64,000 nucleotides of DNA from Gammaproteobacteria bacterium (GTDB lineage: Bacteria; Pseudomonadota; Gammaproteobacteria; WFUO01). The position numbers were made by a program, and so were the translations under genes. The DNA lies in contig WFUO01000005.1 in the NCBI GenBank assembly GCA_015484945.1, forward strand, positions 14,382 through 78,381. Reading direction: 5' to 3'. Shown here piece after piece: positions 1-64,000 of this stretch. Numbering within the stretch: position 1 is the stretch's first letter; each line of letters begins with the position of its first letter. The notes under the pieces were generated by a model. The model ran no database searches. It saw nothing but the letters and a program-made list of their open reading frames with translations, and was not told the origin of the DNA.

Positions 1-345
1 CCAGGGCCTGCGCACGGGTGCGGAACGTGACCTGGGCGATCTCGGGCCACTGGCGCAGGCGCCGGGCCAGCTGCGCCGCCTCGGCATCGGGTACGCTGCG
101 TTTGATGAACAGTGAGATGCGCGCGGTGCCGTCCCAGCCGGCGCCGAGCTGTTGGATGTTGACCAGGATCAGGTACAGTCCGGCGGGCAGCGCCAGCGCA
201 ATGCCCAGCACGGCCGAAGTCATCAGCGACGAGAACGGCGTGCGGTAGAACACGCCCAGCGAGGCGATCAGCGTGCGCAGGTGAGACAGTACCAAGCCCC
301 CGGGCAGTGAGTGACGCGCAGGTTGACGGCGATCTGCGCCGGCCA

Positions 346-346
<1 letters not shown>
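1..346 (-). CDS. ftsX: Cell division ABC transporter permease FtsX (N-terminal part; gene runs off the window start)
   Basis: Minus-strand ATG at 346-344 shares one nt with the ftsE stop (TGATG). My translation reads MAGADRRQPARHSLPGGLVLSHLRTLIASLGVFYRTPFSSLMTSAVLGIALALPAGLYL..., an FtsX-like N-terminus with its first TM helix. It sits directly after ftsE. Confidence 0.8.
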
Positions 347-1023
<677 letters not shown>

Positions 1024-1115
1024 GGAAAGTCAGACACAAGCGGCAAGATACAGTAGAAAAGATAGCAATATCCGGGCGCCAGTCATAGGCCGGGATGCCG
1101 GTAAGCCCGATTTCC

Positions 1116-2102
1116 CTATCCTTCCGCCGTACTGTCGAAAAGCGCATCCACGAACTCGGCCGCCGAGAACGGGCGCAGGTCGTCGATGCCCTCACCCACG
1201 CCGATGAAGCGGATCGGCAGGCCGAAGCGTTCGGCCAGGGCGAAGATCACGCCGCCCTTGGCGGTACCGTCGAGCTTGGTTAGCACGATGCCGGTCAGGC
1301 CCACGGCGGCGTCGAACTGCTCGGCCTGGCTGAGCGCGTTCTGTCCGGTGCCGGCGTCGAGTACCAGCAGTACCTCGTGTGGCGCATCGGGGTCGTGCTT
1401 GCCGATCACGCGGCGGATCTTTTTCAGTTCGTCCATCAGGTTGGCCTGGGTATGCAGACGTCCGGCGGTATCGGCGATCAGCACGTCCATGTTGCGTGCG
1501 CGCGCGGCATCCACGGCATCGAAGATCACCGAGGCCGAGTCGGCACCGGTGTGCTGGGCGATGACCGGGACGCCATTGCGTTCACCCCAGGTCTGCAATT
1601 GCTCTACCGCCGCGGCGCGGAAGGTGTCGCCGGCGGCAAGCATGACCGAGTGCCCCTGACCCTGCAGGTAGCGCGCCAGCTTGCCGATGGTGGTGGTCTT
1701 GCCGACGCCGTTGACGCCCACGACGAGAATCACGAACGGTTGTTTGGTGGTGTCGATCCGCAGTGGGGCGTCACAGGGTGCCAGCAGGCCGGTGAGTTCC
1801 TCGCGCAGGGCCTGCATCAGCGCCTCGCCATCGCGCAGCTGCTTGCGGTCCATGCGCGCGGTGAGATCGTCGATGATGCGCCGTGTGGCGTTGACGCCCA
1901 CATCGGCCACCAGCAGCTGGGTTTCGATCTCCTCCAGCAGTTCGTCGTCGATCCTGCGCGCCCCGCCGAGCAGGCTGGCCAGGCCCTGGCCCAGGCTGAC
2001 GCGGGTCTTGCTCAACCCTTGTCTCAGGCGTTTGAACCATCCCCCGTCATTGCGCGTTTCAGTGTCGGCGCCGGATCGCCTGTTCTTGCCAAATCCCAGC
2101 AT
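1116..2102 (-). CDS. ftsY: Signal recognition particle receptor FtsY
   Basis: SRP GTPase motifs [20 protein letters not shown] and [11 protein letters not shown] chose the start at MLGFGKNRR (ATG 2102). The ORF-track start at 2282 would overlap the divergent gene starting at 2240. Confidence 0.9.
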
Positions 2103-2239
2103 GCTCGAATGACTTCTTTCGTTGGTGAGAAATTGGGGTATCCTATCATCTCGCCCGAACACTGCACCAGCATCCAGCCGCAGGATTCGGGCCCGCAACT
2201 GTGAGGTGACAAACGTCACCCGAAGGAGAGACGGCAGGC

Positions 2240-3634
2240 ATGAAGACGCATTACCCGCTAGGGGCGCGGACGCTTTGGGCACTGATACTGGCGCTGATGG
2301 CGCTTTCCGCCGCCGCCGGCACCGGCCAGGTGCACGAATTCCGGCTCGCCAACGGCCTCAAGCTGATCGTCAAGGAGGACCATCGCGCGCCGGTGATGGT
2401 CTCGCAGATCTGGTACAAGGTCGGTTCCAGTTATGAACACGGCGGCATCACCGGCATCAGCCACGTGCTAGAGCACATGATGTTCAAGGGTACGAAGACG
2501 CTCAAGCCAGGCGAATTCTCGCGCATCATCTCGGCCAATGGCGGGCGCGAAAACGCGTTTACCGGGCGTGACTACACGGCCTATTTCCAGCGCATGGAGA
2601 AGAGCCGCCTCGAAGTGAGCTTCCGGCTGGAGGCCGACCGCATGCGCGGCCTGACGCTGCCACCGAAGGAATTCGCACGCGAGGTGCGCGTGGTGCAGGA
2701 GGAACGCCGTTTGCGTACCGAGGACAAGCCCACCGCGCTGACCTACGAGCATTTCAATGCCGTGGCATGGCTCAGCAGCCCCTACCACAACCCGGTCATC
2801 GGCTGGATGGACGATCTGCGCGCGCTCACCGTGGACGACCTGTGGCGTTGGTACCGGCGCTGGTACGCGCCCAACAACGCCACCGTGGTGGTGGTCGGTG
2901 ACGTGCATCCGAAAGAGGTGCTGGCGCTGGCGAAGAAATACTTCGGGCCGCTCAAGCCATCGCGCCTGGTGCCGCCACGGCCGCAGCGCGAGGTAACCCA
3001 ACGCGGGCGGCGCGATATCGTGGTCAAGGCGCCGGCCCGCGTGCCCTATATCGTCATGGGTTTCAAGGTGCCGTCCCTGAAGACCGCCCGTGACGACTGG
3101 GAACCCTACGCGCTGGAAGTGCTGGCGGGCATTCTCGACGGCGGCAGCAGTTCACGCGTCAGCCGCCGGCTGTTGCGCGGCAGCGCCGTGGCCACCAGCG
3201 CCTCGGTCGGATACGATCTGTATGCGCGCCTGCAGACCCTGTTTCTGTTCGCCGGGGTGCCGGCCCAGGGCAAGAGCGTGCGTGATCTCGAACAGGCCTG
3301 GCTGGGGCTGGTTGCCGAGCTGCGCGACAAGCCGGTCACGGCCGCCGAACTGGAACGGGTCAAGGCCCAGGTGGTGGCCAACGCGGTGTATGAGCGCGAT
3401 TCCATGTTCTACCAGGCCATGATCCTGGGTCGGCTGGAGACCGTTGGCCTGGGCTGGCAACGCGCCGACGAGTACGTGCGGCGGGTCAAGGCGGTGACCG
3501 CCGAGCAGGTGCGCGCGGTGGCGCGCAAGTACCTGATCGAGGACAGGCTCACCGTGGCGGTGCTGGACCCCCAGCCCGTTACGCCCGGCAAACAGCAACG
3601 CCGGCCAATGGGAGGAATGCGTCATGGGCATTGA
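2240..3634 (+). CDS. M16 (pitrilysin) family zinc peptidase, catalytic-type subunit, secreted
   Basis: N-terminal signal peptide (LWALILALMALSAAAG) and inverted zinc motif HxxEH (HVLEH). AGGAGA RBS lies before the ATG. Confidence 0.85.
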   Translation: MKTHYPLGARTLWALILALMALSAAAGTGQVHEFRLANGLKLIVKEDHRAPVMVSQIWYKVGSSYEHGGITGISHVLEHMMFKGTKTLKPGEFSRIISANGGRENAFTGRDYTAYFQRMEKSRLEVSFRLEADRMRGLTLPPKEFAREVRVVQEERRLRTEDKPTALTYEHFNAVAWLSSPYHNPVIGWMDDLRALTVDDLWRWYRRWYAPNNATVVVVGDVHPKEVLALAKKYFGPLKPSRLVPPRPQREVTQRGRRDIVVKAPARVPYIVMGFKVPSLKTARDDWEPYALEVLAGILDGGSSSRVSRRLLRGSAVATSASVGYDLYARLQTLFLFAGVPAQGKSVRDLEQAWLGLVAELRDKPVTAAELERVKAQVVANAVYERDSMFYQAMILGRLETVGLGWQRADEYVRRVKAVTAEQVRAVARKYLIEDRLTVAVLDPQPVTPGKQQRRPMGGMRHGH

Positions 3635-4935
3635 TCGCAAGGGTATGGCCCTGGCCCTGACGGGCTGGCTGCTGGTCGCAGCGCCGGCGTTGGCGGGTGT
3701 CAAGATCCACACATGGCAGAGCCGTGGCGCACAGGTCTATTTCGTGCGCGCCCCCCAGTTGCCGATGGTCGATGTGCGGGTCGTGTTCGCGGCCGGTAGC
3801 GCGCGTGACGGCAAGTTGCCGGGTCTGGCCTCGCTGACCAGCCATCTGTTGCGTTTCGGCGCGGACGGCCTCAATGCCGATCGTATCGCCGAGATCACCG
3901 ACGATCATGGCATTCAGCTCAGCATTGGCAGCGATCGTGACCGCGCCTGGGTCGGATTTCGCAGCCTGAGCGAGCCGCGCCGTTTGAATCCGGCCCTGCG
4001 CCTGCTTGGCAGGCTCATGGCCAGGCCCGATTTCAACGACGCCGATCTGGCGCGCGAGCGGCGCCGCTTTCTGCTTGCCCTGCGCCAGCAGCAGCAGAGC
4101 CCGGCGGCCATCGCCCGGCGCCGGTTCTACCGTGCGGTGTACGGCAACCATCCCTATGCGCACGACCCCTCGGGCAACCTGAAGAGCATCGCAGCGATAC
4201 GCCGCGCCGACCTGCAGGCCTTCCATCGCCGCTATTATGTAGCGCGCAACGCCATCGTCGTCATCGTCGGCAAGCTGAACCGCCGGCAGGCGCGTCTGCT
4301 GGCCAGGCGCCTGCTCAGCCGCCTGCCGCTTGGCCAGGCCGCGCCGCCACTGCCGGCCGTACAACCGCTCAAGCAGGCCAAAGTGATCCGCGTGCCGTTT
4401 CCGTCCAGCCAGACCCATGTGCTGATCGGTCAGCCCGGTACCTGGCGCGGTGATCCCGACTACTACGCGTTGTACACAGGCAACCATGCGCTGGGCGGCA
4501 GCGGCCTGGTCTCGCGTATCAGCGAAGAGGTACGCGAGAAGCGCGGCATGGCTTACAGCGCCTACAGCTACTTCTTCCCGTTGCAGCGGCCAGGCCCGTT
4601 CGTCATGGGGCTGCAGACGCGCAACGACCAGGCGGACAAGGCCATCGCCGTGTTGCGCAAAACGCTGGCCGACTTCGTCGAGCGCGGCATCACCGCCGCC
4701 GAGCTGGAGGCATCGAAGAAGAACATCACCGGCGCCTATCCGTTGCGCATCGACAGCAACGGCAAGATCACCGGCTACCTGGCAATGATCGGCTTCTACC
4801 GCCTGCCGCTCGACTATCTGGATCGCTTCAATGACCATATCCGTGCCATTACGGTGGATCAGGTGCGAAGCGTGTTCAAACGCCGCATTCATCCCCGGCG
4901 CATGGTGACCGTGATCGTCGGCGGGGGCATGGCGC

Positions 4936-6028
<1,093 letters not shown>

Positions 6029-6069
6029 TATACGCAGACGCGCCCTTCGCGGGCGCACAGCGACCATAG

Positions 6070-6342
<273 letters not shown>

Positions 6343-6405
6343 CCGGTTCAGGCTGACACGGCCACATCACCCCGGCAGTTTGCGAATCCCGGTGACCGCC
6401 GGGAT

Positions 6406-6960
6406 TCAGTGACGGCCTGAATCTCCATCGACAGTGAAATTGATACCGATCGACAGCCGGATCGTCCGGCTGTCGTTGCGCGTGACTTCGTGATCAAGGT
6501 CGGGCCTGAACAGGACGCACAGGCCTTCCTCGGCACTGATGCGTGTGGCCCCCTGTCGTCCGTGCAGCACCAGGTCGCCGCAGCCCGGTGCGGTGCGGAT
6601 GTAGTAGGTGCCCGACAGGCGTTCGTCGAGGTCGTCGTGGTTGTGGCGCGTGGTCGTGTCTCCCGGCGCCATGCGGTTGAACCAGAAGCCGTAACGGACA
6701 TGCGCCGGCTCGACATCCAGTATTCCGGCGGCAGCGGTGACGATCGCATCCAGCACCGGTGTCAGCGCCGGGACCCGGTCCAGTGGCAGATAGAGGTTTT
6801 CGTAACGCCCGCCGAACAGGTGGGTGCGGCGGGCCTGGTCCAGGCCGGCCTCGAGCTGCGCGGCGATGTCCCGGTGGACCGCTTCCGGGGTATCCAGGCG
6901 CAATTGCCAGCAATCGTCGAAACGGGTAATCGTCGGGTGGTCGTTCATGATCTGACGCAT
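6406..6960 (-). CDS. Putative 2OG-Fe(II) oxygenase-like protein (TIGR02466-like); function unknown
   Basis: WFNRMAPGDTTTRHNHDD...LSGTYYI...LFRPDLDHEV...RLSIGINF resembles the HxD/H...H facial-triad pattern of that family. Start uncertain (ATG 6960 or 6948). Confidence 0.55.
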   Translation of the reverse strand: MRQIMNDHPTITRFDDCWQLRLDTPEAVHRDIAAQLEAGLDQARRTHLFGGRYENLYLPLDRVPALTPVLDAIVTAAAGILDVEPAHVRYGFWFNRMAPGDTTTRHNHDDLDERLSGTYYIRTAPGCGDLVLHGRQGATRISAEEGLCVLFRPDLDHEVTRNDSRTIRLSIGINFTVDGDSGRH

Positions 6961-7024
6961 TGTGGGTCGTGTTGGCGTGATAGATGTACCACGATGGTGC
7001 AAGACAGACAAATAACCCAGAAAG

Positions 7025-7043
7025 ATTGTCAATAATTGTCAAT
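7025..7043. repeat. Direct repeat ATTGTCAAT x2 spaced 10 bp, in a divergent promoter region
   Basis: gATTGTCAATaATTGTCAATc read directly from the sequence. Lies between the 6406-6960 (-) gene and the HDOD gene (+). Possible operator; no known motif assigned. Confidence 0.3.
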
Positions 7044-7257
7044 CGGCTATATTGGTAAGCGATGTGTAAGCCTGCTGATATCCAATCGACAGGCGTTACC
7101 GGCATGCCGCCCAGCCCCGTTCTGTTCATCATCGCCTGACACCATGATCTGAATGGATTGATGGCGGTATAGAAATACTTGTTCAAGCGTGCCGCTGCCG
7201 GTGCCGATAGGTTGTGCATGGAACAGATGATTCACGATACAAGGGAGGCGCGGGCAC

Positions 7258-8133
7258 TTGTCTGACCGAATGGCCAATCTCGTCGCCGAGACCGCGTCGC
7301 TGGTCTCACCGCCCGATGTCTGGATACAGCTCAACGAAGTCGTCAACGATCCATCGGCTTCGACCGAGGACATCGCCGGGGTCATCATGTGTGATCCGGC
7401 CCTGACCGCACAGGTGCTGAAGATCGTCAACAGTCCGTTGTATCCGTTCAAGTCGCCGATCGACACGGTCACGATGGCGATTTCGATCATGGGCACGCGT
7501 GAACTCTACAGCGTGGCCACGGCGGTCGCGACCGTCACGGTATTCTCCGCGCTCGACAACAGCCTGCTCGGTCTCGATACCTTCTGGAAACACAGCCTGG
7601 CGACCGCCAGCCTCGCCCGCCGTCTGGCACGCGAGAGTTGCGTGCTGCATCCCGAGCGCCTGTATGTGGCCGGCTTGCTGCATGACGTCGGCTTCCTGGT
7701 GATGTTGCAACATTGCCCCGAAGAGGCCGGTCAGGCCATGCAGGCCGCGGGTGGCAACGAGAGCACGCTGCTTGCGCACGAACGGGAAAACCTCGGCTTC
7801 GACCATACCGAACTGGGCGCCGCGCTGATGCAGGACTGGCGTCTGCCCGCGCCGCTGGTCAGGACCATCCGTCACTGTCAGCGGCCCGAGGCCGGTAATG
7901 ACGGTTTCGACGCCGCACTGGTTCATCTGGCCAATGTCGGCGCCACACGTGCAGGCTTCGGATTGCTTGGCGAGGACGGCAGCGCCGCGATGGATCCGGT
8001 CATGCCCGAGGTGCTGAATACGACCGGACTGACGGAGGAAGCGCTCGACCTGCTGTGCGACGGCCTGGAAGAGGATCTGTCCATCGCGATGTCGCTTTTC
8101 ATGCCGGCATCCGCCGGGGCGGGCCGGTCCTGA
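7258..8133 (+). CDS. HDOD domain signalling protein
   Basis: LVSPPDVWIQLNEVVNDPSASTEDIAGVIMCDPALTAQVLKIVNSPLY and GLLHDVGFLV are typical HDOD features. TTG start at 7258 lies 10 nt after AGGGAGG; an alternative ATG is at 7270. Confidence 0.8.
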   Translation: MSDRMANLVAETASLVSPPDVWIQLNEVVNDPSASTEDIAGVIMCDPALTAQVLKIVNSPLYPFKSPIDTVTMAISIMGTRELYSVATAVATVTVFSALDNSLLGLDTFWKHSLATASLARRLARESCVLHPERLYVAGLLHDVGFLVMLQHCPEEAGQAMQAAGGNESTLLAHERENLGFDHTELGAALMQDWRLPAPLVRTIRHCQRPEAGNDGFDAALVHLANVGATRAGFGLLGEDGSAAMDPVMPEVLNTTGLTEEALDLLCDGLEEDLSIAMSLFMPASAGAGRS

Positions 8134-8259
8134 ATTCCGGGGGTGTTTCCGAAGGCCGTCGCGCCGGGCTATCATGTTGCCCGGCCATGAGGCCGGTTAG
8201 CCTGCGTGGTTTTCCAGACAGCCGGGTGGTGCGCCCGGGATTCACGCAAAGGGTCCAAC

Positions 8260-8886
8260 ATGTTCGACAAGACACGACTGCCGGGTTCGGATGAGGCATT
8301 GCCGGGACGTGACACGCCATTGCCGGGAGCCAGCCACCATTACGTCACTCAGCATCGCATCCGGCCACCGTTTCCGGATGGCCTGTGCCGGGCGCTGTTC
8401 GGCATGGGTTGCTTCTGGGGTGCCGAACGGCTGTTCTGGGAGACGCCGGGTGTGTGGAGCACGGCGGCGGGTTACAGTGGCGGTCATACGCCCAATCCAA
8501 CCTATGAGGAGGTCTGCTCGGGGCGCACCGCGCATGCCGAGGTGGTGCTGGTGGTGTACGACCCGGGAAAGATCGATTACGACAGCCTGCTCAAACGGTT
8601 CTGGGAAGGGCACGATCCCACCCAGGGCATGCGTCAGGGCAATGATCTGGGCAGCCAGTACCGTTCCGCCATTTACACCTTCGACGACGACCAGCATGTC
8701 CGTGCCCGGGCCAGCCGTGAGCGTTATCAGCAGGCCCTGAATGCCGCCGGCGGCGGGTGCATCACCACCGAGATCGCAGAGGCCGGGCCCTTCTATTACG
8801 CCGAGGACTATCACCAGCAATATCTGGCGAAAAACCCCGGCGGCTACTGCGGGCTTGGGGGGACCGGGGTTCAGTTTCCGGCCTGA
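8260..8886 (+). CDS. msrA: Peptide-methionine (S)-S-oxide reductase MsrA
   Basis: [13 protein letters not shown]...[26 protein letters not shown]. Start trimmed to MFDKTRLPG. Confidence 0.93.
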
Positions 8887-9146
8887 GCAGCCAGGCGCGC
8901 CGCCTGTTCCCGGGTGTAGAAGCGTTCCTCGTAGATGAAACCGGCGATCAGATATTCGCGGATCTCGCGCAGGCCCTCGAGCAGGTGCACCGGGGCCGGG
9001 CTGCCATCGGCATAGCGCGAACGGTGGATGCGTCCGGTACGGATATCGAGAAAACCGGGTGCCATGCCCAGCGAGGCATTGTTGCGGCTCACGCCGCCGC
9101 TACCGGCGAAGGCCAGGTTTTCGCGCAGCAATGCGTTGTCGTTCAT
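8871..9146 (-). CDS. Hypothetical protein (91 aa)
   Basis: [31 protein letters not shown]... lies downstream of, and co-oriented with, the tandem TusE/DsrC gene. No family recognised, and the RBS is weak. Confidence 0.45.
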
Positions 9147-9253
9147 GGTGCCTGCCTTGTCGTGTGTTTGCCATGTCTCCAGTATCCACAGAATCGCTGA
9201 ACACATGCTGAACGGCAGGCGCCTTCCCTGGCATGGCATGTTGTGTACCTGGC

Positions 9254-9973
9254 TTATCCGTCGATGCAGCCCTGGGGATCGGGCAGGCCGGCGATGCGCG
9301 AGCCCTGGCGCGCCGGCCCCTTCGGAAACAGCCGGTACATGGCCTCACGGTCAACATTGGCCTTGCCCAGTTCGTCCTGCATGAAATGGATCAGCAGCTT
9401 GACCATGGGTGCGATGCCGTAGCGGAAATAGAACTTGCGCAGATAGCGGATGATCAGCCAGTGGTCGTCGGTGAGCGTGATGCCTTCGCGCTCGGCCAGC
9501 ACCTTCGCCAGCTCCGGCGACCACTGCTCGGGATGCACCAGGTTGCCGGATGGATACAGGGCCACCTGTTCACCATCATGCGTGATCTCCTCGTAACGGG
9601 CATGACTGTCCGCCGCCTGGATGTGTCCGTCCGGTTCACGTTCGGAGTCCAGCATCGGCACCGGCAGGCCGGCGATACGCGTACCCTGGTACTGCACCCC
9701 GTTGGGAAACAGGCGGTCGAGGAACGCGTCTGAGGCCTTGTCGGGCGAGTGACGGCGAGCGAGCTGTTTCTTCAGCAGCTTGCGGATCGGCGAGATATTG
9801 TACTGACGGTAGTAATCACGCATGGCCTCGATGACCAGCCAGTGATCGTCGCTCAGTTCGATACCGTCCTCGCGTGCCAGCATCTCGGCAAGCTCAGGGG
9901 TCCAGGCGGTAATATCCCGCAGGCGTCCATCGGGGCCGGTCACTGTGTCGGGAACAGACTGGGTAGTGCGCAT
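9254..9973 (-). CDS. Tandem-fused TusE/DsrC/DsvC family sulfur-relay protein (two domains, 239 aa)
   Basis: Both halves match the TusE/DsrC pattern (DDHW...Y..Y...P....L......LFP.G....G.RIAGLP.P). The C-terminal half ends MYRLFPKGPARQGSRIAGLPDPQGCIDG, compared with E. coli TusE ...[29 protein letters not shown] RBS precedes ATG 9973. Confidence 0.85.
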   Translation of the reverse strand: MRTTQSVPDTVTGPDGRLRDITAWTPELAEMLAREDGIELSDDHWLVIEAMRDYYRQYNISPIRKLLKKQLARRHSPDKASDAFLDRLFPNGVQYQGTRIAGLPVPMLDSEREPDGHIQAADSHARYEEITHDGEQVALYPSGNLVHPEQWSPELAKVLAEREGITLTDDHWLIIRYLRKFYFRYGIAPMVKLLIHFMQDELGKANVDREAMYRLFPKGPARQGSRIAGLPDPQGCIDG

Positions 9974-10166
9974 GGGCGGATCCTCCAGATCATATCGTTG
10001 TGTATTGTGGCGGCCTGCCCGGGCTGAAGCAGCGTGGCGCCGCCCTGTATCCCGCATATCGGCCGCGGGTGGCAAGGCTTGAGCCGGCCGGGGGCGGGCC
10101 GGCTTCCTGTCTCAACAGGTCTGGCGGGTGTATAATTTCTCCCCCTGCGGGACCGGAGGTGGTGTG

Positions 10167-10832
10167 ATGGACATCGGCGCGCACGAATTTTCGTTGTTCG
10201 GCCTGTTGCTGGGTCACCTGGTGTTCTGGGCCGGGCTGGGCCTGGCCTTGCTGCGCGCCCCCTGGTGGCGGCTGCGCAAGCCAGAGGATGCCAACGTGCT
10301 GTTCGGCGCCACAGTGCTCGTGGCGTTGTTGTGGACCATGAAGGCCGGCTTCATCAGCGCGCTCAGCCTGCATCTCATCGGCGCCACGGTGCTGACCCTG
10401 ATGTTCGGCTGGGCGTTTGCGGTGCTGGCACTGGTGATCGTGCTGGTCATTGGCGTGCTCAATGGTCACGGCAGCTGGGGCGGGCTGCCGTTCAACGCCA
10501 TTGCCCTGGCCTTCGTACCGGTGCTGATCAGTCACGCATTGTTCCGTTTCGTGGACCGCCGCCTGCCCAATCATTTTTTCATCTATATTTTCGTATGCGC
10601 CTTCTTTGGCGCCGCCCTGGCCATGGCCGGCGCCATCACGGCCGCCACCCTGATGCACTGGCTCAGCGACACCCATTCACTGGCCTACCTGCGCTACAAT
10701 TTCTATGGTTATGCGCTGCTGATCATGTTTCCCGAGGCCTTCCTGAGCGGCATGTTCATGACCCTGTTCGTGCTCTACCGGCCGCAATGGGTCAGCAGTT
10801 TCGATGACGCGCGCTATCTGAGAAATCACTGA
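10167..10832 (+). CDS. Integral membrane protein (about 6 TM); function unknown
   Basis: Hydrophobic helices run throughout the ORF, and third-position GC is high. Start taken at MDIGAHEF. Confidence 0.6.
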   Translation: MDIGAHEFSLFGLLLGHLVFWAGLGLALLRAPWWRLRKPEDANVLFGATVLVALLWTMKAGFISALSLHLIGATVLTLMFGWAFAVLALVIVLVIGVLNGHGSWGGLPFNAIALAFVPVLISHALFRFVDRRLPNHFFIYIFVCAFFGAALAMAGAITAATLMHWLSDTHSLAYLRYNFYGYALLIMFPEAFLSGMFMTLFVLYRPQWVSSFDDARYLRNH

Positions 10833-10878
10833 TCAGGATTCAGGGTGCAAGACATACGGGCAGGCCATCGTGTTTGCA

Positions 10879-11232
10879 TCAGGCGGGCAGGATGCCCGGA
10901 TGGTGTCTTTGCGGCAGGCCGTTATCGAAGTCGCGCGGTATCGGGATCAACAGGCAGGCCACCCGGTAGTAGCCGTCACTGGCGCTGTGGCAGCGCAGTA
11001 CGCGCGCGCGGCAGGTCTGGCGCGGGATGCGTGCATCACCCTGCGGCTTGCACTGTACGAGAATGGTCTCGTTTACCGGTAGCGGTATGCGGCTGAGAAA
11101 GCAGATGCCCTGTTCCGAGAGATTCGCCAGCATGCCCACCAGCCATTGCACGTGGCTGCTGTGCGAATAGAGGATAGGGCAGTTGCCGTCGATGCGAATG
11201 GTACGGCGCTGGTCGGGTTTTTCATCGGCCAT
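10879..11232 (-). CDS. PilZ domain c-di-GMP-binding protein
   Basis: RxxxR motif (QRRTIRI) followed by (D/N)xSxxG (NLSEQGI). Start at MADEKPDQ (ATG 11232). Confidence 0.75.
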   Translation of the reverse strand: MADEKPDQRRTIRIDGNCPILYSHSSHVQWLVGMLANLSEQGICFLSRIPLPVNETILVQCKPQGDARIPRQTCRARVLRCHSASDGYYRVACLLIPIPRDFDNGLPQRHHPGILPA

Positions 11233-11423
11233 GATGAGGGACCTCATTCCATTGCATGGCGTTATTGTAGCCATCGTGTACCCGTGGTGTGCGAATCAGT
11301 TCGCAAAACCGGGAAAACGCCATTGACCTTGGTGCGCGCGCATTTGTCCGGCATGTCGTATGCTGATGGTATTTGCGTGATCCTGACGGTAAATAATCCC
11401 GCTATGCGGCCGTTAACAGTGGC

Positions 11424-12050
11424 ATGAAAACGACAGAGACGAGACGGATATTCCGTGTGATTGCCGTATGGGTGCTTTTGTGCGTAACTGCGGGGGCGCA
11501 TGCCGGTTTCGACGAGGCGCGTGCGGCCTGGCAGCGCGGCGACTATGCCGGCGCCCTGCAGGAGTTGCGCCGCCTGGCCGCACAGGGCGATGCGCGGGCG
11601 ATGAACGACCTCGGCGCGATGTACCAGAACGGCAAGGGCGTGGCAAGAAACTACCGCAAGGCCATGCGCTGGTACCGCAAGGCGGCAAGGAAGGGCAATG
11701 TCACGGCCCTGACCAATATCGGCTACCTGTATGACAACGGTCTGGGCGTGAAGAAGAACCCGGAAAAGGCCGTCGAATACTACCGAAAGGCCGCCTTCAA
11801 GGGCGATGCGGTGGCCCAGTACAACCTCGGCATTGCCCACTGGCTGGGCACCGGCGCACAGCGCAACCGCCTCAAGGCCTATGTCTGGGTCGGCCTGGCC
11901 GCCAGCCAGGGCCTGAAACAGGCGCTCAAGGTCATCAAGATCATGGAGTACCGCATGCCGCCCTTTGTCATCAAGGACGGCAAGGAGATGATCATCAAGT
12001 TCTACGACCGCTACGTCGTGCCGTACCGTCGGTCCCGTCCGTCATCATGA
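11424..12050 (+). CDS. Sel1-repeat (TPR-like) secreted protein
   Basis: Signal peptide, then four or more Sel1 repeats (GDARAMNDLGAMYQNGKGVARNYRKAMRWYRKAA, KGNVTALTNIGYLYDNGLGVKKNPEKAVEYYRKAA, ...). Confidence 0.85.
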   Translation: MKTTETRRIFRVIAVWVLLCVTAGAHAGFDEARAAWQRGDYAGALQELRRLAAQGDARAMNDLGAMYQNGKGVARNYRKAMRWYRKAARKGNVTALTNIGYLYDNGLGVKKNPEKAVEYYRKAAFKGDAVAQYNLGIAHWLGTGAQRNRLKAYVWVGLAASQGLKQALKVIKIMEYRMPPFVIKDGKEMIIKFYDRYVVPYRRSRPSS

Positions 12051-12590
12051 TGCCCGGCCACCCTTGTGGATGGTGCCGCTGACCAGCGTGAACCTGCCGT
12101 GCCGGCGCTGTTCGAAATAATGTTCCAGGGTCTCGTGGATCACCGGAAAGGCGATCTCCCGCCACGGGATGTCACGCTCGCCGAACAGCCCCACCTCCAG
12201 GCTCTCGCTGCCGGGCCCGAAGTCGTCATTGAGCAGGCGTGCGCGGAACATCATGTACACCTGGCTGATGTGCGGAATGCTGAACAGGGCATACAGTTGC
12301 AGATCATCGACCCTTGCGCGCGCCTCTTCCAGGGTTTCGCGCATGGCGCCTTCCTCGACCGTTTCGTGATTTTCCAGGAATCCCGCCGGCAGGGTCCACA
12401 AGCCCCGGCGCGGCTCGATCGCGCGCCGGCACAGCAGAATCCTGTCATCCCGCTCGGCGATGCAACCGGTGACGATGTTGGGATTGGAGTAATGTATCGT
12501 GCCACAGCCGCTGCACACGAAGCGCGGACGGTTGTCGCCTTCGGGAATCAGAAGCTCGACAGGAGAGGCGCATTGGCTGCAGAATTTCAT
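12045..12590 (-). CDS. NUDIX hydrolase with N-terminal zinc ribbon
   Basis: CSQC...CSGC zinc ribbon plus Nudix box GFLENHETVEEGAMRETLEEA. Confidence 0.85.
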   Translation of the reverse strand: MKFCSQCASPVELLIPEGDNRPRFVCSGCGTIHYSNPNIVTGCIAERDDRILLCRRAIEPRRGLWTLPAGFLENHETVEEGAMRETLEEARARVDDLQLYALFSIPHISQVYMMFRARLLNDDFGPGSESLEVGLFGERDIPWREIAFPVIHETLEHYFEQRRHGRFTLVSGTIHKGGRAS

Positions 12591-12696
12591 TGCGGGACCT
12601 GTGTATGACGGACAGGAAGATTATAGAGGCTGGGTGCACGATACGACAGCGACGGATCGTGCGCCCGGCCGGTGACCGGAAACCGGACAGACGGAA

Positions 12697-13605
12697 ATGA
12701 GCTATCTGGGCGTGTTGCTGGTACTGGCGGCCGGTGCCCTCGGCGTGGTGGCGATCGCCGCGCGAGAGGTTGACCGGTTGCGTGCGCGCATGGTCGAGAC
12801 GCTGCAGGATGGGGTCGATCGTCACATCACGCTGATGGGTTTCGTGCGTGACGGCTGTGTGCTCATCGACCAGCGCCAGCAGCAGCTTTTGGTACTGGAA
12901 CGCGAGCGGCAAGGCATCGAGCGGCACGTGATTCCGTTCAACCGCCTGTTGTCCAGCGAACTGCTGTGTGATGGCGAGGTCGTGGCCCGTTACCGTCACA
13001 GCGACGAGCGGCTTGCCGCCTGCGCCGACCAGGCCCTGGCGGCGGCAGGCGCAAATCCCGCCTGCGAACGCCTGCGGCGTGGGCATGGCGTGCGCCTGGT
13101 CAGTGGCGCGCGCGGGCGGGCGGTGATTTGCCTGCCATTGCCCGACGCGCGCAGCGCGCGTGACTGGCATGCGCGCATGGGGGTGGTCATTCGCCGCAAC
13201 AGTGCCATGACCACCCGGATTCGCATGCCGGAGACACGCCCATACCGGGAACACCGTCAGCAGCCGGCCGCGGCCACACAGGCTGCCACGCCCCCTGTCA
13301 GGCCGCCGGCACCCTCACCGGCACCAGCCCCCGAACCTGCTCCACCACGCAAGGATGACGACGGCGAACTGGCGGCCTTGCGCGAGGCCTTGCTGGCGCG
13401 CCTGCCGGCCTGGCTGGAGCATGGCCGGCGTAGTCATGTGATCGTGCCGGAACCGCAGTTGTGCGAGATGACCGGTCTCGACCTGCCGCTGGACCGCTTT
13501 CATACCCTGATGAACCGGCTGCGCCGGACCCGTGGCCTGCCGGGACACGCGCTGAGCTTCACCCGCAAGCCCGACAAGTGGCGCATCTCACGCCGGCAGC
13601 GTTGA
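12697..13605 (+). CDS. Hypothetical membrane-anchored protein
   Basis: N-terminal TM helix (YLGVLLVLAAGALGVVAIAA). Third-position GC is consistently high in this frame. Has a Pro/Ala-rich linker and a basic C-terminus. No family recognised. Confidence 0.55.
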   Translation: MSYLGVLLVLAAGALGVVAIAAREVDRLRARMVETLQDGVDRHITLMGFVRDGCVLIDQRQQQLLVLERERQGIERHVIPFNRLLSSELLCDGEVVARYRHSDERLAACADQALAAAGANPACERLRRGHGVRLVSGARGRAVICLPLPDARSARDWHARMGVVIRRNSAMTTRIRMPETRPYREHRQQPAAATQAATPPVRPPAPSPAPAPEPAPPRKDDDGELAALREALLARLPAWLEHGRRSHVIVPEPQLCEMTGLDLPLDRFHTLMNRLRRTRGLPGHALSFTRKPDKWRISRRQR

Positions 13606-13769
13606 CAGAATGAAGTCATGTTCAGGACACTGAGACAAACAACAGGTCGGGTTTGGTATCAGCCCAGGCATCGTGCGCGTTTTGTTCCTGTCCTGTCAGA
13701 TCAAGTCTGAACCGGCCTGCTTGCCGGCCGCCGGGGCGGGGTCTATGATCGCGGCATGGAGGTCAGATC

Positions 13770-14468
13770 ATGACAGGTGCACGTTTTCTCATTGCCTTCA
13801 AGGGTGGCATCGTTGAGGGGCACGACCCGGCCAGGGTCCGTGCCGCGCTGGCAAGATTGTTCCGCACCACCGAGGACAGGATCGCGCCGTTGTTCAGCGG
13901 CCGCAAGGTCATTGTCAAGCGTGATCTCGACCTGGCCGAGGCCAGCCGCTATCAGCAGGCCATGCAGGCCGTGGGGGCCGTGGCGTTGATCGAGCCCATG
14001 CCAGGCGAGGCTGCCGTATCCGCGGGCGCCGAACCAACACCGGCGCCACAGGCCGGGCAGGCGGAAGAGGGTATTGGCCTGGCGCCGTCCGGGACGCCGT
14101 TGGTCGAGGATGGCTCGGTGGCGGCGCCGCAGATCGATACCACCGGCCTGGCCATGGCCGCGCCCGGGACGACCATTGATGAGACACCGCCACCGCCGGC
14201 GCCCGATATCGTGGTGCCGGATGTGGATGTCGATCCACCCGGGGTTGTCATCGTCGAGGCAGTACCGGTGCCCGAACCGGATATCGACATCGCCGAACTC
14301 GGCCTCGAGGCGCCCGGCGCGCTGCTCGATGGCCGTCCCTCCGTCGAGGCGCCCGGGATCGACACCTCGGCGCTGAGTGTCGCGCCTCCCGGCGAGACCC
14401 TGGTCGAGCACGAGCCGGTCGAGGCGCCGGACATCGACATCAGCCATTTGCGTATCGAATCGTCCTGA
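13770..14468 (+). CDS. Hypothetical protein with acidic Pro-rich C-terminal repeats
   Basis: The ~75-aa N-terminal domain (FLIAFKGGIVEGHDPARVRAALARLF...) is followed by about four repeats of xP.ID(T/I)..L...APG..L. The GGAGG-like sequence catggaggtcagatcATG precedes the start. Confidence 0.6.
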   Translation: MTGARFLIAFKGGIVEGHDPARVRAALARLFRTTEDRIAPLFSGRKVIVKRDLDLAEASRYQQAMQAVGAVALIEPMPGEAAVSAGAEPTPAPQAGQAEEGIGLAPSGTPLVEDGSVAAPQIDTTGLAMAAPGTTIDETPPPPAPDIVVPDVDVDPPGVVIVEAVPVPEPDIDIAELGLEAPGALLDGRPSVEAPGIDTSALSVAPPGETLVEHEPVEAPDIDISHLRIESS

Positions 14469-14517
14469 TCCGTCGATGCCCTGAAAGCGTTTGTCGTCAC
14501 GGCGCGATTACGGCAAG

Positions 14518-16119
14518 ATGCAGGTTTTGAACCCGGAACCCGCCAGCTTGTACAAGACCCTGGAACAGCGACTGCATCATTTGCGCAAGGGCGATGTCCC
14601 GGCGCTGTTCCGTGGCCGTCTGATCGGCATCGAGCGCGAGTGCCTGCGTGTCAATGCCGAGGGCAAGATCTCTCAGGCGCCGCATCCGCCGGCACTGGGC
14701 TCGGCCCTGACCCATCCGGCCATTACCACCGACTATTCCGAGGCGTTGCTGGAATTCATCACCCCGCCACTGGACAGCATGGACGCCGTGTATCGTTATT
14801 TGATCGACATTGGCCAGTTCGTGCACAGCGAGCTCGGTGACGAGCTGTTGTGGGCCACCAGCATGCCATGCGTGGTCGAGGGCGACGCCAGCATCCCGAT
14901 CGCGGAATACGGCTCGTCGAACATCGGCACCATGAAGACCGTCTATCGCCGGGGGCTGGGTTACCGCTACGGGCGCATGATGCAGGTCATCGCCGGTGTG
15001 CACTACAACTATTCGTTTCCGCGGGCCTTCTGGGAACGGCTGTACGAGCGCGAGGGCGGCGGATCCCTGCAGGACTTCGTCTCGGCCGGCTACTTCGCGC
15101 TGTTGCGCAACTTGAAGCGCCATGACTGGCTGGTGGCCCTGCTGTTCGGCGCCTCGCCGGCGGTGTGCAAGAGCTTCCTCGGTGCCCAGCCGGGGGTGCT
15201 GCCGGCCTTCAACGAGAACACCCATTACCTGCCCTGGGGTACGTCATTGCGCCTCAGCGACATCGGCTACCAGAACAGCCGTGAAAAGGAGAGCGGCATC
15301 AAGGCCGACTACAGCAGCCTCGAGGCCTATACGGCCAGTCTCGAGTACGCGATCACCACCCCGTATCCCGAGTACGAGAAGATTGGCGTCAAGGTGGATG
15401 GCGAATACCGCCAGCTCAATGCCAATATCCTGCAGATCGAGAACGAATACTACAGCAGCACCCGCCCCAAGCAGTTGTGCGAGGACATGGAGAAGCCGAT
15501 CACCGCCTTGCGCCGGCGCGGGGTGCGTTATGTCGAACTGCGTTCGCTGGATGTCAATCCCTTCGATCCGGCCGGTATCAGCCTCGAGCAGATGTTGTTT
15601 CTCGAGACCCTCATCGTATATGCGGCCCTGCTGCCCAGTCCGCCGTTCGACAGCAACGAACGGCGCGAGGTTGACGGCAACATGATGCTGGCCGCCACGC
15701 GCGGGCGCGAGCCGGGTCTGACGCTGTCGTTCGGCGGCGAGCAGGTGTCGCTGCGACAGCGCGCCATCGGGGTGTTCGACCGCCTGCATGACTGTTGCGA
15801 ACTGCTGGTAGAGGCGACCGGTGATGCGCGCTACCGTGACGCGCTGGCGCGGATGCGCGAGGTGGTGAACGACCCCGCCCTGTCGCTGTCCGCGCGCATG
15901 CTGGACGAGATGCGCAGCCGTGGACAGGGCTTTTTCGACTACAGTCAGGCCATCTCGGCCGAACAGCGCGCCTTCTACACGGGTCTGCCGCCGAGGCCGG
16001 AAATGATGCAAAAGATGCGTGAGATGGCGCGGGAATCGGTGCGTCAGCAGCAGGAGATCGAGGCCGGCGACAGTCTGTCGTTCGATGATTATCTGGCCGC
16101 CTACATGGCTGGCGGTTGA
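14518..16119 (+). CDS. gshA: Glutamate--cysteine ligase (proteobacterial GshA type)
   Basis: RGRLIGIERECLRV...HPAITTDYSEALLEFITPP... and a length of ~530 aa. ATG 14518 chosen over the TTG at 14491. Confidence 0.92.
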   Translation: MQVLNPEPASLYKTLEQRLHHLRKGDVPALFRGRLIGIERECLRVNAEGKISQAPHPPALGSALTHPAITTDYSEALLEFITPPLDSMDAVYRYLIDIGQFVHSELGDELLWATSMPCVVEGDASIPIAEYGSSNIGTMKTVYRRGLGYRYGRMMQVIAGVHYNYSFPRAFWERLYEREGGGSLQDFVSAGYFALLRNLKRHDWLVALLFGASPAVCKSFLGAQPGVLPAFNENTHYLPWGTSLRLSDIGYQNSREKESGIKADYSSLEAYTASLEYAITTPYPEYEKIGVKVDGEYRQLNANILQIENEYYSSTRPKQLCEDMEKPITALRRRGVRYVELRSLDVNPFDPAGISLEQMLFLETLIVYAALLPSPPFDSNERREVDGNMMLAATRGREPGLTLSFGGEQVSLRQRAIGVFDRLHDCCELLVEATGDARYRDALARMREVVNDPALSLSARMLDEMRSRGQGFFDYSQAISAEQRAFYTGLPPRPEMMQKMREMARESVRQQQEIEAGDSLSFDDYLAAYMAGG

Positions 16120-16212
16120 GTAAGGTTTACTCGGGGCCGGTCCTGATGCAGTATTCCTTTTGGGGGTGACGGCGCCTGGCGCCACAGACACGACAAGACG
16201 GTACAGGCAGAC

Positions 16213-17322
16213 ATGACCGCGAACCGCGACCAGACAACGGGAAAGGAACGCCGCGCCGTCGAACGGCGTTCGGGGGAGGACCGGCGCCGGCCACAGGCCA
16301 CCAGCGCCTGGCAGGGCGCGGCCTGGTCCGACCAGCGTATCCAGTTCATCACACGTTACCTGTTCGGCGCCCTGACCTGGGTGTACATGAACCATGTGCA
16401 CACCTTCAGGCCCGACTGGATGTCGTTGACCCAGATGAACCTGCTGATCGTCAGCTATTTCGTTTGGGTTACTCTGGTGCTGCTGCATGCGCGCCGGCAT
16501 GAATACTCGCCCACGCGTTTCCGTATCGCCATGTGGGTGGACGTGCTGTATGTATCCGTCCTGGTGCTCAACGATCCCTACAGCGTGCCGCTGATGTCGA
16601 TGATCTATATCATCATCGTGCTTGGCAACGGCATGCGTTACGGCATGCAGAGCTTCACCGAATCGCTGATCGCCTGTTTTCTCGGCGCCATGATCACCCT
16701 GACCTTGCGTTATGCCGGTTCGCTCAACGGCATGAGCGGCGGCGTGATCTTCATGAACGTGTTCGGCGGCATCATCCTGATCTATGCCTACATCCTCATG
16801 TACCGGGTCGATAGCGCGCGCCGCGAGCAGGAGCGCAACAGCGTCCTGGATCCGCTCACCGGTCTGCTCAACCGTGGCGGTTTCATGGACAAGGCCGCGC
16901 AGATGATGGAGTTCGTGCGTGACAACCCGCACCGCTGCACGCTGATGTTCTGCGACATGGACAAGTTCAAGCAGATCAACGACAGCGCCGGTCATGCCGA
17001 GGGCGACCGGGTGCTGAAGGCGGTGGCCGGCATCATCCGCGAAAACATCCGCCAGGTGGATCTGGCCGGGCGCTATGGTGGCGACGAGTTCGTCATCATC
17101 CTCGATGGTACCGGCATCGACGACGCCGAACACATCGCCCTGCGTATCCAGCAGGGTGTGCGGCGTTGGGCGCAGGAAAATGGTCTCGACGTGAGTATCA
17201 CGATCGGTATTGGCGAGGCCATGACCCATGGCGACAGCCTCCAGGCCCTGCTCGACAGCGTGGACAAGGCCCTGTACCGGTCCAAGCAGACGCATGGCGC
17301 CGGTGGGCTGTGCCGCGCCTGA
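16213..17322 (+). CDS. Membrane-bound diguanylate cyclase (multi-TM N-terminus + GGDEF)
   Basis: Five or so TM helices, then DPLTGLLNRGGF...DMDKFKQINDSAGHAEGD...RQVDLAGRYGGDEF. Carries a GGDEF active site with an RxxD I-site. Confidence 0.88.
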   Translation: MTANRDQTTGKERRAVERRSGEDRRRPQATSAWQGAAWSDQRIQFITRYLFGALTWVYMNHVHTFRPDWMSLTQMNLLIVSYFVWVTLVLLHARRHEYSPTRFRIAMWVDVLYVSVLVLNDPYSVPLMSMIYIIIVLGNGMRYGMQSFTESLIACFLGAMITLTLRYAGSLNGMSGGVIFMNVFGGIILIYAYILMYRVDSARREQERNSVLDPLTGLLNRGGFMDKAAQMMEFVRDNPHRCTLMFCDMDKFKQINDSAGHAEGDRVLKAVAGIIRENIRQVDLAGRYGGDEFVIILDGTGIDDAEHIALRIQQGVRRWAQENGLDVSITIGIGEAMTHGDSLQALLDSVDKALYRSKQTHGAGGLCRA

Positions 17323-17342
17323 AGCGATAGCGGAGAACGTCC

Positions 17343-19019
17343 ATGAGAAATCTGTTGTTCCTGTTGCTGCTGCTGGCCAGTCCGGCGGCCATGCCGATGT
17401 CGTCGAAGGGCGCACGGCCACCCGCCGCGGCGATCGCCAGCGCTCACCCGCTGGCCACACAGGCCGGCTTCGAAATCCTTGCCGCTGGTGGTAATGCCTT
17501 CGATGCGGCCGTCGCCGTCACCGCCGTGCTGGGCGTGGTCGAGCCCTACAGTTCGGGGCTTGGTGGCGGCGGTTTCTGGCTGTTGTACCGGGCCAGTGAC
17601 GGCAGGCGGGTGATGATCGACGGGCGAGAGCGCGCACCCCTGAAGGCGCACCGCGACATGTATCTGGACGGCAAGGGCAAGCCGGTGCCAGGGTTGTCGA
17701 TCAATGGCCCGCTGGCGGCCGGCATACCGGGCGAACCGGCCGCGCTCGTGCACCTGGCCAGACACTATGGCAGGCTGCCGCTGAAGCGCACACTGGCGCC
17801 GGCGATCAGGATCGCCAGGCGCGGCTTCCGGGTCGATGCGCATTACCGGCGCATGGCGCGTTTTCGCATCCGGGCCCTGCGCCGTTCGTCCGAGGCGGCC
17901 CGCATCCTGTTGATGAAGGGCGACGTGCCGCCCATTGGCTACATAATTCGCCAGCCGGAGCTGGCCAACACACTCGAGGCCCTGGCCAGACGCGGTCATG
18001 CCGGTTTCTATGCCGGGCCGGTGGCAAGGGCGCTGGTGCGCGGGGTGCGCAAGGCCGGCGGCATCTGGACGCTCGAGGATCTGGCAGGCTACCGGGTCGT
18101 CGAACGGCGCCCGGTCATCGGTCATTACCGTGGCATGACCATCGTTTCGGCCGCGCCGCCATCGTCGGGCGGTATCGTGCTGGTCATGATGCTCAACATC
18201 CTGTCCAGCTTCGATGCCATCGATCTGATCCGGCCACGGCACGTGCACCTGGTCGTCGAGGCCATGCGCCGGGCCTATTACGACCGGGCCCGCTATCTCG
18301 GCGATCCGGATTTCGTCCGCATCCCGGTCGAACGCCTGTTGTCGCAGGCCCATGCCCGGCAATGGCGTGCGGGTATTCGCATGGACCGGGCCACACCGAG
18401 CAGCAGCCTGCCGCCAATTACGACCGGCCAGCCTGGCGGAAGGGATACCACCCACTTCTCGATCATCGATCGTGAAGGCAACCGGGTTGCCGCCACGCTC
18501 AGCATCAATTATCCGTTCGGTTCCGCTTTCATGCCGCCCGGCACCGGGGTGCTGCTCAACGACGAGATGGACGATTTCTCGATCAAGCCCGGCACCCCCA
18601 ACGTCTATGGCCTGGTCGGCAACGATGCCAATGCCATCGCGCCCGGCAAGCGTCCCCTGTCGAGCATGTCACCCACCTTTGTCGAAAGCCGCGATGCTGT
18701 CATGCTGATCGGAACGCCAGGGGGCAGCCGCATCATCAGCATGGTGCTGCTGGGCATTCTCGGTCATTCGAACGGCCTGACGGCAGGCGAGATCGTCACC
18801 ATGCCGCGTTTTCATCACCAGTATCTGCCGGATCTGATTCAGTTCGAGCCCGGGGCGCTGAGCCAAAAGCAGCAGGCGGGGCTGCGCCGGATGGGGCATC
18901 GTCTGCAGGCGCTCAAATCACGTTACGGCAACATGCAGGTCATTGTCTGGGACAAGCGCCGCGGCCGTGTCAGCGCCGCCAGCGACCCGCGCGGCATCGG
19001 CCGTGCCAGGGTAAGATGA
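17343..19019 (+). CDS. ggt: Gamma-glutamyltranspeptidase
   Basis: Signal peptide; nucleophile motif DTTHFSIIDREGN; PGGSRII and SSMSPT motifs. Confidence 0.93.
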   Translation: MRNLLFLLLLLASPAAMPMSSKGARPPAAAIASAHPLATQAGFEILAAGGNAFDAAVAVTAVLGVVEPYSSGLGGGGFWLLYRASDGRRVMIDGRERAPLKAHRDMYLDGKGKPVPGLSINGPLAAGIPGEPAALVHLARHYGRLPLKRTLAPAIRIARRGFRVDAHYRRMARFRIRALRRSSEAARILLMKGDVPPIGYIIRQPELANTLEALARRGHAGFYAGPVARALVRGVRKAGGIWTLEDLAGYRVVERRPVIGHYRGMTIVSAAPPSSGGIVLVMMLNILSSFDAIDLIRPRHVHLVVEAMRRAYYDRARYLGDPDFVRIPVERLLSQAHARQWRAGIRMDRATPSSSLPPITTGQPGGRDTTHFSIIDREGNRVAATLSINYPFGSAFMPPGTGVLLNDEMDDFSIKPGTPNVYGLVGNDANAIAPGKRPLSSMSPTFVESRDAVMLIGTPGGSRIISMVLLGILGHSNGLTAGEIVTMPRFHHQYLPDLIQFEPGALSQKQQAGLRRMGHRLQALKSRYGNMQVIVWDKRRGRVSAASDPRGIGRARVR

Positions 19020-19087
19020 TCATAATGGCAAGGGTCCATATCGCATCGGTGCTGCCATCTTCCGTGTGCGCGCAAACAGGATGAGGC

Positions 19088-20389
19088 ATGTATAAATCGG
19101 GCAGCAAGCCGGTTGGATTCTGGTCGGCAGTGTCACTGGGCATTGGCTCGATGATCGGGGCGGGCATCTTTGCGTTGCTGGGTGAGGCAGGCACGCTGGC
19201 CGGCAACGCCGTTTACCTGTCCTTCCTTGCGGGGGGCGTGATCGCCCTGTTCAGCGGCTATTCACTCGGTCGCCTGGGGGCCCGTTATCCATCTTCCGGC
19301 GGTATCGTCGAGTACCTGACCCAAAGTTACGGTATTGGAACATTCACTGGCGGCATGAGCGTGATGATGTATATCGCCGCGCTTGTCGCCCTGTCGATGA
19401 TCGCCAAGACCTTCGGAAATTATGCCGCCTCGATGCTGCCGGACGGAAGCAGCCCGTACTGGCCGGGTGTCTTCGCGGTATCGGTGGTGGTGCTGTTCGT
19501 GCTCGTCAATCTGCGCGGGGCGAGGGATATCGCCGTCTGGGAACGCATGACGGTGGGCATAAAGTTCACCGCGCTGATCGTGCTGGCCGTCACCGGCATC
19601 TGGCATGTTCGGCCCGAATTGCTTGCGGCCAGCCGGCATCCACCGGTCAGCGATATCTTTTACAGTCTGGCGATCACGTTTTTTGCCTACGAGGGGTTTC
19701 GGGTCATCACCAACGCGGCGGAAGACATGCCCAATCCGGCGAAGACATTGCCGCGGGCGATGATGACCGCGATCCTGCTCGTGGCCGTGCTGTATGTCGC
19801 GGTGGCGATCGCCGTTTATGGCAACCTGCCCGCTGACCAGGTCATCAAGGCGAAGGACTATGCGCTGGCCGAGGCGGCGCGTCCGGTATTCGGGAATGTC
19901 GGGTTTGTCATCGTGGCCGTGGTGGCGGTGATTTCCACAGCCTCATCCATCAATGCCAATCTCTATGCGGTGACGAATGTCAGTTACCAGCTCGCCCGCT
20001 ATGGCGAGCTGCCGGGTGAATTCGGCAAACCCGTCGGGCACAGCCGGGAAGGTCTGCTGATCAGCGGCATGTTCGTCATCGTGCTGTCATTGTTCTTCGA
20101 TCTGACCGAGATCGCGGTGCTGGGCTCGTTGTCGATCCTGTTCGTTCACACCATGACCCATATCGGGCACTATCGCATCATTCACGAAACAGGCGCATCG
20201 CGCCCGCTGGTGATACTGGCGATCCTGAGCAGCGGCGCCGCGATGCTGTTGTCCGTCTATCATCAGGCCAGCCATGCGCCAGGACTGGTGCTGATGCTGA
20301 TCGGGTTCATGGCGGCCGGTTTCGTTACCGAAGTGGTTCTGGCGAAAGTGACGGGCAAGACGCTGAAAAACCGCACGCCCGAAGCCTGA
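19088..20389 (+). CDS. APC superfamily amino-acid permease
   Basis: 433 aa with about 12 TM helices. N-terminal GIGSMIGAGIFALLGEA motif is typical of APC transporters. Confidence 0.8.
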   Translation: MYKSGSKPVGFWSAVSLGIGSMIGAGIFALLGEAGTLAGNAVYLSFLAGGVIALFSGYSLGRLGARYPSSGGIVEYLTQSYGIGTFTGGMSVMMYIAALVALSMIAKTFGNYAASMLPDGSSPYWPGVFAVSVVVLFVLVNLRGARDIAVWERMTVGIKFTALIVLAVTGIWHVRPELLAASRHPPVSDIFYSLAITFFAYEGFRVITNAAEDMPNPAKTLPRAMMTAILLVAVLYVAVAIAVYGNLPADQVIKAKDYALAEAARPVFGNVGFVIVAVVAVISTASSINANLYAVTNVSYQLARYGELPGEFGKPVGHSREGLLISGMFVIVLSLFFDLTEIAVLGSLSILFVHTMTHIGHYRIIHETGASRPLVILAILSSGAAMLLSVYHQASHAPGLVLMLIGFMAAGFVTEVVLAKVTGKTLKNRTPEA

Positions 20390-20397
20390 CAGATGGT

Positions 20398-20748
20398 TCA
20401 GATGTAGTGGATGGCGCGCTTGATGCCCAGCTTGCGGCTGCGCGCCTGCTGGGTGATGATGCCGCGGATGCGGTACTCGCCCTCGAGCTTGATCTCCGGA
20501 TACTTGTCATTGAGCGGTACCAGGTAGTGATCCTCGCCCCGTACGACGAACTGGCGGAAGATGGTCTCGCCGTTGTAATCCGCCACCACGTAGCAGTTCT
20601 GGTGCAGCGGGACGCTGGGATCGACGATGATGACCGCGCCGTCACGGAACTCCGGTTCCATGCTGTCGCCCAGCACCATGAGCGCGAAAGGCGCGTTGCG
20701 TTCGCAGGCGCTGCCGCTGTTGTCCTGCTGTTCGTAGATCGGATCCAT
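20398..20748 (-). CDS. Stand-alone S24 (LexA/UmuD-like) peptidase domain protein
   Basis: LMVLGDSMEPEFRDGAVIIVDP...GETIFRQFVV aligns to the LexA C-terminal domain (GMSM...EVTVKRL). No HTH is present. Start uncertain (ATG 20748 or 20814). Confidence 0.7.
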   Translation of the reverse strand: MDPIYEQQDNSGSACERNAPFALMVLGDSMEPEFRDGAVIIVDPSVPLHQNCYVVADYNGETIFRQFVVRGEDHYLVPLNDKYPEIKLEGEYRIRGIITQQARSRKLGIKRAIHYI

Positions 20749-20894
20749 GCCATCGCCCTGTGTTTCCGGGAAGGTCCGGCATTTTAACCGACTGCTCAAA
20801 TCGTGTACAGGCATGCTCCGGCACCGTTCTCCGCGTTGTTCCGGTTTGATCCCGGTCAACCCCACCTGGGCATCGGCTTGGTGCGCCGCGCAGC

Positions 20895-22103
20895 TTGATG
20901 TATCTTGAGTGTATGTCGCTGCAATCGATCAATGAGCCCGCCGCGCCATCGCGCCTGGCACTATGGCAACTCGGTTTTCGTCCGTTCTTTCTCGCCGCCG
21001 GTCTGTTCGGCGTGATCTCGGTGGCGGTATGGATGGCGCTGTACCTGTTCGGGCGCACGCCGCCGGTGACCGCCGGTGCGCTGGGCTGGCATGCGCACGA
21101 GATGATCTATGGTTACGCAATGGCGGTGGTGGCCGGTTTCCTGCTCACCGCGGTACGCAACTGGACCGGCCGGCCGACCGTGACCGGCTGGCCGCTGATG
21201 TTGCTGGCGCTGGCCTGGCTGGCAGCGCGGATACTGGCCTTTGGCGGACCGTTGTGGCTGATGGCCGCGGCCGACCTGCTGTTCCAGGCCGGGGTGCTGG
21301 TGGCCATCGTCCGGCCGGTGGTGGCGGTGCGCCAGTGGACCCAGGCCGGCATTCTGTCCAAGGTGCTGTTGCTGCTCGTATTCAACGCCGTGTTCTATCT
21401 CGGCGCGGGCGGCTGGCTGGCGGACGGGGTTCGCTGGGGCATCTACTCGGGTCTGTATCTGCTGATCGCGCTGATCCTGGTCATGGGCCGGCGCGTGATT
21501 CCGTTTTTCATCGAACGTGGCATCGGCGGTAACGTCACGGTGCGCAACGACAGCCGTGTGGACATCGCCGGGATCGCGTTGTTCGTGATCTACTGGCTGA
21601 TGGATCTGCTGTATCCAAAGGGCTGGCCGATGGCGCTGGTGGCCGCTGCGCTGTTCGCGCTGCATCTGCTGCGGCTGGTCTGGTGGCACAAGTCCGGCAT
21701 CTGGTCGCGCCCGCTGCTGTGGGTGCTGTGGCTGGCCTATGCGTGGATCGTGGCCGGTTTCGGCCTGCGCGCCGTGGCCGCCGTGGCTGGCATTAACCCG
21801 TTACTGGCCTTGCATGCGCTGTCGTATGGCGGGTTGGGGATGATGACACTGGGCATGATGGCGCGTGTCTCGCTCGGTCACACCGGGCGCAACATCCACG
21901 AGGGCTCGCGCTGGCTGGGTCCGATGTTCGGCCTGCTGTTCGCTGGCGCCGTGGCGCGGGTGTTGTTGCCGATCGTCATGCCAGAACACTACCGGCTCCT
22001 GATCGGGGTCTCGCAGGGGTTGTGGATGGCGGCGTTTGCGCTGTTCGTGATCCTCTACGCGCCGATGCTGCTGCGTCCGCGCATCGACGGCCAGCCAGGC
22101 TGA
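20895..22103 (+). CDS. nnrS: NnrS family heme/copper membrane protein
   Basis: LWQLGFRPFFLAAGLFGV...GWHAHEMIYGY with ~12 TM helices. Start ambiguous (TTG 20895, ATG 20898 or ATG 20913). Confidence 0.85.
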   Translation: MMYLECMSLQSINEPAAPSRLALWQLGFRPFFLAAGLFGVISVAVWMALYLFGRTPPVTAGALGWHAHEMIYGYAMAVVAGFLLTAVRNWTGRPTVTGWPLMLLALAWLAARILAFGGPLWLMAAADLLFQAGVLVAIVRPVVAVRQWTQAGILSKVLLLLVFNAVFYLGAGGWLADGVRWGIYSGLYLLIALILVMGRRVIPFFIERGIGGNVTVRNDSRVDIAGIALFVIYWLMDLLYPKGWPMALVAAALFALHLLRLVWWHKSGIWSRPLLWVLWLAYAWIVAGFGLRAVAAVAGINPLLALHALSYGGLGMMTLGMMARVSLGHTGRNIHEGSRWLGPMFGLLFAGAVARVLLPIVMPEHYRLLIGVSQGLWMAAFALFVILYAPMLLRPRIDGQPG

Positions 22104-22214
22104 TACAGGATATAAAGATATCAAGCGACAAAGTGGTCAGCCGTCAGGTTGCCCCGGTACACGCCATGGCTTTTGTCTTGTATCTTGCCTCCTGGATCTT
22201 TTCTCTGGTTCGTA

Positions 22215-23030
22215 TCACCGCTGGCAGCGCGGGCACCAGACGCTCGTGCGCTGGCCGATCTCGCCGCTTTTCAAGGTCGTGCCGCAGGCCGGGCAGGGCT
22301 GTCCGGTGCGTCCATAGACATCGAGCTGCTGACTGAAATAGCCGGGCCGGCCGTTTCCATCGACGAAATCGCGCAGGGTCGTGCCGCCGGCCTCGATGGC
22401 GCTGGCGAGCACATCGCGAATGCAGCGCGCCAGGCGCTCCAGACGCGCGGCCGAGATGCGTCCGGCGGCGCGCGCCGGATGGATGCCGGCGCGGAACAGC
22501 GCCTCGGTGGCGTAAATGTTGCCGACGCCGACCACCACGCGGCTGTCCATGATCAGGCCCTTGATCGCCTGCCGGCGTCCGGCCGCGCGGGCCGCGAGAT
22601 AGGCGCCATCGAAGGCTTCGCCAAGCGGTTCCGGGCCCAGCCCGGCCAGCAGCCGGTGGCGCAACGGGTCGCGCCGGGTCCACAGCACGCAGCCGAACCG
22701 GCGCGGATCGCGCAGGCGCAGCGCGCGGTCATGGTCGAGCACCAGATCGACGTGCTCATGGGGCTGGACGGGGCTGCCGGCAGCGACGATGCGCAGGCTG
22801 CCGGACATGCCCAGGTGGATGATGACACTGCCGATCGGGGTTGAAAGCAGCAGATACTTGCCGCGCCGCCAGATACGCTGGATGATCTGCCCCGGCAGTT
22901 CACGCGACAACGCAGCGGGCACCGGCCAGCGCAGGCGGCGTTCGCGCACCACTACATCCGTTACACGACGCCCCTCGACATGTGGCGCAAGACCGGCGCG
23001 CGTCGTCTCGACCTCGGGCAGTTCAGGCAC
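22215..23030 (-). CDS. mutM: Formamidopyrimidine-DNA glycosylase
   Basis: [12 protein letters not shown]-terminus and C-terminal zinc finger CPACGT...CPRCQ. Its start overlaps the upstream GldG-like gene by 8 nt. Confidence 0.95.
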
Positions 23031-24399
23031 GGCGGCGGTGACGCTGGATCAGGAAACCGGCCAGCAGCAACAGGGCCGGGATCACAAACGGGAACACGAT
23101 GCCGTACAACGTTGCCAGACCATCGTCCAACGCCAGCGAGACGTCGTCGATGGTTACCGGAGTGATGGCCAGTCGGCGGTCGTCGTGCGCCAGCCAGTGG
23201 ATCATGTTGAGCCCAAGTTCTGCATTCCCGCCGTTGACCAGCCAGGCATTGCTGATGAAGTCGCTGTCACCGGTGACCACCACGCGCTGTGAACGTCCAT
23301 CACGCCGGCGTTCCAGGGCTACGGCGATGGCCAGCGGTCCCGGGCGTTCGCTGCTTCCCGGATCGTAGCGCAGCGGTGGTCGGCGCAGATCTCCGGTCTC
23401 GGTCCAGCTGCGGAGGCTGCTTTGCAGCAGGGTCACCGGCTGCCAACGGTGTGCCGGAAACGCGATCAGCGCGCGGCTGAAGGGGAAGATGGTCGCCTGC
23501 TGCAGGTTGCGCGTTAGCGCATGGTCGGCATAACGGTTCACGATCACCAGGGCCGGGTTGCGTGTCGGCGCGCCGGGCGCGGGTGGAGTCAGGATGGTGC
23601 CGGGCAGGAAACGGATGCCGAGGCTGTCGGCCAGTTCACCGGGTGTCGCGCTGCCGGGGTCGCCCAGCCACAACAGGTTGCCGCCGCGCGCCAGCCAGCG
23701 CCGGATGATCCGGGATTCGTCGTTCGACAGCGGCTTGCGCGGGCTTGCGATCACCAGCACGCTGGTATTGTCCGGGATCACCGGCGTGCGGGTGAGATCG
23801 AGTGGTTGCACCCGCAGCCCGCGTTGACGCAGACGCAGTGCGAAGCGCGACAGTCCGTGCACGGCATTGCTGAACGGGCTGCGTTCACCATGTCCTGTGA
23901 GAAAGGCGATCCATTTGTCCGGCCGGGTGCTCAGGCGCATCAACGCATTGCTCATGTGGAGTTCGTCGATGCGCTGCAGTTTCTCGAAGCGGCCGTTGTG
24001 GCTGACCACGATCTCGCCGCGCGGATGGATGTTCAGGCGGCGGGCCAGGGCCGGCTGCTGACGCGGGTCGATGAAACGCAGCGTGATGTCGGGTTTGTAG
24101 CGCCGGTAGCGTTCGACCAGCGCGCTGATCTGGCGATGCCTGGCGCGATAACGGTTGCCGCTGTGGCGATCGCCACGGTCGAGCTGGTCGGCAGGCAGCC
24201 AGGCGGTGACATGCACGGCGCCGCGCAGGCGGGTGAGCAGGTCGCGGCTGGGTTGTGACAGGCTGTTGTGGCGATAGCGGCTGACATCGAACTGCACGGC
24301 GTAGCGTTGTGACAGCCAGCCGAGCAGCAGCACCGTTCCCAGCCACAGCAGGGTGATGGCGGCACGGCGCATGTGTCGCCGCAGGCGTGTGCGCTTCAC
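23023..24399 (-). CDS. GldG-like ABC-transporter auxiliary protein
   Basis: Has N- and C-terminal TM anchors and a large periplasmic domain. Directly follows an ABC-2 permease and ATPase with 4-nt and 7-nt overlaps. Confidence 0.7.
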
Positions 24400-25148
24400 G
24401 AGATGCCCCCCTCGCGCAACCGTTCCACACGCAGCGCAGTGAGTCCGATGAACAGGGCCGTGACGAGTACGAACCAGGCCACGTCACGGCTGTCGATCAG
24501 GCCGCGCAACAGCGATTCGAGATGTCCCAGGCTGGACAGCTGGCGCAGCGCTTCATCGAGCCAGCCGATGCCGGTGCCGGCCAGCAGCGCCAGCAGCCAC
24601 GACAGCATCAGCACCGCGATGCCGGCGAACGCGGCCACGGCCTGCTGGCGTGTGAGCGACGACAGATACAGGCCGATGGCCGTGAAACTGGCCAGCAGCA
24701 GCCACACGCCCAGCGCAGCGGACAGTACCAGGCCGGTGTCCAGCCGGCCAGCCAGAGCCAGTGACAGGGGCATGAGCGACAGCATCAGGCACAGCAGTGT
24801 GACCCAGCCCATCAGGCCGAGAAACTTGCCGAGCGCGATCTGCACGCCGCTGGCAGGCGCGCCGAGCAGCAACTGAATGGCGCCGCTACGCCATTCACCG
24901 CTGAAGCTGCGCATGGTCAGCAACGGGATCACCAGCATTGCCGCATACGCACTGCTGCCGAGCGAGCGCGAGCCGATGTTGAACGAGAAGCCGGCATCGA
25001 AACCACTCGCCACCGGGCTCAGCTGCCAGTTCTGTACCAGCCGGTAGAATACCCAGGCCTGCACGAACTGCACCACGGCCAGCAGCACCCAGCCGACCGG
25101 GGTGCGGAACAGGCGCAACAGTTCGGCGCGCGCGATAGTGATCAGCAT
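24396..25148 (-). CDS. ABC-2 type transporter permease
   Basis: 250 aa with 6 TM helices, in an operon with the ATPase and the GldG-like protein. Confidence 0.75.
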   Translation of the reverse strand: MLITIARAELLRLFRTPVGWVLLAVVQFVQAWVFYRLVQNWQLSPVASGFDAGFSFNIGSRSLGSSAYAAMLVIPLLTMRSFSGEWRSGAIQLLLGAPASGVQIALGKFLGLMGWVTLLCLMLSLMPLSLALAGRLDTGLVLSAALGVWLLLASFTAIGLYLSSLTRQQAVAAFAGIAVLMLSWLLALLAGTGIGWLDEALRQLSSLGHLESLLRGLIDSRDVAWFVLVTALFIGLTALRVERLREGGIS

Positions 25149-26083
25149 GGGTGCGGCTCCGGTCCGGTATCCCGTTGCGAGAGCTGGCGCACGAAAACCT
25201 GTTCGAGACCGGAACGCGCGGGCAGCAGCTCGGTCAACGGCCAGCCATTCGCGGCGCTGGCCCGGATCAGGGCCGTCAGCATGTCCGCTTGCGCCGCTTC
25301 AGGGCAGGCCAGGTGCGCGCGCCGTTCATCGACTGCTTCCACGCCGGTCACGCCGGGCAGGCTGGCCAGATCCTGCAGTGGCGGCGGGCCGGCAAAGCCG
25401 GCCGTATAGCCTTCCCCGGCCCCGATTTTCTGGTGGTGGACGATGCGGCCGTCATGCATGATGAGCGCCTCGTCGCAGGCCGCCTCGATGTCGGCGAGGA
25501 TATGGCTCGACAACAGCACCGCATGATCGCTGCCCAGTTCGCGAATCAGCTCGCGCAGGGCGATGTTCTGCAAAGGATCCAGCCCGGACGAGGGTTCATC
25601 GAGCAGGATCACGGCCGGGTCGTGGATGATGGCCTGGGCGATGCCCGTGCGCTGGCGATAACCTTTCGACAAGCGGCCGATCAGGCGGCGCCGCACATCG
25701 CCCAGCCGGCATCGTTCGATCGCACGCGCCACGGCCTGGCGCAGGGCCGCGCCGCGCAAGCCCTGCAGGCGCGCGGCGTGGTCGAGTGCTTCCGCAACGC
25801 GCAGATCGGGGTATAGCGGCGGCACCTCGGGCAAGTAGCCGATGTGGCGGCGGATACGGCGCGTATGGCGCGCGGCGTCGAGCCCGGCGATGTGCACGCT
25901 GCCTTCGTCCGCAAGCAGATTGCCCGAAAGCAGCCTCAGGGTGGTCGATTTTCCGGCGCCGTTGCTGCCCAGCAGGCCGGTGACACGCCCACGCCGCAGC
26001 TGCAGATCCAGCCCGCACACTGCAGCCTGGCCGCCATACGAATAGCTGGCCTGCTTGACATCAATCAATATATCATCGGGCAT
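25142..26083 (-). CDS. ABC transporter ATP-binding protein
   Basis: Walker A GSNGAGKST, signature LSKGYRQR and Walker B ILLDEPSSGLD. Start trimmed to MPDDILIDVKQ (ATG 26083); the track ORF extends spuriously to 26560. Confidence 0.9.
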   Translation of the reverse strand: MPDDILIDVKQASYSYGGQAAVCGLDLQLRRGRVTGLLGSNGAGKSTTLRLLSGNLLADEGSVHIAGLDAARHTRRIRRHIGYLPEVPPLYPDLRVAEALDHAARLQGLRGAALRQAVARAIERCRLGDVRRRLIGRLSKGYRQRTGIAQAIIHDPAVILLDEPSSGLDPLQNIALRELIRELGSDHAVLLSSHILADIEAACDEALIMHDGRIVHHQKIGAGEGYTAGFAGPPPLQDLASLPGVTGVEAVDERRAHLACPEAAQADMLTALIRASAANGWPLTELLPARSGLEQVFVRQLSQRDTGPEPHPC

Positions 26084-26137
26084 GCCAACTATTATTGATA
26101 ATAAGACGTTCGATTGAAAGGTGTATGTTGCCGATCC

Positions 26138-27205
26138 ATGCCTGAACTTCCGACCTATTGTCGGCATTACGGTTTCGATGAAGAAGGAATCAGCCGACGC
26201 CTGCGCCTGTTGCAACTGGAGGAAGACGATCTTCCCTGTTACGACAGATACCGCGAGATCATCGCTCCGGCTGTCGAGGACGTGGCGACGGACTTCTATG
26301 CCCACATGATGCGCGACGAGCAATTCAGGGCCATTCTGGATCAGGGTGGTTACAATATCGACAATCTCAGGCAGACCCAGAAAGACTACATACTCACGCT
26401 GGGCATGGATTTTGATACCCCGGCCTATTTCGAATCGCGCCTGCGCATCGGCCTCGTGCACGCACGGGTCGGCGTGCCGCTGATTCTCTACCAGTGCGCC
26501 TATCGTTTGTTGATGCAGCTGATCATCGAGCGTATCGATGCGGCCATCGACGATGCGCACTGGCGCCGGATCCTGCGCCGCTGGGTGTTGAAGGTGACGA
26601 TGCTGGACATGTCGCTGGCCAGTGAGACCTACCTCCAGTCACGGCTCGAAAGCCTGGAACATTCACTCGACGACATGCGCCGTATCAGCCGCCGCCTGCG
26701 CCGCCGCGTCGAAACCGACGCCCTGACCCGTGCCGCCACCCGGCAGACGCTGCTGCGCCATATCCGTCAGCTGCTGCAACGGCCGGAAGAACGGCCCTTC
26801 TGTGTGGCGATGATGGATCTGGATCATTTCAAGGCCGTCAACGATACCCATGGTCACCCGGTGGGCGACCGGGTGCTGGTCGATGTCGTGCGCCGCATCC
26901 GTTCGGCCATGCGCGACAGTGATTTGCTTGGCCGGTATGGCGGCGAGGAATTCATTTTGCTGTTGCGCAACACCCGGCTGGAAACGGCGCAGCGTATTGC
27001 GGAACGCATCCGCGAGCATGTGGCCGCGTCACCGGTCAGGGTCGGCGGCCGGGACATCGGCATGAGCGTCAGCATCGGTCTGGTGCAGGCGCGCAAGGAT
27101 GACAGTGTCGAATCATTGGTCGATCGTGCCGATGCCTGCCTTTACGAGGCCAAGCGGCAGGGCCGCAATCGCGTGGTGATCGAAGACGATGTGGCTGGGA
27201 ATTGA
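26138..27205 (+). CDS. Globin-coupled sensor diguanylate cyclase (protoglobin domain + GGDEF)
   Basis: The N-terminal sensor-globin pattern includes the proximal-His context RIGLVHARVGVP (compare HemAT IHVRIGL). The C-terminal part reads DLDHFKAVNDTHGHPVGD...RDSDLLGRYGGEEF, giving GGEEF plus an RxxD I-site. Confidence 0.8.
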   Translation: MPELPTYCRHYGFDEEGISRRLRLLQLEEDDLPCYDRYREIIAPAVEDVATDFYAHMMRDEQFRAILDQGGYNIDNLRQTQKDYILTLGMDFDTPAYFESRLRIGLVHARVGVPLILYQCAYRLLMQLIIERIDAAIDDAHWRRILRRWVLKVTMLDMSLASETYLQSRLESLEHSLDDMRRISRRLRRRVETDALTRAATRQTLLRHIRQLLQRPEERPFCVAMMDLDHFKAVNDTHGHPVGDRVLVDVVRRIRSAMRDSDLLGRYGGEEFILLLRNTRLETAQRIAERIREHVAASPVRVGGRDIGMSVSIGLVQARKDDSVESLVDRADACLYEAKRQGRNRVVIEDDVAGN

Positions 27206-29156
27206 TACCGGCGGCACCTTCACCGACTTTTTTCTCGTCGATGGTGAAACGGTGCGGGTCCACAAGGTTCTGTCCACGCCCGAGGCGCCGGAACGCGCGA
27301 TCGTTCAGGGAATCGGCGAGCTCGGCCTGCCGTTGGCAGGATTGCAGATCGTGCACGGCTCGACCGTGGCCACCAACGCGGTGCTCGAGGGCAAGGGAGT
27401 GCGTACGGTGTATGTCACCAACCGCGGTTTGGCCGATGTGCTCACCATCGGGCGCCAGGCAAGACGCGAACTCTATGAATTGCAGCCTGAACCCCGCACA
27501 CCGCCGGTGCCGGCGTCACTGTGCCTGGAGGTCGATGCGCGGCTCGCCGCCGATGGCGAGGAGGTGCGTCCGCTTCTCGAAGCAGACATCGAGGCGCTGG
27601 TGCGCCGGATCCGCGAGCTTGCGCCGCGCGCGGTGGCCATCAATCTGCTGTTTTCATTTCTCGACGATGCTCATGAACGCAGGATCGCCGCGGCCCTGCC
27701 CGACAGTTTGTTCGTCTCGCGTTCGTCGGCGGTTTTGCCTGAATACCGCGAATACGAGCGCGGCATCACCACCTGGCTGAATGCCTCGGTCGGACCGCTG
27801 GTGCAGGGGTATCTGGACCGCCTGGAGGATGCCGTGTCACCAGCCGGGCTGACGGTGATGCAGAGCGACGGCGGCACGCTGGCGGCCCGCCGGGCCGGGC
27901 GTCATGCCGTCCATATGCTGTTGTCCGGCCCCGCTGGCGGGCTCACCGGCGCGCGCCATGTCGCCGGCCTGTCGGGCCACACACGATTGATGACCTTCGA
28001 CATGGGCGGGACCTCATCGGACGTGGCGCTGATCGACGGAGACATCGAACTGACCAGTGAAGGACGAATAGCCGGCTATCCGGTTGGTGTGCCGATGGTG
28101 GACATGCACACCATCGGTGCCGGTGGTGGCTCCATCGCCAGCATCGACGCCGGTGGCCTGCTGCAGGTCGGGCCCGAGTCGGCCGGCGCCGATCCGGGGC
28201 CGGCGTGTTATGGCCGGGGTGGAACGCGGCCAACCGTGACCGATGCCAATCTGATACTCGGCCGGCTGCAGCCCGATGCGTTCCTGGGCGGGCGCATGCG
28301 GCTCGATGCCGAAGCAGCGCGGCAGGCGGTTGCCACGCTCGGCCGGCAACTGGGCAAGGATCCGCTGGACACCGCGCGCGGCATTGTGCGTGTGGCCAAT
28401 GAACACATGGTGCAGGCACTGCGCGTGATCTCGATCCAGCGCGGGCATGACCCGCGTGATTTCACCCTGGTGCCGTTTGGCGGCGCCGGTGGCCTGCATG
28501 CCTGCGAACTGGCAGAGGCGCTGGGCATGCGTACCATCATCGTACCGGTGCATGGTGGCGTGCTCTCGGCGCTGGGCATGCTTGCCGCGCGCCGCACCCG
28601 GCGGCTCTCGCATGCGCTGATCGGCCCCCTGGCGGAAACCGGCGTGGAGGAGATCATGGGCACCCTGGAACACCTGCGCGAGCAGGGTATCGCCGAGCTG
28701 GTGGCCGAAGGCATCGATGCCGACACGATCGAAGTCACTCCCGCGGTGGATCTGCGCTATCAGGGCCAGTCCAGTACACTCACGGTGCCATGGTGTGACG
28801 CGCCGCAGGCCGAGAGCGATTTTCACGCACGCCACCGCCAGCGCTACGGCCATGCGCTGGATGCGCCGGTCGAGCTGGTCAACGTGCGCCTGCTGCTGGC
28901 CGGACCGCCGCCCCGGTTGTCGCTGCGGCCGCGGCCATCCATGCGCGCGCAGGCGCCGCGCGTTGTCCGGTTGCCCGGTGTCGAAGCGCCGGTTCCGATG
29001 TACCGGCGTGAATGCCTGGCCGTGGGCCAGGCCATCGAAGGGCCGGCGCTGGTGACCGAAACGGTCGCTACGACCTGGATCGCTCAAGGCTGGCGTGCGA
29101 TGACCGATAAAACGGGCAACCTGGTCATGACCTGGATCAATGCATCCAGGGCTTGA
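27189..29156 (+). CDS. Hydantoinase/oxoprolinase family protein, A-type subunit (HyuA-like)
   Basis: MWLGIDTGGTFTDF and TFDMGGTSSDVALI are hallmark motifs; 655 aa. The ATG lies 17 nt inside the end of the preceding cyclase gene. Confidence 0.85.
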   Translation: MWLGIDTGGTFTDFFLVDGETVRVHKVLSTPEAPERAIVQGIGELGLPLAGLQIVHGSTVATNAVLEGKGVRTVYVTNRGLADVLTIGRQARRELYELQPEPRTPPVPASLCLEVDARLAADGEEVRPLLEADIEALVRRIRELAPRAVAINLLFSFLDDAHERRIAAALPDSLFVSRSSAVLPEYREYERGITTWLNASVGPLVQGYLDRLEDAVSPAGLTVMQSDGGTLAARRAGRHAVHMLLSGPAGGLTGARHVAGLSGHTRLMTFDMGGTSSDVALIDGDIELTSEGRIAGYPVGVPMVDMHTIGAGGGSIASIDAGGLLQVGPESAGADPGPACYGRGGTRPTVTDANLILGRLQPDAFLGGRMRLDAEAARQAVATLGRQLGKDPLDTARGIVRVANEHMVQALRVISIQRGHDPRDFTLVPFGGAGGLHACELAEALGMRTIIVPVHGGVLSALGMLAARRTRRLSHALIGPLAETGVEEIMGTLEHLREQGIAELVAEGIDADTIEVTPAVDLRYQGQSSTLTVPWCDAPQAESDFHARHRQRYGHALDAPVELVNVRLLLAGPPPRLSLRPRPSMRAQAPRVVRLPGVEAPVPMYRRECLAVGQAIEGPALVTETVATTWIAQGWRAMTDKTGNLVMTWINASRA

Positions 29157-29342
29157 AAACACTATACTTCGTTGGCATATAAGCAGCCACTTCTGTCGAG
29201 AAAACTATAACCTTCTGAATATTCAATAAAATGTTACTGAAATTAGCACTGTGCGGTTGCCGCATTCGTGTTATAGTGGCATTACTGCGGTCGCATTGCC
29301 TGACACCACTGCGGCCTGAACAACCCAAGAGAGTACCACCCT

Positions 29343-30545
29343 ATGAATACCATTCTGAATTTCCTGTCTGACGGCCTGTTGCAATTGAATGGCTGGCAGA
29401 TCGCCGCGATCACCCTGGTTCTGGTGCAGGTGACCATCGCCGGCGTCACGTTGTACCTGCACCGTTGCCAGGCGCATCGCGCCGTTGACCTGCATCCGAT
29501 CGTCAGTCATTTCTTCCGTTTCTGGCTGTGGCTGACCACCGGCATGTCCACCAAGGCCTGGGTCGCGATCCATCGCAAGCACCATGTGCACTGCGAAACC
29601 GAAAACGACCCGCACAGCCCGGTCGTGCATGGCATCCGCAAGCTGCTGCTGGACGGCACTGACCTGTACCGCAAGGAATCGCGCGTGCAGGAGACCCTGG
29701 ACAAGTACGGCAAGGGCACGCCCAACGACTGGCTGGAGCGCAACCTGTACATGCGCTTCCCGCGTGGCGGCATCTTCCTGATGCTGTTCCTGGACCTGGC
29801 CATGTTTGGCGTCGTGGGCATGACCGTATGGGCCATCCAGATGATGTGGATCCCGTTCTGGGCCGCCGGTGTCATCAACGGCGCCGCCCACTGGTGGGGC
29901 TACCGTAACTTCAAGACCCCGGATACCGCTACCAACCTGTGGCCGATCGCGTTCTGGATCGGTGGCGAGGAGCTGCACAACAACCATCACGCCTTTCCGG
30001 GTTCTGCCAAGTTCTCGTATCACAAGTGGGAGTTCGACATCGGCTGGCTGTATCTGAACATCCTGTCGCTGCTGGGGCTGGCGAAGATTCGCAAGGTCGC
30101 GCCGCGGCCGGTCATCGATCCGAGCAAGCAGTCGCTCGATGCCGAGAGCATCAAGGCCTTGCTGACCAACCGCCTGGCGGTCATGGCAGACTACATGCAC
30201 AAGGTCACGCGCCCGGTCATGAAGCGCAAGTCCTGTCTTGGCGACGATTGTCGTCATTTGGTGCGCCGCGCCATGAACCTGCTCAAGCAGGACCCGAAGC
30301 TGCTCGATCCGAACAGCAACGAGACCTTCGAGAAGGTCATCAACAGCGACGAGGAGCTGCGCACCGTTTACCGCTTCCAGCAAAGCCTGGCCGCGCTGTG
30401 GGAAAAGCTGCACGACAACCACGAGGCGGCCCTGGCCGCGGTTAGTGACTGGGTTCGCCAGGCCGAACAGACCGGCATCAAGGCGCTGCAGGAATTTGCC
30501 CGCAGCCTGCCGCACTACCGGCTGGGGAAATCCTCCATGGCCTGA
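29343..30545 (+). CDS. Membrane fatty-acid (acyl-lipid/acyl-CoA) desaturase, DesA-like
   Basis: Three His boxes are present: HRCQAH, HRKHH and HNNHHAF. N-terminal TM helices; ~400 aa. Confidence 0.85.
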   Translation: MNTILNFLSDGLLQLNGWQIAAITLVLVQVTIAGVTLYLHRCQAHRAVDLHPIVSHFFRFWLWLTTGMSTKAWVAIHRKHHVHCETENDPHSPVVHGIRKLLLDGTDLYRKESRVQETLDKYGKGTPNDWLERNLYMRFPRGGIFLMLFLDLAMFGVVGMTVWAIQMMWIPFWAAGVINGAAHWWGYRNFKTPDTATNLWPIAFWIGGEELHNNHHAFPGSAKFSYHKWEFDIGWLYLNILSLLGLAKIRKVAPRPVIDPSKQSLDAESIKALLTNRLAVMADYMHKVTRPVMKRKSCLGDDCRHLVRRAMNLLKQDPKLLDPNSNETFEKVINSDEELRTVYRFQQSLAALWEKLHDNHEAALAAVSDWVRQAEQTGIKALQEFARSLPHYRLGKSSMA

Positions 30546-30566
30546 CGTCAATTGCGTCAGCCAGCC

Positions 30567-30596
30567 AAAAAAGCCCGCACGAGCGGGCTTTTTTGT
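30567..30596. terminator. Bidirectional rho-independent terminator
   Basis: AAAAAAGCCCGC-acga-GCGGGCTTTTTT is a perfect stem flanked by an A-run and a T-run. Lies 22 nt after the desaturase stop. Confidence 0.8.
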
Positions 30597-30804
30597 TGCC
30601 ATGCTGGCGTTATTGCCAATGTGTTTGCTGGTTGTGCGGTCACAGGGCGTACGGAAATCTCGCTGGAGTCGCGGCGTTGTGTGGCGAGGGGCTGATGACA
30701 ATTCGTATTCATTCCCGTTTGTTGCCAGCGCCATTTTTTCAGGCCGTGGCGCAGTGTTCCCGCGCGCCGAGTTGAATTTGTCACTCCGCGTCTTGAGGCA
30801 CAAA

Positions 30805-30826
30805 AAACCCGCCAGCCGGCGGGTTT
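30805..30826 (-). terminator. Rho-independent terminator of rpmB-rpmG
   Basis: On the minus strand, AAACCCGCC-ggct-GGCGGGTTTTTTG, 24 nt after the rpmG stop. Confidence 0.8.
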
Positions 30827-30849
30827 CCAGGAGCAGGAAGCGGGATCGC

Positions 30850-31005
30850 CTACTTGATCTTGGCTTCCTTGTAGATGACGTGCTTGCGCACCACCGGATC
30901 GTACTTTTTGATTTCCATCTTTTCAGGCATCGTACGCTTGTTCTTGTCGGTGGTGTAGAAGTGGCCGGTACCGGCACTGGAAACGAGTCTGATCTTTTCG
31001 CGCAT
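30850..31005 (-). CDS. rpmG: 50S ribosomal protein L33
   Basis: Not in the ORF track (51 aa). My translation is [60 protein letters not shown] present. Confidence 0.93.
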
Positions 31006-31015
31006 GACAGCCTCC

Positions 31016-31252
31016 TCAGACCTTTTCGCCGCGGGCGCGCATGTCGGCCAGAACGCTGTCGATGCCGTTCTTGTCGATGATACGCATGCCCTTGGATGAA
31101 ACCCGCAGGCGAACCCAGCGGTTCTCGCTTTCCACCCAGAAGCGGTGGGTGTGCAGATTGGGCAGGAAACGACGACGCGTCTTGTTGTGCGCGTGCGAGA
31201 CGTTGTTTCCGCTCATCGGGCGCTTGCCCGTTACCTGGCATACTTTGGACAT
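31016..31252 (-). CDS. rpmB: 50S ribosomal protein L28
   Basis: [33 protein letters not shown]...; 78 aa. The track ORF has a spurious N-terminal extension. Confidence 0.95.
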
Positions 31253-31342
31253 GTGCTTGCTCCGGTTCTCGATCGTTCTGCACCCACACGGGGCAGCAAG
31301 ACCGGGGATTCTACTGGCCCCGCGGCCAACTTGCAAGCCTGG

Positions 31343-32017
31343 TCACAAAAGACCGCGCTCCGCCAGCGATACGGTTTCACCGTCGCCGATCACGATGTGA
31401 TCGAGCACGCGGATGTCCACCAGCCCCAGCGCCTCGCGCAACCGGCGGGTGATGGCCAGGTCGGCCTGGCTCGGTTCGGCCACGCCCGACGGGTGGTTAT
31501 GGGCCAGGATCACGGCCGCGGCATTGCAGTCCAGCGCCCGACGGACCACCTCGCGCGGGTACACGCTGGCGCCGTCGATGGTGCCGTTGAACAGGGGCTC
31601 GAAGCGGATCACCCGGTGGCGGGTGTCAAGGAACAGGCAGGCGAACACCTCGTGACGCAGGTCGCGCAGCTGTGCGCTCAGGTAGCGGCGGGTATCATCC
31701 GGGCTGCACAGCGCGTCATCGCGCTGCAGGCGCTCGGCCAGGTGGCGGCGGGCCATCTCGAGCACCGCCTGTAGCTGGGCGTACTTGGCACGGCCAAGTC
31801 CCGCATGGCTGCAGAAGGACCGTTCGTCGGCCTCCAGCAACCCGCGCAGGCCGCCGTGCGAATCGATCAGCCGGCGCGCCAGATCCACGGCGGTCAGACC
31901 GGGGATGCCGGTGCGCAGAAAGATGGCCAGCAGTTCAGCATCGGAAAGGGCGGCGGGGCCGCGTTGCAGAAGTTTTTCGCGTGGTCGCTCGGCTTCCGGC
32001 CAGTCACGTATGGGCAT
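31343..32017 (-). CDS. radC: RadC-family JAB-domain protein
   Basis: [26 protein letters not shown]...HNHPSG (JAMM motif). Divergent from coaBC, as in many gammaproteobacteria. Confidence 0.9.
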
Positions 32018-32115
32018 GTCCCTGTCCCCTGTGATTCTCTTTGCGGCAAAGATACAGCAGCCGCGGCCGGCCGCACAAGCCGGGTGTGGCGCTTGTATGT
32101 TAGACTCCCGGGTAC

Positions 32116-33333
32116 ATGGACAGTCTGCACAACAAGCACATCGTGCTCGGCGTTACCGGCAGCATCGCGGCCTACAAGGCGCCGGATCTGGTGCGCCGGC
32201 TGCGCGCGGCCGGCGCTACGGTGCGCGTGGTCATGAGCCGCGCCGCGGCGGCGTTCGTCACCCCGCTGACGCTGCAGGCCGTATCCGGGCATCCGGTGCA
32301 TCGCGAGTTGCTCGACGCCGACGCCGAACAGGCCATGGGGCACATCGAGCTCGCGCGCTGGGCCGATCTGGTGCTGATCGCGCCAGCCACGGCCGACTGT
32401 CTCGCGCGTCTGGCCCATGGACGCGCCGACGATCTGCTGGCGGCCGTCTGTCTGGCCACTGACGCGCCACTGGCCGTGGCCCCGGCGATGAACCGTGGCA
32501 TGTGGGAGAATCCGCTCACGCTCGACAACTGCACGCGCCTGCTCGGGCTAGGTGTGCATTTTTTCGGCCCGGAGGAAGGCGAACAGGCCTGTGGCGAGAC
32601 CGGCCCCGGCCGCATGCTGGCGCCTGAAGAGATCGCGCGGCGTTGCGCGCAACTGTTCGAGACCGGCGCGCTGGCCGGGTTGCGGGTGCTGGTCACCGCA
32701 GGCCCTACGCGCGAGCCGCTCGATCCGGTGCGCTATATCGGCAACCGCAGCTCCGGCAGAATGGGCTTCGCAGTGGCGGCCGCGGCTGCCGAGGCCGGCG
32801 CTGAGGTGGTGTTGGTGTCCGGGCCGGTGCATCTGCACGCCCCGCCCGGTGTGCGGCGCATCGATGTCGAAACGGCACGTCAGATGCTTGTGCAGGTCAT
32901 GGCCGAGGCGCCGCACAGTGATATCGTCATTGGCGTCGCCGCGGTGGCCGACTACCGCCCGGCGGTCGAGCAGCCCGGCAAGATCAAGCGCAAGCATGAG
33001 CGCATGACGCTGGATCTGGTCGCCAACCCCGATATCATCGCCGCCGTGGCCAGCCTCGATCCGCGCCCGTTCGTGGTCGGCTTCGCCGCAGAAACGGCGG
33101 ACATGGTTACCCATGCGCGTGCCAAGCTCGCGCGCAAGGGTCTGGACATGATCGCCGCCAACATGGTCGGTGACGGCCAGGCCTTCGATAGCGAGGATAA
33201 TGCCCTGCACGTCATCTGGCCGCAGGGTGAGGCACGGCTGCCTCGCATGTCCAAGCCGCGTCTGGCGCGGCATCTGATTTCACTGATAGCCGAGAGGTTC
33301 CATGCAAAAGATCGAATTGAAGATACTCGATGA
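32116..33333 (+). CDS. coaBC: Bifunctional phosphopantothenoylcysteine decarboxylase / synthetase
   Basis: N-terminal flavoprotein domain ([13 protein letters not shown]) and C-terminal CoaB domain ([22 protein letters not shown]). Confidence 0.93.
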
Positions 33334-33757
33334 ACGCATCGGCCGCGACATCCCGCTACCGGCCTACGCCACCGATGGCTCGGCGGGCATGGACCTGCGC
33401 GCCTGTCTCGACGAACCCCTGCGCATCGGGCCGGGCGAGACCCGGCTGATTCCTACCGGCATCGCCATCCATATCGGCGACCCCGGCCTGGCGGCCATGT
33501 TGTTGCCGCGTTCCGGCCTTGGCCACAAGCACGGCATCGTGCTTGGCAACCTGGTCGGCCTGATCGATTCCGACTACCAGGGTCAGCTCTTCGTTTCATG
33601 CTGGAACCGCGGGCAGGAGCCATTTACCATAGAGGTAGGTGAACGGCTTGCGCAGATGGTCATCGTACCTGTCGTACAGGCGGCATTCGAGATCGTCGAT
33701 GAATTCGATCGCAGTCACCGGGGCGCCGGTGGTTTCGGGCACACCGGACGCGGCTGA
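33302..33757 (+). CDS. dut: dUTP diphosphatase
   Basis: [13 protein letters not shown]...[25 protein letters not shown]...[10 protein letters not shown]. Confidence 0.95.
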
Positions 33758-33789
33758 ACGGCCTGACGCAAAAGGAAGACTTTCCAACC

Positions 33790-37187
<3,398 letters not shown>

Positions 37188-37195
37188 GCCGGTGT

Positions 37196-37852
37196 TCAGT
37201 CGATACCCTTGAGTTCCTTGAAACGCGCGATGTATTCCTCGAAGCGCTTGCGGATAGCCTGTTCCTCGATACGCCGTTTGCGGATGTAACGGCGGTTGTT
37301 GGCAATCTGGGATTCGATGCTGCGGATGTTGGCCTTCAGTTGCTGGCTGATCGGGCGCCCGGCGCGTTCGGCATCGGCCGCGCGTGAACGCAACCTGGCC
37401 AGCTGGTTTTCCAGCTTGACGATGCTGCTGTCGGTGATGCGTATCTGGTTGCGTATCGATACCAGTTTCTCGTCGCGTGCCTTGATGATGTCGCCGACCG
37501 TGGCAAAGGTGTCCAGCAACATCCGGTCACGCGCCTTTTTACGGGCCTCGATGGCGCGTTGTTTCGCCAGCTCGGCCTGCCTGCGGCGCTCGGCCTCGAT
37601 TTCGGCCGGGGTCTTGGCGCGTTCGATGGTCTTGACCGGCAGGCCTTGCTCGTTGATGATGACCTTGCGCCTGGGTGCGGCCGAAGGCGGCACCTTGTCG
37701 CTGTAATAGACGTTACCCTTGTCATCCACCCATTTGTACAGCCGCTTGCCTGCCATGACAGGCGGCGACAGCAGGACCATGAGCAGCATCAGGGAGACAG
37801 GTTTGACGATCATTGCTCGCATAAACACTTTCGACACGACGGTTTTCTCCAT
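37196..37852 (-). CDS. DUF4124 domain protein with coiled-coil C-terminus
   Basis: Signal peptide, LYKWVDDKGNVYYSDKVPP (DUF4124 signature), then a charged helical region. The start may instead be 37822. Confidence 0.7.
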   Translation of the reverse strand: MEKTVVSKVFMRAMIVKPVSLMLLMVLLSPPVMAGKRLYKWVDDKGNVYYSDKVPPSAAPRRKVIINEQGLPVKTIERAKTPAEIEAERRRQAELAKQRAIEARKKARDRMLLDTFATVGDIIKARDEKLVSIRNQIRITDSSIVKLENQLARLRSRAADAERAGRPISQQLKANIRSIESQIANNRRYIRKRRIEEQAIRKRFEEYIARFKELKGID

Positions 37853-37948
37853 GGTTCATGCTATTATAGATCGCATTGGCTGAACAGAAACCGAACAGCC
37901 CTTCGATGTAAAGAATCGTGGCGGCCCCCGCACGATACCGGCTCCGAC

Positions 37949-38704
37949 ATGGATATCCTCAATCAGACCCTGCTGTTCGTCATCTCCCTGCTCGCCAATG
38001 TGTTTTCCGCCTTTTCCGGGGGTGGCGCCGGGTTGATACAGCTCCCGGCACTGATCTTTCTCGGTTTGCCGTTTGGTGTCGCACTGGCCACCCACAAGGT
38101 CGCCAGTGTCGCCCTGGGCCTGGGCGCAACCCTGCGTCACCTGCGTGAGGACAGTCTGGAGCGGCGTTTCGCACTGTTCATCCTCGCCACCGGTCTGCCC
38201 GGCGTGGTGACCGGCGCCAGTCTTATTCTCGGCGTGCCGGGGCGCTGGGCCGAGATCGCGCTGGGTGTGCTGACCATCGGGCTTGGGCTGTATTCGATTG
38301 CCAACCGGCAGCTCGGCCAGGTGCATGCGCCCAGCCACCGTTCGCGGCGTGGCCTGCTTGCCGGGGGGTTGGTGCTGTACCTCATCGGCGTGCTCAACGG
38401 TTCGCTGACATCGGGCACCGGGCTGTTCGTGACCCTGTGGCTGGTGCGCTGGTTCGGGCTGGACTACAAGCGTGCGGTGGCCTACACGCTGATTCTGGTC
38501 GGCGTGTTCTGGAACGGTTTCGGCGCGATGACACTGGGCATTCTGGGCGAGATCCGCTGGAGTTGGTTGCCGGCGCTGTTGCTGGGTTCGCTGCTGGGCG
38601 GTTATCTCGGTGCTCATCTGGCGATCACGAAAGGCAACTACTGGATCAAGCGTGCCTTCGAGATCATCACGCTGCTGGTGGGCAGCAAGCTGGTCATCGG
38701 CTAG
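37949..38704 (+). CDS. TauE/SafE (TSUP) family membrane transporter
   Basis: [39 protein letters not shown]; 8 TM helices. Start trimmed from the track ORF, which begins at 37559. Confidence 0.8.
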
Positions 38705-39353
38705 CAGCCTGTCGGACGCCGTATTCGGCGCGATAGGCCTCGATGGCCTCGAGTTGTTCCTGCCTGTCGGGCTGTTGAGCCAGATATTCGACCAGGTCCG
38801 CGAGCGTCACGATGCTGGCGACCCGGATGCCATACTCGCGCTCGACTTCCTGGATCGCAGAGGCTTCACCCTGACCGCGCTCCTGGCGGTCGAGCGAGAT
38901 CACCACGCCGGCGAGTGTCGCGCCGGCGGCCTGGATGATGTCGGCCGATTCACGCACCGATGTGCCGGCAGAGATCACATCGTCGATGACCAATACCCGG
39001 CCCGTGAGCGGCGCCCCGACGATCACCCCCCCCTCGCCGTGGTCCTTCGCCTCTTTACGGTTGAAGCTGTAGGGCAGATCGAGGCCATGATGGTCGGCCA
39101 GTGCGATACCGGCGGCCGCGGCCAGCGGAATACCCTTGTAGGCGGGGCCATAGAGCACATCGAACCCGATGCCGGCATCGACGATGGCGCTGGCGTAGAA
39201 CCGTCCCAGACGGGCCAGGCTGGCGCCGGTATTGAACAGGCCGCTGTTGAAGAAATACGGGCTCTGGCGGCCGGACTTCAGGGTAAAACTGCCAAAGCGC
39301 AAAACGCCGGTGTCGATGGCGAAATCGAGAAACTCGCGTTGATAATCCTGCAT
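38694..39353 (-). CDS. pyrE: Orotate phosphoribosyltransferase
   Basis: [36 protein letters not shown]...[13 protein letters not shown] (PRPP motif). Confidence 0.95.
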
Positions 39354-39502
39354 GGGATGCCTGCAAAGCCGGATGGAACGAATAGCCGCATATACTACAA
39401 CGGTGATGGTCGTTTGTCGCGTCCAGGCAGTGGTGTCTTGCAGGTGCAAAGTGACGCGCGCTGCGGCACACTATCGTCATCGTGAACAGCCGGGGAGTTT
39501 CG

Positions 39503-40291
39503 ATGCGCGTCATCACCATCAACGTCAATGGCATACGTGCGGCCCAGAGCAAGGGCTTCTTCGAGTGGATGAAGCGTCAGCGTGCCGACGTGGTGTGCAT
39601 TCAGGAGACCAAGGCCCAGGAGCATCAACTCGCCGATCCGGTGTTTCATCCGCGCGGCTGGCACAGCTTTTTCTTCGATGCCGAAAAGAAGGGGTATAGC
39701 GGTACCGCCATCTACACCCGTCACGAACCGGACACCGTCCATTACGGGCTGGGCTGGGATCACTGTGATCGTGAAGGGCGTTATATCCAGGCCGATTTCG
39801 GCAAGCTCAGTATCGCCTCGCTGTACCTGCCCTCGGGTTCATCGAGCGAGGAGCGGCATGCGAACAAGCTGGTATTCATGGACATCCTGCTCGAGAAGTT
39901 TCGTGCCATGCGCCGTATGCGGCGGGAGTTCATCATCTGTGGCGACTTCAACATCGTGCACCGTGAGATCGACATCAAGAACTGGAAGAGCAACCAGAAG
40001 AACTCGGGCTGCACGCCCGAAGAACGCGCGTGGCTGGACAGGCTGTTCGACGAGGTTGGTTTCGTGGATGCGTTCCGGGTCGTCAACCAGCAACCGGACC
40101 AGTACACCTGGTGGTCCAATCGTGGACGCGCACGGGAGAACAACGTCGGGTGGCGCATCGACTACCAGATGATCACACCCGCGCTCAAGGGCAGCGTGTG
40201 CAGGGCCGCTATCTATAAGGACAAATGGTTTTCCGATCACGCCCCCCTGACCATCGATTACGCCATCGAGCTGCATGGTGTAGGCGAATGA
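39503..40291 (+). CDS. xthA: Exodeoxyribonuclease III (AP endonuclease)
   Basis: MRVITINVNGIRAA, CIQETK, GDFNIVH, WRIDY and SDHAP: all ExoIII catalytic motifs are intact. GGGGAG RBS present. Confidence 0.88.
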   Translation: MRVITINVNGIRAAQSKGFFEWMKRQRADVVCIQETKAQEHQLADPVFHPRGWHSFFFDAEKKGYSGTAIYTRHEPDTVHYGLGWDHCDREGRYIQADFGKLSIASLYLPSGSSSEERHANKLVFMDILLEKFRAMRRMRREFIICGDFNIVHREIDIKNWKSNQKNSGCTPEERAWLDRLFDEVGFVDAFRVVNQQPDQYTWWSNRGRARENNVGWRIDYQMITPALKGSVCRAAIYKDKWFSDHAPLTIDYAIELHGVGE

Positions 40292-40551
40292 GGCGTGCAC
40301 GGCGACGGATTGCCGCAGATCTTGCGTTTATCCAGTAAAATACTGGCAGGAAAGGAAAAATTACCATTTGGGATTATAATTGTGAACAGGGCCCTGAATC
40401 GCCGTTTCGGGTGACAGGAACATCATTGCCTTGTGAACCGCGCCACAACCCGAGCCGTCGGTCTGGTCTATAAACCCGGAAAGACGCCGGGCTGGCGACC
40501 GGCGAATCGACCGGTACAGGCAGTACGAGCGCGCGGGGCACAGGGGCTTAC

Positions 40552-43500
40552 ATGACAGCAGCAGAAAAATTGCTTGATATTGAAATACTTAGAAAGCTAA
40601 CCCCGCTCGAGACCCTGTCCGACGCCCACCTGGCGGATCTTGCCCGCAAGGCTTCGATCGAGACGTTCAAGAGTGGCAAATACCTGTTTCGGCAGGGCAA
40701 ACGCGATCCCGACACCTGGTATGTTCTCGAGGGAGAGGTGGCGCTGCTCAACGGCAAGACCGTCGAGGCGCTGATCAGGGGCGGCAGCGACAAGGCGCTC
40801 AGCCCGCTTGCGCCGGGCATGCCGCGCCCCCTGTCGGCACGCGCCAACACCATGGTCAAGGCCCTGCGCATCGACACAGGCCTGCTCGATGTCATCCTGT
40901 CGTGGGATCAGTCGCAGAACTCGCAGTACGAGGTCACCGAGATCCAGTCCGAGGACGACGAGGACTGGATGACACGCATGCTGCAGTCCGAGATGTTCCA
41001 GCGCCTGTCCGCGAGCAACATCCAGCAATTGATCATGAAGATGGAAGAGGTTGGCTTCAGGGCGGGCGAGATCGTCGTCAGCCAGGACGAGGAAGGCGAC
41101 TACTACTACATCATCAAGAGTGGCCAGGCCGAGGTCATCAGGCGGCCTGGCAATGGCCCGCGTCTGGTCAAGATTGCCGAACTGCGGGCCGGTGACAGTT
41201 TCGGTGAAGAGGCGCTGTTGTCAGGCGGCAAGCGCAACGCCACCATTCGCATGATGACCGACGGCAAGCTCATGCGTCTGTCGAAAGAGGATTTCGACGC
41301 CCTGTTGCGCGAACCGCTGGTGGAACAGCTCGACTACGCACAAGTACAGGAAAAGCTCAAGCAGGGCGCGATGGTCATCGATGTGCGCCTCCCCGGTGAG
41401 TTCCGTCAGCAGCGTATCGATGGCAGCATCAACCTGCCTGTGGCCAGTATTCGCACTTCCACCGACAAGCTCAACCGGGATCGTGACTACATCGTCGTTT
41501 GTGACACCGGCACACGCAGCGCAAGCGCCGCTTTCCTGCTCAAGAAGCTCGGCTTCAACACCTTCATGCTGGCCGACGGCCTGGCCAGTGTGCCACAGGA
41601 AGCAATGGTCGGGACCGTGGAAACCGCGCGTGACATCGCTGTGGGCCAAAGCGAGACCGCCGGTGCCGAGATCATCGACTTCAAGCCGGGCCAGAAAGAG
41701 GAAAACGGGGGCGACGGTGAACGCGAGCAGGCCAAGGAATTGCAGGACCAGTTGCAGGAAATGCGCCGCCAGCTTGCCGAGGGCCAGCAAAAGCTCGGTC
41801 AACAGCAGGCGCGTCTGACCCAGCTCGGTGTGGAGGAGGAAAAACGCCGCGCCAGCATAGACAATCTGGGCGGCAGTCTTGAGGCCGCCAGTCAGCAACA
41901 GCAGGAGATCGCGCGCCTCAAGCAGGAACTGGAAGAGGCCACCCGGCGCATGAACGAACAGGCCGGCCAGCTCAGTGATTCGCGTACGGGCGGCGCGCAG
42001 CACGAAGAGAAGGTACGCCAACTCAGTGCCGAGCTCAAGGCCATGCAGGAACGGCTGCAGGAGGCCGATCACGTCATTGAGCAGAAGGCCAGTGAGCAGC
42101 AGGCCGTGTCCGAGCTGCAGAAGGAACTCGAGCAGGCGCGCGAGGAGAACCGCAAGCAGCAGGAACAGCTCAACCGGCAACTCGGCCAGTTGCAGGAAGA
42201 GATCAACCGGCGGGATCGCAACATGGCCCGTTTGCAGAGCAGCATGGAGGAGAAGCAACAGGCGCTCAAGGCCATCGAGAACGCCAAGGCGGCCGAGATA
42301 GACGGCTACGAAAAGCGCCTGCGCGAGCTGGAGGAAAAGCTCGCCCAGCAGTCCGACCAGACCACCCAGGTCAGTCAGGACATGCGCAACGAGATCGCGG
42401 CTCTCAAGGCCGATCGCGATGCCGCGGTGCAGAGTCTGCAAAGCGAACTGGAACAGGCGCGTGGTGAACTCGAGCAGTTCAACGAACAACTGAAAAAGAG
42501 CGTTGCCGAGCGCCAGCAGGCTGAGGAATCGCTGGATGCATTGCAGAGTGAACTGCACAGCTTGCGCGAGACGGCTGAACAGCAAAAGCGCGCGCTGGAA
42601 AAGGAAAAGGCGGCGTTGCGCGCCGAGCTCGAATCAGCGCGCCAGTCACTGGAAGAGAAGGCGCGCGAATTCGAACACAATGAACAGCTTCTGCAGGAGG
42701 AAAAGGCCAGCCTGCAGGCCAAGCTGGAACAGACACGCGAGGCGCTGGCCCGGCGCGAACAGGAACTCGAGGCGCGTGAACAGGAAAGCCGCAAATCGCA
42801 GGAGCAACTACAGCAGGAACTGGCGTTGGCGCGCGAGGCGCTGGCCCGGCGCGAACAGGCACTGGAGGAAGAACGTCAGCGCCTGGAACGCGAGCGTGAG
42901 GAGGCCCTGCGCCAGGAACGTGAGCGTCTCGAGCAGGAACGTGAACGGCAGCTGCAAACCGAGCGCGAGGAACTGGAGCGTGAGCGTGAGGCGCGCCTGG
43001 AGGAAGAACGCGAGCGACTGGAGCGTGAACGGGAAGAGGCGCTCAGGCAGGAACGCGAACGTCTGGAACGCGAGCGTGAGGAACAACTGCGCCAGGAACG
43101 TGAGCGCCTGGAACGTGAACGCGAGGAACAGTTACGCAAGGAACGCGAACGCCTGGAACGCGAACGCGAGGAACAGCTACGCAAGGAACGCGAGCGCCTG
43201 GAGCGTGAACGCCAACAGCAGATCGAGGAAGAACGTCAGCGGCTCGAGGAAGAAAAGGCACGACTGCGGCGGCAGAAAGAGGAGGAACTGTCCAGGCTGC
43301 GTGCCGAACTCGAGTCAACGCGCAATACCCTGGAGGAAAAGACCCAGGAACTGGATCGCTTTGCCGAGCAACATCGTCAGGCCCTGGAGGCCAAGCAGCA
43401 ACTCGAGGCCACCATCAGCCAGTCACATGCCGCGCTGCAACAGGTGCAAAAGGAACTGGAAGAGAAACAGCGCATCCTGGAGCAGACCGAGCATCAGAGC

Positions 43501-45627
43501 AAGGAAGTCGAACAGCAACGGCGCCAGGAGATCGAAAACCTCAACCGCGATGTCGAAACCCTGCGCAGGCGCTGGGAAAAGGCGCTGACCGAGAAGGAAC
43601 GTCTCGAAAAGGCTTACGAGGAGCAGTCCAGTCAGCTCAAGGCCAAGGGACAGTCGCTGCAGGACGCGATCGACAGTGGCGCTGATTCCGAAGAGGTCAA
43701 GCGCCTGCAGGAAGAACTCGAGGCGCTCAAGCGGCAGATGAGCGAGGACGACAAGATCTACCAGAAGCAGCTCGAAAGTCTGCGCGAAGAGCTGTTGGCC
43801 AATTCGCAGAATCAGCTTCAGGCCGAGATCGACAAGGCCCGGGCCGAGGCCGAGGAAGAGATCCGGCAATTACGCAAGGAACTCGAAGAGGCCAACCAGA
43901 ACAGTGCCGCAGCGCAGGCCGCATTGCGCGAGCGCGAAGAGATTCTCGAGAAACAGCGTCAGGAGCTGGCCGGCCTGCAGGCCGAACTCGACATGGCGCA
44001 ACAGCAGGGCGACGACACCGAACATCTGCACCAGCAGATGCAGACCCTGCGCAAGGCCATGGCGCACGAGGTCGAGGAACATCGCAGAAAACTCGAAGAG
44101 GCCATGTTCAAGGTCAAGCAGGAGAATACCGAACTGCGGCGCGAACTCGAGGGCTTCTATCGTGATGCCGAACTGGCGTCCGAGATCGGTGGTTCCGCCA
44201 GTGGCTTTGCCGGCAGCAGTCTGAGCGGTTTCACCAACAGCCAGGTCAGCGGTTATGCCGACAGCAGCATGGCCGAACCGCTGGATGTCAAGGATCTCGG
44301 CAGTGGCCCCATGTCCACCCCGGGGCCGGAGTCCATTCTCGAGCCACCGTCTTCCCCGGCGCCGAGCCAGTCCAAACAGACCGTGGCCAGGCCAACGGAG
44401 AAAAAGGAACAAAAGACAGAGGCGGAGAATGCCGTCGATCCGATGTCCGAATTCACGCCGCCTGACGACCTGCCGGAATCGACCTTCGACAGCAGCGATA
44501 TTTTCTCGCTCGCCGATATGGATGCCAACCTGTTCAGTGAACAGCAACCGGAAGAGAAGAAATCCTCCAGGGGCAAGCTCATTGTCGCGGCCGTTCTGCT
44601 GCTCGCCGCCGGCGGCGGCGCGGCGTGGTGGTTCCTCGGGCGCGGCACACCACCGCCGGCACCGTCCATGACCAGGGCCGTGCCGACAAGCACCAGCACA
44701 GTGACACCGCCGGCTGCCGCCCCCGTGAAACCCGCTGTGGCGACGGCAGCCAAATCACCCGCACCGGTGACCGCCAGGCGGCCCGCGCCGGCGCCCGTGA
44801 AACCTGCCGTGCCGGCTGCACCGGTGGCGAAGGAAACCGTGGTTTCGAAACCGGCGGCCAGGACGTCCGTGGTTGGCGTACCGGGCGGTTTGCGTCCCGG
44901 GCGCGTCTGGCGTGACAGGCTCAAGAACGGTGGCTATGGTCCGGTCATGGTCCAGGTGCCGGGAGGCAGCTTCATGATGGGCAGTCCGGCCGGTACCACC
45001 TATTTCGACGAACGACCGCAGCATGCCGTCAGCATCCGTCCGCTGGCGGTGAGTCGCTACGAGATCACGTTCGCCGAATACGATGTCTTTGCGCGCGCCA
45101 CCGGGCGCAGGCGGCCGTCCGACAATGGCTGGGGGCGTGGCCGCCGGCCGGTGGTCAATGTGAGCTGGGATGATGCGCGTGCCTATGCCGCCTGGCTGAG
45201 CAGGCAGACCGGGCATAAATACCGCTTGCCGACCGAAGCCGAATGGGAATACTTCGCCCGTGCAGGGACGAAGGAACGTTACTGGTGGGGTCGTCATCCC
45301 CGCAAGGGGCTGGCCAACTGTTTCAATTGCGGTTCGAAATGGGATGCGCGGCAGACCGCACCGGTGGGCAGCTTCAAGCCCAACCCGCTGACCCTGTACG
45401 ATGTTTCCGGCAACGTGCTCGAATGGGTGCAGGATTGCTACCGCAAGAACTATGACGCCGCGCCCAGCGATGGCAGCGCGGTGGAGTTCGCCGGTTGCAG
45501 TGAACGGGTTGCGCGTGGCGGTTCCTATCGGAGCACCATCAAGAACATGCGTGTGACACGCCGCTATCATTTCCCGCCCGGGGTGCGCGTTGACAACATC
45601 GGCTTCCGGCTGGTGCGCGAAAAATAA
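40552..45627 (+). CDS. Giant multidomain protein: cNMP-binding x2, rhodanese, ~800-aa coiled coil, TM helix, FGE-sulfatase-fold (SUMF1/EgtB/PvdO family) domain
   Basis: Single 5076-nt ORF. Contains FGEEALLSGGKRNATIR (a cNMP phosphate-binding cassette) and a rhodanese with loop CDTGTR. A long E/Q/R/L-rich helix is followed by the TM helix LIVAAVLLLAAGGGAAWWFL. The C-terminal RLPTEAEWEYFARAG...NVLEWVQDCY...RGGSY is FGE-fold. Confidence 0.85.
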   Translation: MTAAEKLLDIEILRKLTPLETLSDAHLADLARKASIETFKSGKYLFRQGKRDPDTWYVLEGEVALLNGKTVEALIRGGSDKALSPLAPGMPRPLSARANTMVKALRIDTGLLDVILSWDQSQNSQYEVTEIQSEDDEDWMTRMLQSEMFQRLSASNIQQLIMKMEEVGFRAGEIVVSQDEEGDYYYIIKSGQAEVIRRPGNGPRLVKIAELRAGDSFGEEALLSGGKRNATIRMMTDGKLMRLSKEDFDALLREPLVEQLDYAQVQEKLKQGAMVIDVRLPGEFRQQRIDGSINLPVASIRTSTDKLNRDRDYIVVCDTGTRSASAAFLLKKLGFNTFMLADGLASVPQEAMVGTVETARDIAVGQSETAGAEIIDFKPGQKEENGGDGEREQAKELQDQLQEMRRQLAEGQQKLGQQQARLTQLGVEEEKRRASIDNLGGSLEAASQQQQEIARLKQELEEATRRMNEQAGQLSDSRTGGAQHEEKVRQLSAELKAMQERLQEADHVIEQKASEQQAVSELQKELEQAREENRKQQEQLNRQLGQLQEEINRRDRNMARLQSSMEEKQQALKAIENAKAAEIDGYEKRLRELEEKLAQQSDQTTQVSQDMRNEIAALKADRDAAVQSLQSELEQARGELEQFNEQLKKSVAERQQAEESLDALQSELHSLRETAEQQKRALEKEKAALRAELESARQSLEEKAREFEHNEQLLQEEKASLQAKLEQTREALARREQELEAREQESRKSQEQLQQELALAREALARREQALEEERQRLEREREEALRQERERLEQERERQLQTEREELEREREARLEEERERLEREREEALRQERERLEREREEQLRQERERLEREREEQLRKERERLEREREEQLRKERERLERERQQQIEEERQRLEEEKARLRRQKEEELSRLRAELESTRNTLEEKTQELDRFAEQHRQALEAKQQLEATISQSHAALQQVQKELEEKQRILEQTEHQSKEVEQQRRQEIENLNRDVETLRRRWEKALTEKERLEKAYEEQSSQLKAKGQSLQDAIDSGADSEEVKRLQEELEALKRQMSEDDKIYQKQLESLREELLANSQNQLQAEIDKARAEAEEEIRQLRKELEEANQNSAAAQAALREREEILEKQRQELAGLQAELDMAQQQGDDTEHLHQQMQTLRKAMAHEVEEHRRKLEEAMFKVKQENTELRRELEGFYRDAELASEIGGSASGFAGSSLSGFTNSQVSGYADSSMAEPLDVKDLGSGPMSTPGPESILEPPSSPAPSQSKQTVARPTEKKEQKTEAENAVDPMSEFTPPDDLPESTFDSSDIFSLADMDANLFSEQQPEEKKSSRGKLIVAAVLLLAAGGGAAWWFLGRGTPPPAPSMTRAVPTSTSTVTPPAAAPVKPAVATAAKSPAPVTARRPAPAPVKPAVPAAPVAKETVVSKPAARTSVVGVPGGLRPGRVWRDRLKNGGYGPVMVQVPGGSFMMGSPAGTTYFDERPQHAVSIRPLAVSRYEITFAEYDVFARATGRRRPSDNGWGRGRRPVVNVSWDDARAYAAWLSRQTGHKYRLPTEAEWEYFARAGTKERYWWGRHPRKGLANCFNCGSKWDARQTAPVGSFKPNPLTLYDVSGNVLEWVQDCYRKNYDAAPSDGSAVEFAGCSERVARGGSYRSTIKNMRVTRRYHFPPGVRVDNIGFRLVREK
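43006..43215 (+). repeat. In-frame 45-bp tandem repeat (about 4.7 copies) encoding ERERLEREREE(A/Q)LR(Q/K)
   Basis: Unit boundaries read directly at 43006, 43051, 43096, 43141 and 43186. Copies differ mostly at synonymous positions. More degenerate copies extend upstream to ~42876. Confidence 0.85.
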
Positions 45628-45660
45628 CCGTTCACCGCTGTTGATGGATTTGTCGGGCCC

Positions 45661-46533
45661 ATGAATCCGGATCGCCAGACCCGCATACTCGGAGTGGGAG
45701 TTGCCACGCTGGATATCGTCAACAGCGTTGAAGACTATCCTGCCGAGGACGAGGAGGTGCGCGCAACCGCGCAGCAGCGCCAGCGCGGCGGCAATGCCAG
45801 CAATACCCTCGTGGTGCTGGCCACGCTTGGGCATGCCTGCGAATGGCTGGGCGTATTGGCCGACGATGCCGAGGCCGGAGAGATCGTCGCCGATCTGGAG
45901 CGGCACGGTGTCGGCCATGCGCACTGCCCGGTCATCACAGATGGCTGTTCGCCGGTTTCGTGGGTGATCCGCAATACCCGTACCGGCTCGCGCACCATCA
46001 TTCATCACCGCCGCCTGCCCGAGCTTCACTTCGATCAGTTTGCGGCCATCGCCCTGCAGGATTTCGACTGGATCCATTTCGAAGGCCGTGAACCTGACGA
46101 GGTGGCGCGTATGATCGGGCATGCGCGCATGCACAGTGGTGCCCGTATCTCGGTCGAGATCGAGAAACCGCGCACTGGTATCGAAATGCTGTATCGAGGC
46201 GTGGACCTGTTGCTGTTTTCGCGCGCCTATGCCCGTGCGCTCGGCCACGATTCGGCGGACGATTTTCTTTCCAAAATGGCAGAGAGGATCCCGGCCACCC
46301 ATTTGGTGTGTGCCTGGGGCGAGCAGGGTGCCTCGGCCATCCCCGCCGACGGAAGCCTTTTTGAAGTGCCTGCCACGCCACCCGAACGTGTGATCGATAC
46401 CCTGGGTGCCGGTGATGTGTTCAATGCCGGGGTCATCGATGCCCTCGTGCGCGGGCAGGATCTGCAAGCCGCCGTGACCGCAGGCTGCCGGCTGGCAGGT
46501 GACAAGTGCGGCCATACGGGGCTGCTGCGGTGA
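45661..46533 (+). CDS. PfkB family sugar/nucleoside kinase (ketohexokinase/ribokinase-like)
   Basis: GVGVATLDIV...GGNASNT... and C-terminal DTLGAGDVFNAG (the PfkB anion-hole/ATP motif). Confidence 0.8.
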   Translation: MNPDRQTRILGVGVATLDIVNSVEDYPAEDEEVRATAQQRQRGGNASNTLVVLATLGHACEWLGVLADDAEAGEIVADLERHGVGHAHCPVITDGCSPVSWVIRNTRTGSRTIIHHRRLPELHFDQFAAIALQDFDWIHFEGREPDEVARMIGHARMHSGARISVEIEKPRTGIEMLYRGVDLLLFSRAYARALGHDSADDFLSKMAERIPATHLVCAWGEQGASAIPADGSLFEVPATPPERVIDTLGAGDVFNAGVIDALVRGQDLQAAVTAGCRLAGDKCGHTGLLR

Positions 46534-46877
46534 GCCAGGGCTTCCTGTGCCGAATCGACGAGCTCGACGACCCGGGCAGCAAGGGCCTGTGCGTCGAGAT
46601 CGATGGCAGGTTGACTGATATCTTCGTCGTACGCCGGGGAGACGAGGTGTTCGCCTATCTGAACCGCTGTCCGCATACCGGCAGTCCGCTCGATTGGTTG
46701 CCAGACCAGTTTCTCGATCTCGATCGAAGCAGTATCCAGTGCGCCACGCATGACGCGCGTTTTCGTATCGAAGACGGAATGTGTTTTAGTGGTCCCTGTC
46801 AGGGTGAATCGCTACAGGCCATCACCGTGCGGCTGCATGACGGTGCAGTGTGGCTGGACCAACCGGGCAGGGTGTGA
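46530..46877 (+). CDS. Rieske [2Fe-2S] domain protein
   Basis: CPHTGSPLD...CATHDARF gives CxH...CxxH. A probable GTG start at 46530 overlaps the PfkB stop (GTGA); the track start at 46506 is the alternative. Confidence 0.8.
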   Translation: MSQGFLCRIDELDDPGSKGLCVEIDGRLTDIFVVRRGDEVFAYLNRCPHTGSPLDWLPDQFLDLDRSSIQCATHDARFRIEDGMCFSGPCQGESLQAITVRLHDGAVWLDQPGRV

Positions 46878-46941
46878 GCCGGCATACCGCGTGGCCATGC
46901 GATGACGTGTCTGGTGATGCCGGAGAATCGGTGAGCGGTGT

Positions 46942-47142
46942 TCAGTTCTGGCGGTCGATCAGGGCATCGATATCCAGGCCGGCAATGACCGCATCATCCG
47001 GCTGCCTGTCATCGGGTGGCAGAGGCTGTTCACGAACCGCGGGTGTCAGTGGCGTCACTTCCGGGCGCGTGATGGCGGTGCTCTCCTGCGCCTGACCACT
47101 GATCTCGACCTCACCGGTCGTCATGTCGATACGTATCATCAT
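46942..47142 (-). CDS. Hypothetical small protein (66 aa)
   Basis: GAGGTGG RBS precedes ATGATG. Translation MMIRIDMTTGEVEISGQAQE... is Pro/acidic-rich. No family recognised. Confidence 0.4.
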   Translation of the reverse strand: MMIRIDMTTGEVEISGQAQESTAITRPEVTPLTPAVREQPLPPDDRQPDDAVIAGLDIDALIDRQN

Positions 47143-47323
47143 GATCCACCTCGCGTACGGCAACGGCCGCATCTGATCTCTCTATCGGCATGGATTCGCA
47201 AACTTTTAGTCATGCAATGGACACCCTGCACGGGTGGTTTTACAGGATAGGGAATGGGGCCGGTTTGCGGCAATACAAGCCCCGCGCCACCCCATCGGGT
47301 GGCGTGCCGGGGAAGTGACGTTA

Positions 47324-47830
47324 TCAGGGGAAGGCGGGCAGGCCAGGCTCGATGCCGCCGTCACGAGCCTCGCCATGGGAGCGTACCAGACGCGAGATTT
47401 CATCCATGCGTTGTCTGGGCACATCCACCATCAACAGGATCTGACCGGCATCGATGGCCTGCTCGAAGCGCCGCAGGCTGGAGTTGCGCACATTGGTCGC
47501 CACCATGCCCGAGACCCACAGGCCGAACAGCGCGCCGGCCAGCGTGCTGGCGAGGATGATGCCGCCGGGCATGCTGCCGAACGAGATGGCGATACTCGCG
47601 ACGATTCCGCCGATCAGTCCGGTGGCGCCGCCGATGATCAGTCCCTGTTCGATACCGTGAACGATGTCGCTGCTTTGCAGCAGGTTGGCCCGTGGCAGGT
47701 CGCCAAGGTCCATGTCCTCACGCGCCAGGACGTGGATGTGATGGTCGTCGATGCGTGAGAGCAGCAGTTCATCGACGATGCGGCGGGTGCTGGCGACATC
47801 GGGGAGCAGGAAATAGAGACGCTTTCTCAT
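47324..47830 (-). CDS. Conserved membrane protein with glycine-zipper helices; function unknown
   Basis: AAGGAGG RBS precedes ATG 47830. Translation MRKRLYFLLPDVASTRRIVDELLL... is followed by GLIIGGATGLIGGIVASIAISFG and ILASTLAGALFGLWVSGMVA. The track ORF extension to 48235 was rejected. Confidence 0.65.
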   Translation of the reverse strand: MRKRLYFLLPDVASTRRIVDELLLSRIDDHHIHVLAREDMDLGDLPRANLLQSSDIVHGIEQGLIIGGATGLIGGIVASIAISFGSMPGGIILASTLAGALFGLWVSGMVATNVRNSSLRRFEQAIDAGQILLMVDVPRQRMDEISRLVRSHGEARDGGIEPGLPAFP

Positions 47831-47927
47831 GAGAAACCTCCTTTCCGGCATGGGTATGGTCAGCCAGAAATGACCTATCAGGTTACTCAAGTATAGCCCA
47901 GCGGCCGCCGATCTGCCGTGGATGCCG

Positions 47928-48215
47928 TCAGGTTTCGAGTTCGTCGAGCGGGTTGTTGTGATCGGGATGGGCAGGGGTATCGAGATCCACGCCATAATCC
48001 TCGCGTTCGATGTCCAGTGACCCGGACCAGTCTTCCGGCGCCTCGATGGCCACCGGCCCCATTTCCTCCCAGCTGTCGATGTCGATTTCCTCGATGGTGC
48101 CATCGAAGAACTGGATCTCGATGGTTCCGTCGTCCTCGTCGATGGCGACCACCTCGAATTCCGCGTTCGAGTCGTTCTTGTACCACTCGCCGATGATGGG
48201 AAGGGGGCTCGACAT
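47928..48215 (-). CDS. Small highly acidic hypothetical protein (95 aa)
   Basis: MSSPLPIIGEWYKNDSNAEFEVVAIDEDDGTIEIQFFDGTIEEIDIDSWEE... has coherent composition. It overlaps only the rejected extension of the neighbouring ORF. Confidence 0.6.
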   Translation of the reverse strand: MSSPLPIIGEWYKNDSNAEFEVVAIDEDDGTIEIQFFDGTIEEIDIDSWEEMGPVAIEAPEDWSGSLDIEREDYGVDLDTPAHPDHNNPLDELET

Positions 48216-48436
48216 GCTTGTTTCTCTCCGTGCAAGGAACGAAACCGGACGTATGTTCTGTTATAGGCCCGGCGGCGCAGATGTGCAAGGTTCTTGCAGC
48301 ACGGGTGACGTGCGCTTGAAGGAAGTCAACGAACCATGCCAGACCGGTCACCAAATGCGAAGAATATCACGTTCGCATCGCGGCGTTGTGCTAGGCTGTA
48401 CAGGGTGCAATCAGATGCCGGGAGGTAGCCACCGCC

Positions 48437-49510
48437 ATGGAAGCCGAGTTGTCGGGGCAGGACATAGAAAGACTGAAAAACCTTGTGCCCCTGTTTACGC
48501 TTTCAGAAGAACGCATTCACGAACTGGCTGCGCTGGCCAGTCTGCGTCATTACGCGGCCGGCACGCATGTGTTTCGGGAGGGCGATGTCGATAACCAGAC
48601 CCTGTACCTGATGCACGGTCAGATCGAGCTGCAGGGCAACGGCGGCCAGCGCAATGAACAGATCGCCGCCGGCACGCCCGAATCCCGGCATCCACTGGGC
48701 GACCATCAACCACGCCAGGTTTCTGCCGTGGCGCTCACCGATGTGACGATCCTGCACATCGACAACAACGTCCTCGACTACATGATCACCTGGGATCAGG
48801 TCGCCTCGATGGCACAGGCCCCCGACGGTGTGAGCGATGAACAGGGTGGCGGCGCCGGCGACCAGCAGGAATTCCGCTGGATGAACAAGATGCTCAGCGC
48901 GGTGCCGTTCCAGAACATTCCTGCCGCCAACATGCGTGATCTGCTCGAGCGAATGGAACAGGTACCGGTACGCAAGGGCGATGTGATCGTCCGCCAGGGC
49001 GAGCCGGGCGACTATTACTATCTGCTGGAGTCCGGGCGCGCCCGTGTGACCCAGGTCGTGGAGCTGGCCGAACTGGGTGAGGGCGCCAGTTTCGGCGAGG
49101 AGGCCCTGATCTCCGATTCGGTGCGCAACGCCACCGTGACCATGGAAACCGACGGTATGCTGCTGCGTCTGTCCAAGGCGCATTTCAACGAAATGCTCAA
49201 GGAGCCGCTGATACACTGGATATCCGCCGACCAGGCGCTGCAGGAAGTGCGGGATGGCAGCATCTGGCTGGATGTGCGCCTGGCGCGCGAATACACCCAC
49301 TATCACCTGGCCAACGCCATCAACATACCGCTCAACGAACTGCGTCAGCGCATGGATGAACTGGACAGGAACACCCGCTACATCTGTTACTGCAAGACCG
49401 GCCGGCGCAGCTCGGCCGCGTCGTTCCTGCTCTCGCAGGCCGGTTTCGATGTTGCCGTTCTGCGCGGCGGGCTGCAGATCCTGCCCGGGGTCATGAAACA
49501 GGTCGTGTGA
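48437..49510 (+). CDS. cNMP-binding x2 + rhodanese protein (stand-alone paralogue of the N-terminus of the giant protein)
   Basis: GDYYYLLESG...FGEEALISDSVRNATV...LRLSKAHFNEMLKEPL...WLDVRL...INIPL...CYCKTGRRSSAA. Collinear with aa 1-370 of the 40552 gene. Confidence 0.85.
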   Translation: MEAELSGQDIERLKNLVPLFTLSEERIHELAALASLRHYAAGTHVFREGDVDNQTLYLMHGQIELQGNGGQRNEQIAAGTPESRHPLGDHQPRQVSAVALTDVTILHIDNNVLDYMITWDQVASMAQAPDGVSDEQGGGAGDQQEFRWMNKMLSAVPFQNIPAANMRDLLERMEQVPVRKGDVIVRQGEPGDYYYLLESGRARVTQVVELAELGEGASFGEEALISDSVRNATVTMETDGMLLRLSKAHFNEMLKEPLIHWISADQALQEVRDGSIWLDVRLAREYTHYHLANAINIPLNELRQRMDELDRNTRYICYCKTGRRSSAASFLLSQAGFDVAVLRGGLQILPGVMKQVV

Positions 49511-49575
49511 ATATCGCTATACGTATTGCCCTGACACTGCTATCCACGCTGTCCGGGTCCGGTGGCGATAACGAA

Positions 49576-49598
49576 AAACGGGGCCTATGGCCCCGTTT
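49576..49598. terminator. Bidirectional hairpin terminator between convergent genes
   Basis: AAACGGGGCC-tat-GGCCCCGTTT is a perfect 10-bp stem with an A-run and a T-run on either side. Lies between the 48437-49510 (+) gene and prk (-). Confidence 0.8.
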
Positions 49599-49621
49599 CG
49601 TTGTCGTGATGCGGCTACCAG

Positions 49622-50512
49622 TCAGCGGCCACGGTTTTCCATCATGCGCTGAATGATCGGCGCCAGGATGATCTCCATCGCAAAACCCATCTTGCCGCCC
49701 GGCACGACGATGGTGTTGCGGCGTGACATGAACGAGCCGCTGATCATGTCGAGCAGGTACGGGAAATCGACATCGAACTTCTTCGGATCGCGGAATCGGA
49801 TCACGACGAAGGATTCGTCCGGGGTCGGGATGTCGCGGGCGATGAACGGGTTGGAGGTATCGACCGTCGGCACGCGCTGGAAGTTGATATCGGTGCGAGA
49901 GAACTGCGGGGTGATGTAGTTCACGTAGTCCGGCATGCGGCGCAGGATGGTATCGACGATGGCTTCGGCGCTGTAGCCGCGCTGGGCATTGTCACGGAAG
50001 ATCTTCTGGATCCATTCCAGGTTGACGATCGGTACCACGCCGATCAGCAGATCGACGTACTTGGCCACGTTGACATCCTCGGTCACCACGCCGCCGTGCA
50101 GGCCTTCGTAGAACATCAGGTCGCTGCCGGGCGGGATGTCTTCCCAGGGCGTGAACTCGCCGGGTTTCTTGTCAGTGCCCAGACGTTCGTTGTGGGCCGC
50201 GGCCTCTTCCTCGCTGTGCAGATAGTAGCGCTTCTGGCCGGTGCCGCTTTCGCCGTATTCACGGAACAGGTCCTCGATCTTGTCGAACAGGTTGGCCTCG
50301 GGACCAAAATGCGAGAGCTGCTTGCCCTCGGCGGCGAATTTCTCGATCGCCTCCTTCATCTCGGCGCGGTCATAGCGATGGAAGCTGTCGCCCTCGACGA
50401 CGACCGGGTTGAGGCCCTCGCGGCGGAAGATGTGCTCGAACGCGACCTTGACGGTCGTCGTGCCGGCGCCGGACGAACCGGTGACCGCGATGACAGGATG
50501 TTTCTGTGACAT
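49622..50512 (-). CDS. prk: Phosphoribulokinase (Calvin cycle)
   Basis: MSQKHPVIAVTGSSGAGTTTVKVAFEHIFRREG...EGDSFHRYDR...; ~295 aa, bacterial PRK type. Confidence 0.92.
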   Translation of the reverse strand: MSQKHPVIAVTGSSGAGTTTVKVAFEHIFRREGLNPVVVEGDSFHRYDRAEMKEAIEKFAAEGKQLSHFGPEANLFDKIEDLFREYGESGTGQKRYYLHSEEEAAAHNERLGTDKKPGEFTPWEDIPPGSDLMFYEGLHGGVVTEDVNVAKYVDLLIGVVPIVNLEWIQKIFRDNAQRGYSAEAIVDTILRRMPDYVNYITPQFSRTDINFQRVPTVDTSNPFIARDIPTPDESFVVIRFRDPKKFDVDFPYLLDMISGSFMSRRNTIVVPGGKMGFAMEIILAPIIQRMMENRGR

Positions 50513-50902
50513 GTCTAACTCCTCAGACGCAATAGCAATGAATCGTTTGCCGTAGCGGCCTGTCCGCTATAGCGAATTCTCTACACCTGACCAATGTGCC
50601 AGCGATCCGCTGGCAGACTCCGGGCGCCGGTTGCTGGCCCGTACAGGGTAATTGAAGCGCGTATTGAACCACTATTCGCAGGTTGAGCTCAAGAAAAAAC
50701 CCCGCCACTGATAGTCAGTTTTCAGAAAAGTGTATATAAAGCAGGAAGATAACGCGATACAACGGACTTCCGGCTGGTCACTCAGGCAAATAATGCAAAC
50801 ATGCGTCATTTCACACGGTTCACTGTGTGATTTAACCCACTATCACAACAGCTGGCATCTGTTGAGAGACATAATTACATGTAAAAACAGTATGTTGTAT
50901 TA

Positions 50903-53050
50903 ATGGCAGGAAAATTGCTCCGAACAGGCTGTGCTGAAGTTGACGGGAGTTTCACAGTGAGCAAAAAGTGTCTATCCAGCCTTTCGGTCTCGCCCACGCT
51001 GAGGCTGGTGGTTTTGTCATATCTTTGGGCAGCCACTGCCAGCATTGCAGGTGCCACGACAGGGGCCAACGAGGTCGTCGTAACGGCCACGCGAGAGGCC
51101 GAGAGCCGGCGTCAGGTGCCGGTGACGATCGATGTCATCGGTCGTAAGACCATCGATCGGCGCCTGCCGGCTCATCCTTCCGAAATCATGTCGCTTATAC
51201 CCGGCGTGCATCTTAATGTCACCGGGGGTGAGGGTCACATGACGGCAATCCGGCAGCCGATCAGCACCAAGCCGCTGTACCTGTACCTGCAGGATGGTGT
51301 GCCGACCCGTTCGACCGGGTTTTTCAATCACAACGCGCTTTACGAGGTCAATGTACCGCAGTCCGGCGGGATCGAGGTGCTGAAGGGGCCGGGGACCGCG
51401 CTGCACGGCAGTGATGCGATCGGCGCCGTTATCAATGTCCGCACCCGGCGCCCTCCAAAGCAGCCATTGTTGCGCATGACGTTCGAGGCCGGTCAATGGG
51501 GCTGGGGCCGGCTGCTGCTCGATGGCGGCAACACCGTTGGTGACGATGGTTACTGGGCCGGGGTCAACATTACCCATACCGATGGTTGGCGAGATGCAAC
51601 GTCCTATGACCGCCAGGGATTGACGGCGCGTTGGGACCGCTACCTCTCCAGCGGCGCAATGCTGAAGACCGTGATCGGTTTTTCCCGCATCGACCAGCAG
51701 ACAGCCGGTTCGTCGCGGCTGCTCAGGGACGATTACCTGAACAACCCGACGATGAACTACACGCCGATCTCGTATCGCAAGGTCAAGGCCTTCCGGCTGA
51801 CGATAACCTGGGAAAAAGAAACGGTGAACGGCCTGCTGTCGATCATTCCGTACATTCGGGACAACAGCATGGACATGTTACCGAACTGGTCACTTAGTTA
51901 TGATCCGGTCGTCTATGAGACCGGACACAAGTCGGTCGGGGTGCTGATCAAGCATCGCCGCAATCTGCCGCGGCTCAAGGGCAAGCTGATCAGCGGTATC
52001 GATTTCGACTACAGCCCGGGCTACCGGGACGAATGGCAGATATCGACGACCCGGGTCGGCAATGTCTATACCAGTTACACGGTCGGCACGAAACTCTATG
52101 ACTACGATGTGTCGTTCCAGGCTATCTCGCCCTATGTGCACTTCGAGACATCACCGCGCCCGCACCTGCGCCTGACGGCTGGCCTGCGTTACGACCTGAT
52201 GCGCTATGACTATGACAACCGCCTGTCGGTCGTGACCACCGGCAGTCACCGGCGGCCGGCCGATACGGCCGTGACATTTCGCCACTTGAGTCCGAAGCTC
52301 GGGGCAAGCTGGCAGTTCAGCAAGCAGCTCAATGGCTATGTTTCCTACCGGCACGCCTTCCGGGCTCCGTCGGAGGGCCAGTTGTTCCGGCAGGGCAAGG
52401 CGATCGATACGGTTGGTCTGGATCCGGTCAAGGGTGACAATATCGAGGTGGGCCTGCGGGGCCGCCGTGGCGGATTGCGCTTCGAGGTCACGCTCTATTA
52501 CCTGCGTCTGCGCGATGACATCCTGACCTACCGCAACCCGGACGGTTCGCGTGAGACAGTCAATGCAGGGCGCACGTCGCACCGTGGTATCGAGATCGGC
52601 CTGGCCGGCCGGATCAATCGGCGGCTTGGCTGGCAGGCTGCGTTCAGTTATGCGAAGCACCTGTACGATGCCTGGTCACCGAAGTCCGGGGTCGATTACA
52701 GTGGCAACGAGATGAAATCGGCGCCGCGGCTGCTGGCCAATATCAACCTGTTCTGGAAGCCGTCATTCCTGCGCGGCGGGCTGTTGACGACCGAGTGGTT
52801 GCGGGTCGGCAGCTACTGGATGGATGACGCCAATACGTACAAGTACGGCGGCCACAGTCTCGTGAACCTGCGCATGCGGTACCCGGTCGGCAAACGCCTG
52901 AAACTGATGGCGCGCTTGATGAACGTGACCGACCGGCGTTATGCGACCACGGCCAGCTACAAGCCGGCCGGCTTCGGACCGGAAAAGTTCGAATACTCGC
53001 CGGGCATGGAGCGCACGCTGTATGTCGGCGTGCAATACCGTTTCCGGTAA
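50903..53050 (+). CDS. TonB-dependent outer-membrane receptor
   Basis: The plug region reads VVVTATREAESRRQVPVTIDVI...GVHLN...IEVLKGPGTALHGSDAIGAVINV. The C-terminal beta-strand ends YVGVQYRF. The true start may be GTG 50957, after a GGGAG RBS. Confidence 0.88.
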   Translation: MAGKLLRTGCAEVDGSFTVSKKCLSSLSVSPTLRLVVLSYLWAATASIAGATTGANEVVVTATREAESRRQVPVTIDVIGRKTIDRRLPAHPSEIMSLIPGVHLNVTGGEGHMTAIRQPISTKPLYLYLQDGVPTRSTGFFNHNALYEVNVPQSGGIEVLKGPGTALHGSDAIGAVINVRTRRPPKQPLLRMTFEAGQWGWGRLLLDGGNTVGDDGYWAGVNITHTDGWRDATSYDRQGLTARWDRYLSSGAMLKTVIGFSRIDQQTAGSSRLLRDDYLNNPTMNYTPISYRKVKAFRLTITWEKETVNGLLSIIPYIRDNSMDMLPNWSLSYDPVVYETGHKSVGVLIKHRRNLPRLKGKLISGIDFDYSPGYRDEWQISTTRVGNVYTSYTVGTKLYDYDVSFQAISPYVHFETSPRPHLRLTAGLRYDLMRYDYDNRLSVVTTGSHRRPADTAVTFRHLSPKLGASWQFSKQLNGYVSYRHAFRAPSEGQLFRQGKAIDTVGLDPVKGDNIEVGLRGRRGGLRFEVTLYYLRLRDDILTYRNPDGSRETVNAGRTSHRGIEIGLAGRINRRLGWQAAFSYAKHLYDAWSPKSGVDYSGNEMKSAPRLLANINLFWKPSFLRGGLLTTEWLRVGSYWMDDANTYKYGGHSLVNLRMRYPVGKRLKLMARLMNVTDRRYATTASYKPAGFGPEKFEYSPGMERTLYVGVQYRFR

Positions 53051-53056
53051 ACGCCG

Positions 53057-54532
53057 GTGAGCCGGGTGGGGGCGTTCGCCGATCGCTGGCACCGGCGGGC
53101 AGGCCTGCTGGCGGCGGGCTGGTTGCTGGTGCTGGGCCTGACCGGTTTCCTGCTCGATCATCGTGACGAGTGGCGCTGGTTGTGGCGTCCGGCCGTGACT
53201 GGCGACTGGCTTCCGCAAACGGTCACCGTTAAGGCGCGCAAGGCTGCGGTCCGCTTTTACCGCATCGGGCCCGGAGGTCATCGGCTGGCCGGCGGACGCT
53301 CCGGGGCGTGGTGGTCGGTCGATGGCGGCCGGACCTGGCATCGATCCATCAGTCGGCAGCCAATGCCGATGGTCAGGGCTGTCGCCGGGCTGCCGGACGG
53401 GCGTCTGTGGTTCGCGACCGACGATGGCCTGTGGTGTTCGAACGATTTCGGCCGTCACATCGAGCCGGCCTTTTTACGCGGTGTTGATGTGACTGCCGTG
53501 GCGCGCGGTGCCGGGCGCGCGTCTTTACTGCTTGTGACCGGGCGCAGTCAGGTGCTCGGCCTGAATACCCTGAATGGCAGGACAGAACGATACGGTCTCA
53601 AACCTGTTGCCGCCGGGACCCTCCCCGTATCGATCGACCTGTCGCGGCTGGTGCATGACCTGCACTTCGGCCGGGGTGTGTTCGCCAGCCCGTGGTCGCT
53701 CCTGTGGAGCGATCTCACCGGGCTGGCGCTTGTTATTCTGCCGCTTAGCGGCCTGTTGTTCTGGTACCTGCCACGGCGCTGGCGGCGGCTGGCGAAACCG
53801 CAACGGCCGCCCGCACGGCAGCGCAGGTTGTCGATGCGCTGGCTGTTCCGGCTGCATGCACCGTTGATCGGCCTGCTGGCCGTTGTGCCAATCCTGTACC
53901 TCTCGCTGACCGGTATTCTGCTAGATCACCGTCAGGATCTGCGTGGCTGGATGAAATCGGTGATCATCAGCCGTGCCGGGTTGCCGCCGGTTTACGACAT
54001 GCGAGGCTGGCAGGGCGAAATTCGGGATATTGTCGGTTATCCGGGTCAGCCGAACCGTTTCAGTCTCGCCTCGCGCTTCGGCATTTTTACGACACGGGAT
54101 GGTGGTCATACCTGGCGGCGCGAAGTGTTGGGGAAGGGCGCTTGTTTTATCGTGACGTTGCGGCGAGTCGGGGACAGCCTCGCAGCCGGCGGTATGGGTT
54201 GCGCCAATCACCTTCGGGGGCGTCGGGGTTCATGGAGGCCGGTTCGTCACAGCGGTCATATGCCGTCGGATATCAGCACCGATGGCGTAGGCAACTGGTA
54301 CTGGGTCAACCGCAAGGGCGTCAGGGTCGGCAAGCCGGGCCAGGCGTTGCATCCGGCTAGTGTGACACTGCCGGCGCAAGAGATGGTGCCGTGGTATTTC
54401 GTCATCGAGGCGCTGCACAGCGGCCTGCTTTTTCATGCACAATGGAAATGGCTCAACGATCTGTTCGCGATACTGGCGATCGTGCTGGTGCTGACCGGCC
54501 TGGTACGCTGGTGGCGGGTCAAATGGATCTGA
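53057..54532 (+). CDS. PepSY-associated-TM-helix-like membrane protein with Asp-box (BNR-like) loop repeats
   Basis: Four helices match the pattern HR..G......L.L.G..L.H or LH.G (WHRRAGLLAAGWLLVLGLTGFLLDH; LHFGRGVF...; LHAPLIGLL...LTGILLDH; LHSGLLFHAQWKWL...). The loops contain SVDGGRTW and TRDGGHTW. Confidence 0.65.
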   Translation: MSRVGAFADRWHRRAGLLAAGWLLVLGLTGFLLDHRDEWRWLWRPAVTGDWLPQTVTVKARKAAVRFYRIGPGGHRLAGGRSGAWWSVDGGRTWHRSISRQPMPMVRAVAGLPDGRLWFATDDGLWCSNDFGRHIEPAFLRGVDVTAVARGAGRASLLLVTGRSQVLGLNTLNGRTERYGLKPVAAGTLPVSIDLSRLVHDLHFGRGVFASPWSLLWSDLTGLALVILPLSGLLFWYLPRRWRRLAKPQRPPARQRRLSMRWLFRLHAPLIGLLAVVPILYLSLTGILLDHRQDLRGWMKSVIISRAGLPPVYDMRGWQGEIRDIVGYPGQPNRFSLASRFGIFTTRDGGHTWRREVLGKGACFIVTLRRVGDSLAAGGMGCANHLRGRRGSWRPVRHSGHMPSDISTDGVGNWYWVNRKGVRVGKPGQALHPASVTLPAQEMVPWYFVIEALHSGLLFHAQWKWLNDLFAILAIVLVLTGLVRWWRVKWI

Positions 54533-55239
54533 AACTGTACGCGGCCTGCGAGCCCGAACCGGCGCCGCCACGCCGCAGACGGCTGCTGTTGCTGATGGTC
54601 TTGTCATTGTTCACCCACATCGTGGTCCTCGTCGGTAGCCGGGGGCCGGATGTCGTGGAGCGCGAACCATTGATGACATTGCGTTTCGTCCCGGTCACGC
54701 GCCCGGCATCCCGGCCGCCGCCTGTCCCGGCACCCGTGGCCGCCAGGCTATTGCCGAAACCTGTGCGCCGCTCGAGGCCGAGGCTGGTACAACACAGCCG
54801 GTCAAAACCGGCCAGAACACGGCGTGTCCGGCCACGCCGTCGGGTCGTCGAGCCGGCCGGCAGACAGACCATCAAACCGATTGGCCGCACGCCGGCAGCC
54901 CGGCCGGGCGTGCGCCCGGCGGCGATGCCCGCACCTGCCCCGAGCCGGGGGGTCGGGATCGTTCACCGGGTGCAGCCGGTCTATCCGTTGCTGGCGCGTC
55001 GCCGCGGGCTGCAGGGCCGTGTCGTGTTGCTGGTGACGGTGATGCCGGACGGGCGAGTCGGTCGTATCGTCGTGGCCGGCAGCAGCGGTTACCGGATCCT
55101 GGACGGGGCGGCGGTCAGAGCCATACGGCAGTGGCGTTTCAGGCCGGCATTGCGTGAGGGTGTCAGGATCCGTAGCGAGATACGGATCCCGGTCAGGTTC
55201 TCGCTTCGGGAGCAGGACGAAGATGATCCGTTCGAATGA
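54523..55239 (+). CDS. tonB: TonB family energy transducer
   Basis: N-terminal TM helix, a Pro/Arg-rich spacer, and a C-terminal domain (VQPVYPLLARRRGLQGRVVLLVTVMPDGRVGRIVVAGSSGYRILDGAAVRAIRQWRFRP). ATG 54523 overlaps the upstream stop. Confidence 0.88.
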   Translation: MDLKLYAACEPEPAPPRRRRLLLLMVLSLFTHIVVLVGSRGPDVVEREPLMTLRFVPVTRPASRPPPVPAPVAARLLPKPVRRSRPRLVQHSRSKPARTRRVRPRRRVVEPAGRQTIKPIGRTPAARPGVRPAAMPAPAPSRGVGIVHRVQPVYPLLARRRGLQGRVVLLVTVMPDGRVGRIVVAGSSGYRILDGAAVRAIRQWRFRPALREGVRIRSEIRIPVRFSLREQDEDDPFE

Positions 55240-55274
55240 AACGACTGATGTTATACCCGTGTCAGGAAGTGGTC

Positions 55275-56222
55275 TCAGGTCAGCCGGTATTTGCGGATCC
55301 GGTAGAGCAGCGTATCGCGTGTCAGACCGAGCAGGCGCGCGGCATGGCTACGGTTGCCTTGAGTCCGTTCGAGAGCCTGGCGGATCATGCTGATTTCGAG
55401 TTGTTCCATCCGGACACCGTCTTCGGGCAGTTTGAATGTGGTGCAAGCGGTACTGGCCGGTTCACGGATCTCATGCGGCAGGTTGGCGGTATCGACCGTA
55501 CGACCGCTGAACAGGATCAACATCCGCTCACAGAGGTTGCGCAGTTCACGGATGTTGCCGGGCCAGTGATAGCTCATCAGGCAGTCCATGGCGGCCTTGC
55601 TGTAGGCTGGGCCCTCGAGACCGTGTTCCGTGGCCAGGCTCCGGTTCAGGTGGTTGACTAGTACAGGGATATCAGCACGTCGCTCACGCAGGGATGGCAG
55701 GGTCAGCGGTACGATGTTGAGCCGGTAATAAAGATCCTCACGGAATGCCCCGGCTTTTACCCGTTCAGCCAGGTCACGATTGGTAGCGGCAATGATGCGA
55801 ACGTTGGCATGGTACGGGCGAGAATGTCCGAGTGGCTGGCATTCGCCGGATTCGAGGAAGCGCAGCAGCTTTGCCTGCAGCGCCATGGGTAGCTCGCCGA
55901 TTTCATCGAGAAACAGCGTGCCGCCTTCAGCCTCACGAATGAAACCAGCCTGATCCTGACTGGCTCCGGTAAAAGCTCCCTTACGGTGACCGAACAGGGC
56001 CGATTCCGCCAGTGATTCGGGCAGTGCGGCGCAGTTGACACTGATAAACGGTGACGAGGCCCTGGAGCTGTGGGCATGGATCGCACTGGCGAACAGGTCC
56101 TTGCCGGTTCCGCTTTCGCCGAGCAGCAGCACGGGGACATCGGTTTGTGCGATGACCTGTGCGCTGCGGATCAGTTGTTGCAGTTCAGGCGCATCTCCAA
56201 TGATTTTGTCAAAACCGTTCAT
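55275..56222 (-). CDS. Sigma-54-dependent transcriptional activator lacking an N-terminal sensory domain (PspF-like architecture)
   Basis: The AAA+ core begins at residue ~5 (IIGDAPELQQL...LLGESGTGKD). Also has GAFTGA, EDLYYRLN and a C-terminal Fis-type HTH (AARLLGLTRDTLLYRIRKY). Start taken at MNGFDK (ATG 56222). Confidence 0.85.
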   Translation of the reverse strand: MNGFDKIIGDAPELQQLIRSAQVIAQTDVPVLLLGESGTGKDLFASAIHAHSSRASSPFISVNCAALPESLAESALFGHRKGAFTGASQDQAGFIREAEGGTLFLDEIGELPMALQAKLLRFLESGECQPLGHSRPYHANVRIIAATNRDLAERVKAGAFREDLYYRLNIVPLTLPSLRERRADIPVLVNHLNRSLATEHGLEGPAYSKAAMDCLMSYHWPGNIRELRNLCERMLILFSGRTVDTANLPHEIREPASTACTTFKLPEDGVRMEQLEISMIRQALERTQGNRSHAARLLGLTRDTLLYRIRKYRLT

Positions 56223-56229
56223 GTCGTTG

Positions 56230-56967
56230 TTACCGCATTGTGTGATGGCTGGGGATCCGCTGCCGGAAGTCATGTCCTGCATGGGCCTCGTACTGCAGGG
56301 CCAGCCACAGCGTGGCGAGTGCCAGTGCAATGATGGTCAGGCCGATCAGTGGCCTCGCCAGCCGGTGATGTGCCATGCGCGCCATCCAGCCGCTGAATAT
56401 ACCGGCAGTCAGCACGGCCGGTAAAGTCCCGGCGCCAAACGTCAGCATCACCAATCCGCCCGTGATGCCGCTGCCCGTCGTCGTGGTCCAGAGCAGGGCA
56501 GAGTAGATCAGTCCGCACGGCAGCCAGCCCCATACCAGACCATACAGGAAGGCGTGCCCCGGGGTCTTGACCGGGATCAAGCGCCTGCCGATCGGCTCCA
56601 GTACGCGCCATACCGGCCGGCCGATACGCTCGATAACGGCGAAGTGCGGGAACCATCCGGCCAGGTACAGGCCGATGGCGACCAGAATGATCGTCGCCAC
56701 CCCCAGCAAAATGATGCGACCACTCTCAGGTCCCATCAGCAACAGTACCTGCTCGCCGAAGGTTCCGGCAAGAATGCCGGCGAAAGTATAAGAGGTAACG
56801 CGGCCGAGACTGTAGGCGGACAGATAGGGCAGCATGCGCCAGCGCTGTCCGCGTACACCGGGAGGCAGGCCAAAGCTCAATGCACCGATGATGCCACCAC
56901 ACATGCCGATGCAATGTGGCGCGCTCAGCAGGCCGAGCAGAAAGGCAGTGGCATAGTTCAGTTCCAC
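56230..56967 (-). CDS. DsbD_2 / TauE-like family membrane protein (HCxxMCGG motif)
   Basis: SAPHCIGMCGGIIGAL and WGWLPCGLIYSAL are conserved Cys motifs; 6 TM helices; His-rich C-terminus (HAGHDFRQRIPSHH). Confidence 0.7.
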   Translation of the reverse strand: MELNYATAFLLGLLSAPHCIGMCGGIIGALSFGLPPGVRGQRWRMLPYLSAYSLGRVTSYTFAGILAGTFGEQVLLLMGPESGRIILLGVATIILVAIGLYLAGWFPHFAVIERIGRPVWRVLEPIGRRLIPVKTPGHAFLYGLVWGWLPCGLIYSALLWTTTTGSGITGGLVMLTFGAGTLPAVLTAGIFSGWMARMAHHRLARPLIGLTIIALALATLWLALQYEAHAGHDFRQRIPSHHTMR

Positions 56968-57024
56968 GGAGCAGTGGGGTTCCTCACTTCAACCCGACCA
57001 TCATACTACAGCCGTGCGATCGGC

Positions 57025-58983
57025 TCAGAATACGATATTGAGCATGACCAGCGAGACGATCAGGAACAACACCGTCATGATACCGCCGGCGCGCAGGAAG
57101 TCTTTGACGCGGTATCCCCCCGGGCCCATGATCAGGGCGTTGACCTGGTGGGTGGGAATCAGGAACGAGTTCGACGTGGCGATCGCGACCGTGAGCGCGA
57201 AGATGCGCGGATCGCCGCCGACGCCGATGGCGATATTGACCGCCAGCGGCACCAGCAGCACCGTGGCGCCGACATTGGACATGATGAGGGTGAAGAACGT
57301 GGCCAGTACGGCAACGATGGCCTGGATGCCCCAGACCGGCACCCCGTCGAGCATTGCCAGCGTGCGTTGCGAGATCCAGGCGGCGGTGCCGGTTTCGGAG
57401 ACGGCGTCACCGAGCGGAATCAGGCTGGCGAGCAGGAACACCGTCTTCCAGTCCACCGCCTGGTAGGCCTCGTCGATGCGCAACACCCGGGTGACGATCA
57501 TGCCGAGCGCGCCGACCATCAGCGCGATCGCCAGTTGCAGATGCGTGAACAGTACCAGCCCGAGCGCCAGCGCAAAGAAGGTCAGCGCATGGGGCACCTT
57601 GTGGGGGCGCACGTCCTCGTGCGGATAGTCGGTGACGATCAGGAAATCCTTGTTGGCGGACAGTTCGTGCAGGCTGGCCCAGCTTGCGTGCACGACCAGC
57701 GTGTCACCGCCGTGCAGCACCTCGTCGCCGCGGTTCTCGCGGATGGTCTGATCGGCGCGCACGAGTGCCAGTGGATTGATGCCCCAGGTCTTGCTCAGGC
57801 GCAGGTCACGCAGTTTCTTGCCGATGATCTTGGAATGTGGCGGGATGACGATCTCGGCGATCCCGGCCAGGGCCGGGCTCAGGCGGCTGCCGAACACGTC
57901 GTCGAGGGTCTTCTTGGCCATGCAGTGGGTGCGTTCGGCGAATTCACGGATGTATTCCTCCTGGCCGATGACGACGAGCTTGCTGCCGATCCATACGTTT
58001 TCGTCGCGCACCGGCGCGATCATCACCTCCTCGCCATGGTAGAGGGCGATGATCGAGATCGAGTTGTCCATGTGGCTGATCTCGTCGATGGTCTTGCCGA
58101 TCAGCTCGCTGTCCGGTGTGACCAGCAATTGCATCATGTCGCCGCCCATGCCATAGACCTCTTCAAGGTACCTGAGTGTGTTTCCGGGGCCGGCGGTATC
58201 CATTTCATCGGCATTGGCGGCGTGTGCCGGCAGCACATAGCGGCCGGCAATGACGAAATAGGCGATACCTGTGAGGATCAACACGATGCCGATCGGGGTC
58301 ACGTCGAACAGGTGGAAGGTCGTCATCGCCTTGTCGGCGGGCAGGCTGGCGTTGGTGCGTGTGATCAGATCGTTGAGCAGGATCAGCGGGCTGGAGCCAA
58401 CCATCGTGACGGTACCGCCGAGAATGGCGCAAAAACCCATTGGCATCAGCAGGCGTGACATCGGCAGGCCGGTACGGCGCGATATCCGGCTCACGACCGG
58501 CAGGAACAGCGCCGCGGCGCCAATGTTTTGCATGAAGCTGGAGATGATGCCGACAGTGCCGGAAATGATCGGAATGATGCGTTTTTCCGCCGTGCCGCCG
58601 ATGCGCAGGATGACACCGGCCACACGCGACATCAGGCCGGTGCGGTCCAGGCCGGCGCCGATGATCATTACCGCCACGATCGACATCACCGCGTTGCTCG
58701 AAAACCCTTCGAACAGTTCGCCATCCGCCACCAGCGGTTGCAGGAGCTGGTTGAGCCAGGGTAGCTCGCGCGCGGTTTCCGGGAAATGGTGCTCCAGCCA
58801 GTTGATGAGCCGGCCGTCCTCGGTCTTGAACTTGCGGAAGAAGGTCGTCAGGCCCAGCACGAGCATGATCATAATCGCGGCCACATCGACGCGGACGACC
58901 TCGGAGACGAACAGGTAGATTGTGAACGCGAGCAGTATCAGCACCAGGATCATCTGTGGTGTCAGGGTGAGCTCGGTTCCCAT
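57025..58983 (-). CDS. SLC13/DASS family anion permease with two central TrkA-C (RCK_C) domains
   Basis: 652 aa. Multi-TM halves flank two soluble ~70-aa repeats (LVTPDSELIGKTIDEI...VVIGQ; IVIPPHSKIIGKKLRDL...LVVHA). Confidence 0.8.
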   Translation of the reverse strand: MGTELTLTPQMILVLILLAFTIYLFVSEVVRVDVAAIMIMLVLGLTTFFRKFKTEDGRLINWLEHHFPETARELPWLNQLLQPLVADGELFEGFSSNAVMSIVAVMIIGAGLDRTGLMSRVAGVILRIGGTAEKRIIPIISGTVGIISSFMQNIGAAALFLPVVSRISRRTGLPMSRLLMPMGFCAILGGTVTMVGSSPLILLNDLITRTNASLPADKAMTTFHLFDVTPIGIVLILTGIAYFVIAGRYVLPAHAANADEMDTAGPGNTLRYLEEVYGMGGDMMQLLVTPDSELIGKTIDEISHMDNSISIIALYHGEEVMIAPVRDENVWIGSKLVVIGQEEYIREFAERTHCMAKKTLDDVFGSRLSPALAGIAEIVIPPHSKIIGKKLRDLRLSKTWGINPLALVRADQTIRENRGDEVLHGGDTLVVHASWASLHELSANKDFLIVTDYPHEDVRPHKVPHALTFFALALGLVLFTHLQLAIALMVGALGMIVTRVLRIDEAYQAVDWKTVFLLASLIPLGDAVSETGTAAWISQRTLAMLDGVPVWGIQAIVAVLATFFTLIMSNVGATVLLVPLAVNIAIGVGGDPRIFALTVAIATSNSFLIPTHQVNALIMGPGGYRVKDFLRAGGIMTVLFLIVSLVMLNIVF

Positions 58984-59048
58984 GGGTCCTCTCGTACGCG
59001 GCGTTGATTGGACTCCAGTCTATGCCGACCACATTTTCAGTACAAGTT

Positions 59049-59735
59049 TTACTGGCGGCGGTAGCGCAGGTCGTACACCTCGTGGCCAAGACGCCTGCCC
59101 CGCTGTTCGTATTTTGTCTGCGGCCGCCCGCCACGGTCGGCATAGCCGTCGCCGGGCACGGTATTGATGAATGTTGGGCTCGTGGCCAGCACCGTGCGCA
59201 TGTGTTCGGCGTAGTCCTGCCAGTCGGTGGCCATGTGCAGGATGCCACCGGGCTTGAGTACACGCGAAAGGACTTCGACGAAATCAGGCTGGACGATGCG
59301 CCGCTTGTGATGGCGTTTCTTGTGCCATGGGTCGGGAAAGAACAGGTAGATGCCGTCCAGCGATCCCGGCGGGAGCATGTGCGTCAGTACCTGCACGGCG
59401 TCGTGATTGACGATACGGATGTTTTTCAGGCCGTCCTGTTCGATGCGGATCAGCAGGTGGCCGACCCCGGGGCGGTGCACCTCGATGCCGAGATAGTCAT
59501 GTTCCGGGTGGGCGGCGGCCATTTCCGCCAATGCATCGCCACGCCCGAAGCCGATCTCGACGAAACGCGGCGCCTGGCGGCCGAATACGGTATCCAGATC
59601 CAGTGGCGATGTATCGTACGCCAGCCCGTAACGTGGCCACAGGCGCTCCAGCGCGTTGCGCTGAGAGGCCGTCATGCGTCCCTGGCGCAGCACGAAACTG
59701 CGAATCGCGCGTTTTTTTCTGTCGTCCTCAGGCAT
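59049..59735 (-). CDS. trmB: tRNA (guanine46-N7)-methyltransferase
   Basis: [15 protein letters not shown]...[11 protein letters not shown]...[15 protein letters not shown]. Start at MPEDD (ATG 59735). Sits in thiS-thiG-trmB order. Confidence 0.92.
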
Positions 59736-59745
59736 CGTGAGACGA

Positions 59746-59833
59746 ACACGGAGTACACAGAGGCACGGAGACACGGAGGTCGTCTTGTCCGGGTTGCCGT
59801 TCTCCGTGCCTCTGTGCCTCTGTGTGCTCTGTG
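59746..59833. repeat. Long imperfect inverted repeat (two ~34-nt arms, 20-nt loop) between thiG and trmB
   Basis: The left arm is ACACGGAGTACACAGAGGCACGGAGACACGGAGG. The reverse complement of the right arm is ACACAGAGCACACAGAGGCACAGAGGCACGGAGAA. Built from CACGGAG/CACAGAG heptamers. Confidence 0.6.
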
Positions 59834-59846
59834 TCGATGTCGTGCG

Positions 59847-60647
59847 TCAAAAGAAAAGCCCGTCCAGCGGCGAGGAGGCGCTGGCGAAGCGTTTTTTCGG
59901 CATGCGTCCGGCGAGGAAGGCCTCGCGTCCGGCCTCGATACCCTTTTTCATCGCCGATGCCATCAGGACGGGGTCTTTCGCCGCGGCGATGGCGGTGTTC
60001 ATCAGCACGCCGTCGCAGCCCAGTTCCATGGCGATGGCCGCGTCCGATGCCGTGCCCACGCCGGCATCGACCAGGATCGGCACACGGGCGTTTTCGACGA
60101 TGGTGAGGATGTTGTAGGGATTGCGTATCCCCAGCCCCGAGCCGATCGGCGCCGCGAGTGGCATGACGGCCACGCAACCCATCTCTTCGAAGCGTTTGGC
60201 CACGATCGGATCGTCGTTGGTATAGACCATGACCTTGAAGCCTTCCCTGATCAGTGTCTCGGCCGCTTCCAGCGTCTGTACGATGTCGGGGAACAGCGTC
60301 TTTTCATCACCCAGCACCTCGAGCTTGACCAGATCATGGCCGTCGAGCAGTTCACGCGCCAGGCGGCAGGTGCGTACCGCGTCGTCGGCCGTGTAGCAGC
60401 CGGCCGTGTTGGGCAGGTAGGTGTAACGGTCCGGCGGCAGGGTGTCGAGCAGGTTGGCCTCGCCCGGGTTCTGGCCGATATTGGTGCGCCGTATCGCCAC
60501 GGTGACGATCTCGGCGCCGCTGGCCTCGACCGCGGCCTTTGTTTCCGCCATGTCCTTGTATTTGCCGGTGCCGACCAGCAGGCGGGACCGGTATTCGACC
60601 CCGGCGATCACCAGCGGGTCGTTATGCAGGGTTTCGGTATTGGTCAT
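59847..60647 (-). CDS. thiG: Thiazole synthase
   Basis: [19 protein letters not shown]...LPNTAGC...[13 protein letters not shown]. Start trimmed to MTNTETL (ATG 60647). Confidence 0.95.
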
Positions 60648-60676
60648 CAGGTTTTCACTCCGGCTTGTGCGGTGGG

Positions 60677-60877
60677 TCAGCCACCGCCGATGGCCCGCAC
60701 GATCTCGATCCGGTCGCCTTCGGCCAGCACGTGTTCGGCCAGGCGGCTGCGCGGCACGATGTCGAGATTGACCTCCATGGCCAGCTTTTCGCCGCTCAAA
60801 CCCAGTATCTCGATCAGTTGCGCGGCCGTGGTTTGCGCGGGTATTTCGCGGGTCTCGCCGTTGACGGTGACTTGCAT
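60677..60877 (-). CDS. thiS: Sulfur carrier protein ThiS
   Basis: 66 aa ending [10 protein letters not shown], the C-terminal GG of ThiS. Sits upstream of thiG. Confidence 0.92.
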
Positions 60878-60976
60878 GACGGCTCCGTGAATCGTTCGGG
60901 AATGGAGATTCTACACCAAACCGGGGCCGGCCCGCACCGGCTTGCAAAGCGCGGCCAAACCCCGCAAATTATCACG

Positions 60977-62776
60977 ATGCACAGCGAGGACATCATTCAT
61001 CCCGAGGCCGCCGGCACCCTGGACGGGTTGTTCCGCGAGCGGGTGCACCGCTCCGGTGACGACGTGGCCTATCAGTACCACGACGGCGAGGGCTGGCGCG
61101 AAGTGACCTGGAACACGGTCAACGGGCAGGTACAGGCCTGGCAGCGGGCGCTGGCCGGCGAGGATCTGCAGCCCGGAGATCGCGTGGCCCTGTTGCTGCC
61201 AAATTCGGTGGACTGGGTGGTGGCCGAGCAGGCCGCGCTGGGGCTCGGCCTGGTGGTGGTGCCACTGTACACCGACGACCGCCCCGACAATGTGGCCTAC
61301 ATTCTCGAGGATGCCGCCGCGCATCTGATCGTCATCGGCAATCGCAGGCTGTGGAAACGCTTTGGCCCGGCCCTGCGAGGTGTCGGCTGCCTGCGGCGCA
61401 TCCTGTTGCTCGACGATGAGGACGCCAATCCGGCCGATCCCGGCGATCCACGCGTGCGTCCGGTACCGGAGTGGCTGGCGTCGGGCAAGGGCGAAATCCG
61501 CCTGCACCGCAGTGATGGCGACGAGCTGGCCACGATCGTCTATACCTCGGGCACTACCGGGCGACCCAAGGGCGTCATGCTCAGTCATCGCAATATCCTT
61601 TCCAACGCCCACAGCGCGTTACTGTGCTTCGATGTCTATCCGGACGACCAAAGCCTGTCGTTTCTGCCGTTGTCGCACACCTTCGAACGCACCGCCGGCT
61701 ACTATGTGCCAATGATGGCCGGCAGCCGGGTGGCCTATTGCCGTTCCATCGCCCAGCTGGCCGAAGACATGCAGCAGATCCGTCCGACCAAGATGATCGT
61801 CGTGCCGCGCATCTTCGAGCGCATCCACGCCCGTATCCGCCAGCAACTCGAACGCCAGTCGGCGCTTGCGCGGATGCTGTTCGATCTCACCGTGGCCGTG
61901 GGCTGGCGGCGTTTCGAGCGCCGCATGGGGCGCGCCGGTTGGCGGCCTTCGCAGTGGCTCTGGCCGCTGCTGGACCGCCTGGTGGCCGGCAAGATACGCC
62001 AGCGGCTCGGCGGACGCATACGCATTCTCGTCAGCGGCGGTGCGGCTCTGTCACCCGAGATCGCGCGGGTGTTCATCGGCATGGGGCTGGACATCGTGCA
62101 GGGCTACGGCATGACCGAGACCAGCCCGGTGGTCAGCGGCAACCCGGTCGATGACAACATTCCTTCCAGTGTCGGCGTGCCGTTGCCGGGTGTCGAAGTG
62201 CGCATCGGCGAGGGCGACGAGCTGCTCGTACGCAGCCCCGGTGTCATGCTCGGCTACTGGAACAACCACGCCGCCACGGCCGAGATCATCGAACCGGACG
62301 GTTGGCTGCACACCGGTGACTGCGCACGTATCGAGAACCGACACATCTTCATCACCGGGCGCATCAAGGACATCCTGGTGATGTCCAATGGCGAGAAGGT
62401 GCCGCCGGCCGACATGGAGGCGGCGATCCTGATGCATCCTTTGTTCGAGCAGTGCCTGGTCCTGGGCGAGGGCCGTTCCTATCTCTCCGCGCTGGTGGTG
62501 CTCGACGGCGAACAGTGGTTCCGGCACGCGCAGGAACTGGGAGTCGATCCCATGGACCGGGACGCATTGCAATCAAAACCGGTCGAGCGCCACCTGTGCC
62601 GGCTGATCACCGGTCAGCTCGGGAATTTTCCGGGCTATGCGCGGATCCGCCGGGTATGCGCCACGCTGGAGCCGTGGACGGTGGACAATGGCCTGATGAC
62701 ACCGACCATGAAGGTCAAGCGCCAGCAGGTGATGCGGCACCACGCCGCCGACATCGAGCGGCTCTACACAGGTTGA
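60977..62776 (+). CDS. AMP-dependent long-chain acyl-CoA synthetase/ligase
   Basis: AMP-binding motif IVYTSGTTGRPKGVMLSHRN, plus GYGMTETSP and HTGD...GRIKD. Start trimmed to MHSEDII (ATG 60977); the track ORF start at 60539 lies antisense to thiG/thiS. Confidence 0.88.
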   Translation: MHSEDIIHPEAAGTLDGLFRERVHRSGDDVAYQYHDGEGWREVTWNTVNGQVQAWQRALAGEDLQPGDRVALLLPNSVDWVVAEQAALGLGLVVVPLYTDDRPDNVAYILEDAAAHLIVIGNRRLWKRFGPALRGVGCLRRILLLDDEDANPADPGDPRVRPVPEWLASGKGEIRLHRSDGDELATIVYTSGTTGRPKGVMLSHRNILSNAHSALLCFDVYPDDQSLSFLPLSHTFERTAGYYVPMMAGSRVAYCRSIAQLAEDMQQIRPTKMIVVPRIFERIHARIRQQLERQSALARMLFDLTVAVGWRRFERRMGRAGWRPSQWLWPLLDRLVAGKIRQRLGGRIRILVSGGAALSPEIARVFIGMGLDIVQGYGMTETSPVVSGNPVDDNIPSSVGVPLPGVEVRIGEGDELLVRSPGVMLGYWNNHAATAEIIEPDGWLHTGDCARIENRHIFITGRIKDILVMSNGEKVPPADMEAAILMHPLFEQCLVLGEGRSYLSALVVLDGEQWFRHAQELGVDPMDRDALQSKPVERHLCRLITGQLGNFPGYARIRRVCATLEPWTVDNGLMTPTMKVKRQQVMRHHAADIERLYTG

Positions 62777-62803
62777 GCCTTCGAGGGGCCGTCACAGGAT
62801 TGT

Positions 62804-63412
62804 TCAGGGTTCTATCCACACCAGCACGCCGCTGCTGACCATGTCGAACAACCGGATCACGTCGTCGTTGCGCATGCGTATGCAACCCTTGGAGGCCGGT
62901 TTTCCGATACGCCCCTCTTCATGGGTGCCATGGATATAGATGAAGCGCGCATGCGAATCCACGTCACCGCCACGGTTGCGGCCCGGTTCCAGCCCCTCCA
63001 GCCACAGGATGCGGCTGGTAACGTAGTCGTCGCTGGTGGCGCGGTCATCGTGCACGATGTCGGCGATCCGGTGGGTGTTGACCCGGGCGCGAAAGATCGT
63101 CCCCGCCGGCGCCCCGGCGCCGATGGTCTCGCGGATGCGATGCGCCCCCAGTGGTGTCTGCAGGCTGCCCTTGCGGTTGCCGATGCCCCTGACGGCCGTC
63201 GAGACCGGCCAGTCGGCCACCCAGGCGCCGTTGCGGTAAAGGTACAGGCGCTGTTCGTTGATGCGCACGACGATGACATACCCCCCCGGCGACGGGCCGT
63301 AACGGGTCAGCATCTCGGTGGAAGGATCATCCATGGCCATGGTGGCCAAGGGTAGCACGATCAACAGGCCGAGCAGCAATCGCGCGAGGGAATCAGTACG
63401 AACACTTGCCAT
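62804..63412 (-). CDS. L,D-transpeptidase (YkuD domain)
   Basis: Signal peptide and catalytic motif IYIHGTHEEGRIGKPASKGCIRM. AGGAAGG RBS precedes ATG 63412. Confidence 0.85.
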   Translation of the reverse strand: MASVRTDSLARLLLGLLIVLPLATMAMDDPSTEMLTRYGPSPGGYVIVVRINEQRLYLYRNGAWVADWPVSTAVRGIGNRKGSLQTPLGAHRIRETIGAGAPAGTIFRARVNTHRIADIVHDDRATSDDYVTSRILWLEGLEPGRNRGGDVDSHARFIYIHGTHEEGRIGKPASKGCIRMRNDDVIRLFDMVSSGVLVWIEP

Positions 63413-63758
63413 GGGCCTTCCTGATCCGGTAGCGAATGTACCAGCGCGCCCGTTTTCCCTTGACGAACATCTTGCCCATGCTGCGCGTGCCGTGCGCCTT
63501 GACCAGGCGGAAGGTATCGTGACCGAAGAACGTGGCATCGCCGACGATGTTGCCGGCCGTCACTTTTACACATACATCGAAATCGTTGGTGTTGCGTGCG
63601 CGGTAGCGGATCCCGGCATCGTAGCGTTGCTTTTCAATATATACGCCGGCACGTACACCGCCAATCTTCCACTCGGTTTGTTTCCGAACGTTCCTGTTCA
63701 CACAGCCGCCAAGCAGTAGTGACGCTGCCAGAAACGACAGAATAAAACGGGTCTTCAA
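63393..63758 (-). CDS. Putative lipoprotein
   Basis: Lipobox LLLGGC follows a hydrophobic leader. A probable TTG start at 63758 has GGAG upstream. The 3' end overlaps the L,D-transpeptidase start by 20 nt. Confidence 0.5.
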   Translation of the reverse strand: MKTRFILSFLAASLLLGGCVNRNVRKQTEWKIGGVRAGVYIEKQRYDAGIRYRARNTNDFDVCVKVTAGNIVGDATFFGHDTFRLVKAHGTRSMGKMFVKGKRARWYIRYRIRKAHGKCSY

Positions 63759-63861
63759 GTATCTGCTCCATGTTGTTGCGGGTGTGAATACAGGTATAAA
63801 CGTTTTCGCAACGCTATGCCAGCATCGGCCGCGCAAATCGATTGGAGAGAAGACAAAAGAC

Positions 63862-63935
63862 TGGAGCGGGTGATGGGAATCGAACCCACGTTAGAAGCTT
63901 GGGAAGCTTCTGTTCTACCATTGAACTACACCCGC
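63862..63935 (-). tRNA. tRNA-Gly (anticodon CCC)
   Basis: The reverse complement is GCGGGTGTAGTTCAATGGTAGAACAGAAGCTTCCCAAGCTTCTAACGTGGGTTCGATTCCCATCACCCGCTCCA. It has a 7-bp acceptor stem, D and T arms, anticodon loop TTCCCAA and an encoded CCA. Confidence 0.93.
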
Positions 63936-64000
63936 ATGTACCGCCGGAAAGATACAGGAGAACGGGCATGACCGGCAAGCGGCGGACCGGAGCGGAAGCC

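Follow-up and report, generated by a model that had tools for sequence, protein, structure and literature searches.

The 64,000-nucleotide stretch of gammaproteobacterial DNA analysed here (the window) carries a gene for a 1691-aa bitopic protein, by far the longest open reading frame of its region. Its ATG lies about 7 nt downstream of an AGGGG and is aligned with the starts of the orthologues, and its GC3 (0.75) is similar to that of the adjacent genes. The product is composed, in this order, of a head with two cyclic-nucleotide-binding domains (CNB-A and CNB-B) and a rhodanese, a helical rod, a disordered segment, a transmembrane (TM) helix, a Pro/Ala stalk and an FGE-fold domain (Table 1). 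A preliminary description of this DNA, made from the sequence, had named all these domains and their order, and both are borne out by HMMs, structure models or composition. Each of the motifs quoted there (GDYYYIIKSG, FGEEALLSGGKRNATIR, CDTGTR and LIVAAVLLLAAGGGAAWWFL) was located in the translation, and the proposed profile-HMM check supported all three Pfam families, namely cNMP_binding (E 1.4e-26), Rhodanese (E 2.4e-13) and FGE-sulfatase (E 4e-58).

Housekeeping genes (coaBC, dut, argB, pyrE, xthA) surround the gene, in a synteny held across genera. No terminator-like site was found in the 33-nt gap before the PfkB-family kinase gene, which is probably co-transcribed with the 1691-aa gene and follows immediately downstream in 9 of the 15 other full-architecture loci; its NCBIfam matches are all far below cut-off. 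The small Rieske protein encoded next has intact CPH...CATH ligands and no export signal, and its gene is found downstream in 7 of the 15 other loci as well as after a head-less relative (locus L084). Further on, a stand-alone paralogue of the head shares 38% identity with it over 349 aa (E 1e-83).

Table 1. Features of the 1691-aa protein gene and its downstream neighbours (positions in the window).
Feature	Residues	Position	Strand	Basis
Whole gene, 1691-aa bitopic protein		40552..45627	+	ORF list and translation
CNB-A, cyclic-nucleotide-binding fold with degenerate phosphate-binding cassette	~10-123	40579..40920	+	Second Pfam cNMP_binding stretch, AF2, Foldseek, alignment A1
Inter-CNB linker, signature E-D-W-M-T-R-M-L-Q-S	126-150	40927..41001	+	Alignment A1
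CNB-B, canonical cNMP-binding domain	147-256	40990..41319	+	Pfam, PDB sequence matches, invariant columns
Phosphate-binding cassette of CNB-B, FGEEALLSGGKRNAT		41200-41244	+	Coordinates checked
Rhodanese	263-346	41338..41589	+	Pfam Rhodanese aa 263-345, 50.8 bits, E 2.4e-13
Rhodanese active-site loop C317-D-T-G-T-R-S		41500-41520	+	Alignment A1, Cys positions
Helical rod, ~815 aa	385-1200	41704..44151	+	Composition, heptad scores, conservation
ER-rich 15/30-aa repeat	761-905	42832..43266	+	TRF, charge and pair statistics
Acidic Ser/Pro-rich segment, probably disordered	1201-1341	44152..44574	+	Composition
Short motif SSDIFSLADMDANLF within acidic segment	1314-1328	44491-44535	+	Common to closest subfamily
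TM helix KLIVAAVLLLAAGGGAAWWFL, N-in/C-out	1342-1362	44575..44637	+	Hydropathy 2.04
Periplasmic Pro/Ala/Val/Thr-rich basic stalk	1363-1463	44638..44940	+	Composition
FGE-fold (C-type-lectin-like) domain, PvdO-like	1464-1689	44941..45618	+	Pfam, PDB, AF2, Foldseek
Invariant C1590-x-x-C1593		45319-45330	+	Cys conserved in 97/97
PfkB-family sugar/nucleoside kinase, 33 nt 3' of the 1691-aa gene		45661..46533	+	Pfam PfkB
Small Rieske [2Fe-2S] protein		46530..46877	+	Pfam Rieske, gene call, sequence
Stand-alone head paralogue, CNB-CNB-rhodanese, 357 aa, 2.8 kb downstream		48437..49510	+	Pfam

Pfam recognises two cNMP_binding stretches in the head. The better one (aa 169-253) falls in CNB-B, where F217, G218, E219 and R228 of the cassette are invariant (alignment A1), as expected from the canonical cNMP-binding domain first proposed here. 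In CNB-A, read at first as a degenerate cNMP-binding-like region (aa 1-120), the cassette is indeed degenerate: the G-E is missing and P91-R92 is conserved (alignment A1). The AF2 model of the head (aa 1-372; pLDDT 85.7, pTM 0.54) folds CNB-A into a beta-barrel with pLDDT >90, and because Foldseek matches this model to the tandem-CNB regulators PKA RIα and PKG (E 1e-18 to 1e-20), CNB-A can be taken as a true CNB fold. The CNB region also matches PKG and PKA-R sequences in the PDB (phmmer, E 1e-19 to 1e-24). As modelled, then, aa 1-350 contain a PKA-R/PKG-like tandem CNB pair of which CNB-B alone has an intact cassette. The best-conserved stretch of the head is the linker between the two domains (0.72 identity in the conservation profile), with an invariant W139 (alignment A1).

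PKA RIα and PKG share with the head two consecutive CNB domains of the same fold and order and, in CNB-B, the canonical F-G-E...R; however, identity is about 20%, CNB-A lacks the cassette G-E here, no matches extend outside the CNB domains, and the output is a fused rhodanese instead of a kinase. The R-N-A-T pattern of CNB-B presumably fits neither the R-A-A of PKA nor the R-T-A of PKG, so that the ligand (cAMP, cGMP or another cNMP) is not readable from the cassette. Pfam and NCBIfam give no helix-turn-helix match after CNB-B, where the rhodanese stands instead, which sets the protein apart from CRP/FNR transcription factors. A possible bacterial counterpart of the CNB pair is the non-CRP cAMP-binding protein CbpA (PA4704) of Pseudomonas aeruginosa, in which Endoh and Engel reportedly recognised, in 2009, a degenerate N-terminal CNB paired with a functional C-terminal one. 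CbpA is small and soluble and is not known to contain a rhodanese, rod, TM helix or periplasmic domain. It binds cAMP, is not a transcription factor and is found at the cell poles (PMC3019171; PMC11139211).

The C-helix of CNB-B passes directly into the rhodanese domain, whose CDTGTR loop had already been pointed out. C317 of this loop is the single Cys of the entire cytoplasmic part and is kept in at least 90% of the aligned sequences (alignment A1); in two aligned relatives it is replaced by Ser, so catalysis is not universal. GlpE, PspE and the ThiI C-terminal domain share this fold and likewise carry their catalytic Cys within a short C-x-x-G-x-R-S loop, but the NCBIfam matches to them are weak and far under the equivalog cut-offs (PspE, 33.9 vs 102 bits), and in our protein the rhodanese, whose activity is predicted, is fused behind two CNB domains. 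A poorly conserved linker with low pLDDT (aa 351-385) leads from the head to the rod.

The CNB-CNB-rhodanese head is widespread as a module in its own right and stands by itself in 59 of the best 80 species-genome loci (304-398 aa). Among the best 150 representatives, which measure between 301 and about 3800 aa and in most cases not above ~2000, the head is N-terminal in most (1-370 aligned), with a few deviating multi-stretch matches. An exhaustive search at E<=1e-30 collected 2954 representative clusters, a number in which other tandem-CNB proteins may be counted. Some variants carry a PP2C phosphatase directly behind the head, an insertion as expected for a regulatory module. In other relatives head and rod are present but the FGE domain, or even the TM helix, is missing, and some of these are soluble head-plus-rod proteins.

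The long E/Q/R/K/L-rich helical region anticipated at aa ~385-1200 is nearly Pro-free (a single Pro in the 830 residues of aa 371-1200, with E 23, Q 14, R 13, L 12 and A 10%; family median of Pro in the rod, 0.11%), and its heptad signal is strong at aa 390-750 and 900-1200 and weak at 750-900. Both termini of the protein are under strong constraint (50-75% identity among orthologues), whereas the rod (~20%) is conserved in composition only and varies fivefold in length, the cytoplasmic spacer of the family ranging from 270 to 1341 aa. Within the rod, the ER repeat has 70% charged residues and 0.32 opposite-charge i/i+4 pairs per residue, and is by these statistics a candidate single alpha-helix of the ER/K type. 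It overlaps a DNA tandem repeat at 42869-43214 (TRF periods 45 and 90, 68-80% matches) and is lineage-specific, a comparable window occurring in just 1 of 97 family members. Matches of the rod to SMC, Rad50, crescentin, tropomyosin and HmpF are weak; they all stay far under the cut-offs, and any coiled coil would give similar ones. In the SMC/Rad50 family, coiled-coil stretches alone match (32 vs 567 bits and similar), and Pfam finds no ATPase domain. A continuous helix of ~100 nm is possible. Gly clusters and the weak SMC-like matches would also allow kinks or a hairpin, and by analogy with SMC proteins the rod could fold back on itself.

Both segments expected around the single hydrophobic helix (nt ~44575-44640) were recovered, as was the helix. 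The acidic segment before it contains 18% S and 10% P, has a net charge of -15, and is gap-rich in the alignment, with low occupancy and low identity; the short motif inside it is present in P0002-P0026, and a regular expression finds it in 17 of 95 members. One TM helix at an equivalent relative position is predicted in 95 of the 97 family members. The stalk behind it (P 20%, A 19%, net charge +13) measures 40-162 aa in the family, with a median of 68. No signal peptide was found, in line with the first reading, the N-terminus not being hydrophobic. The 15 residues before the TM helix hold on average 2.8 K+R as compared to 1.1 in the 15 after it, with an excess before the helix in 71 of 95 members. 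This bias, together with the cytoplasmic nature of cNMP-binding domains, the periplasmic location of PvdO and the presence of four invariant Cys on the C-terminal side, agrees with the N-in/C-out topology originally assumed.

The C-terminal domain matches FGE-sulfatase (PF03781) over aa 1464-1689 with 197.5 bits. Its AF2 model (pLDDT 80.7, pTM 0.83) superposes on FGE structures with Foldseek TM scores of 0.66-0.70 and, closest of all, on PvdO of Pseudomonas (PDB 5hha; TM 0.77, 36% identity, sequence E 1.8e-38), whose fold spans the entire domain; structure prediction of the two termini, suggested at the outset, thus returned tandem-CNB regulators for the head and PvdO for the tail. The proposed FGE/EgtB/PvdO fold is therefore supported, while an enzymatic reading of it is not. 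In FGE, the catalytic Cu(I)-binding Cys pair follows an R-G-G-S motif (human C336/C341). This pair is absent: in the alignment, 'GGSYLCHDSYCNRYR' of S. coelicolor FGE (2q17) stands opposite 'GGSYR---STIKNMR', and there is no Cys beyond aa 1649. The domain is accordingly an FGE/C-type-lectin fold without the FGE catalytic residues, and the protein was rejected as a formylglycine-generating enzyme (FGE/SUMF1).

PvdO also lacks the FGE catalytic Cys and has the Cys pair C1629/C1649 in common with our domain, in which both are invariant (97/97 members), but it is without the invariant ANCxxCG motif. It is moreover a small soluble protein of the pvdMNO operon, whereas in our case the domain forms the C-terminal end of a membrane protein of 1691 aa. 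The match to the PvdO equivalog (NCBIfam NF051459, dihydropyoverdine dehydrogenase) reaches 160.1 bits against a cut-off of 500. PvdO, a periplasmic pyoverdine-maturation protein, never occurs apart from PvdP (PMC6206403). The window ORFs that were scanned include no recognisable pvd gene, the neighbours being xthA, pyrE, the PfkB kinase and the Rieske gene. The matches to the sulfoxide synthases EgtB and OvoA fall far below their cut-offs too (68 vs 360 and 53 vs 400 bits), with no DinB domain by Pfam; solely their C-terminal FGE-like parts align (model positions 273-412 in EgtB), and the iron site of these enzymes sits in the N-terminal DinB-like domain. The T9SS ring lipoprotein PorK/GldK was set aside as well (79.5 vs 350 bits; no N-terminal signal; the organism is a gammaproteobacterium).

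The CxxC-bearing FGE-fold subfamily is large, with thousands of proteins of varied context, and its domain also occurs alone or behind TIR domains, as in the TIR-TM-FGE relatives P0180 and P0238. In published work the FGE fold recurs as a scaffold for binding and invariably follows the other domains of the chain (PMC7159879; Tsi3 preprint 10.1101/2021.05.21.445229), including in PorK (PMC12421860) and STK-FGE proteins (10.1101/2025.01.12.632604), and in bitopic signalling proteins it is always C-terminal (PMC7159879; 10.1101/2025.01.12.632604; 10.1101/2022.02.16.480423). Ser/Thr kinase-TM-FGE, TIR-TM-FGE and caspase-FGE proteins have the same layout, in which a single TM helix separates the signalling domain in the cytoplasm from a C-terminal FGE fold of the same CxxC subfamily (55-60% identity); here, a cNMP-binding rhodanese head and a rod of ~800 aa replace the kinase, TIR or caspase. 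A looser analogy may be drawn with FimV/HubP. Both are large bitopic proteins that are anchored in the envelope by a periplasmic domain, cross the membrane once and organise signalling proteins through a long cytoplasmic region, which is acidic and rich in repeats; FimV is tied to cAMP signalling. Their polarity is, however, opposite, with the periplasmic LysM domain N-terminal, and neither is known to contain a CNB, a rhodanese or an FGE fold.

The full architecture occurs in 96 further protein clusters of 972-2026 aa (97 members with this one) and in 15 species-level genomes of uncultured sulfur-oxidiser-type Gammaproteobacteria, which answers the earlier call for a search of its taxonomic spread. 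No characterised protein with the same domain combination was found in the literature, as first stated, but the term "undescribed system" goes too far: this is a single gene family of known modules, with loosely conserved neighbours, and it is already auto-annotated publicly (NCBI name: "SUMF1/EgtB/PvdO family nonheme iron enzyme").

On these grounds we tentatively favour, at slightly less than even chances, a bitopic inner-membrane N-in/C-out protein that serves as a cyclic-nucleotide receptor tethered to the membrane, not as a transcription factor, and has the rhodanese as its output. Binding of a cNMP to CNB-B would shift the hinge/lid helix, and this movement would control whether the rhodanese Cys can be reached, or how reactive it is, in persulfide transfer or sensing; we only infer this gating of C317, as the model leaves it uncertain how the three head domains are oriented to one another (pTM 0.54). 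The rod would dimerise the protein, keep the heads at a variable distance from the membrane (up to ~100 nm if straight) and perhaps offer a surface for docking. The TM helix, stalk and lectin-fold domain would fix the molecule in the envelope through a periplasmic partner or ligand, which may be a protein, a glycan or peptidoglycan, or a metal bound by the invariant CxxC. With flexible segments at either end of the rod, communication across the membrane, if there is any, would proceed by localisation or clustering, and rigid allosteric coupling is unlikely. The original idea that the rod links a cNMP or persulfide state to the periplasm is thus not upheld, given the flexible head linker, the ~140 gap-rich residues, the ~100-aa stalk and the relatives without FGE domain or TM helix. 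The synteny with PfkB and Rieske genes is left unexplained by the receptor model.

Signalling could also run in the opposite direction, the periplasmic domain sensing a ligand and switching the head (rhodanese, or PP2C in the variants) by dimerisation or clustering, with cNMP as a second input, akin to bitopic Ser/Thr kinases with extracytoplasmic sensors. This would fit the strong conservation of both termini, the resemblance of the PP2C variants to signalling enzymes, and the occurrence of the same C-terminal module across a TM helix from TIR domains and behind Ser/Thr kinases ("Proteo1" family, 10.1101/2025.01.12.632604; Thiomargarita, 10.1101/2022.02.16.480423). We nevertheless consider it unlikely, since stalk, disorder, poorly conserved rod and flexible linker all lie between sensor and output, the spacer varies fivefold in length, and head and rod occur in relatives that lack the FGE domain or any TM helix.

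Somewhat less probable still is a structural role in which the rod, anchored by the TM helix and periplasmic domain, would form filaments or a sub-membrane lattice whose assembly is regulated by the cNMP head. The heptad periodicity of 815 Pro-free residues, the crescentin, tropomyosin, SMC and HmpF matches and the soluble head-plus-rod relatives are compatible with it; against this, such sub-threshold matches are usual for any coiled coil, the sequence carries no sign of lateral assembly, and the rod is poorly conserved in both sequence and length.

A reading that follows the NCBI name is that of a periplasmic redox enzyme, in which the PvdO-like domain with its CxxC and an electron partner, for instance the adjoining Rieske protein, would oxidise a periplasmic substrate, the cytoplasmic part only regulating or localising it. 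A redox function of the domain would be compatible with its invariant CxxC (97/97) and with the Rieske gene conserved nearby, and genetics shows that PvdO, the closest match in both sequence and fold, is needed for an oxidation step; however, purified PvdO shows neither cofactor nor activity (PMC6206403). Furthermore, the FGE catalytic Cys pair and any match to the iron-site domain of EgtB/OvoA are absent, thousands of FGE-fold proteins in varied contexts carry the CxxC, and the Rieske protein, lacking an export signal, would be in the opposite compartment, all of which makes this reading very unlikely.

A role in anti-phage defence or conflict, as a cNMP-activated Pycsar-type effector or an FGS-domain "neutralising" sensor, appears highly improbable. 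PADLOC Pycsar effector models match weakly (27.7 bits for the 1691-aa protein and 44.5 bits for the paralogue), TIR-TM-FGE relatives exist and FGS domains are found in conflict systems (PMC7159879), but the PADLOC matches are confined to the generic CNB fold, the protein has no toxic effector domain, and its neighbours are syntenic housekeeping genes. No cyclase was found, either by whole-protein models in the five downstream genes scanned or by Pfam among the upstream neighbours, as would accompany a Pycsar effector (CNB plus TIR/TM effector beside a PycC cyclase). Finally, the chance that mis-assembly or a missed stop fused two or more genes is negligible: an imperfect 340-bp tandem repeat inside the gene could mislead short-read assemblers, but its copies are merely 68-80% alike, two assemblies produced in different ways (ENA and Logan) both encode exactly the same 1691 aa, and the architecture is uninterrupted in the 96 other clusters, some on contigs >1 Mb, and in the 15 species genomes, so that the mis-assembly or fusion artefact, which was to be excluded from the start, can be dismissed.

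The protein is thus a real, conserved giant of sulfur-oxidising gammaproteobacteria. Few bacterial cyclic-nucleotide effectors beyond CRP-type transcription factors are characterised (PMC11139211), and the CNB-CNB-rhodanese head marks out a family that is large and still untouched, in which it stands alone, on long rods, with PP2C phosphatases or with membrane anchors. The protein is also a natural case of a very long predicted coiled coil with an ER/K-like helix as an intracellular spacer and, as predicted, a clean non-defence case of non-catalytic FGE-fold domains serving as C-terminal extracytoplasmic modules of signalling proteins. In its boldest form, which we regard as decidedly improbable, the cyclic-nucleotide receptor would represent a new class of second-messenger effectors in which one polypeptide reaches from the outer part of the periplasm, through the inner membrane, up to ~100 nm into the cytoplasm. 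There it would position a cNMP-gated head for persulfide transfer at a defined distance from the envelope and, in sulfur-oxidising autotrophs responding to cNMP, spatially organise or switch the cytoplasmic sulfur relay like a self-anchoring bacterial AKAP/PKA-R, with the same head driving PP2C in sister proteins ("cNMP-dependent phosphatases"). If cNMP does gate the rhodanese Cys, second-messenger signalling would be joined directly to persulfide chemistry in sulfur-oxidising autotrophs.

The long gene is a single open reading frame running from ATG to stop, with a GC3 of 0.75 that is similar to that of the neighbouring genes. Pfam recovers the domains listed in the preliminary description, namely cNMP_binding in two stretches (best aa 169–253, E 1.4e-26), Rhodanese (aa 263–345, E 2.4e-13) and FGE-sulfatase (aa 1464–1689, E 4e-58), and the motifs quoted there were all found at their positions. 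Two assemblies made in different ways, an ENA metagenome scaffold (95.9 kb) and the Logan assembly of run SRR10312491, both encode the identical 1691-aa product. Furthermore, among 5.8 billion proteins searched, 96 additional clusters combine the three domains in one protein (the full architecture; 972–2026 aa), some of them on contigs longer than 1 Mb; where named, they belong to the Gammaproteobacteria MAGs Sedimenticola, Thiogranum and Sulfuriflexus. When one genome per species was scanned and ORFs were re-called in the best 80 loci, the full architecture was found at 15 of them (1105–1860 aa) and, cut by a contig end, at one more, while 59 carry the N-terminal head (aa ~1–370 of the window protein) alone (304–398 aa) and five encode intermediates of 500–822 aa. 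The hosts were Thiohalobacter, Thiogranum, Sedimenticola, Thiohalomonadaceae, Ectothiorhodospiraceae and Steroidobacteraceae. The two assemblies, the 96 clusters and the 15 species-genome loci rule out an assembly or fusion artefact; the ORF is real. Public records on the family hold automatic names only, such as 'SUMF1/EgtB/PvdO family nonheme iron enzyme' and, for one orthologue, 'Phage protein'. In agreement with the earlier statement that no characterised protein shows this combination, our literature searches found no paper on the full architecture, on the head or on a characterised relative.

The head consists of two cyclic-nucleotide-binding domains (CNB-A and CNB-B) and the rhodanese. 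An AlphaFold2 model of aa 1–372, built from a 21-sequence alignment, has a mean pLDDT of 85.7 and, among PDB structures, most closely matches the tandem CNB-A/B regions of PKA RI-alpha and PKG (Foldseek E ~1e-20). Thus, the first cNMP-like domain, previously described as degenerate, has a true CNB fold. Across the 21 aligned heads, the phosphate-binding cassette of CNB-B is intact, with F217, G218, E219 and R228 invariant, and CNB-A has lost the G-E pair and kept P91-R92. Conservation within the head peaks in the inter-domain segment E-D-W-M-T-R-M-L-Q-S, in which W139 is invariant. In the model, the C-terminal helix of CNB-B (aa 245–256) is separated by a few residues from the first rhodanese helix; the corresponding helix is the element that moves when PKA, Epac and CAP bind their ligand. 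The rhodanese loop reads C317-D-T-G-T-R-S, with Cys in at least 90% of the relatives and Ser in two, and C317 is the only cysteine among the 1341 cytoplasmic residues of the window protein.

The head is an autonomous module that also occurs alone. An exhaustive search of 1.84 billion representatives gave 2954 proteins at E ≤ 1e-30; among the best 150 of these, the head is N-terminal in most (a few multi-stretch matches differ) and protein length ranges from 301 to ~3800 aa, mostly up to ~2000. The stand-alone form of ~350 aa, the commonest version in the species genomes, has a representative in the window itself (see the table). No characterisation of it turned up in our literature searches, which did not target the stand-alone form in particular, and its neighbourhood at 61 loci showed only housekeeping synteny (holB, pilZ-like, tmk and mltG-like by sequence inspection). 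In four proteins (P0087, P0091, P0092 and P0096) a PP2C phosphatase, at aa 372–580 in P0091, directly follows the head and precedes rod, TM and FGE fold. Such an insertion is expected of a regulatory module, and judged from its domains this sister architecture looks like a cNMP-dependent protein phosphatase, a mirror image of PKG.

The central 830 residues contain a single Pro and are rich in E (23%), Q (14%), R (13%), L (12%) and A (10%), with clear heptad periodicity at aa 390–750 and 900–1200; scarcity of Pro is a family trait (median 0.11%). An alignment of 22 close relatives shows 50–75% identity to the window protein in head and tail, ~20% along the rod and <15% across the disordered segment, and in the family as a whole the cytoplasmic stretch from head to TM varies from 270 to 1341 aa. 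Relatives devoid of the FGE domain retain head and rod, some with a TM and a short tail, others TM-less. Between the two heptad regions lies an ER-rich repeat that resembles an ER/K helix and might possibly form a single alpha-helix; its counterpart in the DNA is the imperfect tandem repeat listed in the table. The window protein is the only one of the 97 family members (itself included) with such a charged helix, which excludes it as a family feature and indicates a recent lineage-specific expansion. Further Pfam families are on record for orthologues. When five relatives were scanned again, PF19220 and PF00261 yielded no more than weak, sub-threshold matches (crescentin rod and tropomyosin), which we regard as coiled-coil noise, and PF24161 and PF28422 did not reappear. 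The rod is also visible at the DNA level as a strongly skewed region, due to its purine-rich E/Q/R/K codons on the coding strand. The disordered segment (aa 1201–1341) is Ser/Pro-rich and acidic, with a net charge of -15. Its juxtamembrane motif SSDIFSLADMDANLF (aa 1314–1328) recurs in the closest subfamily and is replaced by IPSLDENDP in another; both may be docking motifs.

The sole hydrophobic helix of the window protein is found at aa 1342–1362, and 95 of the 97 members have a single TM helix 250–420 aa from the C-terminus. Within the 15 residues flanking it, K+R average 2.8 before and 1.1 after the helix, the count being higher before in 71 of 95 proteins. This bias, the cytoplasmic-type N-terminal domains and the Cys-rich PvdO-like tail all point to an N-in/C-out orientation, in accordance with the topology first proposed, i.e., a cytoplasmic N-terminal part and a periplasmic FGE fold. 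The stalk that follows (aa 1363–1463) is basic and composed of 20% Pro and 19% Ala; by our own estimate its ~100 aa, if extended, could span much of the periplasm.

The predicted C-terminal FGE fold is borne out by the model of the tail (pLDDT 80.7, pTM 0.83), which superposes best on PvdO (5hha; TM 0.77, 36% identity), followed by FGEs (TM ~0.68); PvdO is the best solved relative by sequence too (E 1.8e-38). The FGE catalytic residues are lost, the Cu-binding Cys pair being replaced or deleted, so that the tail is not a true FGE. Membership in PvdO (NCBIfam score 160 vs. a cut-off of 500 bits), EgtB (68 vs. 360) and OvoA (53 vs. 400) is likewise ruled out, the last two matches being confined to the FGE-like C-terminal part, as is membership in PorK, for which a defining feature failed. 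Four cysteines are invariant in 97/97 family members. Two of them, C1629 and C1649, line up with PvdO cysteines; the other two, C1590 and C1593, form an A-N-C-x-x-C-G motif that is absent from both PvdO and FGE. This motif is not special to the long-gene family, since 119 of the 120 closest FGE-fold proteins have it. Many of these 120 are listed at ~285–290 aa and are 55–60% identical to the tail; the four inspected start with a hydrophobic segment, and others, encoded on very short contigs, could be incomplete. One apparently stand-alone FGE(CxxC) relative, P0129 (285 aa, public gene call), is only the tail of a longer ORF at locus L084, which is either a head-less family member or a decayed one. 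Three of the 120, the TIR-FGE proteins P0180, P0210 and P0238, belong to the same CxxC subfamily (55–59% identical to the tail; TM evident in P0180 and P0238), so that one periplasmic module is combined with cytoplasmic domains of very different kinds. At another locus, L083, a stand-alone FGE(CxxC) protein adjoins a sulfatase gene, a single case that may be due to chance. Published work treats the FGE fold as a C-type-lectin-like scaffold, often non-catalytic and C-terminal to other domains. Examples are proteins of conflict systems and the variable proteins of DGRs (PMC7159879), the T6SS immunity protein Tsi3 (10.1101/2021.05.21.445229), PorK (PMC12421860) and bacterial Ser/Thr kinases (10.1101/2025.01.12.632604). 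Thiomargarita has >100 copies with no known function (10.1101/2022.02.16.480423), and purified PvdO is cofactor-free and inactive (PMC6206403).

Upstream of the long gene lie coaBC, dut, an algC-like mutase, argB, TauE, pyrE (minus strand) and xthA. Downstream, after 33 nt that contain no terminator-like site, comes a PfkB-family kinase gene with no equivalog match, overlapped by the gene of a small Rieske protein with intact ligands and no export signal; both are probably in the same transcript as the long gene. PfkB follows the long gene in 9/15 and Rieske in 7/15 of the other full-architecture loci, even where the upstream block is inverted, and a Rieske gene also directly follows the head-less ORF of L084. 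This linkage may reflect lineage synteny. The 168-aa ORF and the DUF6763 protein, located between the long gene and the paralogue, recur downstream of the long gene in several related loci. The window ORFs scanned include no recognisable cyclase, and a promoter/terminator scan gave nothing above chance. Elsewhere, two of three long Pfam-less ORFs have GC3 values below those of their neighbours (~0.75–0.85); they may be of foreign origin, evolve fast or not be genes at all. The window looks like DNA of a sulfur-oxidising autotroph, given its DsrC-like, phosphoribulokinase, TauE and NnrS genes; the DsrC-like ORF either encodes a tandem/duplicated DsrC or results from the ORF rule having joined two genes.

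Positions of the long gene and of associated features
Feature	Position	Strand	Remarks
Long gene	window 40552–45627	+	1691 aa
Imperfect DNA tandem repeat	window 42869–43214		periods 45 and 90, 68–80% matches; encodes EREREEQLRQERERL units
ER-rich 15/30-aa repeat	aa 761–905		70% charged; 0.32 opposite-charge i/i+4 pairs per residue; heptad signal weak
Skewed region	window 42001–44000		AT skew +0.47, GC skew +0.115, far above rest of window
PfkB-family kinase and small Rieske protein	window 45661–46877	+	immediately 3′ of long gene
168-aa ORF	window 47324–47830	-	no family match
DUF6763 protein	window 47928–48215	-	
Stand-alone head paralogue	window 48437–49510	+	357 aa, CNB-CNB-rhodanese; 38% identity to head, E 1e-83
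Phosphoribulokinase (PRK)	window 49622–50512		
DsrC-like ORF	window 9254–10075	-	273 aa, two DsrC-like stretches (Pfam E 1e-62)
Pfam-less ORF	window 3579–5309	-	576 aa
Pfam-less ORF	window 15244–17460	-	738 aa, GC3 0.61
Pfam-less ORF	window 29271–31289	-	672 aa, GC3 0.56
FGE(CxxC) protein and sulfatase gene	L083 6001–8717		289 aa, stand-alone, no FGE catalytic Cys pair; directly upstream of sulfatase gene
Head-less ORF (L084)	GCA_020445335.1, JAGRGU010000033.1, 5014–6858		614 aa, TTG start; coiled coil, TM, stalk, FGE fold; no CNB-rhodanese head

The best-supported reading is that the window protein is a predicted membrane-tethered, non-transcriptional cyclic-nucleotide receptor. Its regulated output would be the rhodanese cysteine, with C317 gated by cNMP; the rod would act as an extended, dimerising spacer or as a docking surface, and the TM, the stalk and the lectin-fold tail would together anchor the protein in the envelope or bind a ligand. 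Because the rod is flanked at both ends by flexible, poorly conserved segments, rigid transmembrane allostery along it, as implied in the preliminary description, is unlikely. The main rival is a receptor of the clustering type. A cytoskeletal role and a periplasmic redox enzyme using the CxxC are weaker explanations, and so is a role in defence, for which the PADLOC matches are all generic (CNB and coiled coil), so that membership in a defence system was rejected.

The claim of an undescribed system holds insofar as our searches found no paper describing the architecture; it does not hold in the sense of something categorically new, since all modules are known, and kinases and TIR proteins already provide cases in which a cytoplasmic signalling domain is followed by one TM and a C-terminal FGE fold. 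For research into bacterial cNMP effectors, the window protein makes a good target.
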